Shown: piece by piece, positions 1 through 64,000 of the stretch
How the letters are laid out: each line of letters begins with the position of its first letter
Position numbering within the stretch: position 1 is the stretch's first letter
Assembly (NCBI RefSeq): GCF_024502345.1
Contig: NZ_JALDNN010000001.1
DNA length: 64,000 nt
Direction: 5' to 3' (one strand)
Source of the DNA: Escherichia coli
GTDB lineage: Bacteria > Pseudomonadota > Gammaproteobacteria > Enterobacterales > Enterobacteriaceae
Made by a program: the position numbers and the translations under genes
The notes under the pieces: model-generated
What the model was told of the DNA's origin: nothing
The model's database searches: none
What the model saw: the letters and a program-made list of their open reading frames with translations, nothing else

Positions 1-1064
1 AGCAACGCCGTTTGCCCTTCAAGCTGAAGTGCCATGCGACTTAAGACATGACGCATAAGGGGCTGTTGGATCAATGGATTACCAAAAACATGGCGTTGAT
101 GTGCATGATAAATCGCCAGCGAAAATGCACGGCGCATCATGGCATGGCTACCCAGGGCGCAATCAAAACGCGTCATCCCCCCCATTTTCAGGATCAGACG
201 AATTCCTTCCCCTTCCTGCCCCAATAACCAGCCAATGGCATCCTGAAACTCCACTTCACAACTGGCGTTAGAGCGATTACCCAGCTTATCTTTCAGCCGC
301 TCGAGGCGAATCGCGTTGCGTTGCCCGTCAGGCAAAAAGCGCGGCACAAAAAAGCAGGACAGACCGCCCGCGGTCTGCGCCAGCACCAGATGCGCATCGC
401 TTTGCGGCACCGAGAAAAACCATTTATGCCCCACCAGCCGATAAGAGCCATCTTCCAAACGCTCTGCACGGGTGGTGTTGCTCATGACATCGGAACCGCC
501 CTGCTTTTCCGTCATTCCCATGCCAATCAACAAACCGCGTTTTTGCCCACCTGGCAATAAGTGAGAATCGTAGCGATCGCTCAGCAGCGGCGTGGTCCAG
601 TCCTGAAACGGCGTGGGTAACATCTGTAACAACAATGGCGTGGCGGCAAAGGTCATCGTTATTGGACATAACGACCCAGCCTCAACCTGCGCATGTAACA
701 TAAAACGCGCCGCGCGCGCCACAAATGCGCCGGAGCGAGCGTCTTCTTCCCAGGCAAGATTGTGCACCCGATTGGTACATAGCGCCTGCATCAGCAGGTG
801 CCAGGCGGGGTGAAAACGCACATCGTCCAGACGGCGTCCTTGCGCATCGTAGCGCAATAATTCAGGCGGATTCACATTCGCCAGCCGCCCCAGTTCAAGG
901 GATTCAGCCGTTCCTAACTGCTGACCAATACTGGCTAGAAAATCGCTATCCCAGCCAGCACCTTCACGCGTTAACGCTTCGCAGAGCGCGCCATCAGACA
1001 GGTATAAGTTGCTGTTATTTAATGGTATAGGTTGATTAAAAACGGTGTGAGTTTGCCAGTGCAC
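1..1064 (-). CDS. aidB: AidB, acyl-CoA dehydrogenase-like adaptive-response protein (N-terminal part only; 3' end lies outside the window)
   Basis: An open minus-strand frame runs from the window edge to a GTG at 1062-1064. It translates VHWQTHTVFNQPIPLNNSNLYL at the start and GSHAMMRRAFSLAIYHAHQRHVFGNPLI near position 100, matching E. coli AidB as I recall it. It is truncated, so it is absent from the ORF track. Confidence 0.9.
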   Translation of the reverse strand, partial: MHWQTHTVFNQPIPLNNSNLYLSDGALCEALTREGAGWDSDFLASIGQQLGTAESLELGRLANVNPPELLRYDAQGRRLDDVRFHPAWHLLMQALCTNRVHNLAWEEDARSGAFVARAARFMLHAQVEAGSLCPITMTFAATPLLLQMLPTPFQDWTTPLLSDRYDSHLLPGGQKRGLLIGMGMTEKQGGSDVMSNTTRAERLEDGSYRLVGHKWFFSVPQSDAHLVLAQTAGGLSCFFVPRFLPDGQRNAIRLERLKDKLGNRSNASCEVEFQDAIGWLLGQEGEGIRLILKMGGMTRFDCALGSHAMMRRAFSLAIYHAHQRHVFGNPLIQQPLMRHVLSRMALQLEGQTAL

Positions 1065-1147
1065 TGTGTCTCCCTCCATCAATGGCAGTCACCATTAGTA
1101 TGGTCACTGCCACGGATTCCTGACAGAAAGAGATTGCTAAAACATTC

Positions 1148-2311
1148 TTAGCCAGCAATGTAATGCGGAACAAAACGCGAAGTGTCTTTAGTGATCAGCG
1201 TGTTATCTTCGCGGATACCCATACCGCACGCTTCATCATCGACAATCCAGCTACCAATCAGCGTATAACTATCGCCAAATCGCGGTAGCGGTTGAAACGC
1301 CTGGTAGATCATCGGTTCATCGGCGTAATCACCATCAGCGTGGTCAACAACGTTATTCTTGCCGTCAAAAATGGTGACGTTGCCGCCTTCGCGCGAATAG
1401 ATTGGTTTACGCACATAGCTTTCGCCAGCGGCAATCTGCGGTTTCTCGCCATCGAACCAGGACGCAAGAAGATTAGGATGACCAGGAAAGAAGCGCCAAA
1501 GCAGCGGCATTAACCCTTTGTTGCTCAAAATACTTTTCCATAACGGTTCCACCCATTGCTCGCGACGCTTGCGCAGCAGCGGACCGTTATCGTCACGCAT
1601 CATCCACTCCAGCGGATACAGCTTAAATGCACGCTGGATGACATTATCATCAAGATCGGTCAGTACGCCGCCGACGCCCAAACCGAGATCTTCAATGTAG
1701 ATAAACCGCGACTCCTGCCCTGCCTGCTGGGCGCAGTCCTGCAAGTACAGCACGGTACTCCTGTCTTCATCGGTGTCCTGACAGCAGCAAAAATAAAACG
1801 GTTCCCGACTGTAAAGCTCGCTAAAGCGTGAAATCAGGCGTTCCTGAATAGCATTGTACTGATCGGCATCACGCGGAATAATGCCGCTGCGCCGGGCATC
1901 CTCCAGCCACAGCCACTGGAAATAAGCCGACTCGTACAATGAAGTTGGCGTATCGGCGTTGTACTCCAGCAGCTTCACCGGCGCATTGCCACACCAGGCA
2001 AAATCCATCCGTCCATACAGCGAAGGATCGCGGGCGCGCCAGCTTTCAGCGATCACATCCCAGTACAACGGCGGGATCGCCAGTTGCGTCAGGATCTCTT
2101 CATCTTTTACCGCGCGATCCACCACCTCAAGGCACATCTGATGCAGTTCCGCAGTCGGTTTTTCGATCTGCTCTTCAATCTGGCGCAGAGTAAAGCGGTA
2201 AGCCCGACTCTCATCCCAATAGATTTCATTGTCGATGATATGAAAGTCGAAACCGTTGTCAGCAGCGATCTGGTCCAGATCCCGTCGCACAGGAACGTTG
2301 TGTCTCAGCAT
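1148..2311 (-). CDS. yjfC: YjfC, glutathionylspermidine-synthase-like ATP-grasp protein
   Basis: ORF 1148..2326 trimmed to the ATG at 2311 (MLRHNVPVRRDLDQIAADNG..., 387 aa as in K-12). A GGAGG Shine-Dalgarno lies inside the yjfM 3' end, and the gap to the yjfM stop is 2 nt. Confidence 0.9.
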   Translation of the reverse strand: MLRHNVPVRRDLDQIAADNGFDFHIIDNEIYWDESRAYRFTLRQIEEQIEKPTAELHQMCLEVVDRAVKDEEILTQLAIPPLYWDVIAESWRARDPSLYGRMDFAWCGNAPVKLLEYNADTPTSLYESAYFQWLWLEDARRSGIIPRDADQYNAIQERLISRFSELYSREPFYFCCCQDTDEDRSTVLYLQDCAQQAGQESRFIYIEDLGLGVGGVLTDLDDNVIQRAFKLYPLEWMMRDDNGPLLRKRREQWVEPLWKSILSNKGLMPLLWRFFPGHPNLLASWFDGEKPQIAAGESYVRKPIYSREGGNVTIFDGKNNVVDHADGDYADEPMIYQAFQPLPRFGDSYTLIGSWIVDDEACGMGIREDNTLITKDTSRFVPHYIAG

Positions 2312-2313
2312 GA

Positions 2314-2952
2314 TTAGCCTCCCCAATGCCCACGGGCGCTGGAAGAACGACCATAGCCGCCGCGAGAAACGGTTGACGCTTTTTTGGTGGTAAAGCCGCC
2401 TGAAGAGTAAGACTCTTTTTTGCCAGAACCGGAGCGCCAGGAGTAATCACCGGAAGTGTTGCGCCAGACGGGGCGGGAAGCAAATGAGGATCCGCCGCTG
2501 TTATAGACGAACGGCTCATCGCGATCTTTACGAATAACCCGGCTTAACAAAAATCCAGAAACGACCGGGATCCAACTCTGTTCAACATTGTCGTAGTAGC
2601 AATTTTCGTACTTAGACTGACAGTTCTGCTGAGTCATATTCTTCGGAACATCGGCATAAAATGCCGCTTTGGCGTTGTTCCAGCCACGCGCGCAAATGTC
2701 GGCATTATTACCGTCATCAATACAATCCTGCACTGTCGAATAAAACGTTCCGTCGCCGTCGTTATCGACATCGCCACTATCGCCACAACCTTTCAATACA
2801 AAAAAAGCGGCACCGCCCATTAGCGCCAACGTTAAGTATTTTTGTGCGTAGCGATTGCGACGCGGTTCAAAAGGATTATTCGGTCTACCAATGCGACTGA
2901 TCGCCCCGTGACCAATTTTACTGTTATTTCTTGATTTGCGTTTTCTGGCCAT
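2314..2952 (-). CDS. yjfM: YjfM, uncharacterised protein (DUF1190 as I recall)
   Basis: 212-aa ORF whose translation and synteny match K-12 YjfM. Confidence 0.85.
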   Translation of the reverse strand: MARKRKSRNNSKIGHGAISRIGRPNNPFEPRRNRYAQKYLTLALMGGAAFFVLKGCGDSGDVDNDGDGTFYSTVQDCIDDGNNADICARGWNNAKAAFYADVPKNMTQQNCQSKYENCYYDNVEQSWIPVVSGFLLSRVIRKDRDEPFVYNSGGSSFASRPVWRNTSGDYSWRSGSGKKESYSSGGFTTKKASTVSRGGYGRSSSARGHWGG

Positions 2953-2961
2953 GATCGTCCA

Positions 2962-3360
2962 TTACCATGTCATACAGGCTGCGTTAAAAATACCGCCAGC
3001 CAGTGCGGCGGTTCCCATAAACATTCCTGCAGCGGTATTGTGATTAATAATTTTTTCGCTTAATGCGGGCATATAAAGTCTGACACCAGCAAAAACGAGT
3101 AACTGAATCACCAGTGCAATCCCGCCCCAGGCGAAATAGTCTGGAATACTCACCGCATTGATTGCCGCACTGGATAAGGGGATCACGTAACCCAACAATG
3201 TACCGCTGAATGCCAGTGACGCCGCGGTATTATTGTTTTTGATTAATTGCCATTCGTTGTGCGGTGTAATTTTGGAGTAGATAAACAGAAAAATAATCAC
3301 CATAGCCACGCCAATAAAAAAATAGGCACTAAAGGCAAGAAGTGAATCCAGTATATGCAT
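2962..3360 (-). CDS. yjfL: YjfL, small multi-pass membrane protein (DUF350 as I recall)
   Basis: ORF 2962..3441 trimmed to the ATG at 3360 (MHILDSLLAFSAYFFIG..., 132 aa). The translation is a hydrophobic, TM-rich protein. Confidence 0.85.
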   Translation of the reverse strand: MHILDSLLAFSAYFFIGVAMVIIFLFIYSKITPHNEWQLIKNNNTAASLAFSGTLLGYVIPLSSAAINAVSIPDYFAWGGIALVIQLLVFAGVRLYMPALSEKIINHNTAAGMFMGTAALAGGIFNAACMTW

Positions 3361-3377
3361 TGTAAACGTCCTTGTAA

Positions 3378-4037
3378 TTAACCAATAATATGAAGTGATG
3401 TCAGCGGGATATCGACACCCAACGCGCGCGAAAATAACCACTCTGGCTCGCCGAGATCGTTAAAAGATTCCTCACCATTTAATAGCAAATATTCGTAAGT
3501 ATCTTCAGTCACTTGCCGTTGGTAGCCCATGGTAAAATTATGGAGCTCCCATTTAGCATGATTTTGATTTTCTACTTTTTCCAGCATGTAGACGGGTTCG
3601 ATATTTCCCGGTTCTTCGCTGTTAAAAAATCGCTGCCAGCGTTTTTCCTGCCAGTTTAAGGTCATTGCCCCCATCGTTTTGGCGTTGATCGCCTCGCGCC
3701 AGTGACTCTCTTTACTGATACCGTAGCTCTCTTCATAGACAAAGAGCTTGATATCATCAATGTCATCAATATCTTCGCCGCCGGTGGTATTGATTTGCAG
3801 AAACTCATCGCCTGAAGTGTAGTAGCGGAAAATCTGACTACCGCCGCCCAGATCGATGTGGCTGACAGCGGCTACCGTAAATTCCTCACCCGGCAGCGCA
3901 ATCAGCAATTCATCTTCCAGCAAACGAAACGCTAACGTGTCGAGCGTAAAGCCACTATTGAGATGAAGTCCCAGCGGACCGCGAGCGATAGCAGGCTTAT
4001 TATCCTTGCCAAACAGACGCTGGAAAAAACCAGACAT
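3378..4037 (-). CDS. yjfK: YjfK, uncharacterised protein (DUF2491 as I recall)
   Basis: 219-aa ORF in the same synteny as K-12. Confidence 0.85.
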   Translation of the reverse strand: MSGFFQRLFGKDNKPAIARGPLGLHLNSGFTLDTLAFRLLEDELLIALPGEEFTVAAVSHIDLGGGSQIFRYYTSGDEFLQINTTGGEDIDDIDDIKLFVYEESYGISKESHWREAINAKTMGAMTLNWQEKRWQRFFNSEEPGNIEPVYMLEKVENQNHAKWELHNFTMGYQRQVTEDTYEYLLLNGEESFNDLGEPEWLFSRALGVDIPLTSLHIIG

Positions 4038-4086
4038 ATTTTATCCTTAAAATAGTTACCAGCCTTGCAGTGAGGCTGGCAAAAAA

Positions 4087-4785
4087 TTACTCGCCCTGTT
4101 GGCGTTGCAGTCTTGCTAATACATCCTGGGCGCTACTTTTATTGCTACCGCCAATTCCGGCTTCCGCCAGCTTTTCGTCAAGGTCGCGACCGTCTGCGAC
4201 TTTCTCCAACCGTGCGGCAGCATCCAGGCGAGCCTGACGTTCGGCCTGACGCGTTTGCAGGCGTTTTAAGGATTCTGCCGCTGTCGAAACGCTGGAAGAT
4301 GCGCCAACGGTAGAGGTTGTTACAGCCTGTTGTGCACGCTGCATGGCTTCAGTGGCTTTAACGACTTCCATTTGCTGCTCAAACTGAGCGATACGCTGCG
4401 CTGTCGCTGTAACTGCTTTTTCCACGCCATCACGGGAGACTTCCAGATTCGACAACACTTGCTCTTCAGCGGTAATGAGATTCTCAAGGCGCGCGATTTC
4501 TTCAGCAACTTCGTTAATCAACGACGGATTAACGTTCTTGCTTAACGCTTCCAGCGCACGGGCTTCCAGACTGGCTTTGCGCTCACGTAAATCTTTCAGC
4601 TTATCGTGACTTAATTTCACCCGCGCCAGCAGATCAACGCGAGATTTTCCGGCTTTATCGAGTTCAGCTTTAGCGTCACGAATATGCTGTTCCAGCATGC
4701 GCACACCCTGGGTTTCTTCAATGGACTCTTCCGCCTGGGAGATAAACGATTTCCCCAGCGTAAATAAACTTTTTAAAATTCCCAT
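4087..4785 (-). CDS. yjfJ: YjfJ, PspA/IM30-family coiled-coil protein
   Basis: 232-aa ORF with a long heptad-like helical sequence (MGILKSLFTLGKSFISQAEESIEE...) typical of the PspA/IM30 family. It matches K-12 YjfJ. Confidence 0.9.
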   Translation of the reverse strand: MGILKSLFTLGKSFISQAEESIEETQGVRMLEQHIRDAKAELDKAGKSRVDLLARVKLSHDKLKDLRERKASLEARALEALSKNVNPSLINEVAEEIARLENLITAEEQVLSNLEVSRDGVEKAVTATAQRIAQFEQQMEVVKATEAMQRAQQAVTTSTVGASSSVSTAAESLKRLQTRQAERQARLDAAARLEKVADGRDLDEKLAEAGIGGSNKSSAQDVLARLQRQQGE

Positions 4786-4803
4786 AAATACCCGTCCTTG
4801 TAA

Positions 4804-5205
4804 TTAGTGTGAATATTCTTCTGTAATTTCAGCCAGATCCAATGCGTTATCTACCAGCGAGGTTATCTCAAGCAGGATATCTTCAAGAGAAGATTTAAGC
4901 GATAACGCCCCGAAAACAATGTAATACTCTTCCTGTTGCACGCTGGAGATTCCTACCGATGACAACGGCATCATCTTCTGATTTCTTAATAAGAAGGTAT
5001 TAAATTCATCTGGATTTCTGATACTACTTACCGGACAAATAAAGGTTTCGATAATCATTTGGCGGGAAGTAAAAAGAATATTGATTTGCAAATCGCCATA
5101 ATCATTCATTTTAATAATTAATGCGTTCTCGCTATTTGTTACATCAATATTTTGTTCAGGTACAGTTTGCAGCGCCGTCGCCAGCGCCAACGGATTCCAT
5201 GTCAT
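4804..5205 (-). CDS. yjfI: YjfI, uncharacterised protein (DUF2170 as I recall)
   Basis: 133-aa ORF, the first gene of the co-oriented yjfIJKLMC string. Confidence 0.85.
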   Translation of the reverse strand: MTWNPLALATALQTVPEQNIDVTNSENALIIKMNDYGDLQINILFTSRQMIIETFICPVSSIRNPDEFNTFLLRNQKMMPLSSVGISSVQQEEYYIVFGALSLKSSLEDILLEITSLVDNALDLAEITEEYSH

Positions 5206-5284
5206 ATATTATTCCATATAGATTAAGTTTAAATATTAATAAAATGAATATTTGCAATACGTAATTATCTTACCAGCTATAGAC

Positions 5285-5312
5285 AAAAAAAAACCATCCA
5301 AATCTGGATGGC
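5285..5312 (-). terminator. Rho-independent terminator downstream of rlmB
   Basis: On the minus strand, the stem CCATCCA/TGGATGG (5294-5300 / 5305-5311) is followed by a run of nine U (plus-strand A-run 5285-5293). Confidence 0.65.
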
Positions 5313-5331
5313 TTTTCATAATTCAGAGGAA

Positions 5332-6063
5332 CTAGCTGCGCTGACGAACCGCTTCAAATAAGCAAATTCCGGTTGCAACCGAAACGTTCAGAGAAGAAAC
5401 ACTTCCTGCCATTGGGATGCTGATCAACTCATCGCAATGTTCACGGGTCAGGCGACGCATACCTTCACCTTCCGCGCCCATCACCAGCGCCAGGCGTCCG
5501 GTCATTTTGCTCTGATAGAGTGTATGATCCGCCTCACCTGCCGTACCGACGATCCAGATATTCTCTTCCTGCAACATACGCATGGTGCGCGCAAGGTTAG
5601 TCACCCGAATCAGTGGAACGCTTTCTGCCGCGCCGCAGGCTACTTTTTTCGCCGTGGCGTTGAGCTGTGCGGAGCGATCTTTCGGCACAATCACCGCGTG
5701 AACGCCAGCAGCGTCCGCGCTACGCAGGCACGCGCCGAGGTTGTGCGGATCGGTTACACCGTCGAGGATCAGCAGGAACGGTTGATCGAGCGAAGCGATC
5801 AGATCCGGCAGATCGTTTTCCTGATACTGACGTCCTGGCTTCACGCGGGCGATAATGCCCTGATGCACGGCACCGTCGCTTTTCTCGTCGAGATATTGGC
5901 GGTTTGCCAACTGGATAACCACGCCCTGAGACTCAAGGGCGTGAATCAGCGGTAACAGACGTTTATCTTCACGGCCTTTTAAAATAAAGACTTCCTGAAA
6001 ACGTTCAGGGGCGCGCTCCAGCAGGGCCTGCACTGCGTGGATGCCGTAAATCATTTCGCTCAT
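5332..6063 (-). CDS. rlmB: 23S rRNA (Gm2251) 2'-O-methyltransferase RlmB
   Basis: 243-aa ORF of the SpoU/TrmH family whose translation matches K-12 RlmB. Confidence 0.95.
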
Positions 6064-6087
6064 TAATGTACTCGTTGTTTACGTTTT

Positions 6088-6186
6088 GCCTGATGCACTA
6101 CGTTTATCCGGCCTACATGATCCCTGCAATATATTGAATTTGCGTGATTATGTAGGCCGGATAAGGCGTTCACGCCGCATCCGGCA
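6088..6186. repeat. REP/BIME element (two inverted REP units)
   Basis: GCCTGATGCACTACGTTTATCCGGCCTACA and TGTAGGCCGGATAAGGCGTTCACGCCGCATCCGGCA are canonical E. coli REP sequences in inverted orientation. Confidence 0.85.
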
Positions 6187-6243
6187 TGAACAAAGCGCAT
6201 TTTGTCAGCAATCTAACCCTCTTCTGTTTGAAGAGGGTAATGA

Positions 6244-8685
6244 TCACTCTGCCACTTTTTTCTTCGCCGCACGCTTCGCTTTGGTCGCTGCGGCTATTTT
6301 CTGCGTTTTCGCCGATGGCTTTTTCGCTTTTCTCGCGTCTTTCTTCGCTGCTTTCGGCTTCGTTTTTTTCTCACCGCGGAAGGCGCTGTCTGGCTCAAAG
6401 TTTACCTTTTTACCGACCTGACGACGCTTGCCGCTTTTTTTGCCTGCATCGCCTTTTTTCGCTTTCTCGCGCGCCGTTTTACCGACGTTGCGCGGTGCGC
6501 GTTCGCTGGAGATCAGGCTAAAGTCGATTTTGCGCTCGTCCATATTAACCGCTTCGACGCGAACTTCCACGCGATCGCCCAGACGATAAGTCTGGCCGCT
6601 GGATTCACCCATCAGCCGTTGCCCTACCTGGTCAAAGCGATAGTAGTCATTGTCCAGCGAAGAGACATGGACCAGACCATCAATGAATAAGTCGTCCAGA
6701 CGGACAAAGAATCCAAAGCCAGTGACGCTGGAAATTACGCCTTTAAAGACGTTACCTACCTGGTCGAGCATGAAGTCACACTTCAGCCAGTCAGCCACAT
6801 CGCGCGTTGCTTCGTCGGCACGACGTTCCGCCATCGAACAGTGCTGACCCAGTTGCAGCATTTCTTCCATCGAATAATGGTAGCCGCCGGTTTCAGTGGT
6901 GTTGCCCTGATGCCCCTGCTCTTTCGCCAGCAGATATTTAATGGCGCGGTGCAGCGTCAGGTCTGGATAACGACGAATCGGCGAAGTAAAGTGCGCATAG
7001 GACTGCAATGCCAGGCCAAAGTGACCACGGTTTTCTGGATCGTAAATCGCCTGTTTCATCGAGCGCAGCAGCATGGTTTGCAGCATTTCTGCATCAGGAC
7101 GATCGGCAACCGACTCCAGCAGCTCCGCGTAGTCACGCGGTTCCGGCTTGTTACCGCCCGGCAGTTCCAGCCCCAGCTCCGCCAGTACTGAACGGAAAGA
7201 GGTAATCGCTTCGGTGCTCGGCTTGTCGTGAATACGGAACAATGCTGGTTCTTTGGCTTTCTCAACGAAACGCGCCGCCGAGATATTCGCCAGAATCATG
7301 CACTCTTCAATTAACTTGTGTGCGTCGTTACGCTGAGTCTGTTCGATACGCTCAATACGGCGTTCAGCGTTGAAAATAAACTTCGCTTCTTCGCTCTCAA
7401 ATGAGATCCCGCCACGTTCTTCACGGGCTTTATCCAGCACTTTATAGAGGTTATGCAACTCTTCGAGATGCTTAACCAGCGGAGCGTACTGCTCGCGCAG
7501 ATCCTGATCGCCCTGCAGAATATGCCAGACTTTGGTGTAGGTCAGACGCGCGTGAGAGCTCATCACCGCTTCGTAGAATTTGTAGCCCGTCAGGCGGCCT
7601 TTCGACGAAACCGTCATCTCGCACACCATACACAGGCGGTCTACCTGCGGATTGAGCGAGCACAGACCGTTAGAGAGCACTTCCGGCAGCATCGGGATAA
7701 CCTGCGAAGGGAAGTACACCGACGTACCACGATTACGCGCTTCTCTATCCAGCGGCGTTGGCGGACGCACATAGTAGCTGACGTCGGCAATCGCGACCCA
7801 TAAACGCCAGCCGCCGCCGCGTTTTTTCTCGCAGTAAACCGCATCGTCAAAGTCACGGGCGTCTTCGCCATCAATGGTGACCAGCGGTAAATCGCGCAAA
7901 TCGACACGGCCCGCTTTTGCTTCTTCCGGCACTTCTTCTTTCAGCCCGGCAACCTGTTGCTCAACAGCCTGCGGCCAGATGTACGGAATTTCATGGGTAC
8001 GCAGAGCGATATCAACCGCCATGCCGGTGCCCATATTGTCGCCCAGCACTTCGACGATTTTACCCACCGCTTTGGTACGGCGAGTCGGGCGTTGGGTCAG
8101 TTCAACAACCACCACAAAGCCCATCCGCGCGCCCATGATCTGATCGGGCGGGATTAAGATATCGAAGCTCAGACGGCTATCGTCAGGAACCACAAAGCCG
8201 ACGCCCGCTTCGGTAAAGTAGCGACCAACAATCTGGCTGGTTTTTGGCACCAGTACGCGGACAATACGCGCTTCACGACGACCTTTACGGTCAGCACCCA
8301 GCGGCTGAGCCAGCACCTGATCGCCATGAATGCAGGTTTTCATCTGCTCGCTGGAGAGATACAAATCATCTTTACGCCCTTCAACCCGCAGAAAGCCGTA
8401 GCCATCACGGTGGCCAATAACGGTACCTTTCACCAGGTCGAGGCGTTCCGGCAGCGCATAGCACTGACGACGAGTGAAGACCAGTTGACCATCGCGCTCC
8501 ATCGCGCGCAGGCGGCGACGCAGGCCTTCAAGCTGCTCTTCGCCTTCAATGTGCAGTTCTACCGCCAGCTCATCACGGCTGGCCGGTTTTTCACGTTTGG
8601 TTAAATGTTCGAGGATAAATTCCCGACTAGGGATGGGATTCGCGTATTTTTCAGCTTCGCGTTCCTGGAAAGGATCTTGTGACAT
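6244..8685 (-). CDS. rnr: Ribonuclease R
   Basis: ORF 6244..8727 trimmed to the ATG at 8685 ([23 protein letters not shown]..., 813 aa) with a GGAGG Shine-Dalgarno upstream. It has an RNB-family core and a lysine-rich C-terminal tail. Confidence 0.95.
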
Positions 8686-8723
8686 CTCGGTTCCTCCGTT
8701 GTCATCTCTGATGAAGATTTTCG

Positions 8724-9149
8724 TCACTCCACCAGCAATAATTTATAAAGCGGTTGATTCTCTTCAACCAAATCGGCAAGCGTGTAGTTATCCAGTTCCG
8801 TAAGAAAACTTTGCACGGCCTTAGAAAGCGCCTGTTTCAACCGACAGGCAGGTGTAATGTGGCAAAACTCACTGCTGCAATTCACCAGCGATAAGGGCTC
8901 CAGCTCGCGCACCACATCACCAATACGTATCGCACTCGCCGGTTTACCCAGGCGAATGCCGCCATTTTTTCCACGAACAGCAGTCACGTAGCCGGCACGA
9001 CTAAGTTGATTGATTATTTTGACCATATGATTACGGGAGACGCCGTAGACGTCAGTCACTTCAGAAATACTGGTCATCCGCCCTTCTGGCAATGACGCCA
9101 TGTAGATCAGCGCACGTAATCCGTAATCAGTGAAACTCGTTAACTGCAC
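8724..9149 (-). CDS. nsrR: NO-sensing Rrf2-family repressor NsrR
   Basis: 141-aa ORF ([31 protein letters not shown]...) with an Rrf2 helix-turn-helix and a C-terminal Cys cluster. Confidence 0.95.
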
Positions 9150-9353
9150 ATCAACCTCAAAAGGGAAATCGGGAAAAAATACATTTATATTGATGATAAA
9201 CCAGCCACAAGCTGTGTCGCTAATTTATTTCAGTTCGGGGAAGGAAAAAAGCGAGGATTTAACACTGTGTCGGATAGCGTAATGGCTTAACCGACACAGC
9301 AATGTATCACACTGTTAGCCCGGCAGGCAAAATATCTGCCAGGCGTACCAGAA

Positions 9354-10655
<1,302 letters not shown>

Positions 10656-10755
10656 TCAAAATCACCGTTTGCTTAAAAATGGATTCTACCATCGCTTTTT
10701 CAGAGTTACAGCACTTTTTGCACTCAAAAATGACCTCGATCAGTCTGTTTTTTGT

Positions 10756-10953
10756 TCAGCCAATCGTTTTCCTCAACATGTAGTAGACCACAACGCCCGC
10801 AACCACAAGTCCACCGCCAAAACGACGTAAAATATTATCGGGCAAATTGGTCATCGCAGAGATCATCTTCTTCCATGCCTTCGGGTAAAGCATCGGCCCT
10901 AAACCTTCCAGTACCAAAACCAGGGCAAGCGCCAGCCAGATTGTCGAATTCAT
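10756..10953 (-). CDS. yjeT: YjeT, small membrane protein (DUF2065 as I recall)
   Basis: 65-aa hydrophobic ORF located between hflC and purA, as in K-12. Confidence 0.8.
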   Translation of the reverse strand: MNSTIWLALALVLVLEGLGPMLYPKAWKKMISAMTNLPDNILRRFGGGLVVAGVVVYYMLRKTIG

Positions 10954-10968
10954 TCATTATCCTTATAG

Positions 10969-11006
10969 AAAAAGAAAACCACCGACATCCCTGAGGATGC
11001 GGTGGC
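10969..11006 (-). terminator. Rho-independent terminator after hflC
   Basis: On the minus strand, the stem CCACCGCATCC/GGATGTCGGTGG (one bulge) is followed by UUUUCUUUU. Confidence 0.55.
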
Positions 11007-11034
11007 TTTATTGACCTGTACCGCAGTCGTTATA

Positions 11035-12039
11035 TTAACGCGTTGCGGAAGTCGGCGTCTTCATATAGCGGAAGAAATCGCTATCCGGGCTCATGACCAT
11101 CACGTCCTGATTGCCAGAGAAGCTGTTCTCATAAGCACGCAGGCTACGGATGAATGCGTAGAAGTCCGGATCTTTACTGAATGCATCAGCAAACAGTTTG
11201 GCTGCTTCGGCATCGCCTTCACCACGCATGATACGGCCCTGACGCTCAGCTTCTGCCAGCGTTCTGGTCACTTCATAGTCGGCAGTCGCGCGCAGTTTTT
11301 CCGCTTCTTCCTGACCTTGTGAACGGTGACGACGCGCTACCGCTTCACGCTCGGCGCGCATACGGTTGTAGATCGCTTCAGACACTTCGGTCGGCAGGTT
11401 GATCTGCTTGATACGCACATCGACAACTTCAATACCCAGCGCCGCCATACTGTTCGGGTTGATGACCGGAACTTTGCCCTTCGTCTCAGCCGTTACGCGC
11501 TCTGCCGCTTCGGCAATGGCGTTATCTGCCGCCGGGGTAGTAACTTCATCTTCTGTACCCGCAGAACCGGAGTTCAGCGCGTCACGTACTTCGAGGGTCA
11601 GACGACCACGGGAATCAGTGACGATATCTTTCACGTCCAGGCGACCAATTTCAGAACGCAGACGGTCAGAGAACTTACGTTTCAACAGCACTTCCGCTTG
11701 CGAAATGTCGCCACCACCCGTTGCCAGGTAGTAACGGCTGAAATCGCTGATGCGCCATTTGATGTAAGAGTCGACGATCAGGTCTTTCTTCTCTTTGGTC
11801 ACAAAGCGGTCGGCCTGGTTGTCCATGGTCTGAATACGTGCGTCGAGCATTTTCACCGTTTCAATGAACGGTATCTTGAAATGCAGACCCGGCTCATAAA
11901 CCAGAGGTTTGTTGTCATCGTCACGCAGTACCTTACCAAAACGCAGCGTAATACCGCGCTCACCTTCTTTGACGACAAAGACAGACATGTAAAGCACTAC
12001 CAGCACGATGATGATAATCGCGATAACTGACTTACGCAT
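11035..12039 (-). CDS. hflC: HflC, SPFH-family modulator of FtsH
   Basis: 334-aa ORF that matches K-12 HflC. It starts 2 nt after the hflK stop. Confidence 0.95.
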   Translation of the reverse strand: MRKSVIAIIIIVLVVLYMSVFVVKEGERGITLRFGKVLRDDDNKPLVYEPGLHFKIPFIETVKMLDARIQTMDNQADRFVTKEKKDLIVDSYIKWRISDFSRYYLATGGGDISQAEVLLKRKFSDRLRSEIGRLDVKDIVTDSRGRLTLEVRDALNSGSAGTEDEVTTPAADNAIAEAAERVTAETKGKVPVINPNSMAALGIEVVDVRIKQINLPTEVSEAIYNRMRAEREAVARRHRSQGQEEAEKLRATADYEVTRTLAEAERQGRIMRGEGDAEAAKLFADAFSKDPDFYAFIRSLRAYENSFSGNQDVMVMSPDSDFFRYMKTPTSATR

Positions 12040-12041
12040 CG

Positions 12042-13301
12042 TTATTCCCCCTGACGCTGGTAGTCGTTACGCTGCGCGTTGGCGCGGCGTTGGTCCATAA
12101 TATCGCCCTGACTGGTGGACGACGTGTTGCTTGCTCCACTGGTTGTGGAGGAAGAGGCTGGCGGCAGACGCAGCAGATTGCTGGCACCGTTATCGCTCTT
12201 CGCTGCAGGGGCGTTACCACCTTTCAGCATCTGGTCTAACGGCAGAACCATCAGGTTGCCACCTTTATCGTTAACCAGCACTTTGCGGGTGTTGCCCAAC
12301 ACTTTTTCCATCGTCTCGATATACAGACGCTCGCGAGTAATTTCCGGCGCGGCTTTATATTCCGGCAGAAGTTTAGCAAAGCGCGCCACTTCACCCTGGG
12401 CTTCCAGGATGGTCTGGGCCTTGTACGCACGCGCCTCTTCGAGGATACGTTGCGCCTGACCGTTCGCACGCGGCTGAACTTCGTTGGTATACGCTTCTGC
12501 TTCACGAATGTATTGCTGTTCGTTTTCACGCGCGGCAATCGCATCGTCAAACGCCGCTTTTACTTCTTCCGGTGGACGAGCAGCCTGGAAGTTGACGTCC
12601 AGCAGCGTGATACCCATGTCATACGGACGAATCGTCTCTTCCAGTTCGCGCTGAGTATCGCTACGAATCACGGTACGACCTTCCGTCAGAATGCGGTCCA
12701 TGGTGTATTTACCGATAACTCCACGCAGGGCGCTGTCGGTAGCCTGACGCAGGCTGTCATCCGGGCTGGTCACGCTATACAGATATTTTTCCGGATTGGT
12801 GACGCGGTACTGCACGTTCATCTCAACGCGCACTACGTTCTCGTCCGACGTCAGCATCACACCAGAAGCGGCCAGTTCACGCACGGCTTCCACGTTCACC
12901 GGTTTGACTTCGTCGATAAACGTCGGTTTCCAGTTCAGACCTGGCTCAACCAGATGGCTGAATTTACCAAAGCGTGTTACCACGCCGCGTTCGGCTTCTT
13001 TAATGGTATAGAAACCACTGGCCGCCCAGATAATGACAATCGCTGCCGCTGCGATGGTAACGACACGACCGCCAAGCTGCGGGCGCGGGCCTTGCGATGA
13101 ACTGCCACCGCCAGATCCGGTGCCTTTACCGCCGCCCAGACCACCGAGCTTTTTGCTCAGTTTGCGGAAGATATCATCTAAATCAGGTGGCCCTTGATCG
13201 CGACCGCCTTTGTTTCCATTTCCCTCAGAGTTGCCGCCAGGTTTGCTGCTTCCCCACGGGTCGCGGTCTTGTCCGTTATTACCGGGCTGATTCCACGCCA
13301 T
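12042..13301 (-). CDS. hflK: HflK, SPFH-family modulator of FtsH
   Basis: 419-aa ORF with a Gly-rich N-terminus followed by an SPFH domain. It matches K-12 HflK. Confidence 0.95.
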   Translation of the reverse strand: MAWNQPGNNGQDRDPWGSSKPGGNSEGNGNKGGRDQGPPDLDDIFRKLSKKLGGLGGGKGTGSGGGSSSQGPRPQLGGRVVTIAAAAIVIIWAASGFYTIKEAERGVVTRFGKFSHLVEPGLNWKPTFIDEVKPVNVEAVRELAASGVMLTSDENVVRVEMNVQYRVTNPEKYLYSVTSPDDSLRQATDSALRGVIGKYTMDRILTEGRTVIRSDTQRELEETIRPYDMGITLLDVNFQAARPPEEVKAAFDDAIAARENEQQYIREAEAYTNEVQPRANGQAQRILEEARAYKAQTILEAQGEVARFAKLLPEYKAAPEITRERLYIETMEKVLGNTRKVLVNDKGGNLMVLPLDQMLKGGNAPAAKSDNGASNLLRLPPASSSTTSGASNTSSTSQGDIMDQRRANAQRNDYQRQGE

Positions 13302-13386
13302 GTTTGTGCTCCATATTTGTTATGCGGTGATCCCTGTTGTCTTTCGACGCCAGAGGATATGACTCCACGCTTCAGACGCTACGCCG

Positions 13387-14667
13387 TTAGATCAGGTAAT
13401 CGATCAACGCCGGTTCTTGTTTACAGAGGCGACGCCAGTCAACGATCGGCATACGAACTTGCAGACTTACGCTGCCGTCCTCCTCCATCCACTCTTTTTC
13501 TATTGCCTGAAGCTGATAAAAACGACTTCTCAGACGCCCTTCCTGCGGTGGCAGACGCAATGTATGCTGCGCCACCTCGCCGGAAAGCCGCTCCGTCAAA
13601 GCCTGAAAAAGCTGTGGTATCCCCGCTCCGGTCTGTGCGGAAAGCCAGACACGGATCGGTTTGTTCTCTTCGTCCCGATCAATACGCGGTTCGAAATCTT
13701 CCAGCATATCGATCTTGTTCATCACCAGCAGGGTTGGGATCTCGTGAGCGTCGATCTCTTCAAGAACCGTATTCACCGCTTCGATGTTTTCTTGTACACG
13801 CACATCCGCCGCATCAATGACGTGCAGCAGTAATGTGGCTTGCCGCGTCTCTTGTAACGTGGCTTTAAATGCTGCCACCAGATCGTGCGGCAGGTGGCGA
13901 ATAAACCCTACGGTATCTGCAAGTACGGTTTCACCGACATCTGCAACGTCAATACGCCGCAACGTCGGGTCGAGGGTGGCAAACAACTGGTCTGCCGCGT
14001 AGACCCGCGCTTCGGTGATGCGATTGAAAAGGGTAGATTTACCGGCGTTGGTATATCCCACCAGCGAAACAGTAGGAACGTCGGCTTTGATACGCGATTG
14101 CCGCCCCTGCTCACGCTGCTTTTCAACTCTTTCCAGGCGCGACTGTATCTGCACGATGCGATTACGCAACAAACGACGGTCGGTTTCGAGCTGGGTTTCA
14201 CCCGGACCACGCAAACCAATCCCGCCTTTCTGTCTTTCAAGGTGGGTCCAGCCACGCACCAGGCGCGTAGCCAGATGGCGCAGCTGCGCCAGCTCAACCT
14301 GCAACTTACCCTCATGGGTACGCGCACGTTGGGCGAAAATATCTAAAATAAGGCCGGTGCGGTCGATAACACGACACTCGCACAAACGCTCCAGGTTACG
14401 CTCTTGCGCCGGGCTCAGGGCATGGTCAAAAAGAACGACCGAAGCACCCGTCGCTTTGACAGCTTCCGCAATTTCAACTGCTTTACCTTCACCTACAAAA
14501 TACTTTGGGTGCGGCGCTTTACGGCTACCGGTAATCACCTGCAATGCTTCGACACCGGCGGAAGAGACCAGAGATTCAAACTCCTGGAGGTCTTCCATAT
14601 CTTTGTCTTGCGTAAAATAGATGTGTACCAGTACCGCCTGCTCACCAGCATCATAACGGTCAAACAA
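13387..14667 (-). CDS. hflX: Ribosome-associated GTPase HflX
   Basis: 426-aa ORF with the G1 motif GYTNAGKST and a DTVGF motif. Confidence 0.95.
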
Positions 14668-14743
14668 GCGTATAACCCTCTAAATAGATCAGCGGGGAAC
14701 GCAGGATCGCTAGCTCCCCGTGTAAAAAAAACAGCCCGAAACC

Positions 14744-15064
<321 letters not shown>

Positions 15065-15137
15065 TTATATGCTTATTTGTACTTTGAACCTTTCGATTCT
15101 GAAAAAATTGCGCACGATACGTCTCAATTGTACACAT

Positions 15138-16088
15138 TCAGCCTGCGATAGCACCAACAACCTGTAATACTTCGTCACGCGCCTGTTCTGGTTTTTCACT
15201 ATCAAGCCAGTGAACCCCTTCCCAACCACGCAGCCAGGTTATCTGCCGCTTCGCCAACTGTCTCGTGGCGCAAACACCTCGATAAACCATTTCATCGTAT
15301 GAGATTTCGCCTTCAAGGTAAGACCACATCTGGCGATAACCCACGCAACGAATGGAAGGCAAGTCCGTATGCAAATCTCCTCGGGCAAAAAGCGCCCGGA
15401 CTTCTGCTTCAAAACCTGAAGCCAACATCTGATGAAAACGCTGCTCAATGCGTTGATGGAGCAGTTCACGGCTCGCCGGGGCGATGGCGAACTGATGCAC
15501 CTGATACGGTAGAGCGTCTCCTGACGTTTGCGTCAGTTCCGTTAAAGTTTTACCCGAAATGAAAAAAACTTCCAGTGCCCGGGAAAGCCTTTGTGGATCA
15601 TTTGGATGAATCCTTGCTGCCGCAACCGGATCGATCTCCTGAAGTTGACGATGCAATGACTCCCAACCTTGCTCTGCCGCCTGTTGCTCAATTCTGGCCC
15701 GTACTTCCGGGTCTGCCGACGGTAGCGGCGACAACCCTTCCAGCAATGCCTTGAAATACAACATCGTACCGCCCACTAACAGTGGGATCCGCCCCGCCGC
15801 GGTGATATCGGCCATTTCCGCCAGCGCATCGCGGCGAAAATCAGCAGCCGAGTAAGCCTGCGACGGATCGCGAATATCCAGCAATCGGTGCGGCGCGGCG
15901 AGTAACTCTTCAGCGTTCGGCTTCGCCGTCCCGATATCCATCCCTTTGTAAATAAGGGCAGAATCAACGCTTATCAACTCTACTGGTAAAATTTTACGCA
16001 GCTCAATGGCTAACGCCGTTTTACCGGAGGCCGTCGGCCCCATCAAAAAAATCGCCTTAGGCAGGCTCGCCTTACTGATATCACTCAT
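15138..16088 (-). CDS. miaA: tRNA dimethylallyltransferase MiaA
   Basis: 316-aa ORF with the P-loop GPTASGKT. Its start overlaps the mutL 3' end by 8 nt. Confidence 0.95.
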
Positions 16089-17928
16089 CTTTCAGGGCTT
16101 TTATCGCCGGATGTAAATCAACAGATTGTAACAGACCACCCGGCGGCGTTTTCACAAGTTGCGGACATAACCGTTCCACGTCCGCCAGCAGGGTTATGGC
16201 CTGTGCCATTGACCACTGCGCATGTTCGCTCATCAGATTTCGTGCAATCCACTGCGCAATATTGCCAGGTTCGAATACGGACTGCTTCGCCAGGTAGCCT
16301 ATCAGTTCAGGAATCAAGATTTGTAAATTTTGTTGGCGTAAGGGTAAAGGCACGGCCCTGATGGTCACATGCTGTGCATCTGACTGGAAATCAATACCCA
16401 ATTCCGCCAGGGCAGACTGCGCTTTTTCTAATGCCGATTTTTCTTCGCCAGAAACTTTTAGCCGCAACGGAATCAGCAGCGGCTGGGCGCAAACGGGCGC
16501 TTCACCCGGCGTCAGTTGTACCTGACGCAGCCAACGTTCTGCCACTGGCAAGGCTAAAAGTGAAATGTTGCCGTCGCGCTCCAGCAACGCACAGTCGGAA
16601 TGGACGATAGTCAGTACCCGACCAAAACTCTGACTGTTCGCCGCAAGTGCAGGTTCCTGCGGTTCCGGCGCTTTTGGTTTTTGCATCGGCGCGGGCGTTT
16701 GCAAAAGCTGGCGATACACTTCACCTTGCTGTTTCTGGTAGCCTGGCTGCGCATTCGGCCAGGGGGCAGCCGGACGACTGCCTGAGGCGGGCGCAGGAGA
16801 GTAGCGCGGAGCTACCGGCTCACGAGCTGCCGGTTCTGCAAAGTGATTGCGCCCCGCCGCCACGCGGTTTTCCGGAATGGGACGCGGTGCAGGTTGGGGT
16901 TCATCGTCCAGCGGTAGCGGCGTTTCCAGTTGCTGTTGTAGCACGCTCAGCACGCCCTGATAGATAAAATCATGCACCAGACGCGACTGATGGAAACGCA
17001 CTTCGTGTTTGGCGGGGTGTACGTTGACGTCCACCTGATGCGGGTCGATCTCCAGATACAACACAAATGCAGGTTGTTGATCGGCCCCCAGTTTGTCTTC
17101 GCAGGCCTGGCGGATCGCGTGATTGATCAGGCGATCGCGCATCATGCGACCGTTCACGTAGCAATACTGAATTTCTGCCAGTGCGGGCGTGGTGTGATTT
17201 GGATCGGCCACCCAGCCGCGCAGGGTGAGATCGCCGTGTTGCCATTCAATCGCCAGCGCTTGTTCGAGAAAAGCGGTGCCACAAATCGCGCCTAAGCGCC
17301 GTTCTTTTTGCCCGCCTTCCGGCACTGCGCGGTACTGACGCACAATTTTACCGTTATGCGACAGGTTGATCGTGACGTCGAAACGCGCCAGCGCAATGCG
17401 GCGGATGATTTCATCGATATGGTTAAATTCGGTTTTCTCGGTGCGCAGGAATCTGCGCCGCGCCGGGGTGTTGTAGAACAGATCCAGCACCTCCAGCGTC
17501 GTTCCCACCGGATGCGCCGCCGGTTTAACCGTCACGTCCATATCGCGTCCTTCGGCATAGGCCTGCCAGGCTTCCTGCTGTTCTGCGGTGCGTGAAGTGA
17601 GCGTCAGGCGGGAAACCGAACTGATACTCGCCAGCGCCTCACCGCGAAAGCCCAGGCTGATAATGGCTTCGAGATCGTCCAGAGAGGCGATTTTACTGGT
17701 GGCATGACGAGCCAGCGCCAGCGCCAGCTCATCTTTTTTGATACCGCAGCCGTTATCACGAATGCGGATAAGTTTCGCCCCACCGCGTTCGATATCAATA
17801 TCGATACGCGTCGCACCTGCATCGAGGCTGTTTTCCACCAGTTCTTTGACTACCGACGCAGGTCGCTCGACCACCTCACCTGCGGCAATCTGGTTCGCCA
17901 GTTGTGGCGGTAAGACCTGAATTGGCAT
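16081..17928 (-). CDS. mutL: DNA mismatch repair protein MutL
   Basis: ORF trimmed to the ATG at 17928 ([38 protein letters not shown]). It has a GHKL ATPase N-terminus. Confidence 0.95.
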
Positions 17929-17937
17929 CAATCGTCC

Positions 17938-19272
17938 TTAGTTTGGCAGCGTGCGATCTGGCGTTGTCACCGTACTGGCCGTTTGTGCCGTTGCCCCCTG
18001 CGGCGCAGATTGCATCGGATGCGCAAGGAAATAATTGCGCAGGCCTTTGTAAATGGCTTCTGCCAGCTGTTGTTGGTAATCGTCGCTCGCCAGCAAACGT
18101 TCTTCACTGTTATTGCTGATAAAACCGGTTTCGACCAGTACTGACGGGATATCCGGCGAACGCAGAACGCCTAGACTAGCGTGTTCTGGCCGACGTTTAT
18201 GAATTTCGCCAATGCGTTGCAACTGACTGATCATACTGGTCGCTACATCATACCCTACCCGCTGGGAATGACCGAACTGTAAATCCAGCACCGCCTGGCT
18301 TAAATAGGGGTCAGACTGACTGTTCGCCAGCACATCACCCGCCCCACCCAGCAGCTCCGACTGTTTCTCGTGCTGCTCCAGCCAGCTGGCCATTTCGCTG
18401 TTGGCGCGACGGTTAGAGAGCACCCATACGGAAGCGCCAGTCGCACTGCGGTTCGGTGCGGCATCAGCGTGAATCGACACGAGGAAATTGGCGTTTTGCT
18501 TACGTGCCACATCACTGCGCCCCATCACCGAGATAAAGTAATCCCCGTCACGGGTTAAAACGCCCTTAAACATCGGATCGTCATTGAGCAAAGTACGCAA
18601 TTTACGCGCGATGGCGATGGTGACATTTTTCTCCCGCGTACCACCGGGGCCGATAGCGCCAGGGTCCTGACCGCCGTGTCCGGCATCAATAGCGATGATA
18701 ATTTTATCGCCAGTGTTAGCCGTCGCGCGCGCTGCCGGACGCGTTACCGTATTACTGCTGATAACACCCGTAGTGCGGTTACTTTCCGTTTTAAACGGAT
18801 TGCGCGCCGGTTCGCTGACGCGCGGTGCGACAACCGCAGGCGTTTCAACGCGTTTCGCAACCACGGGCGGCGGGGGAGGAGGTGGCGGCGCATCGGCGTT
18901 AATCGTAAAGACGACAGTGTAATTGCTGCCATTCTGCCGCTTCACCGCTTCGGTTTTACCGTTTTCGGTAAGATCGACCACCAGCCGTAGCGTTTGTGCA
19001 TCTTTAGGCGTTCCAGAGCGAATCGCCTTCACCAGATTATTGCCGCTGAACAACAACGGCAGTCCCTGAATCACGCCCGTTTGTTTGATATCGAGCGCCA
19101 CGGTGCGTTTGCTTTGATGGCTAAACGCATAATCAGGATCGCCAATAAAACTCAACGTTATCCGCGCCTGTTGATTACCGTTAGAAACCTGAATATCAGA
19201 GAGCGTCGCGGCACCCACCGGCGTGCACAGCAGCAGCGTCGCTACCAACCAATTTCTGATGCGATACATCAT
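17938..19272 (-). CDS. amiB: N-acetylmuramoyl-L-alanine amidase AmiB
   Basis: ORF trimmed to the [15 protein letters not shown]... start at 19272. It has a signal peptide, a poly-Pro linker and an Amidase_3 domain. Confidence 0.92.
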
Positions 19273-19290
19273 CCCGCCACCTTTCAAAGG

Positions 19291-21269
<1,979 letters not shown>

Positions 21270-21271
<2 letters not shown>

Positions 21272-22409
21272 GTCAGAGCCCCTCGATCTCAATCAGTTAG
21301 CGCAAAAAATTAAACAGTGGGGGCTGGAACTGGGCTTTCAGCAGGTAGGTATTACCGATACCGATCTCAGCGAGTCCGAGCCCAAACTGCAAGCATGGCT
21401 GGACAAACAATACCACGGCGAAATGGACTGGATGGCACGTCACGGTATGCTGCGCGCTCGCCCTCATGAGTTATTGCCCGGTACGCTGCGCGTGATCAGC
21501 GTGCGGATGAATTACCTTCCTGCTAACGCCGCATTTGCCAGCACGCTGAAAAACCCCAAACTCGGCTATGTTAGCCGTTATGCGCTGGGCCGTGACTATC
21601 ACAAACTTCTGCGCAACCGACTCAAAAAGCTGGGCGAGATGATTCAGCAACATTGTGTTTCGCTGAATTTTAGACCGTTTGTCGATTCTGCGCCTATTCT
21701 CGAGCGCCCGTTAGCTGAAAAAGCTGGGCTCGGCTGGACAGGTAAGCACTCACTTATCCTCAATCGCGAGGCCGGTTCGTTCTTCTTTTTAGGCGAATTG
21801 CTGGTCGATATTCCGCTGCCCGTGGCTCAACCAGTCGAGGAAGGATGCGGCAAATGCGTGGCCTGTATGACGATTTGCCCGACCGGTGCCATCGTCGAGC
21901 CATATACCGTCGATGCTCGCCGCTGTATCTCTTATCTCACCATCGAACTGGAAGGGGCGATCCCGGAAGAGTTGCGACCGTTAATGGGAAACCGTATTTA
22001 CGGTTGCGATGACTGCCAGCTTATCTGCCCGTGGAATCGCTATTCACAACTCACTACAGAAGACGATTTCAGCCCGCGTAAGCCGCTACACGCACCGGAA
22101 CTCATTGAGTTATTCGCCTGGAGCGAAGAGAAGTTTTTAAAAGTCACGGAAGGTTCGGCGATTCGCCGTATAGGTCACCTGCGCTGGCTGCGTAATATCG
22201 CCGTGGCATTAGGCAATGCGCCCTGGGATGAAACGATTCTGGCGGCGCTGGAGAGTCGCAAAGGTGAGCACCCACTTCTTGATGAGCACATAGCGTGGGC
22301 GATGGCGCAGCAAATCGAGAGGCGAAATGCGTGCATAGTCGAAGTGCAATTGCCGAAAAAACAGCGTCTGGTTCGGGTAATTGAAAAAGGGTTACCGCGT
22401 GACGCCTGA
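21270..22409 (+). CDS. queG: Epoxyqueuosine reductase QueG (YjeS)
   Basis: ORF 21162..22409 trimmed to the ATG at 21270 (MSEPLDLNQLAQKIKQWG..., 379 aa). 4Fe-4S Cys motifs CGKCVACMTICP and CDDCQLICP are present. Confidence 0.92.
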
Positions 22410-22678
22410 TTCATCCACAGCTTGTGAATAAAAATAAAAACGCATTGCAATTCAAGACGAATAAAATCGTCAAGTGATCGACTCGACAAAACGAAATCTT
22501 AATTTTTAACTTATCTATCAATAGGTTAAAAAAATACTATTCACCGTGCGAAGTTTCTTTGAAATTAAGATTACAGCCTGAGGCTGTGGATAACTCTGTT
22601 TACAAGAGTTTGTCAGAGACAACAAAAACCAGCAATAACGCATCGCGTCGCTGTGGATATTTTATTGAGAGAAGAATT

Positions 22679-22754
<76 letters not shown>

Positions 22755-22789
22755 TTGGGTGGTCTGTGCCTTACAGCACTTTCAAATTT

Positions 22790-22865
<76 letters not shown>

Positions 22866-22901
22866 TTGGGTGGTCTGTGCTTTGCAGCACTTTTCAAATT
22901 T

Positions 22902-22977
<76 letters not shown>

Positions 22978-23034
22978 GTACTACTTAATTTTGCTTTCGT
23001 AATTTTCGCATTTCTGCGTCGTTACGGGAGGCGC

Positions 23035-23062
23035 ATTATACGAGAAATCTTTCCCTCTGCAA
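23035..23062 (-). promoter_or_regulatory. Sigma70 promoter of the tRNA-Gly operon
   Basis: On the minus strand, TTGCAG (23057-23062) is followed by a 16-nt spacer and TATAAT (23035-23040). A GC-rich discriminator GCGCCTCCC follows, and an A/T-rich UP-like tract lies upstream. This is typical stringent tRNA promoter architecture. Confidence 0.6.
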
Positions 23063-23187
23063 CCCCCCTAAAAAATTTTTTTTGAGTTTTTATCTCAAGT
23101 GCTGAAATTATCGGCAAGACGTTCAATTTAGCGTCAAAATCACGCCGCCGCAAGTGGATTCCGGCGCTTACGTGACCAGCAAAAATT

Positions 23188-23733
23188 TTACAGCTTGATA
23201 AAATGCTCGCGGTAGTAAGCCAGCTCCGCCACCGATTCACGGATATCATCCATCGCCTGATGCGTCCCCTGCTTGGTAAAACCATCCAGAATTTCCGGCT
23301 TCCAGCGGCGCGCCAGCTCTTTCAGGGTGCTGACATCGAGATAACGGTAGTGGAAGTAGGCTTCCAGCTCCGGCATGTATTTAAACAGGAAGCGACGATC
23401 CTGGCCGATGCTGTTACCGCAAATCGGCGATTTTCCCGCAGGCACCCACTGTTTTAAGAATTCGAGCGTTGCCAGTTCAGCTTCACGATCGCCCATCGTG
23501 CTCGCTTTCACGCGCTCTACCAGCCCGCTGGCGGTATGGGTGCGCACGTTCCAGTCATCCATCAGCGCCAGCTGTTCATCAGACTGGTGTACTGCAATGG
23601 TCGGCCCTTCTGCCAGAATATTCAGGTTGGCATCGGTCACCAGCGTGGCAATCTCAATAATGCGATCGCGCTCGGGATCCAGACCGGTCATCTCAAGATC
23701 GATCCAAATCAGGTTGTTTTCATTGGCACTCAT
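23188..23733 (-). CDS. orn: Oligoribonuclease
   Basis: ORF trimmed to [27 protein letters not shown] (181 aa). It carries DEDDh exonuclease motifs. Confidence 0.95.
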
Positions 23734-23827
23734 GCTATTTTCCACCCATTCACAGTGACTATATTGATCCACAATTGCGTGTATCATAGATGTTTTGCCC
23801 ATCAGGGGCGACCAGGAGTCTGTACGA

Positions 23828-24880
23828 TTGAGTAAAAATAAACTCTCCAAAGGCCAGCAGCGCCGCGTGAACGCCAATCACCAGCGTCGTCTTAAAACGT
23901 CTAAGGAGAAGCCCGACTACGACGACAATCTGTTTGGCGAGCCTGATGAAGGTATCGTCATCAGCCGCTTTGGTATGCACGCTGATGTGGAATCCGCCGA
24001 TGGCGACGTTCACCGCTGCAATATTCGCCGTACCATCCGTTCGCTGGTGACCGGCGACCGCGTAGTCTGGCGTCCGGGTAAACCGGCGGCGGAAGGCGTA
24101 AATGTCAAAGGGATCGTGGAAGCGGTGCATGAGCGCACCTCGGTGTTGACGCGTCCGGATTTCTACGACGGCGTGAAACCTATTGCCGCCAACATCGACC
24201 AGATTGTCATTGTCTCCGCCATTTTGCCGGAGCTGTCGCTCAATATTATCGACCGTTACCTGGTGGCCTGCGAAACCTTGCAGATTGAGCCGATTATTGT
24301 GCTCAATAAGATAGACCTGCTGGACGACGAAGGCATGGCGTTCGTCAACGAGCAGATGGATATCTACCGCAATATCGGTTATCGCGTATTGATGGTTTCC
24401 AGCCATACTCAGGATGGGCTAAAACCGCTGGAAGAGGCGTTGACCGGGCGCATCAGCATTTTTGCCGGGCAGTCTGGCGTTGGTAAATCCAGCCTGCTGA
24501 ACGCGTTGCTGGGGCTGCAAAAAGAGATCCTGACCAACGATGTCTCTGACAACTCGGGTCTCGGTCAACACACCACGACCGCCGCACGCCTGTATCACTT
24601 CCCGCACGGCGGTGATGTGATTGATTCCCCTGGTGTGCGTGAGTTCGGCCTCTGGCACCTGGAGCCGGAACAAATCACTCAGGGCTTTGTCGAATTCCAT
24701 GACTATTTAGGTCTGTGTAAATATCGCGATTGCAAACACGATACCGATCCGGGCTGCGCTATCCGGGAAGCGGTTGAGGAAGGGAAAATCGCGGAAACCC
24801 GTTTCGAAAACTATCACCGTATTCTGGAAAGCATGGCGCAGGTAAAAACGCGTAAAAACTTTTCTGATACGGATGACTGA
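23828..24880 (+). CDS. rsgA: Ribosome small-subunit biogenesis GTPase RsgA (YjeQ)
   Basis: ORF trimmed to the TTG at 23828 ([21 protein letters not shown]..., 350 aa as in K-12). It has the motif GQSGVGKSS and a C-terminal zinc-finger Cys cluster. Confidence 0.9.
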
Positions 24881-24976
24881 CAATTAAGCTAACCGTCGTT
24901 AGAATCGTCCCCTTTTTTTCAGGATCCGGCATGCAGGCCGGATCAGGAACGACAAAACAATGGCCTGGAGGCTACC

Positions 24977-25945
24977 TTGTTAAATTCATTTAAACTTTCG
25001 CTACAGTACATTCTGCCGAAACTATGGCTTACTCGGCTGGCGGGTTGGGGCGCAAGCAAGCGGGCAGGATGGCTGACAAAACTGGTTATCGATCTGTTCG
25101 TTAAATACTACAAGGTCGACATGAAAGAGGCGCAAAAGCCGGACACCGCCAGCTACCGCACCTTTAACGAATTCTTTGTCCGTCCGCTGCGTGACGAAGT
25201 ACGCCCAATCGATACCGATCCGAATGTCCTGGTTATGCCTGCCGATGGCGTTATCAGCCAGTTGGGTAAAATCGAAGAAGATAAAATCCTGCAAGCCAAA
25301 GGCCACAACTACAGCCTCGAAGCCCTGCTGGCAGGCAACTATCTGATGGCGGACCTGTTCCGCAACGGTACGTTTGTGACCACTTACCTCTCCCCGCGTG
25401 ACTACCACCGCGTACACATGCCGTGCAACGGTATTCTGCGTGAAATGATCTACGTGCCGGGCGATCTCTTCTCCGTTAACCATCTCACGGCTCAGAACGT
25501 GCCGAATCTGTTTGCCCGTAACGAACGCGTGATCTGCCTGTTCGATACCGAATTTGGCCCAATGGCGCAGATTCTGGTCGGGGCGACGATTGTAGGCAGC
25601 ATTGAGACTGTCTGGGCGGGCACCATTACGCCGCCGCGCGAAGGCATCATCAAGCGCTGGACCTGGCCTGCCGGGGAAAACGACGGTTCTGTGGCACTGC
25701 TGAAAGGCCAGGAAATGGGTCGCTTTAAACTCGGTTCCACCGTTATCAACCTGTTTGCACCAGGTAAAGTGAATCTGGTTGAGCAACTGGAAAGCCTGTC
25801 TGTCACGAAAATTGGCCAGCCGCTGGCAGTATCTACCGAAACCTTTGTTACGCCAGACGCTGAACCCGCCCCGCCTCCTGCTGAAGAGATCGAAGCAGAA
25901 CACGACGCCAGCCCATTGGTTGACGATAAAAAAGACCAGGTCTAA
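24977..25945 (+). CDS. psd: Phosphatidylserine decarboxylase proenzyme
   Basis: 322-aa ORF with the LGST self-cleavage motif ([11 protein letters not shown]). Confidence 0.95.
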
Positions 25946-25966
25946 TCCATCAAAGGAAACGCTGAC

Positions 25967-28900
25967 GTGCGCCTGATTATCACTTTTCTGATGGCCTGGT
26001 GCCTCAGTTGGGGGGCGTACGCCGCGACGGCCCCCGATAGCAAACAAATCTCACAAGAACTGGAGCAGGCAAAAGCGGCGAAACCCGCACAGCCGGAAGT
26101 CGTAGAGGCGCTCCAGTCTGCCTTAAATGCGCTTGAGGAACGAAAAGGTTCCCTTGAGCGCATCAAGCAATATCAAGAAGTTATTGATAATTATCCGAAA
26201 CTCTCCGCGACTCTTCGCGCGCAGTTAAACAACATGCGTGACGAGCCGCGCAGCGTGTCGCCGGGGATGTCTACCGACGCGCTGAATCAGGAAATTCTCC
26301 AGGTCAGCAGTCAGTTGCTGGATAAAAGCCGTCAGGCCCAGCAAGAGCAGGAGCGCGCCCGCGAGATTGCCGATTCGCTGAATCAACTGCCGCAACAGCA
26401 AACCGACGCCCGCCGTCAGTTAAACGAGATCGAGCGCCGCCTGGGAACGCTTACCGGCAATACTCCGCTCAATCAGGCACAAAATTTCGCGTTGCAGTCT
26501 GACTCTGCACGTCTTAAGGCGCTCGTTGATGAACTGGAGCTGGCGCAGCTGTCTGCCAATAACCGCCAGGAATTAGCGCGCTTGCGCTCTGAGCTGGCTG
26601 AAAAAGAGAGCCAGCAACTGGATGCGTATTTGCAGGCCTTACGTAATCAATTAAACAGCCAACGTCAGCTTGAGGCGGAGCGGGCGCTGGAAAGTACCGA
26701 ATTGCTGGCAGAAAACAGTGCCGATTTGCCGAAAGACATCGTCGCGCAATTCAAAATTAACCGCGAACTGTCGGCGGCTTTGAATCAACAGGCGCAGCGG
26801 ATGGATCTCGTTGCCTCGCAACAGCGTCAGGCTGCCAGCCAGACGTTACAGGTCCGGCAGGCGTTGAATACGCTGCGTGAACAGTCGCAATGGCTGGGAT
26901 CGTCCAACCTGCTCGGTGAAGCGTTGCGGGCGCAGGTGGCACGGCTGCCGGAAATGCCGAAACCACAACAGCTTGATACCGAAATGGCGCAGTTGCGTGT
27001 GCAACGGTTACGTTATGAGGATCTGCTTAATAAACAGCCGCTGCTACGGCAAATTCATCAGGCCGACGGTCAGCCGCTGACTGCCGAGCAAAACCGTATT
27101 CTCGAAGCACAGCTACGCACTCAGCGTGAGTTGCTGAACTCATTGTTGCAGGGTGGCGACACGCTACTACTGGAACTGACCAAGCTGAAAGTCTCCAACG
27201 GGCAACTGGAGGATGCGCTGAAAGAGGTGAACGAAGCGACGCACCGCTATCTGTTCTGGACCTCTGACGTGCGCCCGATGACCATCGCCTGGCCGCTGGA
27301 AATCGCCCAGGATCTGCGTCGTCTCATTTCGCTGGACACCTTCAGTCAGTTGGGCAAAGCCAGTGTGATGATGCTGACCAGCAAAGAGACGATTTTGCCG
27401 CTGTTTGGCGCGTTGATTCTGGTCGGTTGCAGTATTTACTCGCGCCGCTATTTTACCCGTTTTCTCGAACGTTCGGCGGCGAAAGTCGGCAAAGTGACTC
27501 AGGATCACTTCTGGCTGACGTTGCGCACTCTTTTCTGGTCGATTCTCGTCGCGTCACCGCTGCCGGTGCTGTGGATGACGCTGGGTTACGGCTTGCGCGA
27601 GGCGTGGCCTTATCCGCTGGCGGTCGCGATTGGCGATGGCGTAACAGCCACCGTGCCGCTGCTGTGGGTAGTGATGATTTGCGCTACTTTTGCCCGCCCG
27701 AACGGCTTGTTTATCGCTCATTTTGGCTGGCCGCGCGAACGTGTTTCTCGTGGGATGCGCTACTACCTGATGAGCATCGGGCTTATTGTGCCACTGATTA
27801 TGGCGCTGATGATGTTCGATAACCTCGACGACCGCGAATTTTCCGGTTCGCTGGGACGGCTTTGCTTTATCCTCATTTGCGGTGCGCTGGCGGTGGTCAC
27901 CCTCAGCCTGAAAAAGGCCGGGATACCGCTGTATCTCAACAAAGAGGGCAGCGGCGACAACATTACCAACCATATGCTGTGGAACATGATGATTGGCGCG
28001 CCACTGGTTGCCATTCTGGCGTCGGCGGTGGGTTATCTGGCAACGGCGCAGGCACTGTTAGCGAGGCTTGAAACCTCGGTTGCCATCTGGTTCCTGCTAC
28101 TGGTGGTTTATCACGTTATCCGCCGCTGGATGCTGATCCAGCGCCGCAGGCTGGCGTTTGACCGGGCGAAGCATCGCCGGGCAGAGATGTTAGCGCAACG
28201 CGCGCGTGGCGAAGAGGAAGCGCATCATCACAGTAGCCCGGAAGGGGCAATTGAAGTCGATGAAAGCGAAGTCGATCTCGATGCCATTAGTGCGCAATCC
28301 TTGCGGCTGGTGCGCTCAATTTTGATGTTGATCGCCCTGCTTTCGGTCATTGTGCTGTGGTCAGAAATCCATTCCGCTTTCGGCTTCCTCGAAAATATTT
28401 CGCTGTGGGATGTCACCTCCACGGTACAGGGCGTAGAAAGTCTGGAGCCAATTACCCTCGGTGCGGTGCTGATTGCCATTCTGGTGTTTATCATCACCAC
28501 GCAACTGGTGCGCAACCTGCCCGCGCTGCTGGAACTGGCGATTTTGCAGCACCTGGATTTAACGCCGGGTACGGGTTACGCCATCACCACCATCACCAAA
28601 TATCTGCTGATGCTGATTGGCGGGCTGGTCGGCTTCTCAATGATTGGTATTGAGTGGTCGAAATTGCAGTGGCTGGTTGCCGCGCTCGGTGTTGGTCTCG
28701 GTTTTGGTTTGCAGGAAATTTTCGCCAACTTTATCTCTGGCCTGATCATCCTGTTCGAAAAACCGATTCGCATTGGCGATACGGTAACGATCCGCGATCT
28801 TACTGGTAGCGTGACAAAAATTAACACCCGCGCCACCACCATCAGCGACTGGGACCGTAAAGAGATAATCGTGCCGAACAAGGCGTTTATTACCGAGCAG

Positions 28901-29290
28901 TTTATCAACTGGTCGCTCTCTGACTCGGTCACGCGCGTGGTATTGACGATTCCGGCCCCTGCCGATGCCAACAGTGAAGAAGTGACGGAAATCCTGCTCA
29001 CCGCAGCGCGTCGCTGCTCGCTGGTGATCGACAACCCGGCACCGGAAGTCTTCCTGGTGGATCTGCAACAGGGGATTCAGATTTTCGAGCTGCGTATTTA
29101 CGCCGCTGAGATGGGTCACCGTATGCCGCTACGCCATGAGATCCACCAGCTGATTCTGGCTGGCTTCCATGCCCACGGTATCGATATGCCATTCCCGCCC
29201 TTCCAGATGCGTCTGGAAAGCCTCAACGGTAAACAAACGGGGAGAACGCTGACGTCTGCGGGCAAAGGTCGTCAAGCGGGAAGTTTGTAA
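25967..29290 (+). CDS. mscM: Miniconductance mechanosensitive channel MscM (YjeP)
   Basis: 1107-aa ORF with a signal peptide, a long Q-rich coiled-coil periplasmic region, multiple TM segments and a C-terminal MscS-like domain. Confidence 0.93.
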   Translation: MRLIITFLMAWCLSWGAYAATAPDSKQISQELEQAKAAKPAQPEVVEALQSALNALEERKGSLERIKQYQEVIDNYPKLSATLRAQLNNMRDEPRSVSPGMSTDALNQEILQVSSQLLDKSRQAQQEQERAREIADSLNQLPQQQTDARRQLNEIERRLGTLTGNTPLNQAQNFALQSDSARLKALVDELELAQLSANNRQELARLRSELAEKESQQLDAYLQALRNQLNSQRQLEAERALESTELLAENSADLPKDIVAQFKINRELSAALNQQAQRMDLVASQQRQAASQTLQVRQALNTLREQSQWLGSSNLLGEALRAQVARLPEMPKPQQLDTEMAQLRVQRLRYEDLLNKQPLLRQIHQADGQPLTAEQNRILEAQLRTQRELLNSLLQGGDTLLLELTKLKVSNGQLEDALKEVNEATHRYLFWTSDVRPMTIAWPLEIAQDLRRLISLDTFSQLGKASVMMLTSKETILPLFGALILVGCSIYSRRYFTRFLERSAAKVGKVTQDHFWLTLRTLFWSILVASPLPVLWMTLGYGLREAWPYPLAVAIGDGVTATVPLLWVVMICATFARPNGLFIAHFGWPRERVSRGMRYYLMSIGLIVPLIMALMMFDNLDDREFSGSLGRLCFILICGALAVVTLSLKKAGIPLYLNKEGSGDNITNHMLWNMMIGAPLVAILASAVGYLATAQALLARLETSVAIWFLLLVVYHVIRRWMLIQRRRLAFDRAKHRRAEMLAQRARGEEEAHHHSSPEGAIEVDESEVDLDAISAQSLRLVRSILMLIALLSVIVLWSEIHSAFGFLENISLWDVTSTVQGVESLEPITLGAVLIAILVFIITTQLVRNLPALLELAILQHLDLTPGTGYAITTITKYLLMLIGGLVGFSMIGIEWSKLQWLVAALGVGLGFGLQEIFANFISGLIILFEKPIRIGDTVTIRDLTGSVTKINTRATTISDWDRKEIIVPNKAFITEQFINWSLSDSVTRVVLTIPAPADANSEEVTEILLTAARRCSLVIDNPAPEVFLVDLQQGIQIFELRIYAAEMGHRMPLRHEIHQLILAGFHAHGIDMPFPPFQMRLESLNGKQTGRTLTSAGKGRQAGSL

Positions 29291-29440
29291 TGCATGAAGC
29301 TGCCAAATGATGTCAACGTGGCTCATTTAGCAGCTTAACATCATCTTCAGTTATCACCGGCCCTGGAGAGTATCATCCATACGCATTACTTCCTGACAAC
29401 TCATCGCCGGAGAGACGATGAGTTGCAGGATTTCATATGA

Positions 29441-30943
29441 TCAGTCGAGAGCTAACTCAGGTTTATTCGCCATGCGACTGCAATAGTTCTGGTAAATCGC
29501 CATCGCTAACAGCGAGAAGAAGACAGGGCCGCCAATCATCCACAATGTGCTGTCCCAGTCTCCGGCTTCAACCACAGGCTGAATAATGGTGAAGACGTTC
29601 GCAAATGTCACCACCAGAACGACAACCACCGTCGCAATCATTGCCGACATACGCGTATTGAAAATCACAAACGGTCTGTCGAGATCCTGACGTGCTTTAA
29701 AGAATGGGAAAGCCAGCGCGAGGAACAGGTAAGGAAGCGTCATAGACACGTTCGCCATCAGCGTCAGCTTGTTAAAGAACGCCGATGCGGTACCGCCACC
29801 AAACGAAACCAGCAGGATGAAGACAGTAACCAACCCGCACTGCATCCACATGGCGATAGACGGCATCCCCATCGCATTCAGGCGCGTCATCGGTTCCGGC
29901 CACAACGCTTTCGGCGTTCCCTGGATGATGGCTTTCAGCGGTGAATAGCAAAGCGTAAAGAACGCACCGGTATAAGCGAGGAACATCGAAAGTCCGGTAA
30001 TACGCGCAAACCATACGCCCAGCGACAATGACGCTTCAGGAGACAAATGCAGTGCGTTACCCAGCGTCACCCCGAGGCTCTTCATCAGCACATAGGTAAT
30101 ATTGCCGAGGTTAACGGAACCATTACTTAATACCTGCTGCCAGTTTGTGCTGACGCCCCATAAAAATATTGCCAGCGAATAACCGATTGAAATAACAATA
30201 GCGGCAAAAACAATACCTTTGGCAAAGTTCTTTTCTGGATTTTCCGTTTTATCGACCAGACCACCAACCGCTTCAATTCCGCCATAGGCAAAAATAGCAA
30301 ATACCACAAACGATAGCATTGCCAGACCGGACTGATAACCCGGGTTCGGTGATGCAAGGAAATTAATATCCTGCGCGAAATGCCCACCATTTAATAACAA
30401 AATAGTAATGCTTACTAACAGCAATACTAAATTCAGACACATTACTGCAATACCGCCCACCGCAGTAATGCGGGCAATTTTATTAATCCCCTTTGAAGCA
30501 ACGACGGTGACCAGAATCATCCATGCCACTGCCAGCAGACCAACCACCTGCGTAGGCTCCAGTCCGGCAATACGCCAGTGCTGGGTCATGTCGCTACCAT
30601 AGAGGAATGTTGAGAACGGTACCCAAACTTTCGCGGAGGTGCTCACCATCCAGATGATATAAGAGGAAAACCACATAAACGTACCAATGAAGGCAAAACG
30701 TGGTCCGACACTATTATTCATCCAGGAATAGATACCGCCTTCTTCTTTGCGATAAGCAGCTCCCATTTCAGCCATCATTAAGGCGAATGGAATAAAGAAT
30801 AACAATGCAGAAAATATATAAAAGGGAATCGCACTATAACCCATTAAGTAATAAGCCGATGGGCTATTGGCAAATCCAAATACGGAAGTAAAGATCATCA
30901 ATATGAGTCCTATCAGACTCATCTTTTTTATCGTGTGAGGCAT
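29441..30943 (-). CDS. yjeM: YjeM, APC-superfamily amino-acid transporter
   Basis: ORF trimmed to MPHTIKKMSLIGLILMIFTSVFG (500 aa). The translation is polytopic membrane protein. Confidence 0.9.
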   Translation of the reverse strand: MPHTIKKMSLIGLILMIFTSVFGFANSPSAYYLMGYSAIPFYIFSALLFFIPFALMMAEMGAAYRKEEGGIYSWMNNSVGPRFAFIGTFMWFSSYIIWMVSTSAKVWVPFSTFLYGSDMTQHWRIAGLEPTQVVGLLAVAWMILVTVVASKGINKIARITAVGGIAVMCLNLVLLLVSITILLLNGGHFAQDINFLASPNPGYQSGLAMLSFVVFAIFAYGGIEAVGGLVDKTENPEKNFAKGIVFAAIVISIGYSLAIFLWGVSTNWQQVLSNGSVNLGNITYVLMKSLGVTLGNALHLSPEASLSLGVWFARITGLSMFLAYTGAFFTLCYSPLKAIIQGTPKALWPEPMTRLNAMGMPSIAMWMQCGLVTVFILLVSFGGGTASAFFNKLTLMANVSMTLPYLFLALAFPFFKARQDLDRPFVIFNTRMSAMIATVVVVLVVTFANVFTIIQPVVEAGDWDSTLWMIGGPVFFSLLAMAIYQNYCSRMANKPELALD

Positions 30944-31161
30944 GAAACCATCCTTCATTTCAGCGCGTGTATAAAACGCGCCCACTGAACTGCACTGCCC
31001 AACATTGAGCGGGCAGCGTAAAAACCAATACAGAATTGATACCTGGATGATATCAAATATCCAGTCTTAAATTGTGGCCTTTAGCGGAAAAATGAAAACA
31101 TATGCTACAGAATGGCGCTTATCACGCCATTCTTCGCTGTTAATTCAGTAATTTTTCAGAA

Positions 31162-32139
31162 TTATGCCCGGTCAACGCTAAAGGCGATGACTTCAGCCAG
31201 TGTCTCCGCACCCAGCGCCAACATAACCAGACGATCAACGCCTAATGCCACGCCGGAACAGTCAGGCATACCGACTTTCAAGGCTTCAATCAGATTCTGG
31301 TCAATGGGGTGCTGCGGCAAACCGCGCGCCGCGCGCTTACGGTTATCTTGTTCAAAGCGTTGTTGCTGCTCACGGGCATCCGTCAATTCATGGAAACCAT
31401 TCGCCAGCTCAATACCTTTATAATAAACCTCAAAGCGTTCAGCGACCCGATGATCTTCGGTACTGATTTGCGCCAGTGATGCCTGGCTGGCTGGAAAGTG
31501 GTACACAAAGGTCGGTTTTTCTTTACCAATATTTGGCTCTACGCCAAAGGTAAACAGCAATTGTAGCAACGTGTCGCGGTCTTCTTCGGTATCTGCAACG
31601 TTGCTCAAATCCAGTTTCGCTGCCACTTCCCGCAGTTGCGTTTTGTCGGCAGAGAGCGGGTCAATTTCCAGATAACGCAAGAAAGCTTGTTGATAAGAAA
31701 GGCTTTCTGCTGCCGGGCAGTCCAGCACCTGTTGTAAGAGATCGTCCACCTCGTTCATCAACCGGTACATATCATAGTGCGGTCGATACCACTCCAGCAT
31801 AGTGAACTCAGGGTTGTGATAACGCCCCATCTCTTCATTACGGAAGCTGCGGCACAGCTGGAATACCGGCCCACAACCGGCAACCAGCAGGCGTTTCATA
31901 TGGTATTCCGGGCTGGTCATTAACCAGAGATTCATCCCCTGCGAATGCCCGGGGCCAACGAAACGTGTCTCAAACGGGACCAAATGAATATCGGTTACCG
32001 TCGCCTGGCTCATACAAGGCGTCTCCACCTCCAGCACTCCACGATCGGCAAAGAAACGACGGATCTCCGCCATAATCGCCGCGCGTTTTAATAAGTTAGG
32101 AATGGATGCGCTCGGCTGCCAGGATGCCGTTTCGCTCAT
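31162..32139 (-). CDS. epmA: EF-P lysine34 (R)-beta-lysine ligase EpmA (PoxA/YjeA)
   Basis: ORF trimmed to [30 protein letters not shown] (325 aa). It has a class II LysRS-like catalytic core. Confidence 0.94.
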
Positions 32140-32317
32140 AGTTAAATCTCCAGTTTTTGACAAGGGCACGAAGTCTACTCGCAACGCGACGGCGAGACAA
32201 ATTTTACGCAGGAATCAAACAACGGTGGGCAGTGACTAAAAAAAGCACGATCTGATGGTTTAGTAATTAAATTAATCATCTTCAGTGATAATTTAGCCCT
32301 CTTGCGCACTAAAAAAA

Positions 32318-32358
32318 TCGATCTCGTCAAATTTCAGACTTATCCATCAGACTATACT
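32318..32358 (+). promoter_or_regulatory. frdABCD promoter with FNR site
   Basis: TCGATCTCGTCAAA (32318-32331) resembles the FNR consensus TTGAT-N4-ATCAA. TATACT (32353-32358) is a -10 positioned for a class II (about -41.5) FNR promoter, and frd is a classic FNR-activated operon. Confidence 0.55.
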
Positions 32359-32463
32359 GTTGTACCTATAAAGGAGCAGTGGAATAGCGTTCGCAGACCG
32401 TAACTTTCAGGCACTTACCCTGAAGTACGGGGCTGTGGGATAAAAACAATCTGGAGGAATGTC

Positions 32464-34264
32464 GTGCAAACCTTTCAAGCCGATCTTGCCATTGTAGGCG
32501 CCGGTGGCGCGGGATTACGTGCTGCAATTGCTGCCGCGCAGGCAAATCCAAATGCAAAAATCGCACTAATCTCAAAAGTATACCCGATGCGTAGCCATAC
32601 CGTTGCTGCAGAAGGGGGCTCCGCCGCTGTCGCGCAGGATCATGACAGCTTCGAATATCACTTTCACGATACAGTAGCGGGTGGCGACTGGTTGTGTGAG
32701 CAGGATGTCGTGGATTATTTCGTCCACCACTGCCCAACCGAAATGACCCAACTGGAACTGTGGGGATGCCCATGGAGCCGTCGCCCGGATGGTAGCGTCA
32801 ACGTACGTCGCTTCGGCGGCATGAAAATCGAGCGTACCTGGTTCGCCGCCGATAAGACCGGCTTCCATATGCTGCACACGCTGTTCCAGACCTCTCTGCA
32901 ATTCCCGCAGATCCAGCGTTTTGACGAACATTTCGTGCTGGATATTCTGGTTGATGATGGTCATGTTCGCGGCCTGGTAGCAATGAACATGATGGAAGGC
33001 ACGCTGGTGCAGATCCGTGCTAACGCGGTCGTTATGGCTACTGGCGGTGCGGGTCGCGTTTATCGTTATAACACTAACGGCGGCATCGTTACCGGTGACG
33101 GTATGGGTATGGCGCTAAGCCACGGCGTTCCGCTGCGTGACATGGAATTCGTTCAGTATCACCCAACCGGTCTGCCAGGTTCCGGTATCCTGATGACCGA
33201 AGGCTGCCGCGGTGAAGGTGGTATTCTGGTCAACAAAAATGGCTACCGTTATCTGCAAGATTACGGCATGGGCCCGGAAACTCCGCTGGGCGAGCCGAAA
33301 AACAAATATATGGAACTGGGTCCACGCGACAAAGTTTCTCAGGCCTTCTGGCACGAATGGCGTAAAGGCAACACCATCTCCACGCCGCGTGGCGATGTGG
33401 TTTATCTCGACTTGCGTCACCTCGGCGAGAAAAAACTGCATGAACGTCTGCCGTTCATCTGCGAACTGGCGAAAGCGTACGTTGGCGTCGATCCGGTTAA
33501 AGAACCGATTCCGGTACGTCCGACCGCACACTACACCATGGGCGGTATCGAAACCGATCAGAACTGTGAAACCCGCATTAAAGGTCTGTTCGCCGTGGGT
33601 GAATGTTCCTCTGTTGGTCTGCACGGTGCAAACCGTCTGGGCTCCAACTCCCTGGCGGAACTGGTGGTCTTCGGCCGTCTGGCCGGTGAACAAGCGACAG
33701 AGCGTGCAGCAACTGCCGGTAATGGCAACGAAGCGGCAATTGAAGCGCAGGCAGCTGGCGTTGAACAACGTCTGAAAGATCTGGTTAACCAGGATGGTGG
33801 CGAAAACTGGGCGAAGATCCGCGACGAAATGGGCCTGGCAATGGAAGAAGGCTGCGGTATCTACCGTACGCCGGAACTGATGCAGAAAACCATCGACAAG
33901 CTGGCTGAGCTGCAGGAACGCTTCAAGCGCGTGCGCATCACCGACACTTCCAGCGTGTTCAACACCGACCTGCTCTACACCATTGAACTGGGCCACGGTC
34001 TGAACGTTGCTGAATGTATGGCGCACTCCGCAATGGCACGTAAAGAGTCCCGCGGCGCGCACCAGCGTCTGGACGAAGGTTGCACCGAGCGTGACGACGT
34101 CAACTTCCTCAAACACACCCTCGCCTTCCGCGATGCTGATGGCACGACTCGCCTGGAGTACAGCGACGTGAAGATTACTACGCTGCCGCCAGCTAAACGC
34201 GTTTACGGTGGCGAAGCGGATGCAGCCGATAAGGCGGAAGCAGCCAATAAGAAGGAGAAGGCGA

Positions 34265-34272
<8 letters not shown>
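32464..34272 (+). CDS. frdA: Fumarate reductase flavoprotein subunit
   Basis: 602-aa ORF with a GTG start and the FAD motif [11 protein letters not shown]. Confidence 0.97.
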
Positions 34273-35405
<1,133 letters not shown>

Positions 35406-35415
35406 GGAGCCTGAG

Positions 35416-36971
<1,556 letters not shown>

Positions 36972-36981
36972 AATTTCATCG

Positions 36982-37005
36982 GGTCCGAATTTTCGGACCT
37001 TTTCT
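36982..37005 (+). terminator. ampC rho-independent terminator
   Basis: The stem GGTCCGAA/TTCGGACC is followed by TTTTCT. Confidence 0.65.
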
Positions 37006-37059
37006 CCGCTTTTCCTTGCTGTCATCTACACTTAGAAAAAAACCAGTAAGGAAACATTT

Positions 37060-37593
37060 ATGCGCCTGCTCCCTCTCGTTGCCGCAGCGACAGCTGCATT
37101 TCTGGTCGTTGCCTGCAGTTCTCCTACGCCGCCGCGTGGCGTGACCGTAGTGAATAATTTCGACGCTAAACGCTATCTCGGTACCTGGTATGAGATTGCC
37201 CGTTTTGATCACCGCTTTGAACGTGGACTGGAAAAAGTCACCGCAACATACAGCCTGCGTGATGACGGCGGCCTGAATGTCATTAATAAAGGCTATAACC
37301 CTGACAGAGGAATGTGGCAGCAGAGTGAAGGGAAAGCGTACTTTACCGGCGTACCAACTCGCGCTGCGCTGAAAGTGTCATTCTTTGGTCCTTTCTATGG
37401 CGGTTATAACGTCATTGCACTTGATCGGGAATACCGCCATGCGCTGGTTTGCGGCCCGGACCGCGACTACCTGTGGATACTCTCCCGCACGCCAACCATT
37501 TCTGACGAAGTGAAACAGGAGATGCTGGCAGTCGCGACCCGGGAAGGGTTTGATGTCAGTAAGTTTATTTGGGTACAGCAGCCCGGTAGTTAG
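37060..37593 (+). CDS. blc: Outer-membrane lipocalin lipoprotein Blc
   Basis: 177-aa ORF with the lipobox LVVAC and the lipocalin motif [10 protein letters not shown]. Confidence 0.94.
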
Positions 37594-37907
37594 TGAGTGC
37601 TGAGTTTCAGACCAATAATCCCCAATACGATTAACGCCAGACTCGCCAGGCGCATCGGGTTAGCGGACTCACCGAGCAGTACAATGCCGGTGATGGCCGC
37701 GCCGACTGCGCCAATACCCGTCCACACGGCATAAGCCGTCCCTACTGGTAACGATTTCATCGCCCAGGCAAGTAGCGCCATACTGACAATCATCGCCGTC
37801 ACAGTAATAACACTCGGCGTCAAACGACTAAAGCCGTGGGTATATTTCAGGCCAACGGCCCATACCACTTCCAGCAGACCAGCAATAACTAAGATAATCC
37901 AGGACAT
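37590..37907 (-). CDS. sugE: SMR-family guanidinium exporter Gdx (SugE)
   Basis: ORF trimmed to [26 protein letters not shown] (105 aa). It has four TM segments and the conserved membrane Glu. Confidence 0.93.
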
Positions 37908-37925
37908 ATCAGGCTCCGGAGAATT

Positions 37926-37970
37926 GGGGCCGTCCCCGGTGAAAAGACGCGTTTGCAGGTCGTCCTGCAA
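37926..37970 (-). ncRNA. Guanidine-II (mini-ykkC) riboswitch in the sugE leader
   Basis: The minus strand reads UUGCAGG-ACGA-CCUGCAA (37953-37970) and GGGG-ACGG-CCCC (37926-37937). These are two small hairpins with ACGR tetraloops directly upstream of a Gdx gene, the defining mini-ykkC architecture. Confidence 0.75.
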
Positions 37971-38082
37971 AGCTGATGGTTGAACGGATATTTTGCCAGG
38001 TGGCAGGGGAATTTCAACTATTACCTTTGTGACTATCGCAGAGAAAACAAACGGCACGACACAGCTGTCGTACCGTTATTGC

Positions 38083-38229
38083 TTATTGCTGCGCTTTCGT
38101 TGCTGCACCAGAAATCGCGTTACCGCCATCAGAAATGTCTTCACCAACGCCACGCGTGGTGTTGCAGGCAGTTAATACTGTTGAAAGCACCAGAACAGAA
38201 AAGATCGCTGCAATTGTCTTCTTCACCAT
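38083..38229 (-). CDS. ecnB: Entericidin B lipoprotein
   Basis: This gene is below the ORF-track size cutoff. My manual translation is [48 protein letters not shown], with the lipobox LTAC. Confidence 0.85.
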
Positions 38230-38275
38230 AACGTCTTCCTTTTAGGTAATGTTATTTATGTTTGCCTATAGCAAA

Positions 38276-38464
38276 TTAATAATAGACAACATCGCCAAAA
38301 ATGACGGAAATCTGATGATTTTTCGGAAGAGAAGAAAAATAGCTGGCAGCGCGAGAGATGGAGTTGCCGAGATGTTTGATGTCTTCGCCGAAACCGCGAG
38401 CGGTGTTACAGCCCGTGAGCAGCGTGCTGGCAAGCAAAACAAGAACGATAAGGCGTTTCATCAT
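38276..38464 (-). CDS. ecnA: Entericidin A lipoprotein, C-terminally extended allele (62 aa versus 41 aa in K-12 as I recall)
   Basis: The translation is MMKRLIVLVLLASTLLTGCNTARGFGEDIKHLGNSISRAAS followed by YFSSLPKNHQISVIFGDVVYY. TAT occupies the position (38339-38341) where K-12 terminates. Confidence 0.75.
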   Translation of the reverse strand: MMKRLIVLVLLASTLLTGCNTARGFGEDIKHLGNSISRAASYFSSLPKNHQISVIFGDVVYY

Positions 38465-38515
38465 CTCTGACCTGAATAAGTGATGGTGCAGCCTGCAGGC
38501 CGCACCATAACCGCA

Positions 38516-39082
38516 TTACTTCACGCGAGAGACGTATTCACCAGAGCGGGTATCCACTTTGATGACTTCGCCGATTTGTACGAACAGCGGAACTTTAACC
38601 ACAGCGCCAGTAGACAGGGTAGCCGGTTTGCCGCCAGTACCTGCGGTATCACCTTTCAGGCCCGGATCGGTATCAACGATTTCCAGTTCAACGAAGTTCG
38701 GCGGAGTAACGGAGATCGGCTGACCATTCCACAGAGTTACGATACACTCTGCCTGATCCAGCAGCCATTTAGCGTTATCGCCAATTGCTTTTGCATCAGC
38801 AGACAGCTGCTCGAAAGTTTCGTTGTTCATGAAGTGCCAGAACTCACCGTCGTTGTACAGGTAAGTCAGGTTCATATCGACAACATCAGCGCCTTCAGCG
38901 GAATCAGTAGATTTGAAGGTTTTTTCTACGCGAGTACCGGTCAGCAGACGACGCAGTTTAACGCGAGCAAATGCCTGGCCTTTACCCGGTTTTACGAATT
39001 CACTCGCTTCAACCGCGTAAGGTTCGCCGTCTAACATGATTTTAAGACCAGCACGAAAATCGTTGCTATAGTACGTTGCCAT
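38516..39082 (-). CDS. efp: Elongation factor P
   Basis: 188-aa ORF beginning [38 protein letters not shown], which includes the K34 loop. Confidence 0.97.
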
Positions 39083-39123
39083 AAGGCCCTCTGAAATTTG
39101 TTAATTGGTAGCTAAGCCACAAA

Positions 39124-40152
39124 ATGGCGCATATTGTAACCCTAAATACCCCATCCAGAGAAGATTGGTTAACGCAACTTGCCGATGTTGTGACCGATCC
39201 TGATGAACTTCTGCGTCTTTTGAATATAGACGCGGACGAAAAACTGTTGGCCGGACGCAACGCCAAAAAGCTGTTTGCCCTGCGTGTGCCCCGCTCATTT
39301 ATCGATCGCATGGAGAAAGGCAATCCGGACGATCCGCTTTTGCGTCAGGTACTTACCTCGCAAGATGAGTTTGCCATCGCGCCCGGATTCTCCACCGACC
39401 CGCTGGAAGAACAGCACAGCGTAGTGCCTGGTTTGTTGCATAAATACCACAACCGGGCGCTTTTGCTGGTCAAAGGCGGCTGCGCGGTAAATTGCCGTTA
39501 TTGCTTCCGTCGCCACTTCCCTTATGCCGAAAATCAGGGCAACAAGCGTAACTGGCAAACTGCACTTGAGTATGTTGCTGCGCATCCGGAACTGGACGAG
39601 ATGATTTTCTCCGGCGGCGATCCGCTGATGGCGAAAGATCACGAGCTGGACTGGTTGCTCACACAACTGGAAGCCATCCCGCATATCAAACGTCTGCGGA
39701 TTCACAGCCGTCTGCCGATTGTGCTCCCGGCACGCATCACAGATGCGCTGGTTGAACGCTTTTCACATTCTACGCTGCAAATCTTGCTGGTGAATCACAT
39801 CAACCATGCCAATGAGGTAGATGAAACATTCCGGCAGGCGATGGCTAAGTTGCGCCGTGTCGGTGTCACCCTGCTTAACCAGAGCGTTCTGTTACGTGGT
39901 GTGAACGATAACGCACAAACGCTGGCAAACCTGAGTAATGCGTTGTTCGATGCCGGCGTGATGCCGTATTACCTGCATGTGCTCGATAAAGTACAGGGCG
40001 CGGCGCATTTTATGGTGAGTGATGACGAAGCACGGCAGATTATGCGTGAGTTGCTGACACTGGTGTCGGGATATCTGGTGCCGAAACTGGCGCGAGAAAT
40101 TGGCGGCGAACCCAGCAAAACGCCGCTGGATCTCCAGCTACGCCAGCAGTAA
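39124..40152 (+). CDS. epmB: EF-P beta-lysylation protein EpmB (lysine 2,3-aminomutase, YjeK)
   Basis: 342-aa ORF with the radical-SAM motif CAVNCRYCFRR. Confidence 0.95.
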   Translation: MAHIVTLNTPSREDWLTQLADVVTDPDELLRLLNIDADEKLLAGRNAKKLFALRVPRSFIDRMEKGNPDDPLLRQVLTSQDEFAIAPGFSTDPLEEQHSVVPGLLHKYHNRALLLVKGGCAVNCRYCFRRHFPYAENQGNKRNWQTALEYVAAHPELDEMIFSGGDPLMAKDHELDWLLTQLEAIPHIKRLRIHSRLPIVLPARITDALVERFSHSTLQILLVNHINHANEVDETFRQAMAKLRRVGVTLLNQSVLLRGVNDNAQTLANLSNALFDAGVMPYYLHVLDKVQGAAHFMVSDDEARQIMRELLTLVSGYLVPKLAREIGGEPSKTPLDLQLRQQ

Positions 40153-40184
40153 CTGATTAAACAGGGAAGTCAAACATTAAAATT

Positions 40185-40284
<100 letters not shown>

Positions 40285-40546
40285 AGAGCAACATACGCAA
40301 GTACAGCAACCTGTCATTAAACTGGGAAATTTAATCTTTGCCCGTTGCATAACCTTTAATTATTCATATACATTGCTGTTGTTACTCTTTATATAGCTAA
40401 CACCAATAATTAACCTTTCTTTTCTGTTTATATAGAGTGAGCACGGCTACTTATGTTATTTTAACAACTATTATTACCAAGCCCATTCATCTGGCTTATA
40501 AATTAAAATTAATTATTTAATTGAGAAATGGTTAGGGAGAACCTAC

Positions 40547-41416
40547 ATGGCCATAAGCATCAAGGGTGTTAATACCGGTGTTATTCGCAAGAGTAATAAT
40601 TTCATTGCACTGGCGCTGAAAATTAAGGAACCTCGCAATAAAGAATCGTTGTTCTTTATGTCTGTCATGGAACTGCGCGACCTGCTGATTGCGCTGGAAA
40701 GTCGTCTGCATCAAAAGCATAAACTGGATGCTGCTGCACGCCTTCAGTATGAGCAAGCTCGCGATAAAGTCATTAAGAAAATGGCAGAAAATATCCCAGA
40801 AATTCTGGTTGATGAGCTTAAAAATGCCGATATTAATCGTCGGGTTAACACGCTGGAACTTACCGATAATCAAGGCGAAAATCTTACCTTCGTATTAACG
40901 CTACATGACGGTAGCAAATGTGAGTTAGTCGTCAATGAGTTGCAGATTGAAATGCTGGCGCGAGCAATCATTCATGCAATTAATAATGCAGAAATGCGCG
41001 AACTGGCATTACGTATTACCTCACTGTTAGATTTCCTGCCGTTATACGACGTTGACTGCCAGGAAAATGGCAATCTGGAATATGACACCTATTCCCAACC
41101 GGAATGGAAACATAACTTGTTCGACCATTATCTGGCGGTGCTTTACCGCTTTAAAGATGAAAGTGGCAAAGAACAATTTAGCGGCGCAGTGGTGAAAACG
41201 CGTGAAGCAACGCCGGGTAAAGAAATAGAGGCGATCACTCGCCGAATGCTTGATTTCAGCCCACGACTGAAAAAACTCGCGGGTGTGCCATGTCAGGTCT
41301 ATGTTCGCACCGTAGCGGCGAATAACGCCCAACCGCTAACCCAGGATCAATGCTTACGCGCGCTGCATCACTTACGTGTTCAATCCACCAGCAAAACTGC
41401 ACCACAGGCGAAATAA
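40547..41416 (+). CDS. yjeJ: YjeJ, uncharacterised protein
   Basis: 289-aa ORF in AT-rich sequence, in the same position as in K-12. Confidence 0.8.
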   Translation: MAISIKGVNTGVIRKSNNFIALALKIKEPRNKESLFFMSVMELRDLLIALESRLHQKHKLDAAARLQYEQARDKVIKKMAENIPEILVDELKNADINRRVNTLELTDNQGENLTFVLTLHDGSKCELVVNELQIEMLARAIIHAINNAEMRELALRITSLLDFLPLYDVDCQENGNLEYDTYSQPEWKHNLFDHYLAVLYRFKDESGKEQFSGAVVKTREATPGKEIEAITRRMLDFSPRLKKLAGVPCQVYVRTVAANNAQPLTQDQCLRALHHLRVQSTSKTAPQAK

Positions 41417-41484
41417 TCTCATCTTTGCTAATGCGAGGCTGGAGCCATCCAGCCTGAAATGACTGATAACGTGATCGTTGGTCA

Positions 41485-41585
<101 letters not shown>

Positions 41586-41608
41586 ATTATACGTTTGTCA
41601 CCATCACA

Positions 41609-41962
41609 TCAGTTCGGACACTTATATACCTGGCCGATAATCTGGCTATCCGTCGGGACAAAACTGGACAACATTCCCTGCGACGGGCTACTGATGCCAT
41701 AAATCACGTTACCGCCCATTGCAGCCGCCTGGTTGCGCAGATCGTTTGCTGCGCCGCGCATAGAACCACCTTCTTCTCCGTGTTGCCCGGAAAGCCAGTT
41801 GCTTTGCTTACCTGTCGCAGTACCAATCAGCTGGCACTCTGCGCCTGGCTGCTCGTCCACAATGCGTACACTCTGACCGGCAGCACTCAATTCGTTGCTG
41901 GAGCTACAACCCGCCATCAGTAGCGCGGCACCGACAATCCCTGCTAAGTATTTTACGTGCAT
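41609..41962 (-). CDS. yjeI: YjeI, putative lipoprotein (DUF4156 as I recall)
   Basis: ORF trimmed to MHVKYLAGIVGAALLMAGCSSSNE (117 aa) with the lipobox LMAGC. Confidence 0.85.
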   Translation of the reverse strand: MHVKYLAGIVGAALLMAGCSSSNELSAAGQSVRIVDEQPGAECQLIGTATGKQSNWLSGQHGEEGGSMRGAANDLRNQAAAMGGNVIYGISSPSQGMLSSFVPTDSQIIGQVYKCPN

Positions 41963-42041
41963 GTTATTCCCCATAATCAATGAGCTGGACGCCACTCGCG
42001 TCGTCCGTGTCTGAATCTTATACTAGAAAGATGACCAAAAG

Positions 42042-42080
42042 AAAAACCCCCAGACATTTCTGCCCGGGGGTTTGTTTATT
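42042..42080 (-). terminator. groSL terminator (hairpin with runs on both sides)
   Basis: The stem CCCCC...GGGGG (42047-42070) is flanked by an A-run on the plus strand (a U-run for the minus-strand transcript) and by TTTGTTTATTT. Confidence 0.6.
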
Positions 42081-42099
42081 TCTGCGAGGTGCAGGGCAA

Positions 42100-43758
<1,659 letters not shown>

Positions 43759-43789
43759 TTAAATTCGTATGTTCAGTGTCGTGCGAGGA

Positions 43790-44134
<345 letters not shown>

Positions 44135-44164
44135 TTACGTGGTTTCCCGGCTGGTGACTAGAGA

Positions 44165-44193
44165 AATGGGGATGAGGATTCGCCCCTTCAAGG
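44165..44193 (-). promoter_or_regulatory. Sigma32 heat-shock promoter of groSL
   Basis: The minus strand reads CCCCCTTGAAGGGGCGAATCCTCATCCCCATTTCTC. It contains CTTGAA (-35) and CCCCATTT (-10), matching the sigma32 consensus. Confidence 0.8.
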
Positions 44194-44358
44194 GGGAAAA
44201 AGAAAAAAAATTCTGATCAGCACAAAATCGGGTGAAAACCCTGATTCACCTCACATTTCATCGCAATTTCTTCATCGCCGTCATAAGCGAATCTGATTGT
44301 GCTACCATCGAAAATCTACGCAGTTGCCCAAAATTTGGGCGCAATCGGATATCAACCC

Positions 44359-45615
44359 ATGAGTGGACTCAAACAAGAACTGGGGCTGGCCCAGGGCATT
44401 GGCCTGCTATCGACGTCATTATTAGGCACCGGCGTGTTTGCCGTTCCTGCGTTAGCTGCACAGGTAGCAGGCAATAACAGCCTGTGGGCGTGGCCCGTTT
44501 TGATTATCTTAGTGTTCCCGATTGCGATTGTGTTTGCGATTCTGGGTCGCCACTATCCCAGCGCAGGCGGTGTCGCGCACTTCGTCGGTATGGCGTTTGG
44601 TTCGCGGCTTGAGCGAGTCACCGGCTGGTTGTTTTTATCGGTCATTCCCGTGGGTTTGCCTGCCGCGCTACAAATTGCCGCCGGGTTCGGCCAGGCAATG
44701 TTTGGCTGGCATAGCTGGCAACTGTTGTTGGCAGAACTCGGTACGCTGGCGTTGGTGTGGTATATCGGTACTCGCGGTGCCAGTTCCAGTGCAAATCTAC
44801 AAACCGTTATTGCCGGACTTATCGTCGCACTGATTGTCGCTATCTGGTGGGCGGGCGATATCAAACCTGCGAGTATCCCCTTCCCCGCGCCAATAAATAT
44901 CGAACTTACCGGGTTATTTGCTGCGTTATCAGTGATGTTCTGGTGTTTTGTCGGTCTTGAAGCATTTGCCCATCTTGCCTCGGAATTTAAAAATCCAGAA
45001 CGTGATTTTCCTCGTGCTTTGATGATTGGTCTGCTGCTGGCAGGATTAGTCTACTGGGGCTGTACGGTAGTCGTCTTACACTTCGACGCCTATGGTGAAC
45101 AAATGGCGGCGGCAGCATCGCTTCCAAAAATTGTAGTGCAACTGTTCGGAGTAGGAGCGTTATGGATTGCCTGCGTGATTGGCTATCTGGCCTGCTTTGC
45201 CAGTCTCAACATTTATATACAGAGCTTCGCCCGTCTGGTCTGGTCGCAGGCGCAACATAATCCTGACCACTACCTCGCACGCCTCTCTTCTCGCCATATC
45301 CCGAATAATGCCCTCAATGCGGTGCTCGGCTGCTGCGTGGTGAGCACGCTGGTGATTCATGCTTTAGAGATCAATCTGGACGCTCTTATTATTTATGCCA
45401 ATGGCATCTTTATTATGATTTATCTGTTATGCATGCTGGCAGGCTGTAAATTATTGCAAGGACGTTATCGACTACTGGCGGTCGTTGGCGGGCTGTTATG
45501 CGTTCTGTTACTGGCAATGGTCGGCTGGAAAAGTCTCTATGCGCTGCTCATGCTGGCGGGGTTATGGCTGTTTTTGCCAAAACGAAAAACGCCGGAAAAT
45601 GGCATAACCACATAA
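44359..45615 (+). CDS. yjeH: YjeH, APC-family amino-acid (methionine/branched-chain) exporter
   Basis: ORF trimmed to MSGLKQELGLAQGIGLLSTSLLGTGVF (418 aa). Confidence 0.9.
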   Translation: MSGLKQELGLAQGIGLLSTSLLGTGVFAVPALAAQVAGNNSLWAWPVLIILVFPIAIVFAILGRHYPSAGGVAHFVGMAFGSRLERVTGWLFLSVIPVGLPAALQIAAGFGQAMFGWHSWQLLLAELGTLALVWYIGTRGASSSANLQTVIAGLIVALIVAIWWAGDIKPASIPFPAPINIELTGLFAALSVMFWCFVGLEAFAHLASEFKNPERDFPRALMIGLLLAGLVYWGCTVVVLHFDAYGEQMAAAASLPKIVVQLFGVGALWIACVIGYLACFASLNIYIQSFARLVWSQAQHNPDHYLARLSSRHIPNNALNAVLGCCVVSTLVIHALEINLDALIIYANGIFIMIYLLCMLAGCKLLQGRYRLLAVVGGLLCVLLLAMVGWKSLYALLMLAGLWLFLPKRKTPENGITT

Positions 45616-45630
45616 TCCGGCGTTTCGACA

Positions 45631-46107
45631 TTAATCCTGGCGATCGTCTTTATGATCAAGGCGGTCGCGGTCATCATCCTTTCGCTGGTACTCACCATCA
45701 AAAGTATTACCGCCACCGGTCCCGGCGCTAAAACCGCCGCCTGGCATACGAGAAAAGCGCAAATGCGGCATCAACTTCACTGTCAGATGCTTTTGCACCG
45801 GCGGCAATAAAAGCAGAAGACCGAGGAAGTCGGTGAAAAAGCCCGGTAATAAAAGCAGCAAACCGGCAATGATCAGCGAAACACTTTTAATCATCTCCGC
45901 CGCTGGGTTTTCACCCGCCGCCATTTTTTGCTGCATCAGCACGAAATTCTTAAAGCCCTGGTTACGTACCAGTGACATACCGATAACTGACGTGAATATA
46001 ACCAGCACGAGGGTCAGCAATACCCCCAATACATGGGCAACCTGAATAAAGATTGAAATCTCAATATAGACATAAAGGAAAATGGCAATAAAAGGTAACC
46101 AGCGCAA
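45631..46107 (-). CDS. fxsA: FxsA inner-membrane protein
   Basis: 158-aa ORF beginning MRWLPFIAIFLYVYIEISIFIQVAHVLG. Confidence 0.92.
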   Translation of the reverse strand: MRWLPFIAIFLYVYIEISIFIQVAHVLGVLLTLVLVIFTSVIGMSLVRNQGFKNFVLMQQKMAAGENPAAEMIKSVSLIIAGLLLLLPGFFTDFLGLLLLLPPVQKHLTVKLMPHLRFSRMPGGGFSAGTGGGNTFDGEYQRKDDDRDRLDHKDDRQD

Positions 46108-46241
46108 AGGTTTCTCCTGTAATAGCAGCCGGTAAAACCCGGCTACCTGAATGGGTTGCGAATCGCGTTCAGCTTATATTGTGGTCATTAGCAAAATTTC
46201 AAGATGTTTGCGCAACTATTTTTGGTAGTAATCCCAAAGCG

Positions 46242-46256
46242 GTGATCTATTTCACA
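46242..46256 (+). promoter_or_regulatory. Candidate CRP site in the aspA control region
   Basis: GTGATCTATTTCACA resembles the consensus TGTGA-N6-TCACA and lies about 190 bp upstream of the aspA ATG. aspA is known to be CRP/FNR regulated. Confidence 0.45.
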
Positions 46257-46443
46257 AATTAATAATTAAGGGGTAAAAACCGACACTTAAAGTGATCCAG
46301 ATTACGGTAGAAATCCTCAAGCAGCATATGATCTCGGGTATTCGGTCGATGCAGGGGATAATCGTCGGTCGAAAAACATTCGAAACCACATATATTCTGT
46401 GTGTTTAAAGCAAATCATTGGCAGCTTGAAAAAGAAGGTTCAC

Positions 46444-47880
46444 ATGTCAAACAACATTCGTATCGAAGAAGATCTGTTGGGTACCAGGGAAGTTCCAGCT
46501 GATGCCTACTATGGTGTTCACACTCTGAGAGCGATTGAAAACTTCTATATCAGCAACAACAAAATCAGTGATATTCCTGAATTTGTTCGCGGTATGGTAA
46601 TGGTTAAAAAAGCCGCAGCTATGGCAAACAAAGAGCTGCAAACCATTCCTAAAAGTGTAGCGAATGCCATCATTGCCGCATGTGATGAAGTCCTGAACAA
46701 CGGAAAATGCATGGATCAGTTCCCGGTAGACGTCTACCAGGGCGGCGCAGGTACTTCCGTAAACATGAACACCAACGAAGTGCTGGCCAATATCGGTCTG
46801 GAACTGATGGGTCACCAGAAAGGTGAATATCAGTACCTGAACCCGAACGACCATGTTAACAAATGTCAGTCCACTAACGACGCCTACCCGACCGGTTTCC
46901 GTATCGCAGTTTACTCTTCCCTGATTAAGCTGGTAGATGCGATTAACCAACTGCGTGAAGGCTTTGAACGTAAAGCTGTCGAATTCCAGGACATCCTGAA
47001 AATGGGGCGTACCCAGCTGCAGGACGCAGTACCGATGACCCTCGGTCAGGAATTCCGCGCTTTCAGCATCCTGCTGAAAGAAGAAGTGAAAAACATCCAA
47101 CGTACCGCTGAACTGCTGCTGGAAGTTAACCTTGGCGCAACAGCAATCGGTACTGGTCTGAACACGCCGAAAGAGTACTCTCCGCTGGCAGTGAAAAAAC
47201 TGGCTGAAGTTACTGGCTTCCCATGCGTACCGGCTGAAGACCTGATCGAAGCGACCTCTGACTGCGGCGCTTATGTTATGGTTCACGGCGCGCTGAAACG
47301 CCTGGCTGTGAAGATGTCCAAAATCTGTAACGACCTGCGCTTGCTCTCTTCTGGTCCACGTGCCGGCCTGAACGAGATCAACCTGCCGGAACTGCAGGCG
47401 GGCTCTTCCATCATGCCAGCTAAAGTAAACCCGGTTGTTCCGGAAGTGGTTAACCAGGTATGCTTCAAAGTCATCGGTAACGACACCACTGTTACCATGG
47501 CAGCAGAAGCAGGTCAACTGCAGTTGAACGTTATGGAGCCGGTCATTGGCCAGGCTATGTTCGAATCCGTTCACATTCTGACCAACGCTTGCTACAACCT
47601 GCTGGAAAAATGCATTAACGGCATCACTGCTAACAAAGAAGTGTGCGAAGGTTACGTTTACAACTCTATCGGTATCGTTACTTACCTGAACCCGTTCATC
47701 GGTCACCACAACGGTGACATCGTGGGTAAAATCTGTGCCGAAACCGGTAAGAGTGTACGTGAAGTCGTTCTGGAACGCGGTCTGTTGACTGAAGCGGAAC
47801 TTGACGATATTTTCTCCGTACAGAATCTGATGCACCCGGCTTACAAAGCAAAACGCTATACTGATGAAAGCGAACAGTAA
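46444..47880 (+). CDS. aspA: Aspartate ammonia-lyase
   Basis: ORF trimmed to [30 protein letters not shown] (478 aa). It carries the fumarase/aspartase signature [10 protein letters not shown]. Confidence 0.97.
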
Positions 47881-47900
47881 TCGTACAGGGTAGTACAAAT

Positions 47901-47932
47901 AAAAAAGGCACGTCAGATGACGTGCCTTTTTT
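47901..47932 (+). terminator. aspA rho-independent terminator
   Basis: AAAAAAGGCACGTCAGATGACGTGCCTTTTTT contains a perfect 8-bp stem followed by a T-run. Confidence 0.85.
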
Positions 47933-47997
47933 CTTGTGAGCAGTAACTTAAAAATAACAATCTAATATCAACTTGTTAAAAAACAAGGAAGGCTAAT

Positions 47998-49299
47998 ATG
48001 CTAGTTGTAGAACTCATCATAGTTTTGCTGGCGATCTTCTTGGGCGCCAGATTGGGGGGAATAGGTATTGGTTTTGCAGGCGGATTGGGGGTGCTGGTTC
48101 TTGCCGCTATTGGCGTTAAACCCGGTAACATCCCGTTCGATGTCATTTCCATTATCATGGCGGTTATCGCCGCTATTTCTGCCATGCAGGTTGCTGGCGG
48201 TCTGGACTATCTGGTTCATCAGACAGAAAAGCTGCTGCGCCGTAACCCGAAATACATCACGATCCTCGCACCGATCGTGACCTATTTCCTGACTATCTTT
48301 GCTGGTACTGGCAACATCTCTCTGGCGACACTGCCAGTTATCGCTGAAGTTGCGAAGGAACAAGGCGTTAAACCTTGCCGTCCGCTGTCTACTGCAGTGG
48401 TATCCGCGCAGATTGCGATCACCGCATCGCCAATCTCAGCGGCAGTGGTTTACATGTCTTCCGTGATGGAAGGTCATGGCATCAGCTACCTCCATCTGCT
48501 CTCCGTGGTCATCCCGTCCACCCTGCTGGCGGTTCTGGTGATGTCCTTCCTGGTCACTATGCTGTTCAACTCCAAACTCTCTGACGATCCGATTTATCGC
48601 AAGCGTCTGGAAGAGGGCCTGGTTGAACTGCGCGGTGAAAAGCAGATTGAAATCAAATCCGGTGCAAAAACGTCCGTCTGGCTGTTCCTGCTGGGCGTAG
48701 TTGGCGTGGTTATCTATGCAATCATCAACAGCCCAAGCATGGGTCTGGTTGAAAAACCGCTGATGAACACCACCAACGCAATCCTGATCATCATGCTCAG
48801 CGTTGCAACTCTGACCACTGTTATCTGTAAAGTTGATACCGACAACATCCTCAACTCCAGCACCTTCAAAGCAGGTATGAGCGCCTGTATTTGTATCCTG
48901 GGTGTTGCGTGGCTGGGCGATACTTTCGTTTCCAACAACATCGACTGGATCAAAGATACCGCTGGTGAAGTGATTCAGGGTCATCCGTGGCTGCTGGCCG
49001 TCATCTTCTTCTTTGCTTCTGCTCTGCTGTACTCTCAGGCTGCAACCGCAAAAGCACTGATGCCGATGGCTCTGGCACTGAACGTTTCTCCGCTGACCGC
49101 TGTTGCTTCTTTCGCTGCGGTGTCTGGTCTGTTCATTCTGCCGACCTACCCGACGCTGGTTGCTGCGGTACAGATGGATGACACGGGTACTACCCGTATC
49201 GGTAAATTCGTCTTCAACCATCCGTTCTTCATCCCGGGTACTCTGGGTGTTGCCCTGGCCGTTTGCTTCGGCTTCGTGCTGGGTAGCTTCATGCTGTAA
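47998..49299 (+). CDS. dcuA: Anaerobic C4-dicarboxylate transporter DcuA
   Basis: 433-aa polytopic ORF that matches K-12 DcuA. Confidence 0.95.
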   Translation: MLVVELIIVLLAIFLGARLGGIGIGFAGGLGVLVLAAIGVKPGNIPFDVISIIMAVIAAISAMQVAGGLDYLVHQTEKLLRRNPKYITILAPIVTYFLTIFAGTGNISLATLPVIAEVAKEQGVKPCRPLSTAVVSAQIAITASPISAAVVYMSSVMEGHGISYLHLLSVVIPSTLLAVLVMSFLVTMLFNSKLSDDPIYRKRLEEGLVELRGEKQIEIKSGAKTSVWLFLLGVVGVVIYAIINSPSMGLVEKPLMNTTNAILIIMLSVATLTTVICKVDTDNILNSSTFKAGMSACICILGVAWLGDTFVSNNIDWIKDTAGEVIQGHPWLLAVIFFFASALLYSQAATAKALMPMALALNVSPLTAVASFAAVSGLFILPTYPTLVAAVQMDDTGTTRIGKFVFNHPFFIPGTLGVALAVCFGFVLGSFML

Positions 49300-49414
49300 T
49301 GACCAATCGCGGGGCGTTCACGCCCCGCTTTCTTTCCCGCCGACTAACATCCTTCCCCCGTCCGTTGTATAGTGACCTCTCTCTTGCGGTTCCATCTGTT
49401 CTTGCGAGGTGTTT

Positions 49415-49753
49415 ATGCTTGATGAAAAAAGTTCGAATACCGCGTCTGTCGTGGTGCTATGTACCGCACCGGATGAAGCGACAGCCCAGGATTTAGCCGC
49501 CAAAGTGCTGGCGGAAAAACTGGCGGCCTGCGCGACCTTGATCCCCGGCGCTACCTCTCTCTATTACTGGGAAGGTAAGCTGGAGCAAGAATACGAAGTG
49601 CAGATGATTTTAAAAACTACCGTATCTCACCAGCAGGCACTGCTGGAATGCCTGAAGTCTCATCATCCATATCAAACCCCGGAACTTCTGGTTTTACCTG
49701 TTACACACGGAGACACAGATTACCTCTCATGGCTCAACGCATCTTTACGCTGA
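49415..49753 (+). CDS. cutA: Divalent-cation tolerance protein CutA
   Basis: ORF trimmed to [28 protein letters not shown] (112 aa). Confidence 0.93.
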
Positions 49754-51426
49754 TCCTGCTACTTTGCAGCACTTCCGTTTTTGCCGGATTATTCGACGCG
49801 CCGGGACGTTCACAATTTGTCCCCGCGGATCAAGCCTTTGCTTTTGATTTTCAGCAAAACCAACATGACCTGAATCTGACCTGGCAGATCAAAGACGGTT
49901 ACTACCTCTACCGTAAACAGATCCGCATTACGCCGGAACACGCGAAAATTGCCGACGTGCAGCTGCCGCAAGGCGTCTGGCATGAAGATGAGTTTTACGG
50001 CAAAAGCGAGATTTACCGCGATCGGCTGACGCTTCCCGTAACCATCAACCAGGCGAGTGCGGGAGCGACGTTAACTGTCACCTACCAGGGCTGTGCTGAT
50101 GCCGGTTTCTGTTATCCGCCAGAAACCAAAACCGTTCCGTTAAGCGAAGTGGTCGCCAACAACGCAGCGCCACAGCCTGTGTCTGTTCCGCAGCAAGAGC
50201 AGCCCACCGCGCAATTGCCCTTTTCCGCGCTCTGGGCGTTGTTGATCGGTATTGGTATCGCCTTTACGCCATGCGTGCTGCCAATGTACCCACTGATTTC
50301 TGGCATCGTGCTGGGCGGTAAACAGCGGCTCTCCACTGCCAGAGCATTGTTGCTGACCTTTATTTATGTGCAGGGGATGGCGCTGACCTACACGGCGCTG
50401 GGTCTGGTGGTTGCCGCCGCAGGGTTACAGTTCCAGGCGGCGCTACAGCACCCATACGTGCTCATTGGCCTCGCTATCGTCTTTACCTTGCTGGCGATGT
50501 CAATGTTTGGCTTGTTTACTCTACAACTCCCCTCCTCGCTGCAAACGCGCCTCACGCTGATGAGCAATCGCCAACAGGGCAGCTCACCCGGCGGAGTGTT
50601 TATTATGGGGGCGATTGCCGGACTGATCTGTTCACCATGCACCACCGCACCGCTTAGCGCGATTCTGCTGTATATCGCCCAAAGCGGGAACATGTGGCTG
50701 GGCGGCGGCACGCTTTATCTCTATGCGTTGGGCATGGGCCTGCCGCTGATGCTAATTACCGTCTTTGGTAACCGCTTGCTGCCGAAAAGCGGCCCGTGGA
50801 TGGAACAAGTCAAAACCGCGTTTGGTTTTGTGATCCTCGCACTGCCGGTCTTCCTGCTGGAGCGAGTGATTGGTGATATATGGGGATTACGCTTGTGGTC
50901 GGCGCTGGGTGTCGCATTCTTTGGCTGGGCCTTTATCACCAGCCTACAGGCCAAACGCGGCTGGATGCGCGTGATGCAAATAATCCTGCTGGCAGCGGCA
51001 TTGGTTAGCGTGCGCCCACTTCAGGATTGGGCATTTGGTGCGACGCATACCGCGCAAACTCAGACGCATCTCAACTTTACACAAATCAAAACGGTAGATG
51101 AGTTAAATCAGGCGCTCGTTGAAGCCAAAGGCAAATCGGTGATGTTAGATCTTTATGCCGACTGGTGCGTCGCCTGTAAAGAGTTTGAGAAATACACCTT
51201 CAGCGACCCGCAGGTGCAAAAAGCGTTAGCAGACACGGTCTTACTTCAGGCCAACGTCACGGCCAACGACGCACAAGATGTGGCGCTGTTAAAGCATCTT
51301 AATGTCCTTGGCCTACCGACAATTCTCTTTTTTGACGGACAAGGCCAGGAGCATCCACAAGCACGCGTCACGGGCTTTATGGATGCTGAAACCTTCAGCG
51401 CACATTTGCGCGATCGCCAACCGTGA
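49729..51426 (+). CDS. dsbD: Thiol:disulfide interchange protein DsbD
   Basis: ORF trimmed to [23 protein letters not shown] (565 aa). It has a C-terminal thioredoxin motif WCVACK and overlaps the cutA 3' end. Confidence 0.95.
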
Positions 51427-51462
51427 ACGACACTTGCAGTGGGAAAGACGGAGGAAAATAGC

Positions 51463-52038
51463 GTGCAACGTGAAGATGTACTGGGAGAAGCCCTGAAATT
51501 ATTAGAATTACAAGGGATTGCCAACACCACGCTGGAGATGGTTGCTGAACGTGTGGATTATCCACTGGACGAGCTGCGCCGCTTCTGGCCAGACAAAGAG
51601 GCAATCCTCTACGATGCGCTGCGTTATCTTAGCCAACAGATAGATGTCTGGCGTCGTCAGCTGATGCTGGACGAAACGCAAACCGCCGAACAAAAGCTGC
51701 TGGCACGTTATCAGGCGTTATCGGAGTGCGTTAAAAACAACCGCTATCCGGGCTGTCTATTTATCGCTGCCTGTACGTTTTATCCCGATCCTGGCCACCC
51801 TATTCATCAACTGGCCGATCAGCAAAAAAGCGCGGCCTACGATTTCACCCACGAACTGTTAACCACGCTGGAAGTTGACGATCCGGCGATGGTAGCAAAG
51901 CAGATGGAACTGGTGCTGGAAGGATGCCTGAGCCGGATGCTGGTGAATCGTAGCCAGGCGGATGTCGACACTGCACATCGGCTGGCGGAAGATATCCTGC
52001 GCTTCGCCCGCTGCCGCCAGGGTGGCGCATTGACCTGA
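51463..52038 (+). CDS. yjdC: YjdC, TetR-family transcriptional regulator
   Basis: ORF trimmed to the GTG at 51463 ([31 protein letters not shown], 191 aa) with a GGAGG Shine-Dalgarno upstream. Confidence 0.88.
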
Positions 52039-52105
52039 CAGAAACACAGAAAAGAAGCGATTTGCCGCAATCTTAAGCAGTTGAATCGCTTTTACTGAAA
52101 TTAGG

Positions 52106-52134
52106 TTGACGAGATGTGCAGATTACGGTTTAAT
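52106..52134 (+). promoter_or_regulatory. pheU promoter
   Basis: TTGACG (52106-52111), a 17-nt spacer and TTTAAT (52129-52134) are followed by the GC-rich discriminator GCGCCCC immediately before the tRNA. Confidence 0.6.
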
Positions 52135-52144
52135 GCGCCCCGTT

Positions 52145-52220
52145 GCCCGGATAGCTCAGTCGGTAGAGCAGGGGATTGAAAATCCCCGTGTCCTTGGTTC
52201 GATTCCGAGTCCGGGCACCA
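52145..52220 (+). tRNA. pheU: tRNA-Phe (GAA)
   Basis: GCCCGGATAGCTCAGTCGGTAGAGCAGGGGATTGAAAATCCCCGTGTCCTTGGTTCGATTCCGAGTCCGGGCACCA is a 76-nt tRNA with anticodon GAA and an encoded CCA. It lies next to yjdC, as pheU does in K-12. Confidence 0.97.
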
Positions 52221-52231
52221 ATATTCATAAG

Positions 52232-52262
52232 GCCTCGCTGCAAAGCGGGGCTTTTTCCTTTT
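52232..52262 (+). terminator. tRNA-Phe terminator hairpin
   Basis: The stem GCCTCGC/GCGGGGC (one G-U pair) has a TGCAAA loop and is followed by TTTTTCCTTTT. Confidence 0.65.
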
Positions 52263-52390
52263 CTGGCTACGGTAGATTTCTGGTCGTTGCGGCACGTTAT
52301 TTGTTTGCTGGATTTCTCGCCATTTTCGCAGTTGTTCGTTACTTTTAGACACCTCAACATCCTTTGATGTACCTTTTCCTAACCTCACAG

Positions 52391-52417
52391 CTACGGTCTT
52401 TCTACGGTCCTCTACGA
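52391..52417 (+). repeat. Phased direct repeats CTACGGTC / CTACGGTC / CTACGA (10-11 bp register)
   Basis: Copies start at 52391, 52402 and 52412. A fourth copy, CTACGGTA, lies at 52267-52274. Confidence 0.6.
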
Positions 52418-52456
52418 TTCCTTTCTCTCAGAGCATTCATAATAAAGTAGAAAATA

Positions 52457-52560
52457 CGGGGAAAACGGGGGAATTATCATTTCGCCCTAATCCGCAGGTC
52501 TTAACGTGATTTTGTCGCGGGGAATAAGGTGGGGAAATCCCCAATAGCAAGCGGGGAAAT
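52457..52560 (+). repeat. Cluster of five direct CGGGGAA(A/T)-type repeats
   Basis: The copies are CGGGGAAAA at 52457, CGGGGGAATT at 52466, CGGGGAATA at 52518, TGGGGAAAT at 52530 (followed by CCCC) and CGGGGAAAT at 52552. An inverted copy AATCCCCCG lies at 52659-52667. Confidence 0.6.
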
Positions 52561-53071
52561 CTGGCAGCATACCCCCTCCACCATTCACATGGGGATCTTC
52601 ACCAGTCCGTCCACCTACAACAAGCTCTTCTTGCCCTTTCACTTCTTACCGTTTTCAGAATCCCCCGTTCTCCACGCCATCATAAAATGATTTATCCGTA
52701 AGCTTAACGTAATGGACTGTTGAACCTGAGTGTCCGCTGTGAGCGAAAAGCGGAACTTCTCACATAGGTAATGAAGCGTTTCCTAACGTCAGGGTGTACT
52801 AATCAACGAAGAGCAGGTCAGAGGACTCGAACCGCTTTCCTCTTCCATCTACGTAGAATTCCAAGAATTTATGTGCTTTCCAGTTACAATTTAGCCATGC
52901 TAAGTTAGAAAAAGCATTGAGTACCTTAGGATTGTATCGATGATACTCTAAGGATCTTGGAGGCTTGTGAGGCGTAAGGTTCAAAGCCAATAGTTTATTA
53001 ATAGTCACACAAGTGGCTCTATTTTTCGCCTACAAACCTATATTTTTCATACAAATAAAAGAAGTGTATTT

Positions 53072-54490
53072 ATGAATACTCAGCAAATTAAGGTTGGCAG
53101 TGTACCTGAAATTATTGAGCTATTACCAAACTCTAGCGAGCAGGCTGATTCTCATCCTTTCATCCTATCGGCAAACAGTGCATGGGGTGAACAGGGAGCA
53201 GAAATATCAATAGAGAGATTACGCCAAAATATCGAGCCTTGGCTAACAGCTCTCTTCCAATCCGAACATTTAAATTTATTGATAGGTGCGGGTTTAAGCA
53301 CGTCTATTCAAATATCGGCTACAGATTCACCTCCAGCTGGAATGGGTTGGATCAGCGATCTAGCCGTATGTAAAAGTGAAATAGATGCATTTTCTACTCT
53401 GGCTGCCAAAGCTGCAGGTCGCGATAACGGAAATATAGAAGATCAAATTAGAGCTATTAATGAACTTATTAAAGGGCTTGAAATTCTGACAGTGTTGAAT
53501 ACCCCTCAACCTGAAAATCCTCCAGCTCCTCATGCTGCTTATAGAAATCTAAAAACGGATTTAGAAATACTCAAGGGAGAGCTTTCTCGCTGCCTAGGTG
53601 AGTTTTCAAGATCTGTGAGTGCCGGAGAATACTTGATTAAAACTGCTGAACCAAAGCGTAAAGAGGAAACTTTCAACTATCTAGTTAGTTTCTTGATGAG
53701 CTTTGCAAGTAGGACCGCTACTCGCGATAGGTTGCATATTTTTACAACAAACTATGATCGCATTATTGAAGTAGGTGCTGAGCTTGCTGGTTTGAGACTT
53801 ATAGATCGCTTTGTAGGAAGTATCGCTCCAGTGTTTCGATCTTCAAGATTGGAGGTTGATTATCACTATAATCCTCCAGGAATTCGTGGCGAACCAAGAT
53901 ATTTAGAAGGCGTAGCGCGTTTTACTAAGCTTCATGGATCCCTTGATTGGCATGAACAAAATAGCGCGATTAGGCGCTTTGGTTTACCTTTTGGAGCACG
54001 TTCTGTTGAACCTTTTTTAGAAGCTGAAGGCCATCAAAGCAACAGCTTTGAACAACTTATGATTTACCCTAACTCAGTAAAAGATAGAGAAACTGCCGAG
54101 TACCCTTATGTTGAGCTATTTCGAGATCTAGCCGCAGCAACTAGCCGCCCAAATAGCACATTAGTCACCTATGGCTATAGCTTTGGTGATGAGCATATCA
54201 ACAGGGTAATTGAAGACATGCTTACAGTGCCTTCGACTCATGTAGTCATAATTGCCTTCGGAGATCCGCTTGGAAGAATCATAAATTTCATTAATAAGAG
54301 TGGAAGAAAAGCACAGATCACCCTATTAATGGGAGACCATTTAGGAGACCTCAAGACTTTAGTTGATAACTATTTACCTAAACCAGCTATTGATAAAGCA
54401 TCAATAAAAATGACTGAATTGCTTAAGCAAAGAGGATTTATCCAGCCCAAAGAATTAGGTAATTCAACTGGCTCCGAGGTATCACAATGA
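53072..54490 (+). CDS. SIR2-like (SIR2_2-type) NADase-family protein, first gene of a SIR2-HerA pair
   Basis: 472-aa ORF with the motifs LLIGAGLS (GAGxS Rossmann loop), FTTNYDRIIE, FTKLHGSLDW and YGYSFGDEHIN. These are characteristic of prokaryotic defence-associated SIR2 domains. Its stop overlaps the next start (ATGA at 54487-54490). Confidence 0.8.
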   Translation: MNTQQIKVGSVPEIIELLPNSSEQADSHPFILSANSAWGEQGAEISIERLRQNIEPWLTALFQSEHLNLLIGAGLSTSIQISATDSPPAGMGWISDLAVCKSEIDAFSTLAAKAAGRDNGNIEDQIRAINELIKGLEILTVLNTPQPENPPAPHAAYRNLKTDLEILKGELSRCLGEFSRSVSAGEYLIKTAEPKRKEETFNYLVSFLMSFASRTATRDRLHIFTTNYDRIIEVGAELAGLRLIDRFVGSIAPVFRSSRLEVDYHYNPPGIRGEPRYLEGVARFTKLHGSLDWHEQNSAIRRFGLPFGARSVEPFLEAEGHQSNSFEQLMIYPNSVKDRETAEYPYVELFRDLAAATSRPNSTLVTYGYSFGDEHINRVIEDMLTVPSTHVVIIAFGDPLGRIINFINKSGRKAQITLLMGDHLGDLKTLVDNYLPKPAIDKASIKMTELLKQRGFIQPKELGNSTGSEVSQ

Positions 54491-56520
54491 GTTACTTACC
54501 AATAGAAAGATTAGAACAATTAAGAATTGGATCTGTTGGATTTGTATCACCTAATGAAATTAGAGTTTCTTTAGAGATTGACTCCCCTGATTCAGTGTCA
54601 CTTCAAGGCGGTTCCCCCCGCAATTTTCCTCGAATAAATAGTTATGTACTGATCAGTAGCGATGATGGATTTCTCGTCGGACAGGTTGAATGGATTGCCG
54701 TAGAACACTCTCCATACCCCAAAAGAAGAGGCTTACAAGATTTTGGCTTGATAGATCTTCCTTTTCCACTTAAAAAGCTCAGTATCAATCCCGTTGGTAC
54801 TTTGAGAGTCGATAGAAAAAACGAAGATTACAAGTTCACAAGAGGAACAGATGCTTTTCCCTCGGTTGGTGACTCCGTGCTCCTGCCTACTGACCGGCAA
54901 TTAAAATCAATAATAGAATCAGGTGACAATAGAAGAGTAAAAATAGGGGACAGCCCCCTAGCTAACAATGCGGAAATAAAAGTGGACCCTGATAGGCTTT
55001 TTGGACGACATTTAGCTGTTTTGGGCAATACAGGTAGTGGTAAATCATGCTCGGTTGCGGGGTTAATTCAATGGTCTTTAGATGCTGTTTTACAACAGGG
55101 ACAGATTCCAAATGCTCGGTTCATAATACTTGATCCAAATGGAGAATACAGTAGGGCATTCGGCCCAGAATCAAAATACAAGGGTAAGCTATTACGTGTA
55201 GAAGCTAACACTGGTGCTGAAGAGATAGATCTTAAAGTTCCGTCATGGTTATGGAATAGCTCTGAGTGGGGTGCTTTCACTCAAGCGAGTTCAAAAGTTC
55301 AACTTCCTTTACTACGCCGAGCTTTGAGGGCGATGAGAAATGATGTTTTATCAGAAGATGATGTGACAATCCAAGCGAAACACTTCTGCGGTATCCTACT
55401 CGTATCCATACGACAATTATCAAGCCAAGGCCAGATATATGTGAATGGCGGCCATGCCAAAGGTTTCGTTGATAGTTTAACGTCTTGGAATAATAGCCTG
55501 TCCACATTAAACGACAAAATCGATAACAAACCTTTCGATAATCTAATAAACACGATGAATGTGTATCTTTCCTCTCGTATAGGAATAAAATGGCCTGAAA
55601 AACCTGAAGTTTCAGATACTGATCAGTTGATTAATGAATTAAAAAATGCATATGAAACGCTTGGAGGTGATGAACAAGGACTTCTTCCAAAAAGTGAAGA
55701 TTCGCCTATTCGTTTTAAAGGGGATGATTTTGTCGCATACCTAGAAGCTCTAGCTCAAGAGACAGGCACAGAGCAATTCGTTGAATTCCTTTTGACTCGT
55801 ATTCGAACAATGCTAGGTGACACCCGTATAAGTGCAGTAACAAATGATTCGGAACAGCCTATCAGTTTAACTAATTGGTTAGACACTTTTCTCGGTAGAG
55901 ATGGACAAGGTTCCATAACTGTTATCGATTTATCGCTAGTCCCTAATGAAATAATACATTTGGTAACTGCTGTAATTTCCAGAGTAACTTTTGAAGCATT
56001 ACAACGTTATCGAAGACTTAAGGGGAAACCACTACCAACAGTTATGGTTGCAGAAGAAGCGCATACATTTATTAAACGCTACAAAGAAGATAGTGAGGGT
56101 CAGTCAGTCTCTGACGTATGCTGCAAAGTGTTTGAAAAGATCGCACGTGAAGGCAGGAAATTTGGGTTAGGTCTTGTAGTTTCTTCCCAACGACCCTCAG
56201 AGCTATCTCCGACTGTGTTATCTCAATGTAATACTTTTTTGTTGCACAGGATTAGTAATGATAGAGATCAAGAGCAAGTCCATAGACTTGTTCCCGATAA
56301 CATGAGGGGGTTGTTGAGGGAGTTGCCATCGCTACCATCTCGGCATGCCATTCTACTAGGATGGGCTTCTGAACTTCCGGTTTTAGTTAGAATGAAAGAG
56401 CTTACTGAAAAACAAAGACCACAATCTGACGATCCCGATTTTTGGGATGTGTGGTCTAACACTACAGAAGAGCCTCGCGAAGTTAATTGGCAACCAATAG
56501 CTGATGATTGGCAAAGTTAA
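54487..56520 (+). CDS. HerA/FtsK-like (DUF87-type) ATPase, second gene of a SIR2-HerA pair
   Basis: 677-aa ORF. It has an N-terminal barrel-like segment (RIGSVGFVSPNEIRVSLE), Walker A LAVLGNTGSGKS and Walker B TVMVAEEAH. It also carries VVSSQRPSELSPTVLSQCNTFLLHRISNDRDQ, typical of HerA-clade ATPases. Confidence 0.85.
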   Translation: MSYLPIERLEQLRIGSVGFVSPNEIRVSLEIDSPDSVSLQGGSPRNFPRINSYVLISSDDGFLVGQVEWIAVEHSPYPKRRGLQDFGLIDLPFPLKKLSINPVGTLRVDRKNEDYKFTRGTDAFPSVGDSVLLPTDRQLKSIIESGDNRRVKIGDSPLANNAEIKVDPDRLFGRHLAVLGNTGSGKSCSVAGLIQWSLDAVLQQGQIPNARFIILDPNGEYSRAFGPESKYKGKLLRVEANTGAEEIDLKVPSWLWNSSEWGAFTQASSKVQLPLLRRALRAMRNDVLSEDDVTIQAKHFCGILLVSIRQLSSQGQIYVNGGHAKGFVDSLTSWNNSLSTLNDKIDNKPFDNLINTMNVYLSSRIGIKWPEKPEVSDTDQLINELKNAYETLGGDEQGLLPKSEDSPIRFKGDDFVAYLEALAQETGTEQFVEFLLTRIRTMLGDTRISAVTNDSEQPISLTNWLDTFLGRDGQGSITVIDLSLVPNEIIHLVTAVISRVTFEALQRYRRLKGKPLPTVMVAEEAHTFIKRYKEDSEGQSVSDVCCKVFEKIAREGRKFGLGLVVSSQRPSELSPTVLSQCNTFLLHRISNDRDQEQVHRLVPDNMRGLLRELPSLPSRHAILLGWASELPVLVRMKELTEKQRPQSDDPDFWDVWSNTTEEPREVNWQPIADDWQS

Positions 56521-56626
56521 TTAACTTAACTAATTTTTAGTAGTGTTATAAGTAGTGGCTTATATCTGACATGACAGTTTAGGTTAGTAGTTTCAATCTA
56601 ACAGTAAGTGTCCACGGTGACGTTTT

Positions 56627-56665
56627 CATACTCAAATCTCCTGAAATGTGGGAGATTTGAGTATG
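56627..56665. other. Perfect 15-bp-stem hairpin in the convergent intergenic region
   Basis: CATACTCAAATCTCC - TGAAATGTG - GGAGATTTGAGTATG. There is no flanking U-run on either strand. Confidence 0.6.
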
Positions 56666-56941
56666 GTTGTCCCTTATGAGCGAGGAGCGGAAGTTCTGCT
56701 TTAAGTGTATCAAACCCTCCAGCAAAGATGTTCTTGAATGTAATGCCATAATTTCCCTAACATTCCAGCACAAATCAATTAACTCTCAGTCCATAGTGTA
56801 TTTTACTTAAATTAAAATCAAATACTCTAGGAATTAAAATAACAAGATCACTTGCGATTATGCTATTTTAAATTAATATTTTTGTTTTTACTGGGGAACC
56901 TTCAAAACACGGAGCCAGATTTCTTCGTAGCTACCCTGTTG

Positions 56942-57766
56942 CTAGGGTTTCAAGTATTCCCCTAAAGGAAAGAAATTTTTTGACAACTTTTGGGATTCAG
57001 CAATTTTAACCAAATAAATATAGAATCCCAACAGAGCACTGTTCTCGCTTTCCCCCCTCGAATAGTGAACATGCCCAGGCACCTTCCGGATGAGGAAACC
57101 ATTATTTTTTACCAAATAATACCCTCTATCTAAAATTGTAATTACATCAGGCATATCATCTAAATCGATATTATTTCCAGTCATGTAATTAAACAGCGAA
57201 TCTCGTAAGGTACTTTCCTCTGGACCTTGGAAGGCTAGTAGTAAGAATGGTGTTTTTCTCAAGGTTGCACACATCCCTGAGATTTCCTCTACTAATTGCA
57301 CTGTATTTTGGGGAATATTTTCTTTCATAAAATAACCATCGTCAATACCGATTGGATTGATTCTTACCAAACCTTTTGACCTAACGCAAGCATCTAAGGT
57401 TGTCTTAAGGTTTGAAGCTCCTTCGGTCATTGAGCCAGTGTTTAATGAAGATTTACATTCAATTAACGCTAAAGCTGAATCGACAGGGACCATACACTGA
57501 TCTTTATCATAACTAAGTTTTAAAGAATGTTTCGAGTATATGATAATATCCATCTGACTTGAGAGATTATCCTTAGAGTCAAAAACCTGTCCTGATGTAA
57601 TATCTAAATTACTAGGGAGATTTGCTTTTAAAAATTCCCTTATTACAATTTCTCTAGCACTTCCTTTGCTACTCCCGTTCGTCGTTATGGATGACAAATT
57701 AAATGCTGAAACCAAAGATGCCGTATGGTTTTTTAAGTGTTTCTGGATTAATTTCATAAAGCTCAT
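56942..57766 (-). CDS. Hypothetical protein with an N-terminal PD-(D/E)xK-like nuclease motif (reminiscent of DUF6602, from memory)
   Basis: 274-aa ORF in AT-rich DNA. It contains SKGSAREIVIREFLKANLP...SGQVFDSKDNLSSQMDIIIY...ALALIECKSSL, giving E39/E44, D73 and E103-x-K105 in the order expected for restriction-endonuclease-fold enzymes. The C-terminal half has no motif I recognise. Confidence 0.6.
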   Translation of the reverse strand: MSFMKLIQKHLKNHTASLVSAFNLSSITTNGSSKGSAREIVIREFLKANLPSNLDITSGQVFDSKDNLSSQMDIIIYSKHSLKLSYDKDQCMVPVDSALALIECKSSLNTGSMTEGASNLKTTLDACVRSKGLVRINPIGIDDGYFMKENIPQNTVQLVEEISGMCATLRKTPFLLLAFQGPEESTLRDSLFNYMTGNNIDLDDMPDVITILDRGYYLVKNNGFLIRKVPGHVHYSRGESENSALLGFYIYLVKIAESQKLSKNFFPLGEYLKP

Positions 57767-58194
57767 TCCATTTTAATTTATCTACATCGCTTAAAGGCAA
57801 ATGATGCCACCGGCTACCAATTAAAAATTATCTCAACCTGAGAGATTTTTCCAGACTCCAAACGAAAATAAAAAACTACTCGTCACGTCCCTCCTGGCAC
57901 ATAGCCGACACCAAAACCAGCAACATATGGACAACGGTCCCTGCCCTGATGGCAGGTAATTGTATCAGACTTAAACACATATTATTTCTGTGAACTCCCC
58001 CCAACGGCAGTCCTTTCCTCTGAAGACCAGAACCAGACCGTAAAGCCTGCTCTTTCTGCATTTCCCGTATTAATTCATACCATGTGGCACCAGCATTCCC
58101 TTCGCCACACCAGAAAATCAATTCCCCAATAAAAAAGTGCCGTGCCGGGGATGGGTCAACCCTGACGTTCTTTACACCAGTCACAGGAGGTTAT

Positions 58195-59379
58195 ATGTCC
58201 ACCCCCAAACGCTTCCGTTTTACTAATCAGCTCATTAAATCCCTGCCCCCTAACACATCCGATGCACGCAGTACCGATGCCGAATACAGCGACACCGAGA
58301 TTTCCGGCCTCAAGTGTCTGGTCAGCAGAAGAGAAGGTCGTAAAAAGTTTTTGCTACGCTACCTTTATCATGGACGAAAACGCGCCATCGCCATTGGTCA
58401 CTGGCCTGAAGTGGACGTCAATCTTGCTCGTCAGATTGCCATAGAACACAAACGTTCCCTTGCCACCGGCACTGACCCTAAGCAGGAGCGTGAAAACAAG
58501 AGAATGGAGCTGACGTTCGATGAACTCTTTAATCAGCATTATCTGCCATGGGCAAAATCCGCTAAACGCAGTTGGGGAAAGGATGTTCAGCGCTACCGCG
58601 ATCATATCCGTCCCGCCATTGGTCAGAGGCTGCTGAGCGATATCACACCAGCGAGCATTCTGCGCCTTCAGCAGACGTTAAGTACTTCCCTGTCAGCAGC
58701 TACCTGTAACCGTGTCATCGTACTCATTAAAGCCGTCTTTACATGGGCCGGAAGGCAAAGCATGACCTCTGTCCATCCGGCAAGGGTGGTACAGCTTCTC
58801 AGGGAGAACAACGCCCGACAGCGCTATTTCACCGAGGACGAAATTCGTCGTATTTTTCTCTCCGCCGATAACGATACCAGCCCCGTCGCGGCCCGCTATG
58901 TCAAACTGTTGTTACTGACCGGCCTTCGTCGTGATGAGCTGCGTCTGGCTAAGTGGGAGCATGTTGACCCGGTTAAACGCACCCTGTGGCTCCCGGAAAC
59001 CAAGAATGGCTATGGGCGGATTGTTCACCTTAACTCACTGGCGATGGACGTAATCAGAACGCTGCCAACGCAGCGGGGAAATCCGTGGTTGTTTATCGGT
59101 AAAAAACAAGGAATGCCGCTGAATAACCCCGTTAAAGCCTTTCAGCGTATCGTTCGTCGGGCGGGAATTTTCGACCAGGAAGTGTGTATTCATACCTGCC
59201 GCCATTCGGTTGCCGCCCTCATCGTGTCCTACGGCGGAACACTGTATGACGTTCAGGCTCAACTGGGGCACCGCAGCAGTCAGTCTTCACAACGTTATGC
59301 GCATCTTCACCCTCAGCGCTTACAAAACACCAGTCAGTTACTGGCGGAAAGGATAACGGCTCAGCTACCGTCCTTGTGA
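58195..59379 (+). CDS. Tyrosine-type site-specific integrase (int1)
   Basis: ORF 58084..59379 trimmed to the ATG at 58195, preceded by AGGAGG (MSTPKRFRFTNQLIKSLPPN..., 394 aa). It has an N-terminal arm-binding-like segment (IAIGHWPEVDVNLARQIA). The catalytic signature is TGLRRDEL, HTCRHS, LGHRS and RYAH. Confidence 0.88.
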   Translation: MSTPKRFRFTNQLIKSLPPNTSDARSTDAEYSDTEISGLKCLVSRREGRKKFLLRYLYHGRKRAIAIGHWPEVDVNLARQIAIEHKRSLATGTDPKQERENKRMELTFDELFNQHYLPWAKSAKRSWGKDVQRYRDHIRPAIGQRLLSDITPASILRLQQTLSTSLSAATCNRVIVLIKAVFTWAGRQSMTSVHPARVVQLLRENNARQRYFTEDEIRRIFLSADNDTSPVAARYVKLLLLTGLRRDELRLAKWEHVDPVKRTLWLPETKNGYGRIVHLNSLAMDVIRTLPTQRGNPWLFIGKKQGMPLNNPVKAFQRIVRRAGIFDQEVCIHTCRHSVAALIVSYGGTLYDVQAQLGHRSSQSSQRYAHLHPQRLQNTSQLLAERITAQLPSL

Positions 59380-59388
59380 TAACAGAAA

Positions 59389-59419
59389 AGCAGAGGCAAG
59401 TGCCCCTGCTTTTTTTTTA
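59389..59419. terminator. Hairpin terminator shared by int1 (+) and the 118-aa gene (-)
   Basis: The stem AGCAGAGG/CCCCTGCT (one mismatch) is followed by nine T on the plus strand, with a weaker UUUCUGU on the minus strand. Confidence 0.65.
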
Positions 59420-59434
59420 CTGTTCAGCCATCAG

Positions 59435-59791
59435 TCAGAACGGGATGGCCCCATATTCTTCATCCGGCACCCGGTTATCATCAAATCTGTTATAGAGTTC
59501 ACGAGCACACTCGCGCGCGTCTTTAATAGACATACGAGGGAACCTGCCGAGGGGTTCATAATAGCAGGCCCCTTCAAGCGTATAACGAGCCAGGAATTTA
59601 ATCTCACCGTTGGCAATGACGGCCCGGAGCGCAGGCTCGCTGCCATCGAAGATTTCACGAGAAATGCCGTGATAAAGGCACTCCGCCAGTGTGTTAACCA
59701 GAGCGTAATCATTGAATGAGGTTTTTTCTTCATTTTCGCTGCTGATAGCGTGAGGAAAACCGTCATAGTACTGGTCTGATTCAAAAATCAT
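59435..59791 (-). CDS. Small protein carrying a stand-alone integrase N-terminal (DUF4102-like arm-binding) domain
   Basis: 118-aa ORF with an AAGGTG Shine-Dalgarno 5-10 nt upstream of the ATG. GEIKFLARYTLEGACYYEPLGRFPRMSIKDARECARELYNRF aligns by eye with int2 GRIKFIVRKSIRGKNIYVAVGGYPEISIKDAREHAFKIIQEL. Confidence 0.7.
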   Translation of the reverse strand: MIFESDQYYDGFPHAISSENEEKTSFNDYALVNTLAECLYHGISREIFDGSEPALRAVIANGEIKFLARYTLEGACYYEPLGRFPRMSIKDARECARELYNRFDDNRVPDEEYGAIPF

Positions 59792-59840
59792 ACATCACCT
59801 TCTATTGGTTGTTATTCAGTCAAAATGGTTTTATTCAGGG

Positions 59841-61769
59841 TTAAAATTCGGTCATCACATTGCATTTCAGAAACGCTTTTTTGACCTGGTAGTAAGACTG
59901 CGCCATCGTCTTCAGCGCTCTTTTTTTATAGTGTCCGGCACTTTCGCCAAGCAGATAACCGGAACGCTCTAACGGTCTGGCCACATCAACGGTCTTAAGT
60001 CCCTTTTCAGAACAGAGCTTTTCAAACACCGATTCATAAATCAGGAAGTCGCCGGTTTTGTAATGGACGAATCCCCACATATCTCCCGGGCATCGGGCAT
60101 GTTCGTCACGCAGGGTGATAAAGTGCCTGCTGCTTTTTGTCACCAGCGTCAGCTGAAGCTCCTCCAGCATGTTACGCACCGGGTTATACTGATTCTGGTT
60201 ATCATCCAGCCAGCGTCGTGCAGCGGACATAACGGATTCAGCCACCGCATCGCTTTCGAAAGGTAAAAGGCCATATTTCAGCGCCTTCTCTCCTGCCAGC
60301 CATACCAGCGCAAATCTTTTCAGTCCGCGCCGCTGAACGCGGGTAATATCACGCCCCTCATCCCTCAGGGCCTCTTCCAGTGCGTTACAGCAATCATCTG
60401 TCTGTTCCTGGAGCCAGGATGAAAACTCTGCGTAGGTGCGAAGACCGCCAGCCGTATTTTTCCCGGATAACAGTTTGCCGATAAATGCAGGCCCGGCATG
60501 ACCATAAGCCTCTGCCAGCCCCGTCTTCAGTGCATCTGCACGGGCACGTGTTTCTGATACCGGTTCATCCGGTTTTTGAGCATCCTCAGGCAACAGTTCC
60601 ATACTGATGGCCCTGTGCTCCTGCCCTCCCTGTAACACGGCTTTCTGTTCAGCCAGCTTTTCGGAGATTGACATCTCACCGGTGGAGAGAATAAACATGC
60701 GCCATTTAAACGGCTCATCTGCCGTCAGGCCACGGTTCAGGCGCTCTTTTGCCGTACCTGACGTAATGTTGTAAAGCAGTGAGGAAAGTTGCTTATGATT
60801 ACTCGCACCCAGTTCATCGACGCAGGCGACCAGACCGGAATAGTCAGCGAGAAGGCGCTCCATCGCGTTAGGCGTGGTATTCCAGCGAATAATATTTACA
60901 TTCCCCCCACTACCCGGCTCGCTGCCATCACCATGGACCGATGCAGCCAGCATCAGGAGAAGCGTTTTACCGGTGGTGGATACGCCGTGAAAATGAAACA
61001 TGCCCACATCCATACCGGCAGGAACCAGAAGCATCGAAGCAAAGGACGCACTCAGTGCAAAGGTCTGCGCCCAGCCATGGACATTTTCCCGGATGAGGTT
61101 AATCCACTCCTCCAGGGCCCCACCTTTGTGCAGTCCGGGACGCACGCGGAATCCCGGCAGTAGATAATCAAACCCGGTCAGAGAGGTCACAACGGGCTCA
61201 TGACCATGTAAAAAGGCCATATCCTCCGAAACGAATCCCATCGCATCTGCCATCAGATAGACAGGCAGCGGTAAACTCCGGCAGCGCTGAAGAAAACGGT
61301 CAAAAAGGGCAAACTGCTGTGGAGAGGAGCCAACACAAAATCCACGATCTGCCAGTTTGCCTACTACCTGAGCACCGCTCTGAACAATATCCTCAAAGCG
61401 TACCAGGGCCTTAACATACTTACCCAGCCCGTTACCGGTCATCAGGCTGATCCCAAGACCGGACTCCTTATCTTTTCCACAAAACAGGGCGACAGGCACA
61501 ACTGGCGTGGTGCAAACCTGCACAGGTTTCTGTCCACCGATGTAGAAAAGGCCATTAGCCGTATTCACATAATGCCGTGGCAGCCCATCACCAATACCGA
61601 GTGAAGCGATATCATCTTCACCGACCTCAGTGTTTTCAGCACGCCTGATAATTGCTTCCGACATTTTGTTGAAATTTTTATCGCGGTCAGCAAAAGCGCG
61701 AATACGCTTAATCCCGGAAACCTTAGGAACATTAGTTGTCACTTTTTTATTCATGTGTATTACCATCAA
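59841..61769 (-). CDS. DUF927-like P-loop helicase / replication initiator of a mobile element (start codon uncertain)
   Basis: 642-aa ORF. Its N-terminal region (NGLFYIGGQKPVQVCTTPVVPVALFCGKDKESGLGISL...) resembles DUF927 as I recall it. Walker A is HGVSTTGKT and Walker B is LVACVDELG. The alternative start MNKKVTT lies 5 codons in. Confidence 0.7.
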   Translation of the reverse strand: MMVIHMNKKVTTNVPKVSGIKRIRAFADRDKNFNKMSEAIIRRAENTEVGEDDIASLGIGDGLPRHYVNTANGLFYIGGQKPVQVCTTPVVPVALFCGKDKESGLGISLMTGNGLGKYVKALVRFEDIVQSGAQVVGKLADRGFCVGSSPQQFALFDRFLQRCRSLPLPVYLMADAMGFVSEDMAFLHGHEPVVTSLTGFDYLLPGFRVRPGLHKGGALEEWINLIRENVHGWAQTFALSASFASMLLVPAGMDVGMFHFHGVSTTGKTLLLMLAASVHGDGSEPGSGGNVNIIRWNTTPNAMERLLADYSGLVACVDELGASNHKQLSSLLYNITSGTAKERLNRGLTADEPFKWRMFILSTGEMSISEKLAEQKAVLQGGQEHRAISMELLPEDAQKPDEPVSETRARADALKTGLAEAYGHAGPAFIGKLLSGKNTAGGLRTYAEFSSWLQEQTDDCCNALEEALRDEGRDITRVQRRGLKRFALVWLAGEKALKYGLLPFESDAVAESVMSAARRWLDDNQNQYNPVRNMLEELQLTLVTKSSRHFITLRDEHARCPGDMWGFVHYKTGDFLIYESVFEKLCSEKGLKTVDVARPLERSGYLLGESAGHYKKRALKTMAQSYYQVKKAFLKCNVMTEF

Positions 61770-61838
61770 ATTACGCCACCGTCAGAAAACGGGTGCATCA
61801 GAACCATAGTTAAAAACCATACCGTTGAGTGAAGGTTG

Positions 61839-63251
61839 TTACCCCATCGCCCGGTTAACGACTTCGTGGTAACGCGCCGGGGAAGCGTGCAAGTAAAGCT
61901 CCGTTACTTTGATAGTGCTGTGACCCAATAAGTCTTTGACGGTGTGAATGTCGGCCCCGCTCTCAATGAGCTTTGTCGCAAAGGTATGACGCATCTCATG
62001 GATGGTGAACGGTGGAATACCCGCAGCCTCACAAAGTCGTTTTTGCAGGCGACGCGGCTCAGCAACCGGATTGTCGGTTCCCTTGCCCGGAAATACCCAG
62101 CCTTCATCACCCAGATGCTGACGCTGTTCTGTCAGAAGAACGAAAGCCTTATCACATACCGGTACACGGCGTAGTTTGCCGTTTTTGGTATGGCGAAGGG
62201 TGATAACCTTGCGGCTCCAGTCCACATCTTCAAGACGAAGGTGACGGGTTTCCCCCAGACGCAGCCCCGTCAGGGCAAGGAACATGAGAAGAGCAAGGGC
62301 TTCATGATCGGGTTTACCATTACGCCAGCGCTCACAGACGTCCATCCAGCGCTGAAGCTGGGAGTCATCCATGGCACGGCGATCTGACGTCACTTCAGGC
62401 AGCGCTTTGATATAAAGCGCCGGAGAGCGGCTGATGTATCCCATGCGTATAGCCCAGGTAAACACCGCTTTAATGAGCGCCAGATGGCGGTTGCGGGTGG
62501 CAGGCTTGAGATCGAGATTATGCAGATAGCTCAGAATATCTGCCTCCGTCATACCTGCCAGCTTTTTGTCACCGAGAAGAGGGCGCAGGTATTTACGGAT
62601 CTTAGAAAGGTCGGTGTTAGCTGAACGCTTAACGCCCGTGCTGAGTACGCTTTTCTCATACTCATCCACAAGCTCATTAAACGTCATTTTACTGTGAGTA
62701 AGAAAACGCTCACCGTAAGCCTCAACGGCGGTCTTGAGCTCCTGAATTATTTTAAAGGCATGCTCCCTTGCATCTTTAATTGAAATTTCCGGGTAGCCTC
62801 CTACGGCAACGTAGATATTCTTTCCGCGAATACTTTTGCGGACAATAAATTTAATGCGACCTGATGGATAGAATATTGCCTTAAGTCCGGTTAACTTCTT
62901 ATCGCTGGTCTCGATTGTTTGTGCAGCTTGTACTGCACGGATTTTATATTCATCAAAAAGGGCTTTAGTAAAAACACCTCCAGTATTTTTAGGTGCAACC
63001 CCTGGATATTCTACAACATCAGATACTCCAGAGTCGGAATACCCCTGAGCTTCCACATCTACATTGAAGGAATTTTTATGAGCAGCTGTGATGCTCTTTT
63101 CATCCAGCACTTGCGTTATTTTATTTAAAGGGTAATTAACTTTCATAATATGTACATGGTCCTCTGAAAATTCAGATGATAATGAGTAATTTAATATGTC
63201 GGCCAACAATGGGATAAGCTTATTTATTCGTGGCATCACTTTCAAGCCCAT
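61839..63251 (-). CDS. Tyrosine-type site-specific integrase (int2), with a long N-terminal extension
   Basis: 470-aa ORF. It has an arm-binding segment (VAVGGYPEISIKDAREHA) and a catalytic signature of TGLRLGETRHL, HEMRHTFAT, LLGHSTIKVTELYLH. The start codon is uncertain because no clear Shine-Dalgarno is visible. Confidence 0.85.
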   Translation of the reverse strand: MGLKVMPRINKLIPLLADILNYSLSSEFSEDHVHIMKVNYPLNKITQVLDEKSITAAHKNSFNVDVEAQGYSDSGVSDVVEYPGVAPKNTGGVFTKALFDEYKIRAVQAAQTIETSDKKLTGLKAIFYPSGRIKFIVRKSIRGKNIYVAVGGYPEISIKDAREHAFKIIQELKTAVEAYGERFLTHSKMTFNELVDEYEKSVLSTGVKRSANTDLSKIRKYLRPLLGDKKLAGMTEADILSYLHNLDLKPATRNRHLALIKAVFTWAIRMGYISRSPALYIKALPEVTSDRRAMDDSQLQRWMDVCERWRNGKPDHEALALLMFLALTGLRLGETRHLRLEDVDWSRKVITLRHTKNGKLRRVPVCDKAFVLLTEQRQHLGDEGWVFPGKGTDNPVAEPRRLQKRLCEAAGIPPFTIHEMRHTFATKLIESGADIHTVKDLLGHSTIKVTELYLHASPARYHEVVNRAMG

Positions 63252-63317
63252 GAAAAATCAGCTCTTACATGCCCATTGACATTTAATACTCAAGTCAGAA
63301 AGACCATGATGATTCAT

Positions 63318-63331
63318 CAGGAGTACTCCTG
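63318..63331. promoter_or_regulatory. Perfect 14-bp palindrome upstream of int2
   Basis: CAGGAGTACTCCTG lies 67-80 bp upstream of the annotated int2 start. It is a candidate operator. Confidence 0.3.
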
Positions 63332-63423
63332 CTCAGGGAAAAGGGAAAATAGCGTTAAACCCTATAAAAAAATTGTGTTCCGGATGCATCGCCCAAAGTA
63401 AGTCAACTTTTGAGGCCCTGAAG

Positions 63424-64000
63424 GGCTTTGTTGAATAAATCAGATTTCGGGTAAGTCTCCCCCGTAGCGGGTTGTGTTTTCAGGCAATACGCACGCTTTC
63501 AGGCATACCTGCTTTCGTCATTTTGTTCAGCGCTCGTACCAGGGCCATAGCCTCCGCAACCTGACCATCGTAGTCACGCAGCGTCAGTGAACCCCCGAAC
63601 AGCTGTTTTACCCGGTACATCGCCGTTTCCGCTATCGAGCGACGGTTGTAATCTGTTGTCCATTTCCACCGCGCATTACGCTGATTAGCCACTGCACGGT
63701 TACGGTCTGCATATTCACCGGGCCAGTAACCCGCACCTTTTCGGGGAGGGATAAGCGCGCTGATTTTCTTACGCCGCAGTTCATCGTGACAGAGCCGGGT
63801 GTCGTAAGCGCCGTCTGCCGATGCTGCCCTGATTTTTCTGTGAGTCTGCCGGATAAGACCCGGGAAGGCTTCTGAGTCCGTCACATTGTTCAGCGACAGG
63901 TCAGCGCAGATGATTTCATGTGTTTTACTGTCAACGGCGAGATGCAGCTTACGCCAGATACGGCGGCGTTCCTGGCCATGCTTTTTGACTTTCCACTCGC
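63424..64000. mobile_element. IS903-like element (IS5 family), truncated by the window edge
   Basis: The terminal inverted repeat GGCTTTGTTGAATAAATC starts at 63424, followed by the transposase C-terminus on the minus strand. Confidence 0.85.
63480..64000 (-). CDS. IS903-family DDE transposase (C-terminal part; N-terminus outside the window)
   Basis: The frame stays open to the window edge. It translates ...RRRIWRKLHLAVDSKTHEIICADLSLNNVTDSEAFPGLIRQTHRKIRAASADGAYDTRLCHDELRRKKISALIPPRKGAGYW...AGMPESVRIA, matching IS903/IS102 transposase as I recall it. Confidence 0.85.
   Translation of the reverse strand, partial: EWKVKKHGQERRRIWRKLHLAVDSKTHEIICADLSLNNVTDSEAFPGLIRQTHRKIRAASADGAYDTRLCHDELRRKKISALIPPRKGAGYWPGEYADRNRAVANQRNARWKWTTDYNRRSIAETAMYRVKQLFGGSLTLRDYDGQVAEAMALVRALNKMTKAGMPESVRIA

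What the first reader, a model, noticed from the sequence alone, without database searches (positions are those of the whole stretch)
52221..64000. Backbone synteny stops exactly at pheU: a mosaic island replaces the K-12 pheU-cadC junction
From aidB to pheU the order and sequences follow K-12 as I recall them. Immediately after the tRNA 3' CCA (52220) nothing is K-12-like, although I expected cadC.

The following 11.8 kb has at least four compositional or functional blocks:
- A repeat-bearing leader.
- The AT-rich defence cassette.
- int1.
- The int2-helicase module and IS903.

pheU and pheV are well-known island integration hot spots. The right junction (attR) is not in the window.
Basis: partly seen in the sequence, partly recalled or inferred. 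Interest (0 to 1): 0.6.

Follow-up and report, generated by a model that had tools for sequence, protein, structure and literature searches.

The report
Anti-phage gene island at pheU

Summary
The window matches K-12 without rearrangement from aidB to 9 bases past pheU (52229). Nothing after that point matches K-12.

Positions 52221-64000 are the left 11.8 kb of a roughly 21 kb island. The same island family occurs at pheU or pheV in about 2.5-3.6% of complete E. coli genomes, and its integrase is 92-99% identical in at least seven other enterobacterial genera. About 69% of E. coli genomes have the empty K-12-type junction.

Intact relatives end in an exact 50-base repeat of the tRNA 3' part, followed by yjdQ and cadC.

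The island has these parts:
- a conserved 540-bp non-coding leader with two repeat motifs;
- a variable cargo slot, here holding SIR2-HerA and a NucC-like DUF6602 nuclease (dCTP deaminase, Eleos and Septu-like systems in relatives);
- integrase 1;
- an exchangeable replication module made of a small Arm-domain protein and a Cch-like DUF927 helicase;
- integrase 2;
- an IS903 copy that cuts off the rest.

The locus is hotspot #38 of Hochhauser et al. 2023. This is a new member of a known kind. The conserved two-integrase core and the unknown transfer route are the only mildly unusual points. The right junction in this strain cannot be seen.

The parts
52145..52220 (+). pheU, tRNA-Phe(GAA), the integration target
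   Evidence: ARAGORN and Rfam tRNA at 68 bits. dicD/yjdC lies upstream, as in K-12.
52172..52221 (+). 50-base att identity block: tRNA positions 28-76 plus one base. It is the left copy of the direct repeat that bounds intact islands.
   Evidence: In L004, L009 and L010 the same 50 bases recur exactly at the right island end and are followed by K-12 sequence. No second copy is present in the window.
52229..52254 (+). Terminator-like hairpin supplied by the island for the rebuilt tRNA gene
   Evidence: Terminator scan found 11 pairs followed by a T-run. K-12 has a different hairpin at the same place.
52221..52760 (.). Conserved non-coding leader (att-proximal arm). CTACG[GA]T sits at 52267, 52391, 52402 and 52412. 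GGGGAA sits at 52458, 52468, 52519, 52531 and 52553.
   Evidence: Aligned across 16 family loci from several genera. The first ~260 bp are near-invariant and the second half comes in two forms. The motif counts are reached only by stretches overlapping the leader itself. No Rfam match.
52761..57886 (.). Variable cargo slot, GC 0.39
   Evidence: The conserved flanks end at 52482-52758 on the left and resume at 57887-57946 on the right in every relative. The slot holds different genes in each relative.
53072..54490 (+). SIR2-family NADase gene of a SIR2-HerA anti-phage system
   Evidence: PADLOC SIR2 model PDLC04079, 2.7e-154. Pfam SIR2_2. Distant from the solved Nezha SIR2 8j4u, 2.5e-21.
54487..56520 (+). 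HerA ATPase/helicase gene; its start overlaps the SIR2 stop by 4 bases
   Evidence: PADLOC HerA model PDLC04098, 2e-252. Pfam DUF87. Matches solved HerA chains 8wiv and 9c1m.
56611..56703 (.). About 90-bp scar matching the upstream region and first 19 bases of a 'site-specific integrase' gene of another island. It contains a perfect 15-bp inverted repeat (56627-56641 / 56651-56665).
   Evidence: 92-96% identical to this spot in 744 E. coli genomes. Inverted repeat I11.
56942..57766 (-). DUF6602 gene; the N-terminal part of the protein is a PD-(D/E)xK nuclease resembling NucC
   Evidence: Pfam DUF6602, 6.9e-21. PADLOC PD_DExK 5.8e-27 and NucC 7.5e-14, N-terminal 120 residues only. PDB NucC 7zgv, 9e-7. 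Absent from all 5426 complete E. coli genomes at megablast level. Always beside this SIR2-HerA in the 8 contigs shown of 16 carrying it.
57887..58194 (+). Conserved region upstream of int1; right flank of the slot and presumed int1 promoter
   Evidence: Alignment of 16 loci and BLAST borders.
58195..59379 (+). int1, a 394-aa tyrosine recombinase with Arm, central and catalytic domains
   Evidence: Pfam Phage_integrase 4.3e-23, Arm-DNA-bind_3 2.9e-13, Phage_int_M. The start at 58195 follows a GGAGG and matches RefSeq annotation of relatives. The R...HxxR...H...Y residues are visible in the alignment.
59435..59791 (-). Stand-alone 118-aa Arm-type DNA-binding domain protein
   Evidence: 40% identical to the int2 arm domain, E 5e-9. 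Pfam Arm-DNA-bind_3 1e-4, below the curated cut-off. The reading frame is intact in 12 loci, including a 38%-identical allele. dN/dS is 0.2-0.9 and the C-terminal IPF is conserved.
59841..61769 (-). DUF927 helicase, related to Cch of SCCmec, with a C-terminal Cch-type HTH; presumed replication initiator
   Evidence: Pfam DUF927 7.3e-34 and HTH_56 2.4e-4. NCBIfam SCCmec Cch1 2.2e-22. PHROG primase/helicase 1e-41. Only distant relatives (<31% identity) in phages and plasmids, mostly non-mobilizable ones.
61839..63251 (-). int2, a second tyrosine recombinase. This is the longest reading frame (470 aa); relatives are annotated at 423-435 aa.
   Evidence: Pfam Phage_integrase 5.5e-32. 31% identical to int1. 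Intact here, but interrupted by ISEc52 in the two closest genomes.
63252..63421 (.). Remaining 170 bp of the int2 / backbone-operon divergent intergenic region, cut by IS903
   Evidence: Relatives continue for about 450-600 bp to the hypA operon. Matches to PSJ-22 and others stop at 63422.
63422..64000 (-). IS903-family insertion sequence, partial; it runs off the window
   Evidence: 94.4% identical to the annotated IS903B copies in L001 and L003. Pfam DDE_Tnp_1 6e-16 on 63480-63884. The terminal repeat GGCTTTGTTGAATAAATC starts at about 63424.

Best explanation
Positions 52221-64000 are the left end of an integrative genomic island that entered the 3' part of the tRNA-Phe gene pheU by site-specific recombination.

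How the integration works (inferred from family anatomy):
- A tyrosine recombinase exchanges strands within a 50-base block (52172-52221) that the island shares with the tRNA.
- The tRNA is rebuilt from island DNA and receives a new terminator.
- In intact relatives, the displaced native 3' part marks the right end, just before yjdQ and cadC.

The island belongs to a conserved family with this order: tRNA-Phe, 540-bp leader, cargo slot, int1 (rightward), then Arm protein, DUF927 helicase and int2 (all leftward), then a backbone operon. The operon carries more defence genes: JukA, a WYL regulator, HEC-05/DUF262 and type I restriction-modification.

The slot between the leader and the int1 promoter carries a different anti-phage module in almost every lineage. 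Here it holds:
- SIR2-HerA, an abortive-infection system that depletes NAD+;
- a stand-alone NucC-like DUF6602 nuclease.

Cargo is most likely swapped by homologous recombination between the conserved flanks, because the breakpoints are graded rather than fixed. The Arm/DUF927 pair is swapped in the same way between int1 and int2.

Inferred but not shown: after excision the DUF927 helicase replicates the circle, as Cch does in SCCmec and Rep does in SaPIs. How the element moves between cells is unknown. In this strain an IS903 copy has landed 171 bp upstream of int2 and separates it from the rest of the island.
For: Shown directly:
- The K-12 match stops at 52229.
- 69% of E. coli genomes have the empty junction.
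- The family is present in 133-193 of 5426 genomes, at both pheU and pheV.
- An exact 50-base direct repeat followed by K-12 sequence closes three intact relatives; yjdQ and cadC are seen where the locus reaches that far.
- The same gene order, with int1 at 92-99% aa identity, occurs in Pseudocitrobacter, Enterobacter, Kluyvera, Buttiauxella, Citrobacter and Pseudescherichia. Mixta carries int1 on a short contig, and Erwinia carries an 86%-identical int1 fragment at tRNA-Phe.
- Slot borders and their conserved flanks are defined.
- Slot contents are mostly known or candidate defence systems.
- An 85%-identical SIR2-HerA cassette sits in a P2-like prophage hot spot.
- The Arm/DUF927 module is allelic: 38% and 47% aa identity in L011, while leader through int1 is 99.45% identical.
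- Both integrases keep their catalytic residues.
- Cargo GC is 0.39 against 0.52 for the backbone.

From the literature:
- The locus is hotspot #38 in PMC10121019.
- The SIR2-HerA mechanism is described in PMC11514289, PMC11472057 and PMC13434337.
Against: - The right junction, attR and cadC of this strain are outside the window and cannot be checked.
- No unambiguous excised circle was found. An exact attP pattern gave nothing in the viral or metagenome collections. One 1.8-kb low-coverage gut contig (L049) joins an island right end to the leader, but it could equally be a tandem junction.
- No relaxase, secretion, capsid or packaging genes were recognised in the family backbone, so mobility rests on distribution alone.
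- Which of the two integrases acts at tRNA-Phe is unknown.
- IS903 here, and ISEc52, IS903B and IS1 in the closest relatives, suggest this copy may be decaying.
Confidence: 0.85

Rival explanations
1. The region is two unrelated islands that piled up one after the other at pheU. One is an int1 island carrying the defence cargo. The other is an int2-helicase island. The two integrases would then be an accident of accretion.
For: Tandem accretion at tRNA-Phe does happen. In metagenome contig L045 this leader is preceded by only the last 23 bases of the tRNA and by a different element with a MobC/NikA-like gene. L075 shows a 44-base variant. int1 and int2 are only 31% identical and point in opposite directions.
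Against: There is no internal copy of the tRNA 3' end between the two integrases, allowing up to 3 mismatches. The order int1 / Arm / DUF927 / int2 / backbone operon is the same in every family member examined, across several genera and at both pheU and pheV.
Confidence: 0.07
2. The island is a phage satellite of the PICI or P4 kind. It would excise, replicate with its DUF927 primase/helicase-type protein, and be packaged by a helper phage.
For: The integrases have the P4-type domain layout. DUF927 is one of the Pfam families grouped as the PICI 'Primase' in PMC10111431. A SaPI-like record (PT1028) carries a distant DUF927 relative. Five backbone proteins hit PHROG families of unknown function. 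Satellites are known carriers of defence hot spots (PMC9122126).
Against: No AlpA, capsid-remodelling, terminase small subunit, Psu/Sid/Delta or cos-type functions were recognised in the backbone by Pfam or PHROGs. The leader is absent from the viral contig collection. At about 21-27 kb it is larger than typical PICIs and P4.
Confidence: 0.2
3. The island is an integrative mobilizable element that hitch-hikes on a conjugative plasmid or ICE, as the DUF927-carrying MGIVchHai6 islands do with IncC plasmids.
For: MGIVchHai6-type islands combine int, xis and a DUF927 gene and are mobilised by IncA/C plasmids (PMC4958241). Near-identical copies in at least seven other genera fit broad-host-range conjugation. 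Hochhauser et al. list such elements among defence carriers.
Against: No relaxase, MobI-like or other mobilisation gene was detected in the backbone. An oriT cannot be recognised with these tools.
Confidence: 0.2
4. The segment is ancestral E. coli DNA that K-12 and its relatives lost, not an insertion.
For: K-12 keeps an integrase remnant (yjdQ) next to pheU, so deletions have occurred at this locus.
Against: - 69% of genomes have the empty junction and only about 3% carry the family.
- Intact copies are bounded by a 50-base tRNA repeat, and yjdQ lies outside that repeat.
- The same element also sits at pheV and in other genera at 92-99% identity.
- The composition is foreign.
Confidence: 0.02

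Closest known systems
tRNA-Phe (pheU/pheV) genomic islands of E. coli with P4-type integrases, such as GI-pheV and LEE/SHI-type islands; defence hotspot #38 (yjdC-cadC) and the pheV (yqgA) hotspot of Hochhauser et al. 2023
   Same: Same target genes. Integration into the tRNA 3' part with a duplicated tRNA segment. A tyrosine integrase with an Arm domain. Sporadic distribution, mosaic content and defence cargo.
   Different: The integrase lies 0.8-9 kb from the tRNA, behind a conserved 540-bp leader and a cargo slot, rather than directly beside it. There is a second integrase, and no virulence genes. Both integrases are only remotely similar to the CP4-57-type model (NCBIfam PRK09692, 23-28 bits against a cut-off of 434).
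Defence hot spots inside P2-like prophages and P4-like satellites (Rousset et al. 2022, PMC9122126)
   Same: A fixed slot in a mobile element, flanked by conserved sequence, holds a different anti-phage system in each isolate. An 85%-identical SIR2-HerA cassette sits in a P2-like hot spot next to ogr.
   Different: The carrier has no recognisable phage or P4 genes. The slot lies between the att arm and an integrase promoter.
SCCmec (Cch helicase plus recombinases), SaPI/PICI replication modules, and MGIVchHai6-type islands (int, xis, DUF927)
   Same: A chromosomal island that pairs site-specific recombinases with a DUF927/Cch-type self-loading helicase. The helicase module is allelic, as Rep-ori modules are in SaPIs (established knowledge).
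   Different: The recombinases are tyrosine rather than serine enzymes. A stand-alone Arm-domain protein co-varies with the helicase. No AcaCD boxes or mobI were looked for or seen. Similarity to Cch is low (79 bits against a cut-off of 700).
SIR2-HerA (Nezha) anti-phage systems
   Same: [quoted passage not shown]
   Different: Diverged from the solved Nezha proteins. Which of the E. coli subtypes I-III of PMC13434337 it belongs to could not be determined, because no sequences are held.

Membership tests
tRNA-integrated genomic island (integrase-mediated) | Starts at the 3' part of a tRNA gene, which stays intact | tested here: met
   tRNA-Phe at 52145-52220 is complete. K-12 homology ends at 52229.
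tRNA-integrated genomic island (integrase-mediated) | Encodes a tyrosine integrase with catalytic residues | tested here: met
   int1 and int2 match Pfam Phage_integrase at 4e-23 and 5.5e-32. The R, HxxR, H and Y residues are visible.
tRNA-integrated genomic island (integrase-mediated) | Direct repeat of the tRNA 3' part at the far end, followed by the native flank | not testable with these tools
   The window ends inside IS903 and holds no second copy. Three intact relatives carry an exact 50-base repeat followed by K-12 flank sequence (yjdQ and cadC in MARGA_3).
tRNA-integrated genomic island (integrase-mediated) | Sporadic distribution, with empty sites in related strains | tested here: met
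   Empty junction in 3750 of 5426 genomes. The family is in 133-193 genomes.
tRNA-integrated genomic island (integrase-mediated) | Observed excision or a circular form | tested here: inconclusive
   Exact attP pattern searches found nothing. One contig, L049, has a right-end/core/leader junction that could be attP or a tandem junction.
SIR2-HerA defence system | Adjacent SIR2-domain and HerA-ATPase genes in one operon | tested here: met
   53072-54490 and 54487-56520 overlap by 4 bases. PADLOC gives 2.7e-154 and 2e-252.
SIR2-HerA defence system | Protects against phage by NAD+ depletion | not testable with these tools
   Known for other subtypes only (PMC11514289, PMC13434337).
P4-like satellite | P4 core genes (alpha primase-helicase, psu, sid, delta, cos) next to the integrase | tested here: not met
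   Pfam and PHROG scans of window genes and of the family backbone in L010 found none. DUF927 takes the place of alpha.
PICI | int, alpA, pri-rep and packaging/interference genes in that order | tested here: not met
   A DUF927 'primase-class' gene is present. However, there is no Phage_AlpA hit (the 79-aa backbone protein hits HTH_DeoR only) and no packaging genes.
ICE / integrative mobilizable element | Relaxase and/or type IV secretion genes, or an oriT | tested here: inconclusive
   No relaxase or secretion genes were found in the backbone. An oriT cannot be recognised with these tools.
IS903 (IS5 family) | Terminal inverted repeat and a DDE transposase closely similar to IS903 | tested here: met
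   63422-64000 is 94.4% identical to annotated IS903B and matches DDE_Tnp_1. Only one end is in the window.
Integron | IntI-type integrase lacking an Arm domain, attI, and attC-bounded cassettes | tested here: not met
   int1 has an Arm domain. Slot borders are graded, with no shared repeat at cargo ends.

The most novel reading that the evidence does not exclude
The conserved core (two divergent Arm-type tyrosine recombinases around a Cch-like DUF927 helicase, plus a stand-alone Arm-domain protein that co-varies with the helicase) may define an undescribed class of replicative integrative elements in Enterobacterales. Such elements would specialise in carrying anti-phage genes and would move by a route that is neither classical conjugation nor known satellite packaging. 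In this reading the Arm-only protein acts as origin-binding or excision-directing factor, and the two integrases have separate jobs.
Probability: 0.25. Interest if true: 0.55.

Novelty: new member of a known kind. Interest (0 to 1): 0.3.

Why it matters
Practical value for this genome:
- It explains why the annotation departs from K-12 at pheU.
- It flags a SIR2-HerA system and an uncharacterised NucC-like nuclease as likely phage-resistance determinants.
- It warns that cadCBA may be missing downstream, as in the two closest strains.

Wider value is modest. The family is a compact, widely shared carrier whose cargo slot could be mined for new defence genes. Several slot genes in relatives have no match in PADLOC. 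Its two-integrase plus helicase core and its unknown transfer route are open questions. The general phenomenon, a defence island at a tRNA hot spot, is well established.

Tried and rejected
- Second copy of the pheU 3' end: searched in the window and in the closest genome. None found, so the right junction cannot be placed here.
- Source contig beyond 64000: looked up the exact DUF6602 protein. The longest contig found was a 16.5-kb metagenome contig without IS903. It shows how the island continues elsewhere, not in this strain.
- yjdQ, the K-12 integrase remnant: shows no detectable similarity to int1 or int2.
- Leader repeats as DUF927 origin iterons: considered unlikely. The same leader accompanies helicase alleles only 47% identical. 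The motifs are also absent from the attR-proximal arm.
- Rfam search of 52000-64000: found only the tRNA.
- Promoter scan: no better than shuffled sequence.
- Integron-like capture: rejected, since there is no attC-like repeat and the borders are graded.
- Excised circles: exact attP pattern searches in the viral and metagenome collections were negative. A looser search gave one ambiguous contig.
- Assigning the SIR2-HerA to types I-III of PMC13434337: failed for lack of sequences.
- Literature searches for a named family with this gene set: found none.


Full report
**Observation**

ARAGORN places tRNA-Phe(GAA) at 52145-52220 on the + strand. Window 1-52229 aligns to K-12 MG1655 4362544-4415338 (reverse complement) in three collinear pieces at about 98.7% identity. 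The single interruption is 29291-29477, where 187 bp replace K-12 yjeN-yjeO. Sensitive BLAST finds no K-12 match after 52229. The break is real and lies 9 bases after the CCA end.

GC content by block:

| Block | GC |
|---|---|
| Backbone | 0.52 |
| Leader | 0.47 |
| Cargo | 0.39 |
| int1 | 0.53 |
| DUF927 | 0.52 |
| int2 | 0.48 |
| IS903 | 0.54 |

**Gene content**

After a 540-bp non-coding leader come these genes:
- A SIR2 gene (53072-54490) and an overlapping HerA gene (54487-56520). They match PADLOC SIR2 and HerA subfamily models at 2.7e-154 and 2e-252.
- On the opposite strand, a 274-aa DUF6602 protein (56942-57766). Its N-terminal 120 residues resemble the NucC nuclease (PADLOC; PDB 7zgv at 9e-7).
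- int1 (58195-59379, + strand).
- On the - strand: a 118-aa protein consisting only of an Arm-type DNA-binding domain (59435-59791), a DUF927 helicase with a Cch-type HTH (59841-61769), and int2 (61839-63251).

int1 and int2 are 31% identical, and both keep the R / HxxR / H / Y catalytic residues. The Arm-only protein is 40% identical to the arm domain of int2.

From 63422 to the window end, the sequence is 94.4% identical to annotated IS903B.

**Distribution in E. coli**

Counts among 5426 complete genomes:

| Feature | Genomes |
|---|---|
| Uninterrupted K-12-type pheU junction | 3750 (69%) |
| Leader | 193 |
| int1-to-int2 module | 133 (68 near full length) |
| This exact SIR2-HerA cargo | 2 (fM51a, cS33a) |
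| DUF6602 gene | 0 |

The family sits at pheU (next to dicD) in some genomes and at pheV (next to yqgA) in others.

Hochhauser et al. 2023 already list yjdC-cadC / tRNA-Phe as defence hotspot #38, with 53 of 915 genomes occupied. They list the pheV (yqgA) site as a separate hotspot, with 141 of 484 occupied. pheU and pheV are classic island sites (PMC11537424).

**The whole island in intact relatives**

In PSJ-22, ET151 and MARGA_3 the element runs as follows:
- pheU, leader, slot, int1;
- then Arm, DUF927 and int2 on the opposite strand;
- then an operon of small unknown genes, DUF2787, LRAT and a small HTH protein;
- then JukA (DUF3944), a WYL regulator, HEC-05 (DUF262), hsdM, hsdS, hsdR and one more unknown gene. 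MARGA_3 has IS26-associated rearrangements in this stretch.

The island ends in an exact 50-base repeat of tRNA positions 28-76 plus one base. This corresponds to window 52172-52221. The K-12 sequence follows immediately. MARGA_3 shows the yjdQ integrase remnant and cadC there, and PSJ-22 shows the yjdQ remnant. A core that starts in the anticodon stem-loop fits the known habit of this integrase class of crossing over in the anticodon loop (established knowledge; Williams 2002, cited in PMC10121019).

The island also supplies a terminator-like hairpin at 52229-52254.

In the two closest genomes, an IS1 sits where the right end should be. The hsdS 3' part through ghoT, including cadCBA, dtpC and lysU, is gone. 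In those genomes IS903B also replaces 56915-57794 (the DUF6602 gene), and ISEc52 interrupts int2.

**Spread beyond E. coli**

int1 at 92-99% amino-acid identity occurs at tRNA-Phe in Pseudocitrobacter, Enterobacter, Kluyvera, Buttiauxella, Citrobacter and Pseudescherichia, with the same flanking gene order and near-identical backbone proteins. Mixta carries int1 on a short contig, and Erwinia carries an 86%-identical int1 fragment. These genera are far more diverged in core genes (established knowledge). This level of identity is therefore strong evidence of recent horizontal movement.

**The cargo slot**

Alignment of 16 loci gives these borders:
- The leader is conserved for about 540 bp. 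The first ~260 bp are near-invariant, and the rest comes in two forms.
- Conservation resumes 250-310 bp upstream of the int1 start.
- In window coordinates the slot is about 52761-57886.

Slot contents elsewhere:
- dCTP deaminase;
- Eleos (LeoA and LeoB);
- a different SIR2-HerA plus a PtuA-like PDC-M01 pair;
- PDC-M01 alone;
- HEC-07-like and PDC-S31 candidates;
- restriction endonucleases;
- a few non-defence or unknown genes.

The breakpoints are graded rather than fixed, and no repeat bounds the cargo. Exchange by homologous recombination between the flanks is therefore the simplest mechanism. This is an inference.

The cargo here is itself composite:
- An 85%-identical SIR2-HerA cassette, tightly trimmed to 53030-56572, lies in a P2-like prophage hot spot next to ogr in other E. 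coli.
- Just downstream of HerA, 56611-56703 is a scar of the upstream region of an integrase gene from yet another island. It occurs in 744 genomes.

**The replication module**

Metagenome contig L011 is 99.45% identical to the window from pheU through int1. Its Arm and DUF927 proteins, however, are only 38% and 47% identical. int2 is again similar, at 93% nucleotide and 82% amino-acid identity. At least three such alleles exist.

The Arm-only reading frame is intact in all of them. Its dN/dS is 0.2-0.9 and its C-terminal IPF is conserved. It is therefore a real gene that travels with the helicase.

DUF927 has only distant relatives (<31% identity) in phages and plasmids, mostly non-mobilizable ones, and in a SaPI-like record. 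It also matches the SCCmec Cch model. This supports a role as replication initiator of the excised circle, which is an inference.

The leader repeats do not co-vary with the helicase allele. They are therefore more likely integrase arm sites than origin iterons. This is also an inference.

**Mobility evidence and its limits**

No relaxase, secretion, capsid or packaging genes were recognised. The leader is absent from the viral contig collection.

A search of metagenome contigs for the leader start found 38 loci, classified:
- 30 show the full tRNA 5' half upstream, as expected for attL.
- 3 have too little upstream sequence to classify, but show the tRNA as far as it goes.
- 1 (L047) carries a tRNA-Phe sequence variant.
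- 1 (L049; 1.8 kb, low coverage) joins a divergent island right end to the core and leader. This is either an excised circle or a tandem junction.
- 3 show other elements upstream, with shorter tRNA fragments of 23 or 44 bases. In L045 that element has a MobC/NikA-like gene. These look like tandem accretion.

Searches give the details.

**Verdict**

The region is the IS-truncated left end of a tRNA-Phe island at a catalogued defence hot spot. It carries a known defence system (SIR2-HerA) and one uncharacterised nuclease.

It is a new member of a known kind. The family's conserved two-integrase / Cch-like helicase / Arm-only core, and its unknown transfer route, are the only features that go beyond the expected.

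Noticed in passing
window 56942-57766 (- strand): A stand-alone DUF6602 protein with a NucC-like nuclease N-terminus and no cyclic-nucleotide signalling partner nearby. It is rare: 20 clusters at 51% identity or more, from Pseudomonas, Shewanella and Motilimonas. In P. aeruginosa it lies beside an integrase, a helicase and a restriction-modification system. It is a possible single-gene defence candidate.
   Followed up: partly
window 56611-56703: A roughly 90-bp fragment with a perfect 15-bp inverted repeat. It is 92-96% identical to the upstream region and first bases of a truncated 'site-specific integrase' gene found in 744 E. coli genomes. It looks like a recombination scar from another island.
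   Followed up: partly
window 29291-29477: The only break in K-12 collinearity upstream of pheU. Here 187 bp replace the 742-bp K-12 segment that contains yjeN and yjeO.
   Followed up: no
window 59435-59791; L011, L021, L027: The Arm-only protein keeps an acidic tail ending in IPF in alleles that are only 38% identical. It always changes together with the DUF927 allele, which hints at a direct partnership with the helicase.
   Followed up: partly
L001 and L003 (strains cS33a, fM51a): The two closest genomes have lost cadCBA, dtpC, lysU and ghoT through an IS1-associated deletion from the island's hsdS into ghoS. Loss of cad is a known adaptive change in Shigella and enteroinvasive E. coli.
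   Followed up: no
L049 (1.8-kb human gut metagenome contig): The island right end, the 50-base core and the leader are joined in one contig. This is either an excised circular form or two family members in tandem.
   Followed up: partly
L045 1-4780 and L075: The leader is preceded by only 23 or 44 bases of the tRNA 3' end and by other elements. One of these carries a MobC/NikA-like mobilisation gene. Different islands with different crossover points appear to stack at tRNA-Phe.
   Followed up: partly
L039 19896-21092 (strain AREA_C483): An extra 398-aa unknown gene lies between int2 and the backbone operon. This suggests a second variable spot in the family, at the place where IS903 is inserted in the window.
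   Followed up: no
L010 25018-28892 and equivalents: The constant right half of the family carries JukA, a WYL regulator and HEC-05 (DUF262) ahead of a type I restriction-modification system. The whole element is therefore a stack of defence genes.
   Followed up: partly

What the first reader, a model, noticed from the sequence alone, without database searches (positions are those of the whole stretch)
53072..56520. Translationally coupled SIR2-like / HerA-like ATPase operon: an anti-phage SIR2-HerA system in the pheU island
Two AT-rich genes overlap by ATGA (54487-54490).
- Gene 1 has the defence-type SIR2 motif set: GAGLS, TTNYD, KLHGS and YGYSFGDEHI.
- Gene 2 has a HerA-clade ATPase layout: an N-terminal barrel-like segment, Walker A GNTGSGKS, Walker B MVAEEAH and the SSQRPSE...LHRISN block.

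SIR2+HerA pairs are an experimentally supported NAD+-depleting abortive-infection class, described as SIR2-HerA or Nezha. I recall the class name Gao_Her in defence-annotation tools. This is the clearest functional system in the accessory DNA and the anchor for judging its neighbours. The class itself is not novel, but this allele and its context may be.
Basis: partly seen in the sequence, partly recalled or inferred. Interest (0 to 1): 0.75.

Follow-up and report, generated by a model that had tools for sequence, protein, structure and literature searches.

The report
SIR2-HerA anti-phage operon at pheU
This is an intact two-gene SIR2-HerA anti-phage system of a known, widespread class, sitting in a swappable cargo slot of a mobile element at the pheU tRNA gene; it is correctly identified but not new.

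Summary
Two co-oriented ORFs, 53072-54490 (472 aa) and 54487-56520 (677 aa), overlap by ATGA. They have 41% G+C against 52% in the core genome, and every quoted motif is present.

The PADLOC models for SIR2 (E=2.7e-154) and HerA (E=2e-252) match along nearly their full length. The catalytic Asn227, Asp229 and His288 align with solved SIR2-HerA structures and are conserved in 60 homologs. The 39 closest solved structures to the SIR2 model are all SIR2 subunits of SIR2-HerA complexes.

It is not Nezha in the strict sense. Identity to Nezha is about 20%, and scores fall far below the NCBIfam equivalog cut-offs. It belongs to a distinct, widespread subtype. HerA copies that are 97-100% identical occur in Citrobacter, Salmonella and E. 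coli, so the allele is not new.

Only 19 of 5,426 complete E. coli genomes carry this subtype, and only 2 carry it at pheU.

The operon lies between tRNA-Phe and the integrase of a DUF927-helicase element. That slot holds different, often defensive, cargo in other strains.

The neighbouring DUF6602 nuclease is an independent gene, not a third component.

Function (abortive infection by NAD+ depletion) is inferred by homology only.

The parts
52145..52220 (+). tRNA-Phe (GAA), the pheU copy. It is the attachment site and left boundary of the island.
   Evidence: ARAGORN; Rfam tRNA at 68.3 bits. It follows dsbD-dicD in the annotated near-identical locus.
52221..52755 (.). Conserved non-coding left-end segment of the integrative element, presumably the att arm. 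It is shared by islands that carry different cargo.
   Evidence: 88-95% identical in L002, L003 and L004, after which similarity stops at 52753-52759. Present at least in part in 202 of 5,426 E. coli genomes. No Rfam family matches.
52760..53071 (+). Upstream region of the cassette, where the promoter is presumed to lie. The promoter was not located.
   Evidence: Window 52732-56602 is 94% identical to a C. koseri chromosomal copy, apart from a gap near 52820 (an 87-bp indel), whereas the P2-prophage and ICE copies share only from about 53030. The sigma-70 scan found no + strand site here, and counts over the whole region were at shuffle level.
53072..54490 (+). sir2, a defence-type SIR2_2 NADase of 472 aa. 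The Rossmann Gly motif GAGLS is at residues 72-76. The catalytic residues are N227, D229 and H288 (codons 53750-53752, 53756-53758, 53933-53935).
   Evidence: PADLOC E=2.7e-154; Pfam SIR2_2; PDB 8j4u_A E=2.5e-21 with the motifs aligned. N227 and H288 are invariant and D229 is at least 90% conserved in 60 homologs. The AF2 model has pLDDT 79.7, and its 39 best Foldseek hits are SIR2 chains of SIR2-HerA complexes.
54487..54490 (+). ATGA stop/start overlap, consistent with translational coupling of sir2 and herA.
   Evidence: The sequence is read directly. The same 4-nt overlap occurs in the XH1815 ICE copy and in Thermanaerovibrio velox. The P2-prophage copy has a 2-nt gap instead.
54487..56520 (+). 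herA, a HerA/FtsK-clade ATPase of 677 aa. The N-terminal part is beta-rich (about residues 1-130). Walker A is at 180-187 (K186), the conserved LDPNGEY motif contains D216, a helical insertion spans about 258-468, Walker B is at 520-526 (E523, E524), and R569 lies in SSQRPSE.
   Evidence: PADLOC E=2e-252; Pfam DUF87. PDB 8wiv_A scores E=2.7e-50 in two stretches, residues 14-261 and 459-660. Invariant residues come from 61 homologs. The best Foldseek hits are all defence-type HerAs, but the model is weak at pLDDT 58.5.
56627..56665 (.). Perfect 15-bp inverted repeat with a 9-nt loop, lying between the convergent herA and DUF6602 genes. It may be a bidirectional terminator, but this is unproven.
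   Evidence: the repeat finder pair I3, 100% complementary. There is no T-run, and the terminator scan did not call it.
56942..57766 (-). Neighbouring cargo gene that is not part of the system: a DUF6602 / PD-(D/E)xK nuclease of 274 aa with a NucC-like N-terminal half.
   Evidence: Pfam DUF6602 E=6.9e-21; PADLOC PD_DExK E=5.8e-27 and NucC E=7.5e-14; PDB NucC 7zgv E=9e-7. The genes after herA in other loci are unrelated to it. In strain cS33a it is replaced by IS903B.
58195..59379 (+). Tyrosine integrase of the element (394 aa as annotated elsewhere). It marks the right edge of the cargo slot.
   Evidence: Pfam Phage_integrase, Arm-DNA-bind_3 and Phage_int_M. Gene calls and annotation come from L007 and L001. 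Similarity to islands with other cargo resumes at 57932-58023.
59435..63251 (-). Element backbone: a small Arm-DNA-binding-like protein (59435-59791), a DUF927/Cch-like helicase (59841-61769) and a second tyrosine recombinase (61839-63251).
   Evidence: Pfam; NCBIfam SCCmec Cch1-like E=2.2e-22. The same gene order is found in 10 sampled E. coli loci at pheU or pheV.

Best explanation
Window 53072-56520 encodes an intact two-gene SIR2-HerA anti-phage system of the class called Gao_Her_SIR, SIR2-HerA or Nezha-like. It belongs to a subtype distinct from the structurally characterised ones.

Shown here:
- The genes, their tight coupling, their family membership, their intact catalytic residues and the conservation of the pair across phyla.
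- The location: a horizontally acquired, low-G+C cargo cassette between the tRNA-Phe (pheU) attachment arm and the integrase of a small integrative element.

Inferred from homologous systems:
- SIR2 forms a two-layered ring (12-14 subunits) that docks on a HerA hexamer.
- In uninfected cells the NADase is held off by autoinhibition and by ATP.
- Phage infection activates the complex. In other subtypes the triggers are phage SSB-type proteins, DNA ends and falling ATP.
- SIR2 (N227, D229, H288) then hydrolyses NAD+.
- HerA (K186, E523, E524, R569, possibly D216) supplies ATPase and DNA-directed activities.
- The infected cell arrests before phage progeny are made (abortive infection).

Which gating logic applies is unknown. 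It could be Nezha-like (helicase/nuclease) or type-III-like (nickase).
For: Family membership:
- Near-full-length PADLOC matches: SIR2 2.7e-154, HerA 2e-252.
- Pfam SIR2_2 and DUF87, both above gathering score.
- Sequence matches to solved SIR2-HerA complexes, with TTNYD and KLHGS aligned.

Conservation:
- N227 and H288 are invariant in 60 SIR2 homologs at 55-89% identity.
- The Walker A residues, D216, E523, E524 and R569 are invariant in 61 HerA homologs.

Fold:
- The SIR2 model (pLDDT 79.7, pTM 0.80) has SIR2 chains of SIR2-HerA complexes as its top 39 Foldseek hits, with TM 0.33-0.62. SPARSA and the sirtuins come only after these.
- The best hits of the HerA model are all defence-type HerAs.

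Pairing and context:
- The sir2-herA pair, with overlapping or abutting ORFs, recurs in unrelated contexts. These are a P2-like prophage hotspot, an ICE, the C. koseri chromosome, and a type I R-M operon in Thermanaerovibrio.
- The cassette has foreign composition.
- The same slot holds known defence genes in other strains.

Mechanism, from the literature:
[quoted passage not shown] Other E. coli subtypes are active Abi systems (PMC13434337).
- SIR2 forms a dodecamer or tetradecamer with a HerA hexamer, and the catalytic N/D/H residues are needed (PMC11472057).
- HerA allosterically activates Sir2 (PMC11514289).
- Sir2 active-site mutants and a herA deletion abolish defence in V. cholerae (PMC11559045).
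Against: No experiment exists for this subtype that I could identify.

Identity to every characterised system is only about 17-23%. NCBIfam anti-phage equivalog scores are far below their cut-offs: 123.6 against 500, and 229.5 against 850. Trigger, stoichiometry and gating may therefore differ.

In the E. coli survey, four of the eight Sir2-HerA clusters are not reported among the systems with robust activity against the 110-phage panel (PMC13434337). I could not tell which cluster this one is.

No convincing promoter was found. The HerA model is of low confidence.
Confidence: 0.88

Rival explanations
1. The unit is a three-gene system in which the convergent DUF6602 (NucC-like) nuclease at 56942-57766 is an effector working with SIR2-HerA.
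For: The nuclease lies 421 bp after herA inside the same low-G+C variable segment. Every public contig that carries this exact nuclease also carries the SIR2-HerA pair. An endonuclease gene also follows herA in the XH1815 ICE and in the V. cholerae GI-23 island.
Against: The genes that follow herA in other contexts are not homologous to it. XH1815 has Endonuclease_1, C. koseri has a 341-aa protein with no Pfam family, and the P2 copy has no such gene.

The shared cassette ends at about 56570-56600, before the nuclease.

Strains cS33a and fM51a keep sir2-herA but have IS903B in place of the nuclease.

A 52% identical homolog in Motilimonas has no SIR2- or HerA-sized ORF nearby.

A DUF6602 protein named Damona is reported as a single-gene defence.

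The two are transcribed convergently.
Confidence: 0.05
2. The pair is a housekeeping module rather than an immune system: a HerA DNA-repair or translocase ATPase with a sirtuin-type protein deacetylase.
For: HerA also matches archaeal repair HerA (NCBIfam NF040819 E=4e-35; PDB 4d2i E=6.5e-22). SIR2 is distantly related to sirtuins (Foldseek E about 1e-3).
Against: No gene matching NurA was seen among the neighbours scanned.

Defence-type models and structures score far better than repair HerA or the sirtuins.

The operon is rare, present in 19 of 5,426 complete E. coli genomes. It is mobile and always found in prophage, ICE, island or R-M contexts.
Confidence: 0.02
3. It is the same class but with a different gating. 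The subtype would work like the E. coli 'type III' Sir2-HerA rather than like Nezha. In that scheme a phage SSB or Gp5.9-like trigger unlocks a HerA nickase, the resulting DNA ends drive ATP consumption, and this relieves ATP inhibition of the NADase. Nezha instead uses helicase and nuclease activities.
For: The invariant D216 in LDPNGEY may correspond to the type III nickase residue D218; I could not test this correspondence. The subtype is as far from Nezha (about 20% identity) as types I-III are reported to be (13-22%).
Against: The type III numbering (Sir2 N238, HerA D218) does not match N227 and D216 with a single consistent offset. The motif containing D216 is also conserved in Paenibacillus HerA, so it does not discriminate between the two schemes.
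Confidence: 0.3
4. The genes are intact, but the system is silent or inactive in this host, as a recently acquired passenger.
For: No recognisable promoter lies upstream. Four of eight E. coli Sir2-HerA clusters are not reported among the systems with robust activity in a heterologous test.
Against: Both ORFs are intact and all catalytic residues are present. Purifying selection is evident across phyla, with 55-89% identity and more than 100 invariant SIR2 columns. Near-identical copies are maintained in several genera.
Confidence: 0.12

Closest known systems
E. coli SIR2-HerA / Nezha (WP_021577683.1 and WP_021577682.1; PDB 8J4U, 8SU9, 8SUB, 8UAE)
   Same: It has the same two-gene sir2-herA architecture. 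The SIR2_2 NADase aligns at TTNYD and KLHGS. HerA has the same Walker A, Walker B and Arg motifs. It is the best structural match for the SIR2 model, with TM 0.5-0.6.
   Different: Identity is only about 20-21%. SIR2 is 472 aa here against 415, with an extra beta-rich N-terminus (residues 1-45). HerA is 677 aa against 610. NCBIfam equivalog scores are well below their cut-offs. HMMER aligns only SIR2 residues 195-411.
Paenibacillus sp. 453MF SIR2-HerA (PDB 8WLD, 8WIV, 8W9L; PMC11472057)
   Same: It is the best sequence match for HerA (E=2.7e-50). The match covers both the N-terminal barrel with Walker A and the Walker B to C-terminal parts. HerA is of similar size (696 aa) and has the same four-part layout: barrel, split RecA domain, helical insertion and C-terminal arm. 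Its ORFs overlap.
   Different: Its SIR2 is a much weaker match (E=7.5e-9; 381 aa). The helical insertion, residues 262-458 here, does not align at sequence level.
Staphylococcus aureus SaSir2-HerA (PDB 8YHX, 8YHO; PMC11514289)
   Same: It belongs to the same class. Its SIR2 aligns over residues 191-401 with the catalytic motifs matched (E=3.6e-15). The reported mechanism is allosteric activation of Sir2 by HerA.
   Different: Identity is about 17-20%, and its HerA is shorter (562 aa).
E. coli Sir2-HerA types I-III (PMC13434337, NAR 2026)
   Same: These are non-Nezha E. coli Sir2-HerA clusters at 13-22% identity to Nezha, shown to be abortive-infection systems. This operon is also a non-Nezha cluster found in E. 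coli, and it may be one of the eight clusters in that survey.
   Different: It cannot be assigned because no sequences are held. The type III catalytic numbering (Sir2 N238, HerA D218) differs from N227 and D216 here.
DUF4297-HerA (PDB 8XAV, 8ZIQ, 9C1M)
   Same: Its HerA is as similar to this one as the SIR2-partnered HerAs are: E=1e-44 to 1e-48 by sequence, and it gives the top Foldseek hit.
   Different: The partner effector there is DUF4297, not SIR2. Here the partner is unambiguously SIR2.

Membership tests
SIR2-HerA defence class (Gao_Her_SIR / PADLOC SIR2-HerA) | An SIR2_2-family protein with the NADase catalytic Asn, Asp and His | tested here: met
   PADLOC SIR2 E=2.7e-154 and Pfam SIR2_2 at 33.4 bits against a cut-off of 24.5. 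N227, D229 and H288 align with TTNYD and KLHGS of 8j4u and 8yhx. They are conserved in 60 homologs.
SIR2-HerA defence class (Gao_Her_SIR / PADLOC SIR2-HerA) | A HerA/FtsK-clade ATPase with Walker A, Walker B and a conserved Arg | tested here: met
   PADLOC HerA E=2e-252 and Pfam DUF87 at 75.7 bits. G180-S187, E523, E524 and R569 are invariant. Ten PDB HerA-type sequences match.
SIR2-HerA defence class (Gao_Her_SIR / PADLOC SIR2-HerA) | HerA domain layout: N-terminal beta-barrel, split RecA core, helical insertion and C-terminal arm | tested here: inconclusive
   Residues 14-261 align to residues 14-238 of 8wiv, which include its barrel (1-132). Residues 459-660 align to the second RecA half and the arm. 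The model's secondary structure agrees: beta strands at 18-119 and helices at 258-468. However, pLDDT is only 58.5.
SIR2-HerA defence class (Gao_Her_SIR / PADLOC SIR2-HerA) | Adjacent, co-oriented sir2 then herA forming one operon | tested here: met
   A 4-nt ATGA overlap. The same order and coupling occur in 5 independent genomic contexts.
SIR2-HerA defence class (Gao_Her_SIR / PADLOC SIR2-HerA) | Fold of SIR2 closest to the SIR2 subunits of solved SIR2-HerA complexes | tested here: met
   Foldseek against the PDB: ranks 1-39 are 8suw, 8sub, 8su9, 8uae, 8j4u, 8sxx, 8yhx, 8wld, 8w9l and 8woc, with E down to 6e-16.
SIR2-HerA defence class (Gao_Her_SIR / PADLOC SIR2-HerA) | Supramolecular complex of an SIR2 12/14-mer with a HerA hexamer | not testable with these tools
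   No multimer prediction or biochemistry is available here.
SIR2-HerA defence class (Gao_Her_SIR / PADLOC SIR2-HerA) | Phage protection with NAD+ depletion that depends on the SIR2 active site and on HerA | not testable with these tools
   This needs experiment. It has been shown only for other subtypes.
Nezha sensu stricto (NCBIfam equivalogs NF042942 SIR2_antiphage, NF042943/NF042944 HerA_antiphage) | Score at or above the curated equivalog cut-off | tested here: not met
   SIR2 scores 123.6 bits against 500. HerA scores 229.5 against 850 and 198.8 against 800. Full-length identity to 8j4u/8su9 chains is about 20%.
E. coli type III Sir2-HerA (PMC13434337) | Sequence membership of the type III cluster (Sir2 N238, HerA nickase D218) | tested here: inconclusive
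   No sequences or supplements are held. The residue numbers differ (N227 and D216) without a single offset.
DUF4297-HerA (Gao_Her_DUF) | HerA paired with a DUF4297 effector | tested here: not met
   The partner is SIR2. No match to DUF4297 appears for either neighbouring gene.
HerA-NurA DNA-end resection module | An adjacent NurA nuclease, in a housekeeping (core-genome) location | tested here: not met
   The neighbours are SIR2 and a DUF6602 nuclease. The operon is in 19 of 5,426 E. coli genomes, and always on mobile elements.
Damona single-gene defence (applies to the neighbouring gene 56942-57766 only) | A DUF6602 domain that also matches the Cas PD_DExK and CBASS endonuclease profiles | tested here: met
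   Pfam DUF6602 E=6.9e-21; PADLOC PD_DExK 5.8e-27; NucC/Effector 7.5e-14 and 2.3e-15. The description comes from the preprint. Direct homology to the Damona protein could not be tested because its sequence is not held.

The most novel reading that the evidence does not exclude
The segment between the tRNA-Phe attachment arm and the integrase of this two-integrase, DUF927-helicase integrative element may be a dedicated, recombination-driven defence-cargo hotspot. It would be comparable to the P2 and P4 hotspots but lie on a so far unclassified satellite-like element that uses both pheU and pheV. Its uncharacterised cargos would then be candidate new defence genes: the 152-325 aa hypothetical proteins, and the DUF3825 protein with its partner. 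Separately, this SIR2-HerA subtype may use a trigger and gating different from Nezha. Its SIR2 has an extra beta-rich N-terminus and an invariant loop at residues 248-279 that the model could not place with confidence.
Probability: 0.35. Interest if true: 0.45.

Novelty: already known. Interest (0 to 1): 0.2.

Why it matters
For annotation, this is a dependable anchor. The low-G+C segment from about 52760 to 57930 is defence cargo on a mobile element at pheU. RefSeq names the two proteins only 'SIR2 family protein' and 'ATP-binding protein', because the NCBIfam anti-phage equivalogs do not reach this subtype.

Biologically, the subtype is widespread across phyla and moves between P2-like prophages, ICEs, genomic islands and R-M operons. 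Even so, I could not find a structure or a direct experiment for it. It would be a reasonable next representative for work on how Sir2-HerA subtypes differ in trigger and gating.

The slot it occupies offers a small, cheap source of candidate defence genes.

Tried and rejected
1. Three-gene system including the DUF6602 nuclease. Rejected: the genes following herA in other loci are not homologous, the cassette ends before the nuclease, and IS903B replaces it in cS33a.

2. Tandem islands, with a second copy of the tRNA-Phe 3' end before the integrase. No second copy exists in the window, even allowing 3 mismatches.

3. Recombination sites at the slot edges. The only candidate is inverted repeat I1 (52785-52804 / 58150-58169), which has an 11-nt perfect core. 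By my own estimate, (6000^2/2)/4^11 gives about 4 such matches by chance in 6 kb. I treated it as noise.

4. A non-coding RNA in the 850-bp tRNA-to-sir2 spacer. Rfam at E<=1 finds only the tRNA.

5. Promoter and terminator mapping. Counts equal the shuffle expectation, and no + strand promoter was found upstream of sir2.

6. The 69-aa reverse ORF at 52799-53008. It is only loosely conserved, its end is altered by an 87-bp indel in C. koseri, and no gene caller calls it. I did not treat it as a gene.

7. Equating this system with V. cholerae classical-biotype Nezha because of an 88% identical V. cholerae homolog. Rejected: A103 Sir2 has its active site at N168/H227, so it is a different protein.

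8. Assigning the operon to type I, II or III of PMC13434337. Not possible, because no sequences or supplements are held.

9. HerA structure prediction. The model has pLDDT 58.5, so I used it only for secondary structure and for the family of its best hits.

10. Shen et al. 2023 (PMC11418745) is not held.

Full report
OBSERVATION

The junction reads ATCACAATGAGTTAC, so the stop of the first gene and the start of the second overlap as ATGA at 54487-54490. Both genes have 40.7% G+C, against 52.0% for window 1-52000.

Every quoted motif is present:
- SIR2: GAGLS 72-76, TTNYD 225-229, KLHGS 286-290, YGYSFGDEHI 367-376.
- HerA: GNTGSGKS 180-187, MVAEEAH 520-526, SSQRPSE 566-572, LHRISN 586-591.

tRNA-Phe(GAA) lies at 52145-52220. 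It follows dsbD-dicD(yjdC), as annotated in a 99.9% identical RefSeq locus. That makes it the pheU copy, because the pheV copy follows yqgA.

FAMILY ASSIGNMENT

Profile matches:
- PADLOC SIR2 model PDLC04079: E=2.7e-154 over residues 43-460.
- PADLOC HerA model PDLC04098: E=2e-252 over residues 5-676.
- Pfam SIR2_2 and DUF87, both above gathering score.

Against solved structures by sequence, SIR2 matches the E. coli Nezha SIR2 (8j4u/8su9, E=2.5e-21), the S. aureus SIR2 (8yhx, 3.6e-15) and the Paenibacillus SIR2 (8w9l, 7.5e-9). TTNYD and KLHGS align column for column. HerA matches the Paenibacillus HerA (8wiv, 2.7e-50), the HerAs of DUF4297-HerA systems, and Nezha HerA (1.8e-36). The match falls in two stretches, residues 14-261 and 459-660. 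Mapped on the published Paenibacillus domain boundaries, these correspond to the barrel with the first RecA half, and the second RecA half with the arm. They flank a helical insertion that does not align.

In an alignment of 60 SIR2 homologs (55-89% identity), G72, G74, N227 and H288 are invariant, and D229 is at least 90% conserved. In 61 HerA homologs, G180-S187, D216, E523, E524 and R569 are invariant.

The AlphaFold2 model of SIR2 has pLDDT 79.7 and pTM 0.80. Its 39 best Foldseek hits in the PDB are all SIR2 subunits of SIR2-HerA assemblies. SPARSA SIR2 and the sirtuins come only after these. The HerA model is poor (pLDDT 58.5). Its secondary structure still fits the expected layout, and its best hits are all defence-type HerAs.

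WHICH SIR2-HerA?

This is not Nezha in the narrow sense. Full-length identity to the solved systems is about 17-23%. The NCBIfam anti-phage equivalogs score far below their cut-offs: 123.6 against 500 for SIR2, and 229.5 against 850 for HerA. This explains why RefSeq calls the proteins only 'SIR2 family protein' and 'ATP-binding protein'.

A 2026 survey split the E. coli Sir2-HerA systems into eight clusters (PMC13434337). It found robust activity for Nezha and for three further types (I-III) that are 13-22% identical to Nezha. This operon is as far from Nezha as those types are, and it may be one of the eight clusters. I could not assign it, because no sequences are held. The type III residue numbers (Sir2 N238, HerA D218) differ from N227 and D216 here.

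V. cholerae classical-biotype Nezha (active site N168/H227) is also a different protein, even though V. cholerae also has an 88% identical homolog of this SIR2.

DISTRIBUTION

The allele is not new.
- The exact SIR2 protein is on public contigs.
- HerA copies at 97-100% identity occur in Citrobacter, Salmonella and E. coli. Copies at 88-95% occur in Vibrio, Proteus, Providencia, Shewanella, Edwardsiella and others.
- SIR2 homologs at 55-60% identity reach Synergistota, Bacillota and other phyla.

Among 5,426 complete E. coli genomes, 19 carry this subtype. Two carry it at pheU at 99.9% identity, and 17 carry copies at 82-86% identity. Of the three copies inspected, one lies between ogr and the tail genes of a P2-like prophage, and two lie next to conjugation (tra) genes in an ICE-like region. 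Four plasmid or ICE records from Proteus and Vibrio carry it, and no sequenced phage record does.

In Thermanaerovibrio velox the pair sits inside a type I R-M operon, in the order hsdM-sir2-herA-hsdS-fic-hsdR. A pair that is conserved, tightly coupled and carried on mobile elements next to other defence genes is what is expected of a defence module.

CONTEXT

The operon is cargo of an integrative element, laid out as follows:
- tRNA-Phe.
- A conserved 535-bp left-end segment, 52221-52755.
- A variable segment, about 52760-57930.
- The integrase, 58195-59379.
- A small Arm-DNA-binding-like protein.
- A DUF927/Cch-like helicase.
- A second tyrosine recombinase.

The backbone occurs in 133 of 5,426 E. 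coli genomes, at pheU or pheV. In the sampled loci the same slot holds different cargo:
- an anti-phage dCTP deaminase (PADLOC dCTPase, 5.6e-149);
- a restriction endonuclease with DUF2971 (PADLOC candidate PDC-S31);
- a restriction endonuclease with an IS;
- a restriction endonuclease with ADH and LysR genes;
- DUF3825 with a hypothetical protein;
- a single small hypothetical protein.

No second tRNA-Phe 3' end and no convincing repeats mark the slot.

THE THIRD GENE

ORF 56942-57766 (-) is a DUF6602 / PD-(D/E)xK nuclease with a NucC-like N-terminal half. It is not a conserved partner of SIR2-HerA, for these reasons:
- The genes after herA elsewhere are unrelated to it.
- The cassette shared across contexts ends at about 56570-56600.
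- IS903B replaces it in strain cS33a, and apparently also in fM51a.
- A 52% identical homolog in Motilimonas stands without SIR2-HerA.

A preprint describes a DUF6602 protein named 'Damona' as a single-gene defence with the same profile matches. The gene is therefore probably a second, independent defence gene in the same slot.

MECHANISM

Shown here: gene structure, coupling, family membership, intact and conserved catalytic residues, and a mobile defence context.

Inferred from homologs:
- An SIR2 ring docks on a HerA hexamer.
- The NADase is autoinhibited and checked by ATP.
- Infection activates it.
- NAD+ is hydrolysed and the cell arrests (PMC11472057, PMC11514289, PMC13434337, PMC11559045).

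The trigger is unknown. It is also unknown whether HerA contributes helicase and nuclease activity, as in Nezha, or a nickase, as in type III.

VERDICT

The finding is correct and well described. It is a member of a known class, and identical or near-identical sequences are already public. Interest is low.

The least ordinary aspects are two. First, I could find no experiment or structure for this widespread subtype. Second, the tRNA-to-integrase slot behaves like a small defence-cargo hotspot.

Noticed in passing
window 52221-58194, compared with L002, L003, L004 and L022-L025: The segment between the conserved 535-bp stretch after tRNA-Phe and the integrase is a swappable cargo slot. Other E. 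coli strains carry there a dCTP deaminase, restriction endonucleases, DUF2971 (PADLOC PDC-S31), DUF3825 with a hypothetical protein, or one small hypothetical protein. The same element uses both pheU and pheV.
   Followed up: partly
window 56942-57766 (-): A stand-alone DUF6602 / NucC-like PD-(D/E)xK nuclease of 274 aa with 35.9% G+C. It resembles the 'Damona' single-gene defence described in a Vibrio integron preprint. In E. coli cS33a, and apparently also fM51a, a 1,058-bp IS903B replaces exactly this gene (window 56915-57794).
   Followed up: partly
window 58195-63251: The element backbone has two tyrosine recombinases in opposite orientation, flanking a small Arm-DNA-binding-like protein and a DUF927 helicase. 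The helicase resembles the SCCmec Cch replicative helicase (NCBIfam E=2.2e-22; HTH_56). No phage or conjugation genes are visible, so how the element moves is unclear. The window ends before attR.
   Followed up: partly
SIR2 residues 248-279 (window 53813-53908): This is the most conserved stretch of the SIR2 subfamily, with many invariant residues (R256, S258-L260, D263, Y266-G270, G273-V281). It is also the only long region the AlphaFold model could not place (pLDDT below 50). It may become ordered only in the oligomer, or on binding HerA or a ligand.
   Followed up: no
L010 1-13410 (Thermanaerovibrio velox): A 59% identical sir2-herA pair is embedded with overlapping ORFs inside a type I R-M operon, in the order hsdM-sir2-herA-hsdS-fic/RhuM-hsdR. 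A BrxC/PglY-like gene lies upstream.
   Followed up: no
window 52732-52830, compared with L008 7574-7760: The C. koseri chromosomal copy of the cassette shares sequence starting about 25 bp inside the conserved island left-end segment. It has an 87-bp insertion at window position ~52820. This boundary may mark a recombination junction.
   Followed up: no
window 56627-56665: A perfect 15-bp inverted repeat with a 9-nt loop lies between the convergent herA and DUF6602 genes, just outside the cassette shared with other contexts.
   Followed up: no
window 63480-63884 (-): A truncated DDE_Tnp_1 transposase ORF of 134 aa lies near the end of the window. It indicates IS activity within the island.
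   Followed up: no
window 22679-22977 (-): Three tandem tRNA-Gly(GCC) genes, an ordinary core-genome tRNA cluster.
   Followed up: no

What the first reader, a model, noticed from the sequence alone, without database searches (positions are those of the whole stretch)
56942..57766. Orphan 274-aa PD-(D/E)xK-like protein convergent on SIR2-HerA: candidate undescribed single-gene defence or accessory effector
The gene has the same AT-rich composition as SIR2-HerA but is transcribed convergently, so it is a separate transcription unit.
- Its N-terminal third shows acidic/lysine residues in restriction-endonuclease order: E39/E44 in SAREIVIREF, D73 in QMDIIIY and E103-C-K105 in LIECK.
- About 150 further residues carry no motif I recognise.
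- No methyltransferase, ATPase or toxin-antitoxin partner is adjacent.

A stand-alone nuclease-fold gene embedded in a defence cassette is the pattern from which new single-gene defence systems have repeatedly emerged. I do not recognise it as a named system.
Basis: inference. Interest (0 to 1): 0.7.

Follow-up and report, generated by a model that had tools for sequence, protein, structure and literature searches.

The report
Stand-alone NucC-like defence nuclease gene
The gene encodes a complete relative of NucC, a DNA-cutting enzyme that bacteria normally switch on with a small signal molecule to stop viruses. Here it travels alone among other anti-virus genes, so it is a likely one-gene defence of a kind that has already been reported.

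Summary
The true start is probably M4, giving 271 aa.

NucC's cA3 pocket is not kept. Arg53 becomes Asn, Tyr81 becomes a variable His, and the gate-loop hairpin is replaced by a longer insertion. No cyclase lies nearby in any of 15 independent contexts.

Of those contexts, 10 have known or candidate defence systems as neighbours, 3 are prophage accessory-gene slots, and only 2 contain SIR2-HerA. No neighbouring gene is conserved. Two E. coli strains keep SIR2-HerA but have IS903B in place of this gene.

The best reading is an autonomous, mobile, one-gene defence nuclease that is not a SIR2-HerA accessory. A DUF6602 single-gene system, Damona, has already been validated experimentally (Darracq et al. 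2024). The finding is therefore a new member or variant of a known kind, and its trigger is unknown.

The parts
56942..57757 (-). It encodes a full-length NucC-family (DUF6602) PD-(D/E)xK endonuclease.
   Evidence: ORF. Homologues start at MKLIQ. An invariant GGA lies 9-11 nt upstream of this ATG in 10 loci. Fold matches are; the profile-profile alignment is.
57758..57766 (-). Three extra codons (MSF) of the mechanically longest ORF; probably not translated.
   Evidence: The first ATG is present only in the window and its closest relative, directly abutting the GGA. The NCBI protein is 271 aa.
57401..57694 (-). Region matched by Pfam DUF6602 (residues 25-122): the nuclease core with the motifs G35-x-x-R38-E39, D73 and E103-x-K105.
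   Evidence: Pfam E = 7e-21. PADLOC PD_DExK and NucC models. PDB NucC phmmer/hmmsearch hits.
57548..57550 (-). Codon for Asp73, the catalytic metal ligand, equivalent to NucC Asp73.
   Evidence: Invariant in A1, A2 and A3. Aligned to NucC D73. The D73N mutation kills NucC (paper 10.1101/694703).
57452..57460 (-). Codons for Glu103-Cys104-Lys105, the ExK catalytic motif, equivalent to NucC Glu104-Ala-Lys106.
   Evidence: E103 and K105 are invariant in A1 and A2. Alignment to NucC EAK.
57248..57364 (-). Residues 135-173, a family-specific insertion in place of NucC's gate-loop hairpin. It spans 39 residues against 21 in NucC, is predicted as two helices, and begins with the invariant motif R135-I-N-P-x-G-x-D-x-x-Y145.
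   Evidence: Secondary structure of the model. hhalign shows a 17-residue insertion here. Invariant columns. Column counts.
56945..57247 (-). C-terminal part (residues 174-274) completing the NucC fold. Ser262 aligns with NucC Thr226.
57767..57880 (-). A 5' region of about 110 nt that moves with the gene. It includes the GGA ribosome-binding site at 57767-57769. The promoter was not identified.
   Evidence: Conserved among the window, L018 (lambdoid prophage), L019 and L012 (P2-like prophage), although the surrounding genes are unrelated. The consensus scan found no promoter upstream of the gene on this strand.
56915..57794 (.). The 880-bp segment (the gene plus 27-28 nt on each side) that is replaced by IS903B in E. 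coli cS33a and fM51a. SIR2-HerA and the integrase remain intact there.
   Evidence: and the blastn break points.
53072..56520 (+). Neighbouring SIR2-HerA defence operon. It is a separate system and not part of this gene's module.
   Evidence: PADLOC SIR2 3e-154 and HerA 2e-252. It occurs without the DUF6602 gene in other E. coli genomes.
52145..52220 (+). tRNA-Phe, marking one side of the variable cargo slot that holds SIR2-HerA and this gene.
   Evidence: ARAGORN and Rfam. Other E. coli carry different defence cargo in the same slot.
58084..59379 (+). Tyrosine integrase bounding the other side of the cargo slot.
   Evidence: Pfam Phage_integrase and Arm-DNA-bind_3. Annotated as an integrase in the related E. 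coli locus.

Best explanation
The gene encodes a complete, catalytically intact homologue of NucC, the PD-(D/E)xK DNA endonuclease that serves as the effector of CBASS and some type III CRISPR systems. This copy has become a self-contained, horizontally mobile, one-gene module.

Shown:
- The fold is NucC-like over the full length.
- The metal-binding and catalytic residues E39, D73, E103 and K105 are invariant.
- The gene moves between defence islands and prophage accessory slots with its own 5' region and without any conserved partner.
- No cyclase is nearby in any context.
- It is independent of SIR2-HerA.

Inferred:
- It acts as an anti-phage or anti-mobile-DNA defence, like the validated DUF6602 single-gene system Damona, by Mg2+-dependent cleavage of double-stranded DNA.
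- Like NucC, it is probably an oligomer that stays inactive until infection.
- Its allosteric region has been rebuilt. NucC Arg53 becomes Asn, Tyr81 becomes a variable His, Thr226 becomes Ser, and the gate-loop hairpin is replaced by a 39-residue conserved insertion. The activating cue is therefore most likely not cyclic tri-AMP from a dedicated cyclase. It is more likely an unidentified infection signal sensed by the protein itself.
- The outcome would be destruction of phage DNA, host DNA or both (abortive infection).
For: Family and fold:
- Pfam DUF6602, 7e-21. PADLOC PD_DExK 6e-27 and NucC 2e-15 / 7e-14.
- The only PDB sequence hits are NucC. Bona fide NucC carries PF20247.
- AlphaFold model: pLDDT 88.7, pTM 0.89.
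- Foldseek: the top 14 PDB hits are all NucC, E 2e-14 to 2e-11, TM 0.60-0.76 normalised to NucC.
- hhalign against a NucC alignment: probability 98.9%, 223 columns.

Active site: G35, R38, E39, G59, D73, E103 and K105 are invariant in 71 sequences down to 24% identity.

Pocket:
- NucC needs R53, Y81, T226, H136 and Y141 (paper 10.1101/694703).
- The family's columns are N18/S2/D1 at position 53, L21 at 54, H15/Y3/R1/S1/T1 at 80 and S21 at 262. These positions are unconserved in the wider clade.
- R53, Y54 and Y81 are invariant in the NucC alignment.

Context:
- Of 15 independent loci, 10 have defence neighbours confirmed by PADLOC or Pfam, 3 are prophage slots and 2 are neither. SIR2-HerA is present in 2 of 15 and a cyclase in 0 of 15.
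- No neighbouring gene is conserved. The 5' region is conserved.
- The same tRNA-Phe slot holds a dCTP deaminase or a restriction enzyme in other E. coli.

Precedent: Damona, a single-gene DUF6602 cassette with the same Cas PD_DExK and CBASS endonuclease matches, protects against phage.
Against: - There is no experimental evidence for this protein, and its similarity to Damona itself could not be measured because I could not obtain the Damona sequence.
- Thr226 is conservatively kept as an invariant Ser262, and His80 could still stack a base, so binding of some nucleotide ligand is not excluded.
- Oligomeric state could not be predicted with the tools available.
- Two contexts (P. moorei L002, Shewanella L006) show no defence neighbours.
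- The gene is rare: 20 clusters at 90% identity, and none in 5,426 complete E. coli genomes.
- It is repeatedly found disrupted. That fits a costly defence gene, but it equally fits a dispensable or toxic passenger.
- No phage-genome copy was found in INPHARED or IMG/VR.
Confidence: 0.65

Rival explanations
1. Orphan signal-dependent effector. The protein is still switched on by a cyclic oligonucleotide (cA3 or a related molecule) made by a CBASS cyclase or a type III CRISPR Cas10 encoded elsewhere in the genome or on another mobile element. It would then be a 'plug-in' effector rather than an autonomous system.
For: - The fold is NucC over the full length, including the non-core embellishments.
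- Thr226 aligns to an invariant Ser262, and position 80 is mostly His or Tyr, which could stack a base.
- The region replacing the gate loop is strongly conserved, as expected for a functional regulatory element.
Against: - Arg53, essential for cA3 activation of NucC, is Asn/Ser/Asp here. The invariant NucC motif LPxRY is LPSNL.
- The latch residues His136 and Tyr141 and the hairpin itself are not retained.
- No cyclase lies within 10 kb in 15 contexts across at least five genera.
- The family sits in prophages and small islands that move between hosts, where a trans-acting cyclase cannot be relied on.
- Damona was found by expressing a single cassette.
Confidence: 0.12
2. Solitary restriction-type endonuclease. 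The protein is constitutively active and tells foreign from self DNA by sequence or base modification (type IV-like or methylation-dependent type II-like). It would need no infection-triggered activation.
For: - No methyltransferase is adjacent, as expected for a modification-dependent enzyme.
- It is often next to RM systems.
Against: - NucC itself is largely sequence non-specific and insensitive to methylation.
- No separate DNA-reading domain is visible in the model.
Confidence: 0.12
3. Accessory effector of the adjacent SIR2-HerA system. The nuclease would be recruited or activated by SIR2-HerA, for example by an NAD+-derived product.
For: - It is physically adjacent and convergent in the window, with similar AT-rich composition.
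- A second family member (72% identity) lies in an island that also has SIR2-HerA about 3 kb away.
Against: - In that second island a Septu system lies between the two.
- 13 of 15 contexts have no SIR2-HerA.
- At least 17 E. coli genomes carry a related SIR2-HerA (83-85% nucleotide identity), and the gene is absent from all 5,426 complete E. coli genomes.
- Two strains with a 99.9% identical SIR2-HerA have the gene cleanly replaced by IS903B.
- The gene carries its own 5' region into unrelated contexts.
Confidence: 0.04
4. Not a defence gene. It would be a nuclease serving the mobile elements that carry it (for example addiction, exclusion of competing elements, or DNA processing), or a decaying passenger.
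For: - It is always on mobile or accessory DNA.
- It is repeatedly found disrupted.
- Two contexts have no defence neighbours.
Against: - Sequence conservation is strong over the full length, with invariant catalytic residues across 51-91% identity. This argues for purifying selection.
- The slots it occupies (P2 after the tail fibre genes, the lambdoid nin/Q regions, tRNA-integrase cargo) are typical of defence cargo. The carriers are of unrelated types: P2-like and lambdoid prophages, an ICE-like island, a mobilisable element and a comM-inserted island. A carrier-specific function is therefore unlikely.
Confidence: 0.07

Closest known systems
NucC (CBASS type III effector and type III CRISPR ancillary nuclease; PDB 6P7O, 6P7P, 6Q1H, 6UXF, 7ZGV)
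   Same: - Same Pfam family (DUF6602/PF20247).
- Same catalytic motif (I-D-x30-E-x-K, plus the upstream G-x-x-x-E), same N-terminal helices and similar size (271 against 241 aa).
- Both are found in anti-phage loci.
   Different: - No CD-NTase, HORMA/TRIP13 or Cas10 partner in any of 15 contexts.
- cA3 contacts are not kept: Arg53 to Asn, Tyr81 to variable His. Thr226 to Ser is the only conservative change.
- The gate-loop hairpin with its His136/Tyr141 latch is replaced by a 39-residue insertion, predicted helical, with its own invariant motif.
- Only 16-20% sequence identity.
Damona (single-gene anti-phage cassette of the Vibrio cholerae N16961 chromosomal integron; Darracq et al., bioRxiv 10.1101/2024.07.02.601686)
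   Same: - A single gene.
- A DUF6602 domain, plus matches to the Cas PD_DExK and CBASS small-endonuclease profiles. This is exactly the profile pattern found here.
- Homologues outside Vibrio are often in prophages or near integrases.
- The mechanism is unknown.
   Different: - Direct sequence similarity could not be measured.
- The word-indexed homology searches retrieved no protein named as from Vibrio cholerae. Together with about 26% identity to other orphan DUF6602 proteins, this suggests a different subfamily. It may fall outside the blastp criterion the authors used (E < 1e-5, at least 50% coverage).
- The context here is a tRNA-integrase cargo slot in an enterobacterium, not an integron cassette.
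Type IIP restriction endonucleases of the CCGG family (Kpn2I, PspGI, NgoMIV, SgrAI, Bse634I, Cfr10I)
   Different: - Much weaker similarity.
- No cognate methyltransferase.
- It has the NucC-type embellishments instead of the DNA-recognition elements of these enzymes.
Other stand-alone PD-(D/E)xK defence nucleases (for example Shedu SduA)
   Same: The concept is the same: a single-gene nuclease-fold defence found in defence islands.

Membership tests
PD-(D/E)xK nuclease superfamily | A restriction-endonuclease-like alpha/beta core with the (E)...D...(D/E)xK catalytic motif. | tested here: met
   E39, D73, E103 and K105 are invariant. Structural matches to NucC and to more than 15 restriction enzymes.
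DUF6602 / NucC family (Pfam PF20247) | Score above the Pfam gathering threshold. | tested here: met
   74.6 bits against a cut-off of 27, E = 7e-21. NucC itself carries PF20247.
DUF6602 / NucC family (Pfam PF20247) | Full-length structural homology to NucC, not only to the nuclease core. | tested here: met
NucC proper (cA3-activated effector) | cA3-contact residues Arg53, Tyr81 and Thr226. All three are essential in E. coli NucC. | tested here: not met
   Arg53 becomes Asn/Ser/Asp. Tyr81 becomes His/Tyr/Arg/Ser/Thr. Thr226 becomes an invariant Ser. So one residue is lost, one is variable and one is conservatively kept.
NucC proper (cA3-activated effector) | A gate-loop hairpin with the His136/Tyr141 latch. 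| tested here: not met
   There are 39 residues with two predicted helices in place of a 21-residue hairpin segment, and no aligned His. The alignment in this region has low confidence.
NucC proper (cA3-activated effector) | Encoded in an operon with a CD-NTase (CBASS) or a type III CRISPR-Cas locus. | tested here: not met
   No cyclase, HORMA/TRIP13 or Cas10 gene lies within 10 kb in 15 independent contexts.
NucC proper (cA3-activated effector) | A homotrimer that assembles into a hexamer on activation. | not testable with these tools
   No multimer prediction is available. The N-terminal helices used for hexamer packing in NucC are present in the model.
Damona (DefenseFinder single-gene system) | A single-gene system with a DUF6602 domain that also matches the Cas PD_DExK and CBASS small-endonuclease profiles. 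| tested here: met
   against the description. No neighbour is conserved.
Damona (DefenseFinder single-gene system) | Sequence homology to the V. cholerae N16961 Damona protein (authors' criterion: blastp E < 1e-5 and at least 50% coverage), or a hit to the DefenseFinder Damona model. | not tested
   The Damona sequence and model could not be obtained. The supplement text held does not contain the names, and the PADLOC 2.0.0 library predates the system.
Damona (DefenseFinder single-gene system) | Experimentally shown anti-phage activity. | not testable with these tools
   Requires a phage challenge experiment.
SIR2-HerA system (as a third component) | Conserved co-occurrence with the SIR2 and HerA genes. 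| tested here: not met
   Co-occurrence in 2 of 15 contexts. The gene is absent from all E. coli SIR2-HerA loci in complete genomes, and it is replaced by IS903B next to an intact SIR2-HerA.
Type II restriction-modification system | A cognate methyltransferase adjacent to the endonuclease. | tested here: not met
   No methyltransferase flanks the gene in the window. Where RM genes are nearby in other loci, they form complete pairs of their own.

The most novel reading that the evidence does not exclude
A NucC-fold nuclease has dispensed with its cyclase. The cA3 pocket and gate loop have been rebuilt into a built-in sensor (the N53/H80/S262 surface plus the conserved R135-INPxGxDxxY145 insertion). 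This sensor would directly recognise an infection cue, either a phage protein or a metabolite. That would make a minimal, self-contained sensor-effector, and would show how two-component signalling immunity can collapse into a single gene.
Probability: 0.3. Interest if true: 0.6.

Novelty: new member of a known kind. Interest (0 to 1): 0.4.

Why it matters
- It turns an 'orphan hypothetical' into a specific, testable protein: a cyclase-free NucC homologue with an intact active site and a remodelled regulatory region.
- Single-gene DUF6602 defence (Damona) has been shown to work, but its mechanism is unknown. This enterobacterial family comes with a confident structural model, a residue-level comparison with NucC and clear mutational targets (D73, K105, N53, S262, and the 135-145 motif). 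It therefore offers a tractable system for asking how a signal-dependent effector becomes autonomous.
- It shows that the gene next to SIR2-HerA is an independent neighbour. This matters for anyone dissecting that system from this locus.
- It does not define a new class of immunity.

Tried and rejected
- First AlphaFold run on the 21 close homologues gave an unusable model (pLDDT 45). It was replaced by a run on an 81-sequence alignment.
- NCBIfam gave no hit. PHROGs gave only a weak hit of unknown function.
- No copy was found in 50,697 phage genomes by tblastn, in IMG/VR or in BFVD structures. Plasmid hits are only distant DUF6602 proteins.
- The GTDB species-representative scan found only the Motilimonas copy. 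The metagenome scan added four loci, of which L023 looks like the P0009 locus again and L024/L025 count as one context, but none of the near-identical enterobacterial copies.
- The AFDB50 library was unavailable.
- Attempts to obtain the Damona sequence or locus tag from the paper's supplement failed.
- A hidden partner, either a small ORF or a conserved neighbour, was sought with all-against-all tblastx of 1.5-kb flanks of 13 loci. None was found apart from near-identical islands and a shared resolvase.
- A conserved RNA structure in the 5' region is weak: -6.35 kcal/mol with 2 compensatory pairs among 4 sequences. Rfam finds only the tRNA.
- No direct repeat of the tRNA 3' end marks the island boundary.
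- The convergent 'endonuclease' after a related SIR2-HerA in E. coli XH1815 is an unrelated Endonuclease I.
Full report
**Observation.** It converges on HerA (54487-56520) across a 421-bp spacer in which the consensus scan finds no terminator. It is AT-rich (GC 0.359). SIR2 and HerA are at 0.407 and 0.408, and the flanking integrase and core genes are at 0.52-0.54. The motif residues are at the stated positions. One correction concerns the start. All homologues begin at the second ATG (MKLIQ...). An invariant GGA lies 9-11 nt upstream of that ATG in ten loci, and the first ATG exists only in the window and its nearest relative. The identical protein in NCBI, [quoted passage not shown], is 271 aa. 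The product is therefore most likely 271 aa, encoded by 57757-56945 plus the stop codon.

**What the protein is.** It is not unrecognisable. Pfam assigns residues 25-122 to DUF6602 (E = 7e-21). PADLOC matches the CRISPR-associated PD_DExK profile (6e-27) and two NucC effector profiles (2e-15 and 7e-14). The only PDB sequences it hits are the five NucC entries (with a family profile, E down to 6e-19). Bona fide "CBASS effector endonuclease NucC" carries the same Pfam domain.

**Active site.** Across 71 sequences down to 24% identity, the invariant columns are G35, R38, E39, G59, D73, E103 and K105. D73 and E103-x-K105 align with NucC D73 and E104-A-K106. NucC D73N abolishes both nuclease activity and immunity. 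E44 is not conserved.

**Regulatory region.** NucC is activated when cyclic tri-AMP binds a three-fold pocket. The contacts are Arg53, Tyr81 and Thr226 (plus the Val227 main chain), and the pocket is closed by a gate-loop hairpin latched by His136 and Tyr141. Mutating any of these abolishes activation. In my NucC alignment R53, Y54 and Y81 are invariant.

In this family the equivalent positions are as follows:
- Position 53 is N18/S2/D1.
- Position 54 is L21.
- Position 80 is H15/Y3/R1/S1/T1.
- Position 262, which aligns with T226, is an invariant Ser.

In the wider orphan clade these columns are not conserved at all. NucC has 21 residues between the conserved Arg that ends the post-catalytic helix and the next core strand. 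This family has 39, predicted as two helices and opening with an invariant R135-I-N-P-x-G-x-D-x-x-Y145 motif. The canonical cA3 signature is therefore lost. A conserved element of different shape occupies the same place. I read this as a remodelled regulatory site, but that is an inference. The alignment there has low confidence, and I could not predict the oligomer.

**Context.** I examined 15 independent loci that carry family members at 51-100% identity.

Known or candidate defence systems are neighbours in ten:
- SIR2-HerA (the window).
- PDC-S59 (L019).
- Septu, SIR2-HerA and a PDC-S33-like RelA/SpoT protein (L010).
- A type VI retron reverse transcriptase in a comM-inserted island (L014).
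- DRT UG17-SLATT and bSEFIR (L015).
- PDC-S28 and two RM systems (L003-5, P. aeruginosa).
- SacI-type RM and OLD (L017).
- PIN-TPR-GreABC and PDC-S20 (L013).
- SoFic (L026).
- AbiD on a mobilisable element (L024).

Three are prophage accessory slots:
- A lambdoid prophage, after gene P (L018, 91% identity).
- A P2-like prophage, directly after the tail-fibre assembly gene (L012).
- A lambdoid prophage, after the Q antiterminator (L008, Motilimonas).

Two show nothing telling (L002, L006).

No cyclase or Cas10 appears in any locus. All-against-all tblastx of the flanks finds no conserved neighbour. About 110 nt of 5' sequence, however, travels with the gene through four unrelated contexts. In the window, the slot between tRNA-Phe and the integrase is itself a variable cargo site. 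Other E. coli carry an anti-phage dCTP deaminase or a restriction endonuclease there.

**Relation to SIR2-HerA.**
- SIR2-HerA lies within 10 kb in 2 of 15 contexts, and in the second a Septu system lies between the two.
- Related SIR2-HerA operons (83-85% nucleotide identity) occur in at least 17 complete E. coli genomes. The two loci I inspected are a P2-like prophage hotspot and a conjugative element.
- The DUF6602 gene has no blastn match in any of the 5,426 complete E. coli genomes.
- In the two genomes that share this exact island (99.9% identity over SIR2-HerA), window 56915-57794 is replaced by IS903B. That segment is the gene plus 27-28 nt on each side.

The accessory-effector idea is therefore disfavoured. 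The two are neighbours in a defence hotspot.

**What is already known.** A full-text search for DUF6602 finds one paper, Darracq et al. (bioRxiv 10.1101/2024.07.02.601686). The authors expressed 88 cassettes of the V. cholerae N16961 chromosomal integron and found 16 with anti-phage activity. One of these, Damona, is a single gene with a DUF6602 domain. It is "further matched by" the Cas PD_DExK and CBASS_Endonuc_small profiles, which is the same pattern I see here. Its homologues elsewhere are often in prophages, and its mechanism was left open. DefenseFinder output in a later paper lists Damona as a system type.

I could not obtain the Damona sequence, so orthology is untested. The word-indexed homology searches retrieved no protein named as from V. 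cholerae. Other orphan DUF6602 proteins are only about 26% identical over the N-terminal half. This enterobacterial/Pseudomonas/Shewanella family is therefore probably a different subfamily of the same kind.

**Abundance.** The close family is small. It has 20 clusters at 90% identity and three representatives at 50% identity with full-length scores. These sit within a superfamily of 4,269 representatives at E <= 1e-3. The identical protein is seen on 76 contigs of E. coli, Enterobacter and Citrobacter. Several cluster members are split or truncated, for example 75 and 183 aa on one E. roggenkampii chromosome. Together with the IS903B replacement, this suggests recurrent inactivation, as is common for costly defence genes. 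Some of the truncated entries may simply be contig ends.

**Mechanism, with confidence.**
- That it is a NucC-family PD-(D/E)xK endonuclease: about 0.97.
- That it is an independent one-gene module and not part of SIR2-HerA: about 0.85-0.9.
- That its biological role is defence against phage or mobile DNA: about 0.75, from context and the Damona precedent.
- That it is not driven by cA3 from a dedicated cyclase: about 0.6-0.7, from the pocket residues and the absence of cyclases.
- What triggers it is unknown.

The main rivals are a trans-activated orphan effector, a constitutive restriction-type enzyme, a SIR2-HerA accessory, and a function that is not defence.

**Verdict.** The nuclease and stand-alone-defence reading is supported. 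The claim of an undescribed system is not. The protein is a new member, arguably a distinct subfamily, of the already reported kind "single-gene DUF6602/NucC-like defence nuclease". Interest is moderate. The useful new points are the full-length NucC homology, the loss of the cA3 signature with a conserved replacement element, and the clear independence from SIR2-HerA.

Noticed in passing
window 52145-59379; L029; rows H20-H23: The slot between tRNA-Phe and the integrase is a variable defence-cargo hotspot. This window holds SIR2-HerA plus the DUF6602 gene. E. coli AW1.7 holds an 'anti-phage dCTP deaminase' there, and strains G3/10 and EH09-18-41 hold a 'restriction endonuclease'. The integrase, Arm-binding and DUF927 genes are shared.
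   Followed up: partly
window 56915-57794; L001 7916-8972: In E. coli cS33a and fM51a (Malawi), IS903B (1057 bp) replaces exactly the DUF6602 gene plus 27-28 nt on each side. SIR2-HerA remains 99.9% identical and intact.
   Followed up: yes
cluster of P0001/P0350: Several members of the 90% cluster are split or truncated: 75 and 183 aa on one Enterobacter roggenkampii chromosome, and 226 and 183 aa E. coli fragments. This suggests recurrent pseudogenisation, though some may be contig-end artefacts.
   Followed up: no
window 57767-57880 (minus strand); L018, L019, L012: About 110 nt upstream of the gene is conserved across four unrelated genomic contexts. RNAalifold predicts a weak hairpin there (-6.35 kcal/mol, 2 compensatory pairs in 4 sequences). 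The simple scan found no sigma-70 consensus promoter.
   Followed up: partly
alignment A3: A separate subfamily of DUF6602 proteins about 380 aa long keeps Lys/Arg at position 53 and Tyr/Phe at position 54, like NucC's LPxRY. It has an extra C-terminal region of about 110 residues. Its contexts and ligand are unexplored.
   Followed up: no
L021 3150-4327 (A. baumannii plasmid pA2503); L015 10001-13471: SEC-C-motif proteins lie immediately downstream of DUF6602 genes in two unrelated settings. On pA2503 it is a 109-aa protein that follows an Abi-family gene and the DUF6602 gene. In the DRT/bSEFIR island it is a 726-aa protein. This may be a recurring partner for some subfamilies.
   Followed up: no
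L026 9950-10813: The metagenomic copy at 68% identity appears interrupted. The ORF list shows only a 198-aa frame (9950-10546), although tblastn matches residues 3-273.
   Followed up: no
L027 and L028: Close relatives of this SIR2-HerA operon sit in a P2-like prophage hotspot (between ogr and the tail genes) and in a conjugative element next to traN. The latter is followed by a convergent Endonuclease I gene unrelated to DUF6602.
   Followed up: partly
window 59435-63884: Beyond the integrase lie an Arm-DNA-binding-like ORF, a DUF927 protein (59841-61769), a second integrase (61839-63251) and a transposase-like fragment (63480-63884). This suggests tandem integrative elements at this tRNA.
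   Followed up: no
window 30001-31000, 40001-41000, 46001-47000: Other low-GC patches (0.42-0.45 against a window mean of 0.51) may mark further horizontally acquired segments.
   Followed up: no

Follow-up and report, generated by a model that had tools for sequence, protein, structure and literature searches.

The region between positions 59,435 and 63,251 of the analysed window, a stretch of 64,000 nucleotides from Escherichia coli, contains three genes on the minus strand, lying between a convergent integrase gene and an insertion sequence. The features at this locus are as follows:

58195-59379, plus strand: int1, encoding an arm-type tyrosine integrase of 394 aa (PF00589 4e-23, Arm-DNA-bind_3 3e-13)
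59387-59418, either strand: bidirectional intrinsic terminator, a hairpin with an A-run on one side and a T-run on the other, AAAAGCAGAGGCAAGTGCCCCTGCTTTTTTTTT
59435-59791, minus strand: predicted stand-alone arm-type DNA-binding protein of 118 aa, whose acidic C-terminal tail is predicted to be disordered and ends in IPF
59447-61844, minus strand: exchangeable cassette made up of the arm gene, the DUF927 gene and both spacers, delimited by breakpoint comparison of the window with locus L022 and others
59841-61769, minus strand: DUF927 gene, predicted Cch-type MCM-like initiator-helicase of 637-642 aa (Pfam, NCBIfam, PHROG, PDB, AF2, Foldseek)
61839-63251, minus strand: int2, the first gene of the operon, encoding the island's second arm-type tyrosine integrase (470 aa)
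63424-64000, minus strand: partial IS903-group (IS5 family) element running off the window edge, with the inverted repeat GGCTTTGTTGAATAAATCAG and a transposase fragment

The original prediction described three co-oriented minus-strand genes of 470, 642 and 118 aa, separated by 49-69 bp and sharing a terminator with int1. An ORF check of the window found all three at the positions claimed, with spacers of 69 bp between int2 and the DUF927 gene and of 49 bp between the DUF927 gene and the arm gene, and the terminator is placed between the stops of int1 and the arm gene, such that the convergent transcription units share it. The DUF927 ORF has 642 aa when counted from a TTG codon, while RefSeq relatives use an ATG five codons downstream (637 aa). 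The start of int2 is also uncertain, as RefSeq relatives range from 394 to 470 aa.

The 642-aa protein matches DUF927 (PF06048) over residues 78-346 at 7.3e-34 and 118.2 bits (cut-off 22.6), and both the Walker A motif GVSTTGKT and the Walker B motif VDELG are present, in agreement with what had been read from the sequence earlier. Residues G267, K268, D318, and E319 are unchanged across 21 homologues. A PDB sequence search returned 5dgk (1e-14) and 8tch (7e-12), and Foldseek with an AF2 model of pLDDT 86 returned the same two structures at 3e-23 (TM 0.76, 593 columns) and 1e-19 (TM 0.70), respectively, with MCM2-7 ranking after them. The three-tier fold of the solved members (N-terminal domain, MCM-like AAA+ domain, and C-terminal domain) is matched over the whole length. 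The alignment to the solved Cch/Rep structures extends through the C-terminus, where a candidate winged helix scores 21.6 bits against HTH_56 (the Cch HTH, PF18662; cut-off 26.2). Pfam, PDB, and Foldseek thus place the fold with DUF927/Cch/SaPI-Rep, MCM-like, and the prediction of a replication-type helicase stands as a class assignment. The protein is not an orthologue of SCCmec Cch1, as its score against the NCBIfam equivalog NF047345 (79.3 bits) is far below the cut-off of 700; it is a family relative only. Taken together, the structural matches support a predicted self-loading MCM-like initiator-helicase of the Cch/SaPI-Rep type and the DUF927 class. SaPI Rep and Cch are established initiator-helicases (PMC9371898, PMC7581432). 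However, the related island MGIVchHai6 can be excised and mobilised without its DUF927 gene (PMC7449626), and the part that this class plays in replication in Gram-negative bacteria is therefore only presumed. A repeat search found no origin-like repeats or iteron cluster in or near the cassette.

The 118-aa protein matches Arm-DNA-bind_3 (PF13356, DUF4102) at 1e-4 and 22.8 bits, under the Pfam cut-off of 27, and BLASTP aligns it with the arm domain of Int2 (40% identity over 52 aa, 5e-9). Its predicted secondary structure comprises three strands followed by a helix. The model reaches a pLDDT of only 51, and its top three Foldseek matches (3rmp, 3jtz, and 3ju0, all arm domains of P4-type integrases) are weak, at 5e-3 to 1e-2. 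The gene remains open in alleles just 38% identical, with pN (0.43) below pS (0.80), and dN/dS between closer alleles is 0.24-0.45; therefore, it is not a chance ORF. The C-terminal tail is acidic and predicted to be disordered, with IPF at its extreme end, and this ending is kept in intact homologues down to 38% identity, the exceptions being three with IQF, one subfamily with IDF, and one without the motif. No other ORF among the 492 of at least 80 aa terminates in IPF. As far as can be read from sequence, these comparisons show an arm-type domain that is encoded on its own and conserved, followed by an acidic tail ending in IPF. The tail resembles the SSB C-terminal docking peptide (SSB-Ct, ...DDDIPF), known for docking partners such as chi, DnaG, PriA, ExoI, and others (PMC5872125, PMC3632105), and we claim no more than this resemblance. 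Assignment as an SSB-type OB-fold single-stranded DNA-binding protein is not supported, as the folded part is arm-type and no OB-fold or SSB domain was matched in Pfam, NCBIfam, or the PDB. Since the arm gene is lacking in roughly three out of seven types of cassette (L004, L006, and L021), it cannot be essential for the helicase.

Int2 is matched by PF00589 (5.5e-32, 111 bits, above the cut-off) and by a SAM-like N-terminal domain in Pfam, and the catalytic set R...HxxR...H...Y can be read from its translation as LTGLR, HEMRHTF, LLGH, and ELY. Its Arm-DNA-bind_3 score of 26.1 bits is slightly below the cut-off of 27, and this region aligns with the clear arm domain of Int1, to which Int2 is 31% identical. 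Across the island family, int1 is the gene with the highest conservation, at amino-acid identities of 84-99% between genera and dN/dS of 0.05-0.09. The corresponding dN/dS for int2 is 0.08-0.33, and its 5' third is mosaic among islands (breakpoints 62632-62972). Because of its position and conservation, Int1 is the likelier att recombinase, and int1 probably encodes the tRNA-Phe att-site integrase. Membership in the Gamma-mobile-trio (GMT) islands is not supported, as the score against the recombinase GmtY (NF040693) is 19 bits with a cut-off of 340.

The helicase and arm genes are exchanged as one unit. At breakpoints 59447 and 61845, flanks that are 96-98.5% identical give way to an interior of 65% identity, and in a divergent comparison the DUF927 and arm proteins are only 47% and 38% identical between flanks of 96-98%. 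At least five strongly divergent cassette alleles occur between the conserved flanks, and the identities of arm and DUF927 co-vary, whereas that of int2 does not. These sequence comparisons show that the DUF927 and arm genes are inherited and exchanged jointly, with int2 excluded. Such extreme divergence between near-identical flanks, inside an island that carries defence genes, might be the mark of an arms race, in which the cassette would be mainly a conflict module directed against phages, plasmids, or rival islands rather than the replication machinery of its island. Mobilisation of an MGI proceeds without its DUF927 gene (PMC7449626), the SSB-like tail could be a decoy that titrates host or phage SSB partners, and there is precedent in the Thermus element ICETh2, where a primase-polymerase beside a putative helicase bars incoming DNA rather than replicating the element (PMC7693054). 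We nevertheless consider this unlikely: the cassette matched none of 5,027 PADLOC defence models, the fold matches proven replication initiators over its whole length, and allelic diversity of Rep and ori is normal in SaPIs (PMC9371898).

The surroundings of the three genes place them in a larger element, whose features in the window are as follows:

52145-52220, plus strand: tRNA-Phe gene (pheU; ARAGORN), whose 3' 49 nt (52172-52220) form attL, the direct repeat at the left end of the island
52271-52286, plus strand: candidate integrase arm-type site of 16 nt, GGTAGATTTCTGGTCG, from a motif search
52483-57933, no strand: variable cargo slot from the attL arm to int1, without homology to the complete islands L001 and L002
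53072-54490, plus strand: SIR2 (PADLOC 2.7e-154)
54487-56520, plus strand: HerA (PADLOC 2e-252)
56942-57766, minus strand: DUF6602 PD-DExK/NucC-like nuclease, in the cargo slot

Perfect 49-bp tRNA-Phe direct repeats are present at both ends of the complete islands L001 and L002, and flank islands of 20,982 bp and 21,359 bp at pheV and pheU. The window holds attL only; the island extends past the right edge and attR lies outside. Every island has the motif GGTAGNTNTCTGGTNG once at approximately 50 bp from attL on the inner side, and both complete islands have it once more, in the same direction, approximately 130 bp inward of attR; there are no further occurrences (expected 0.00), making the 16-nt sequence a candidate arm-type site that marks both island ends. 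To the right of this site, three CTACGGT-like repeats (~52390-52420) were seen by eye only. The cargo is, judging from its gene matches, anti-phage defence, and different cargo fills the same slot in other islands. The conserved backbone of ~21 kb, part of which is off-window in this copy, carries a type I R-M system, and this copy exceeds ~21 kb owing to its cargo and the IS. The gene order is shared by at least 16 loci in at least seven enterobacterial genera (E. coli, Enterobacter, Kluyvera, Buttiauxella, Pseudescherichia, Citrobacter, and Pseudocitrobacter), and their backbone proteins share 90-100% identity. Depending on the query, 120-133 of 5,426 E. coli genomes contain matches, all of them chromosomal, and no relatives were found on plasmids in this genome set or in the phage collection. 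These comparisons show a tRNA-integrated genomic island with defined limits that occurs at both pheU and pheV, with a backbone that is nearly identical from one genus to another.

In the original prediction, the trio alone was a minimal self-contained element and int1 a separate neighbour. Neither point could be upheld, since int1 belongs to the same island and the trio occupies the same place within the ~21-kb island in at least 16 related loci, where it is never alone. That prediction had also regarded a constant location within larger elements as evidence against itself; this is what we found, but the trio is core machinery rather than cargo. An intact element with att sites does exist in relatives, with its 49-bp repeats around the whole island instead of the trio. 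The idea of an independent, satellite-like mini-island beside int1, truncated by IS903, draws on the compact, co-oriented, terminator-ended arrangement of the three genes and on the distant relative L008, which has the order int, HTH_17, DUF927. We judge it very improbable and already largely refuted, because the position of the trio is constant within one 21-kb backbone, the only att repeats and arm-type sites lie where the whole island begins and ends (with no att-like repeats to either side of the trio itself), and the recombination breakpoints leave int2 outside the exchanged segment. An IS903-group element does lie on the upstream side, but it is a simple insertion that does not cut the module, and no gene of the module is truncated: GGCTTTGTTGAATAAATCAG starts at 63424 in intergenic DNA, 172 bp upstream of the int2 ATG. 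Homology of the window to IS-free islands ends at 63422, and in those relatives homologous sequence continues past that point. Many E. coli copies of the island have been hit by IS elements or have a truncated int2, and the present IS-interrupted copy may be immobile.

Capsid, conjugation, and mobilisation genes were not recognised even in the complete islands, as had been noted for the window. A phage satellite of the PICI or P4 type would be induced by a helper phage, replicated by the DUF927 protein, and packaged in helper capsids. Satellites typically combine a tRNA site and defence cargo with an integrase and a Rep-type helicase, as this island does, SaPIbov1 Rep (8tch) is the closest solved relative apart from Cch, and there are PHROG matches, of unknown function, for several backbone proteins. 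As in the pri-rep-ori module of SaPIs and PICIs, there is allele diversity around the same Rep fold in an integrase-bearing, site-specific element. On the other hand, the complete islands contain no AlpA, primase, capsid-remodelling, or small-terminase gene and no cos/pac site, and unlike SaPIs and PICIs they have no iterons downstream of the helicase, no AlpA/Stl-type regulators, and no packaging-interference genes. The island is also at least 21 kb long with variable cargo, which is not a defined packaging size, and neither 50,697 phage records nor IMG/VR contain a relative; we consider it improbable as a satellite.

We consider it possible, if doubtful, that the island is instead an integrative mobilisable element of the MGI type, whose operon is induced and whose circle is moved by a conjugative plasmid or ICE, with the arm protein replacing an Xis/RDF. 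The gammaproteobacterial elements MGIVchHai6, MGIVmi1, and MGIVflInd1 have DUF927 in an operon with HTH/RDF or xis genes and often carry type I R-M systems (PMC4958241, PMC7449626); here, the arm gene occupies the xis position and the backbone has type I R-M. However, these MGIs insert at trmE or yicC and carry a single integrase along with a MobI homologue and AcaCD/SetCD boxes, whereas the present island has a tRNA-Phe target, two integrases of the arm type unlike those of MGIs, and an arm-domain protein in the Xis position. Upstream of the DUF927 operon, the search for an AcaCD/SetCD-type box gave one intragenic hit with three mismatches, not above the 2.05 expected by chance. No backbone protein had a family match for relaxase, MobI, or oriT, in libraries that hold no MobI or oriT models, and the island was never found on plasmids.

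The best structural match of the helicase (5dgk, 3e-23) comes from the conserved pattern-1 operon of SCCmec, in which the small DNA-binding protein LP1413 and the helicase Cch are encoded beside the recombinases CcrA/CcrB. Like the island, SCCmec combines a small DNA-binding protein and a helicase in one operon with two recombinases, site-specific insertion at the 3' end of a conserved gene, variable cargo, and no transfer genes (PMC7581432). It differs in having serine recombinases instead of arm-type tyrosine integrases and rlmH instead of tRNA-Phe as target, and the helicases are only ~17% identical, the host here being Gram-negative. Moreover, the island's small protein follows the helicase and is arm-type with an SSB-like tail, not a winged-helix single-stranded DNA binder. 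The classical P4-integrase islands GI-pheV and GI-pheU use the same sites and tRNA-3'-derived repeats (PMC11537424); however, their repeat is 19 bp and imperfect against a perfect 49 bp here, their cargo is virulence rather than defence, and their tRNA-Phe P4-type integrases are only 24% and 23% identical to the two described here. The present island adds a replication helicase and a second integrase.

We therefore favour, with a probability of roughly 0.7, the reading that the trio forms the core for recombination and replication in a family of Enterobacteriaceae islands that integrate specifically at tRNA-Phe and carry anti-phage defence systems. Circular forms had been anticipated, but neither metagenome contigs nor the 5,426 complete E. 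coli genomes contained an attP junction, excised or tandem. Given this, and the lack of packaging, relaxase, and helper-responsive features, the steps of excision, replication, and transfer are inferred only. An arm-type integrase, more likely Int1, would recombine the 49-bp att repeats with the aid of the GGTAG...TGGT sites in both att arms, and Int2 might be a partner or an inducible recombinase. The int2-DUF927-arm operon would be expressed after excision; in this copy the IS parts it from upstream regulatory DNA, and its control may have changed. Like SaPI Rep, the helicase could then melt and unwind an origin specific to its allele on the circular form. A primase is missing from the island, so the small DNA-binding protein may assist by tethering host replication factors via its SSB-like tail; alternatively, it may serve as a directionality factor at the arm sites. 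Transfer of these defence-carrying islands to new cells would rely on a helper, either a phage or a conjugative element.

The three co-oriented minus-strand genes of the original prediction are present, separated by spacers of 69 and 49 bp, and the hairpin beyond them, bordered by an A-run at one end and a T-run at the other, is a terminator common to their operon and the convergent int1. The trio had been read as a minimal integrase and helicase element. Instead, it forms the core of an island of approximately 21 kb, and both att repeats and a 16-nt candidate arm-type site, GGTAGNTNTCTGGTNG, mark the ends of the whole island. The features concerned are as follows.

52172-52220: attL
52271-52286: GGTAGNTNTCTGGTNG, candidate integrase arm-type site, 16 nt (also at 17299-17314 and 38040-38055 of L001 and at 17298-17313 and 38424-38439 of L002, the two complete comparison islands)
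53072-57766: genes in the cargo slot between attL arm and int1, a SIR2-HerA anti-phage system and a divergently oriented DUF6602 PD-DExK/NucC-like nuclease gene
58195-59379, plus strand: int1, arm-type tyrosine integrase
59387-59418: hairpin between operon end and int1
59435-59791, minus strand: arm gene, 118-aa protein with a sub-threshold Arm-DNA-bind_3 match
59841-61769, minus strand: 642-aa protein, DUF927 (7.3e-34), with a sub-threshold Cch-type HTH
61839-63251, minus strand: int2, PF00589 (5.5e-32), with arm and SAM-like N-terminal domains

The window covers the E. coli chromosome around pheU (tRNA-Phe, 52145-52220), with three tRNA-Gly genes 29 kb upstream. IS-free copies of the island measure 20,982 bp at pheV (MB15) and 21,359 bp at pheU (2018-01-1CC), and each lies between perfect 49-bp direct repeats that span the tRNA-Phe sequence from its anticodon stem to the CCA. 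The order of parts is constant: attL, approximately 260 bp of conserved arm DNA, the variable cargo slot, int1 on the plus strand and the arm gene, DUF927 gene, and int2 on the minus strand, followed by nine conserved small genes (among them DUF2787, an LRAT-family protein, a 79-aa DeoR-type HTH, DUF3944, and an HTH-WYL regulator), DUF262 (PADLOC HEC-05), a type I restriction-modification (R-M) system, and attR. The window is homologous to the complete islands at 52097-52482 and 57934-63422, while 52483-57933 is window-specific cargo. Every island has one copy of GGTAGNTNTCTGGTNG approximately 50 bp inside attL, and the two complete islands have a second copy, oriented like the first, approximately 130 bp inside attR; no further copy occurs in any 40-kb locus (expected number 0.00). 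This candidate resembles in its placement the arm-type integrase sites of P and P' arms, and its presence at both ends indicates that the recombination unit is the whole island, not the trio. Three CTACGGT-like repeats, picked out by eye, follow it at about 52390-52420.

The module had also been described as cut by IS903. An IS903-group inverted repeat does start at 63424, but this is 172 bp upstream of the int2 ATG and no module gene is truncated. Homology to IS-free relatives ends at 63422 owing to the IS, and in those relatives the intergenic DNA runs 320 bp further, up to the first backbone gene. The closest match to the window's configuration in the E. coli collection, L024, is a pheU island with the same SIR2-HerA cargo and a full backbone. 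Since L024 carries the full backbone and the homology stop is caused by the IS, the remainder of the window's island probably continues past the IS, outside the window. For annotation, the block is best read as one island with int1 and the adjoining defence genes.

The block was matched by megablast in 120-133 of 5,426 complete E. coli genomes, always on the chromosome, and the module had no matches in plasmid, phage, and IMG/VR collections. The family is also found in Enterobacter, Kluyvera, Buttiauxella, Pseudescherichia, Citrobacter, Pseudocitrobacter, and Mixta, with backbone proteins 90-100% identical to those of E. coli. Near-identical backbones across genera, together with the occupation of both pheU and pheV, argue for recent horizontal movement of the family. 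Two pattern scans of metagenomes did not reveal an excised attP junction, and megablast of a synthetic 369-bp attP against the 5,426 genomes returned attL and attR halves only; these searches have low power for rare circles. Comparison with the classical tRNA-Phe P4 integrase does not tell which of the two integrases acts at the att sites, as Int1 and Int2 are equally distant from it. In the pheU locus of E. coli G3/10 (L005), a classical P4-type integrase gene (37470-38732) lies beyond the island's last backbone genes, which suggests that a second island may have accreted in tandem at the same tRNA-Phe site. In E. coli Ec-U18 (H88), an attL-type sequence at approximately 2789517-2789727 is annotated under a 'peptidase' feature, not tRNA-Phe; this reflects either a quirk of the annotation or an island copy with unusual surroundings.

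The SIR2-HerA assignment of the window's cargo is supported by PADLOC scores of 2.7e-154 (SIR2) and 2e-252 (HerA). Elsewhere, the slot holds a restriction enzyme with ADH and LysR, an ABC-three-component system, a SIR2 variant, or a single hypothetical gene. The three module proteins matched no PADLOC defence family.

Among solved structures, the 642-aa protein has only two sequence matches, SCCmec Cch (5dgk, 1e-14) and an island protein of SaPIbov1 (8tch, 7e-12). Its AlphaFold model, built with 21 homologues (pLDDT 86, pTM 0.75), aligns with Cch over approximately 590 columns (3e-23, TM 0.76) and with SaPIbov1 Rep, an 'initiation of replication protein with helicase activity' (1e-19, TM 0.70), followed by MCM2-7 subunits. 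The helicase classes left open in the original prediction are thus narrowed by sequence and fold matches to DUF927/Cch/MCM-like, and D5_N and SF3 fall away. Walker A and Walker B residues are invariant in the homologues. Cch is the SCCmec counterpart of the SaPI Reps and is encoded with a small DNA-binding protein beside two recombinases (PMC7581432). SaPI Reps are initiators and 3'-5' helicases, and the iterons that their C-terminal winged helix recognises lie immediately downstream of rep (PMC9371898). Clustering of 7- and 8-mers and TRF found no iterons or origin-like repeats in 59300-63423, and neither a primase domain in the 642-aa protein nor a primase gene in the island was found.

The helicase and arm genes are exchanged together. 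Int1 is nearly invariant among islands (84-99% amino acid identity, dN/dS 0.05-0.09), while identity is as low as 43-48% for DUF927 and 34-48% for the arm protein, where its gene is present at all, and the two identities co-vary. Between the window and the Pseudocitrobacter locus L022, Int1 is 99%, Int2 98.5%, DUF927 47%, and the arm protein 38% identical; nucleotide homology is lost at 59447, four codons before the arm-gene stop, and returns at 61845, just past the int2 stop codon. These breakpoints and the co-varying identities define the DUF927 and arm genes with their spacers as the evolutionary unit, of which there are at least five allele types. Initiator/origin specificity modules in SaPIs show this kind of allelic replacement; alternatively, the variability could reflect conflict with phages or rival elements. 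About three of the seven cassette types lack the arm gene, so it is an accessory partner of the helicase rather than an essential one, and the DUF927 C-termini of these cassettes show no consistent pattern of an IPF-like tip.

Two divergent layouts bear on the history of the module. A distant relative on a metagenome contig (L008, 6583-10096; DUF927 37% identical) carries, in this order, an integrase, a 61-aa AlpA/Xis-like HTH_17 protein, and DUF927, with a second integrase and DUF2787 upstream; thus, the combination of two integrases with DUF927 is old and the small partner gene is interchangeable. The island copy in E. coli CUVET18-789 (L013, 6898-8061) has lost DUF927, leaving the arm gene immediately next to the gene for a 387-aa integrase, and shows that internal deletion can degrade the module.

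Purifying selection acts on all four genes (int1, int2, DUF927, and the arm gene). The 5' third of int2 is mosaic among islands (breakpoints 62632-62972) and AT-rich (GC about 0.39). The start of the 470-aa Int2 is doubtful, because RefSeq relatives give 394-470 aa and a promoter-like site (63118-63146) lies inside the longest ORF. A search for a conserved operator upstream of int2 found a mosaic region of at least three unrelated types, conserved only in the hypA-proximal 50 bp. The divergent int2/hypA intergenic region of L001 (24187-24444), equivalent to the DNA beyond the IS, holds a 21-nt inverted repeat (24213-24233/24298-24318) and a 37-nt direct repeat, and it is possible that these are operator sites.

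The arm gene is real, as alleles only 38% identical keep the reading frame open and pN is far lower than pS. An overlapping 117-aa ORF (59431-59784, minus strand, ending ...MGPSRSD) is an out-of-frame reading and not a separate gene; it forms the C-terminus of frameshifted database copies (P0063, P0068, P0073, and P0074). The family is tiny, with 20 matches among 1.84 billion representative proteins. The middle part of the protein is closer to the arm domain of Int2 (40% over 52 aa, 5e-9) than to that of Int1, and three strands followed by a helix are predicted. The sequence had no significant match in the PDB; the top fold matches are three solved P4-type arm domains, which are suggestive only, given a poor AF2 model (pLDDT 51). 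Competition with Int2 for arm sites was considered and is weakened by L022, where Int2 is nearly identical to the window's and the arm protein is not.

A feature absent from the original prediction is the C-terminus of the intact alleles, an acidic tail rich in Tyr, of variable length and predicted disorder, that terminates in I-P-F (59435-59480); the exceptions are three sequences with IQF, one subfamily with IDF, and one subfamily without the motif. The IPF terminus is unique to this gene among the 492 ORFs of at least 80 aa that the window and six 40-kb loci contain (chance expectation approximately 1e-4 per protein). The tip is conserved across alleles down to 38% identity, and the cassette breakpoint sits exactly at these last codons. 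A constant tip on an arm protein and beside a helicase that diverge to 38-47% identity argues for a conserved target, either a host protein or Int1. In its layout, a folded domain of DNA-binding type followed by an acidic disordered linker with IPF as its last residues, the protein resembles the C-terminal architecture of SSB, whose DDDIPF tip serves DnaG, chi, PriA, and other proteins as a docking peptide (PMC5872125, PMC3632105). We propose, with a probability of roughly one in four, that the 118-aa protein may be a new kind of replication adaptor, in which a sequence-specific dsDNA arm-type domain is joined to an SSB-Ct mimic that, once the protein is bound to island DNA, would recruit host factors (DnaG primase, chi of Pol III, and PriA) to a primase-less, MCM-like, self-loading helicase.

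The closest known systems are SCCmec pattern 1, the SaPI/PICI replication modules, and the MGI family, and defining tests for each gave negative results. The island shares with SCCmec a pair of recombinases, a helicase of the Cch type, a small DNA-binding protein, cargo slots, and the absence of transfer genes; however, its recombinases are tyrosine rather than serine enzymes and its helicase falls below the Cch1 equivalog cut-off. Unlike SaPI/PICI modules, it lacks primase, AlpA, and packaging genes. In contrast to MGIs, none of its backbone proteins could be recognised as MobI, and AcaCD boxes in a complete island were at chance level. The defining test for GMT islands was also negative. The family is not described in the searchable literature, which covers pheV virulence islands (PMC11537424) and DUF927 in MGIs.

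The island limits, att repeats, candidate arm sites, helicase fold, cassette structure, and purifying selection are observed; the mobility cycle is inferred. An arm-type integrase would excise the island at the 49-bp repeats, and the int2-DUF927-arm operon would then be expressed. The helicase would load itself at an allele-specific origin and replicate the circle with host primase and polymerase, assisted by the 118-aa protein, which would act as an SSB-tail adaptor or else as the directionality factor that xis, at this position, encodes in MGIs. An external helper would carry the island between cells. These steps are weakened by the lack of an attP junction or an origin in our searches, by the dispensability of the DUF927 gene for mobilisation of MGIVchHai6 (PMC7449626), and by IS damage in many E. 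coli copies, the window's included.

The element is a tRNA-integrated, replication-competent-looking defence island, with the SSB-like tail as its most unusual feature. The family is a Gram-negative counterpart to SCCmec. Using two tRNA-Phe sites, it carries defence systems from one enterobacterial genus to another, among them SIR2-HerA, an ABC-three-component system, restriction enzymes, HEC-05, and type I R-M. It raises testable questions: whether Cch-type helicases replicate excised islands in E. coli, what causes the swapping of the helicase/small-protein cassette, and whether an SSB-tail mimic on a dsDNA binder recruits host replication proteins. If true, the adaptor would account for the replication of such islands in Gram-negative hosts despite their lack of a primase gene.
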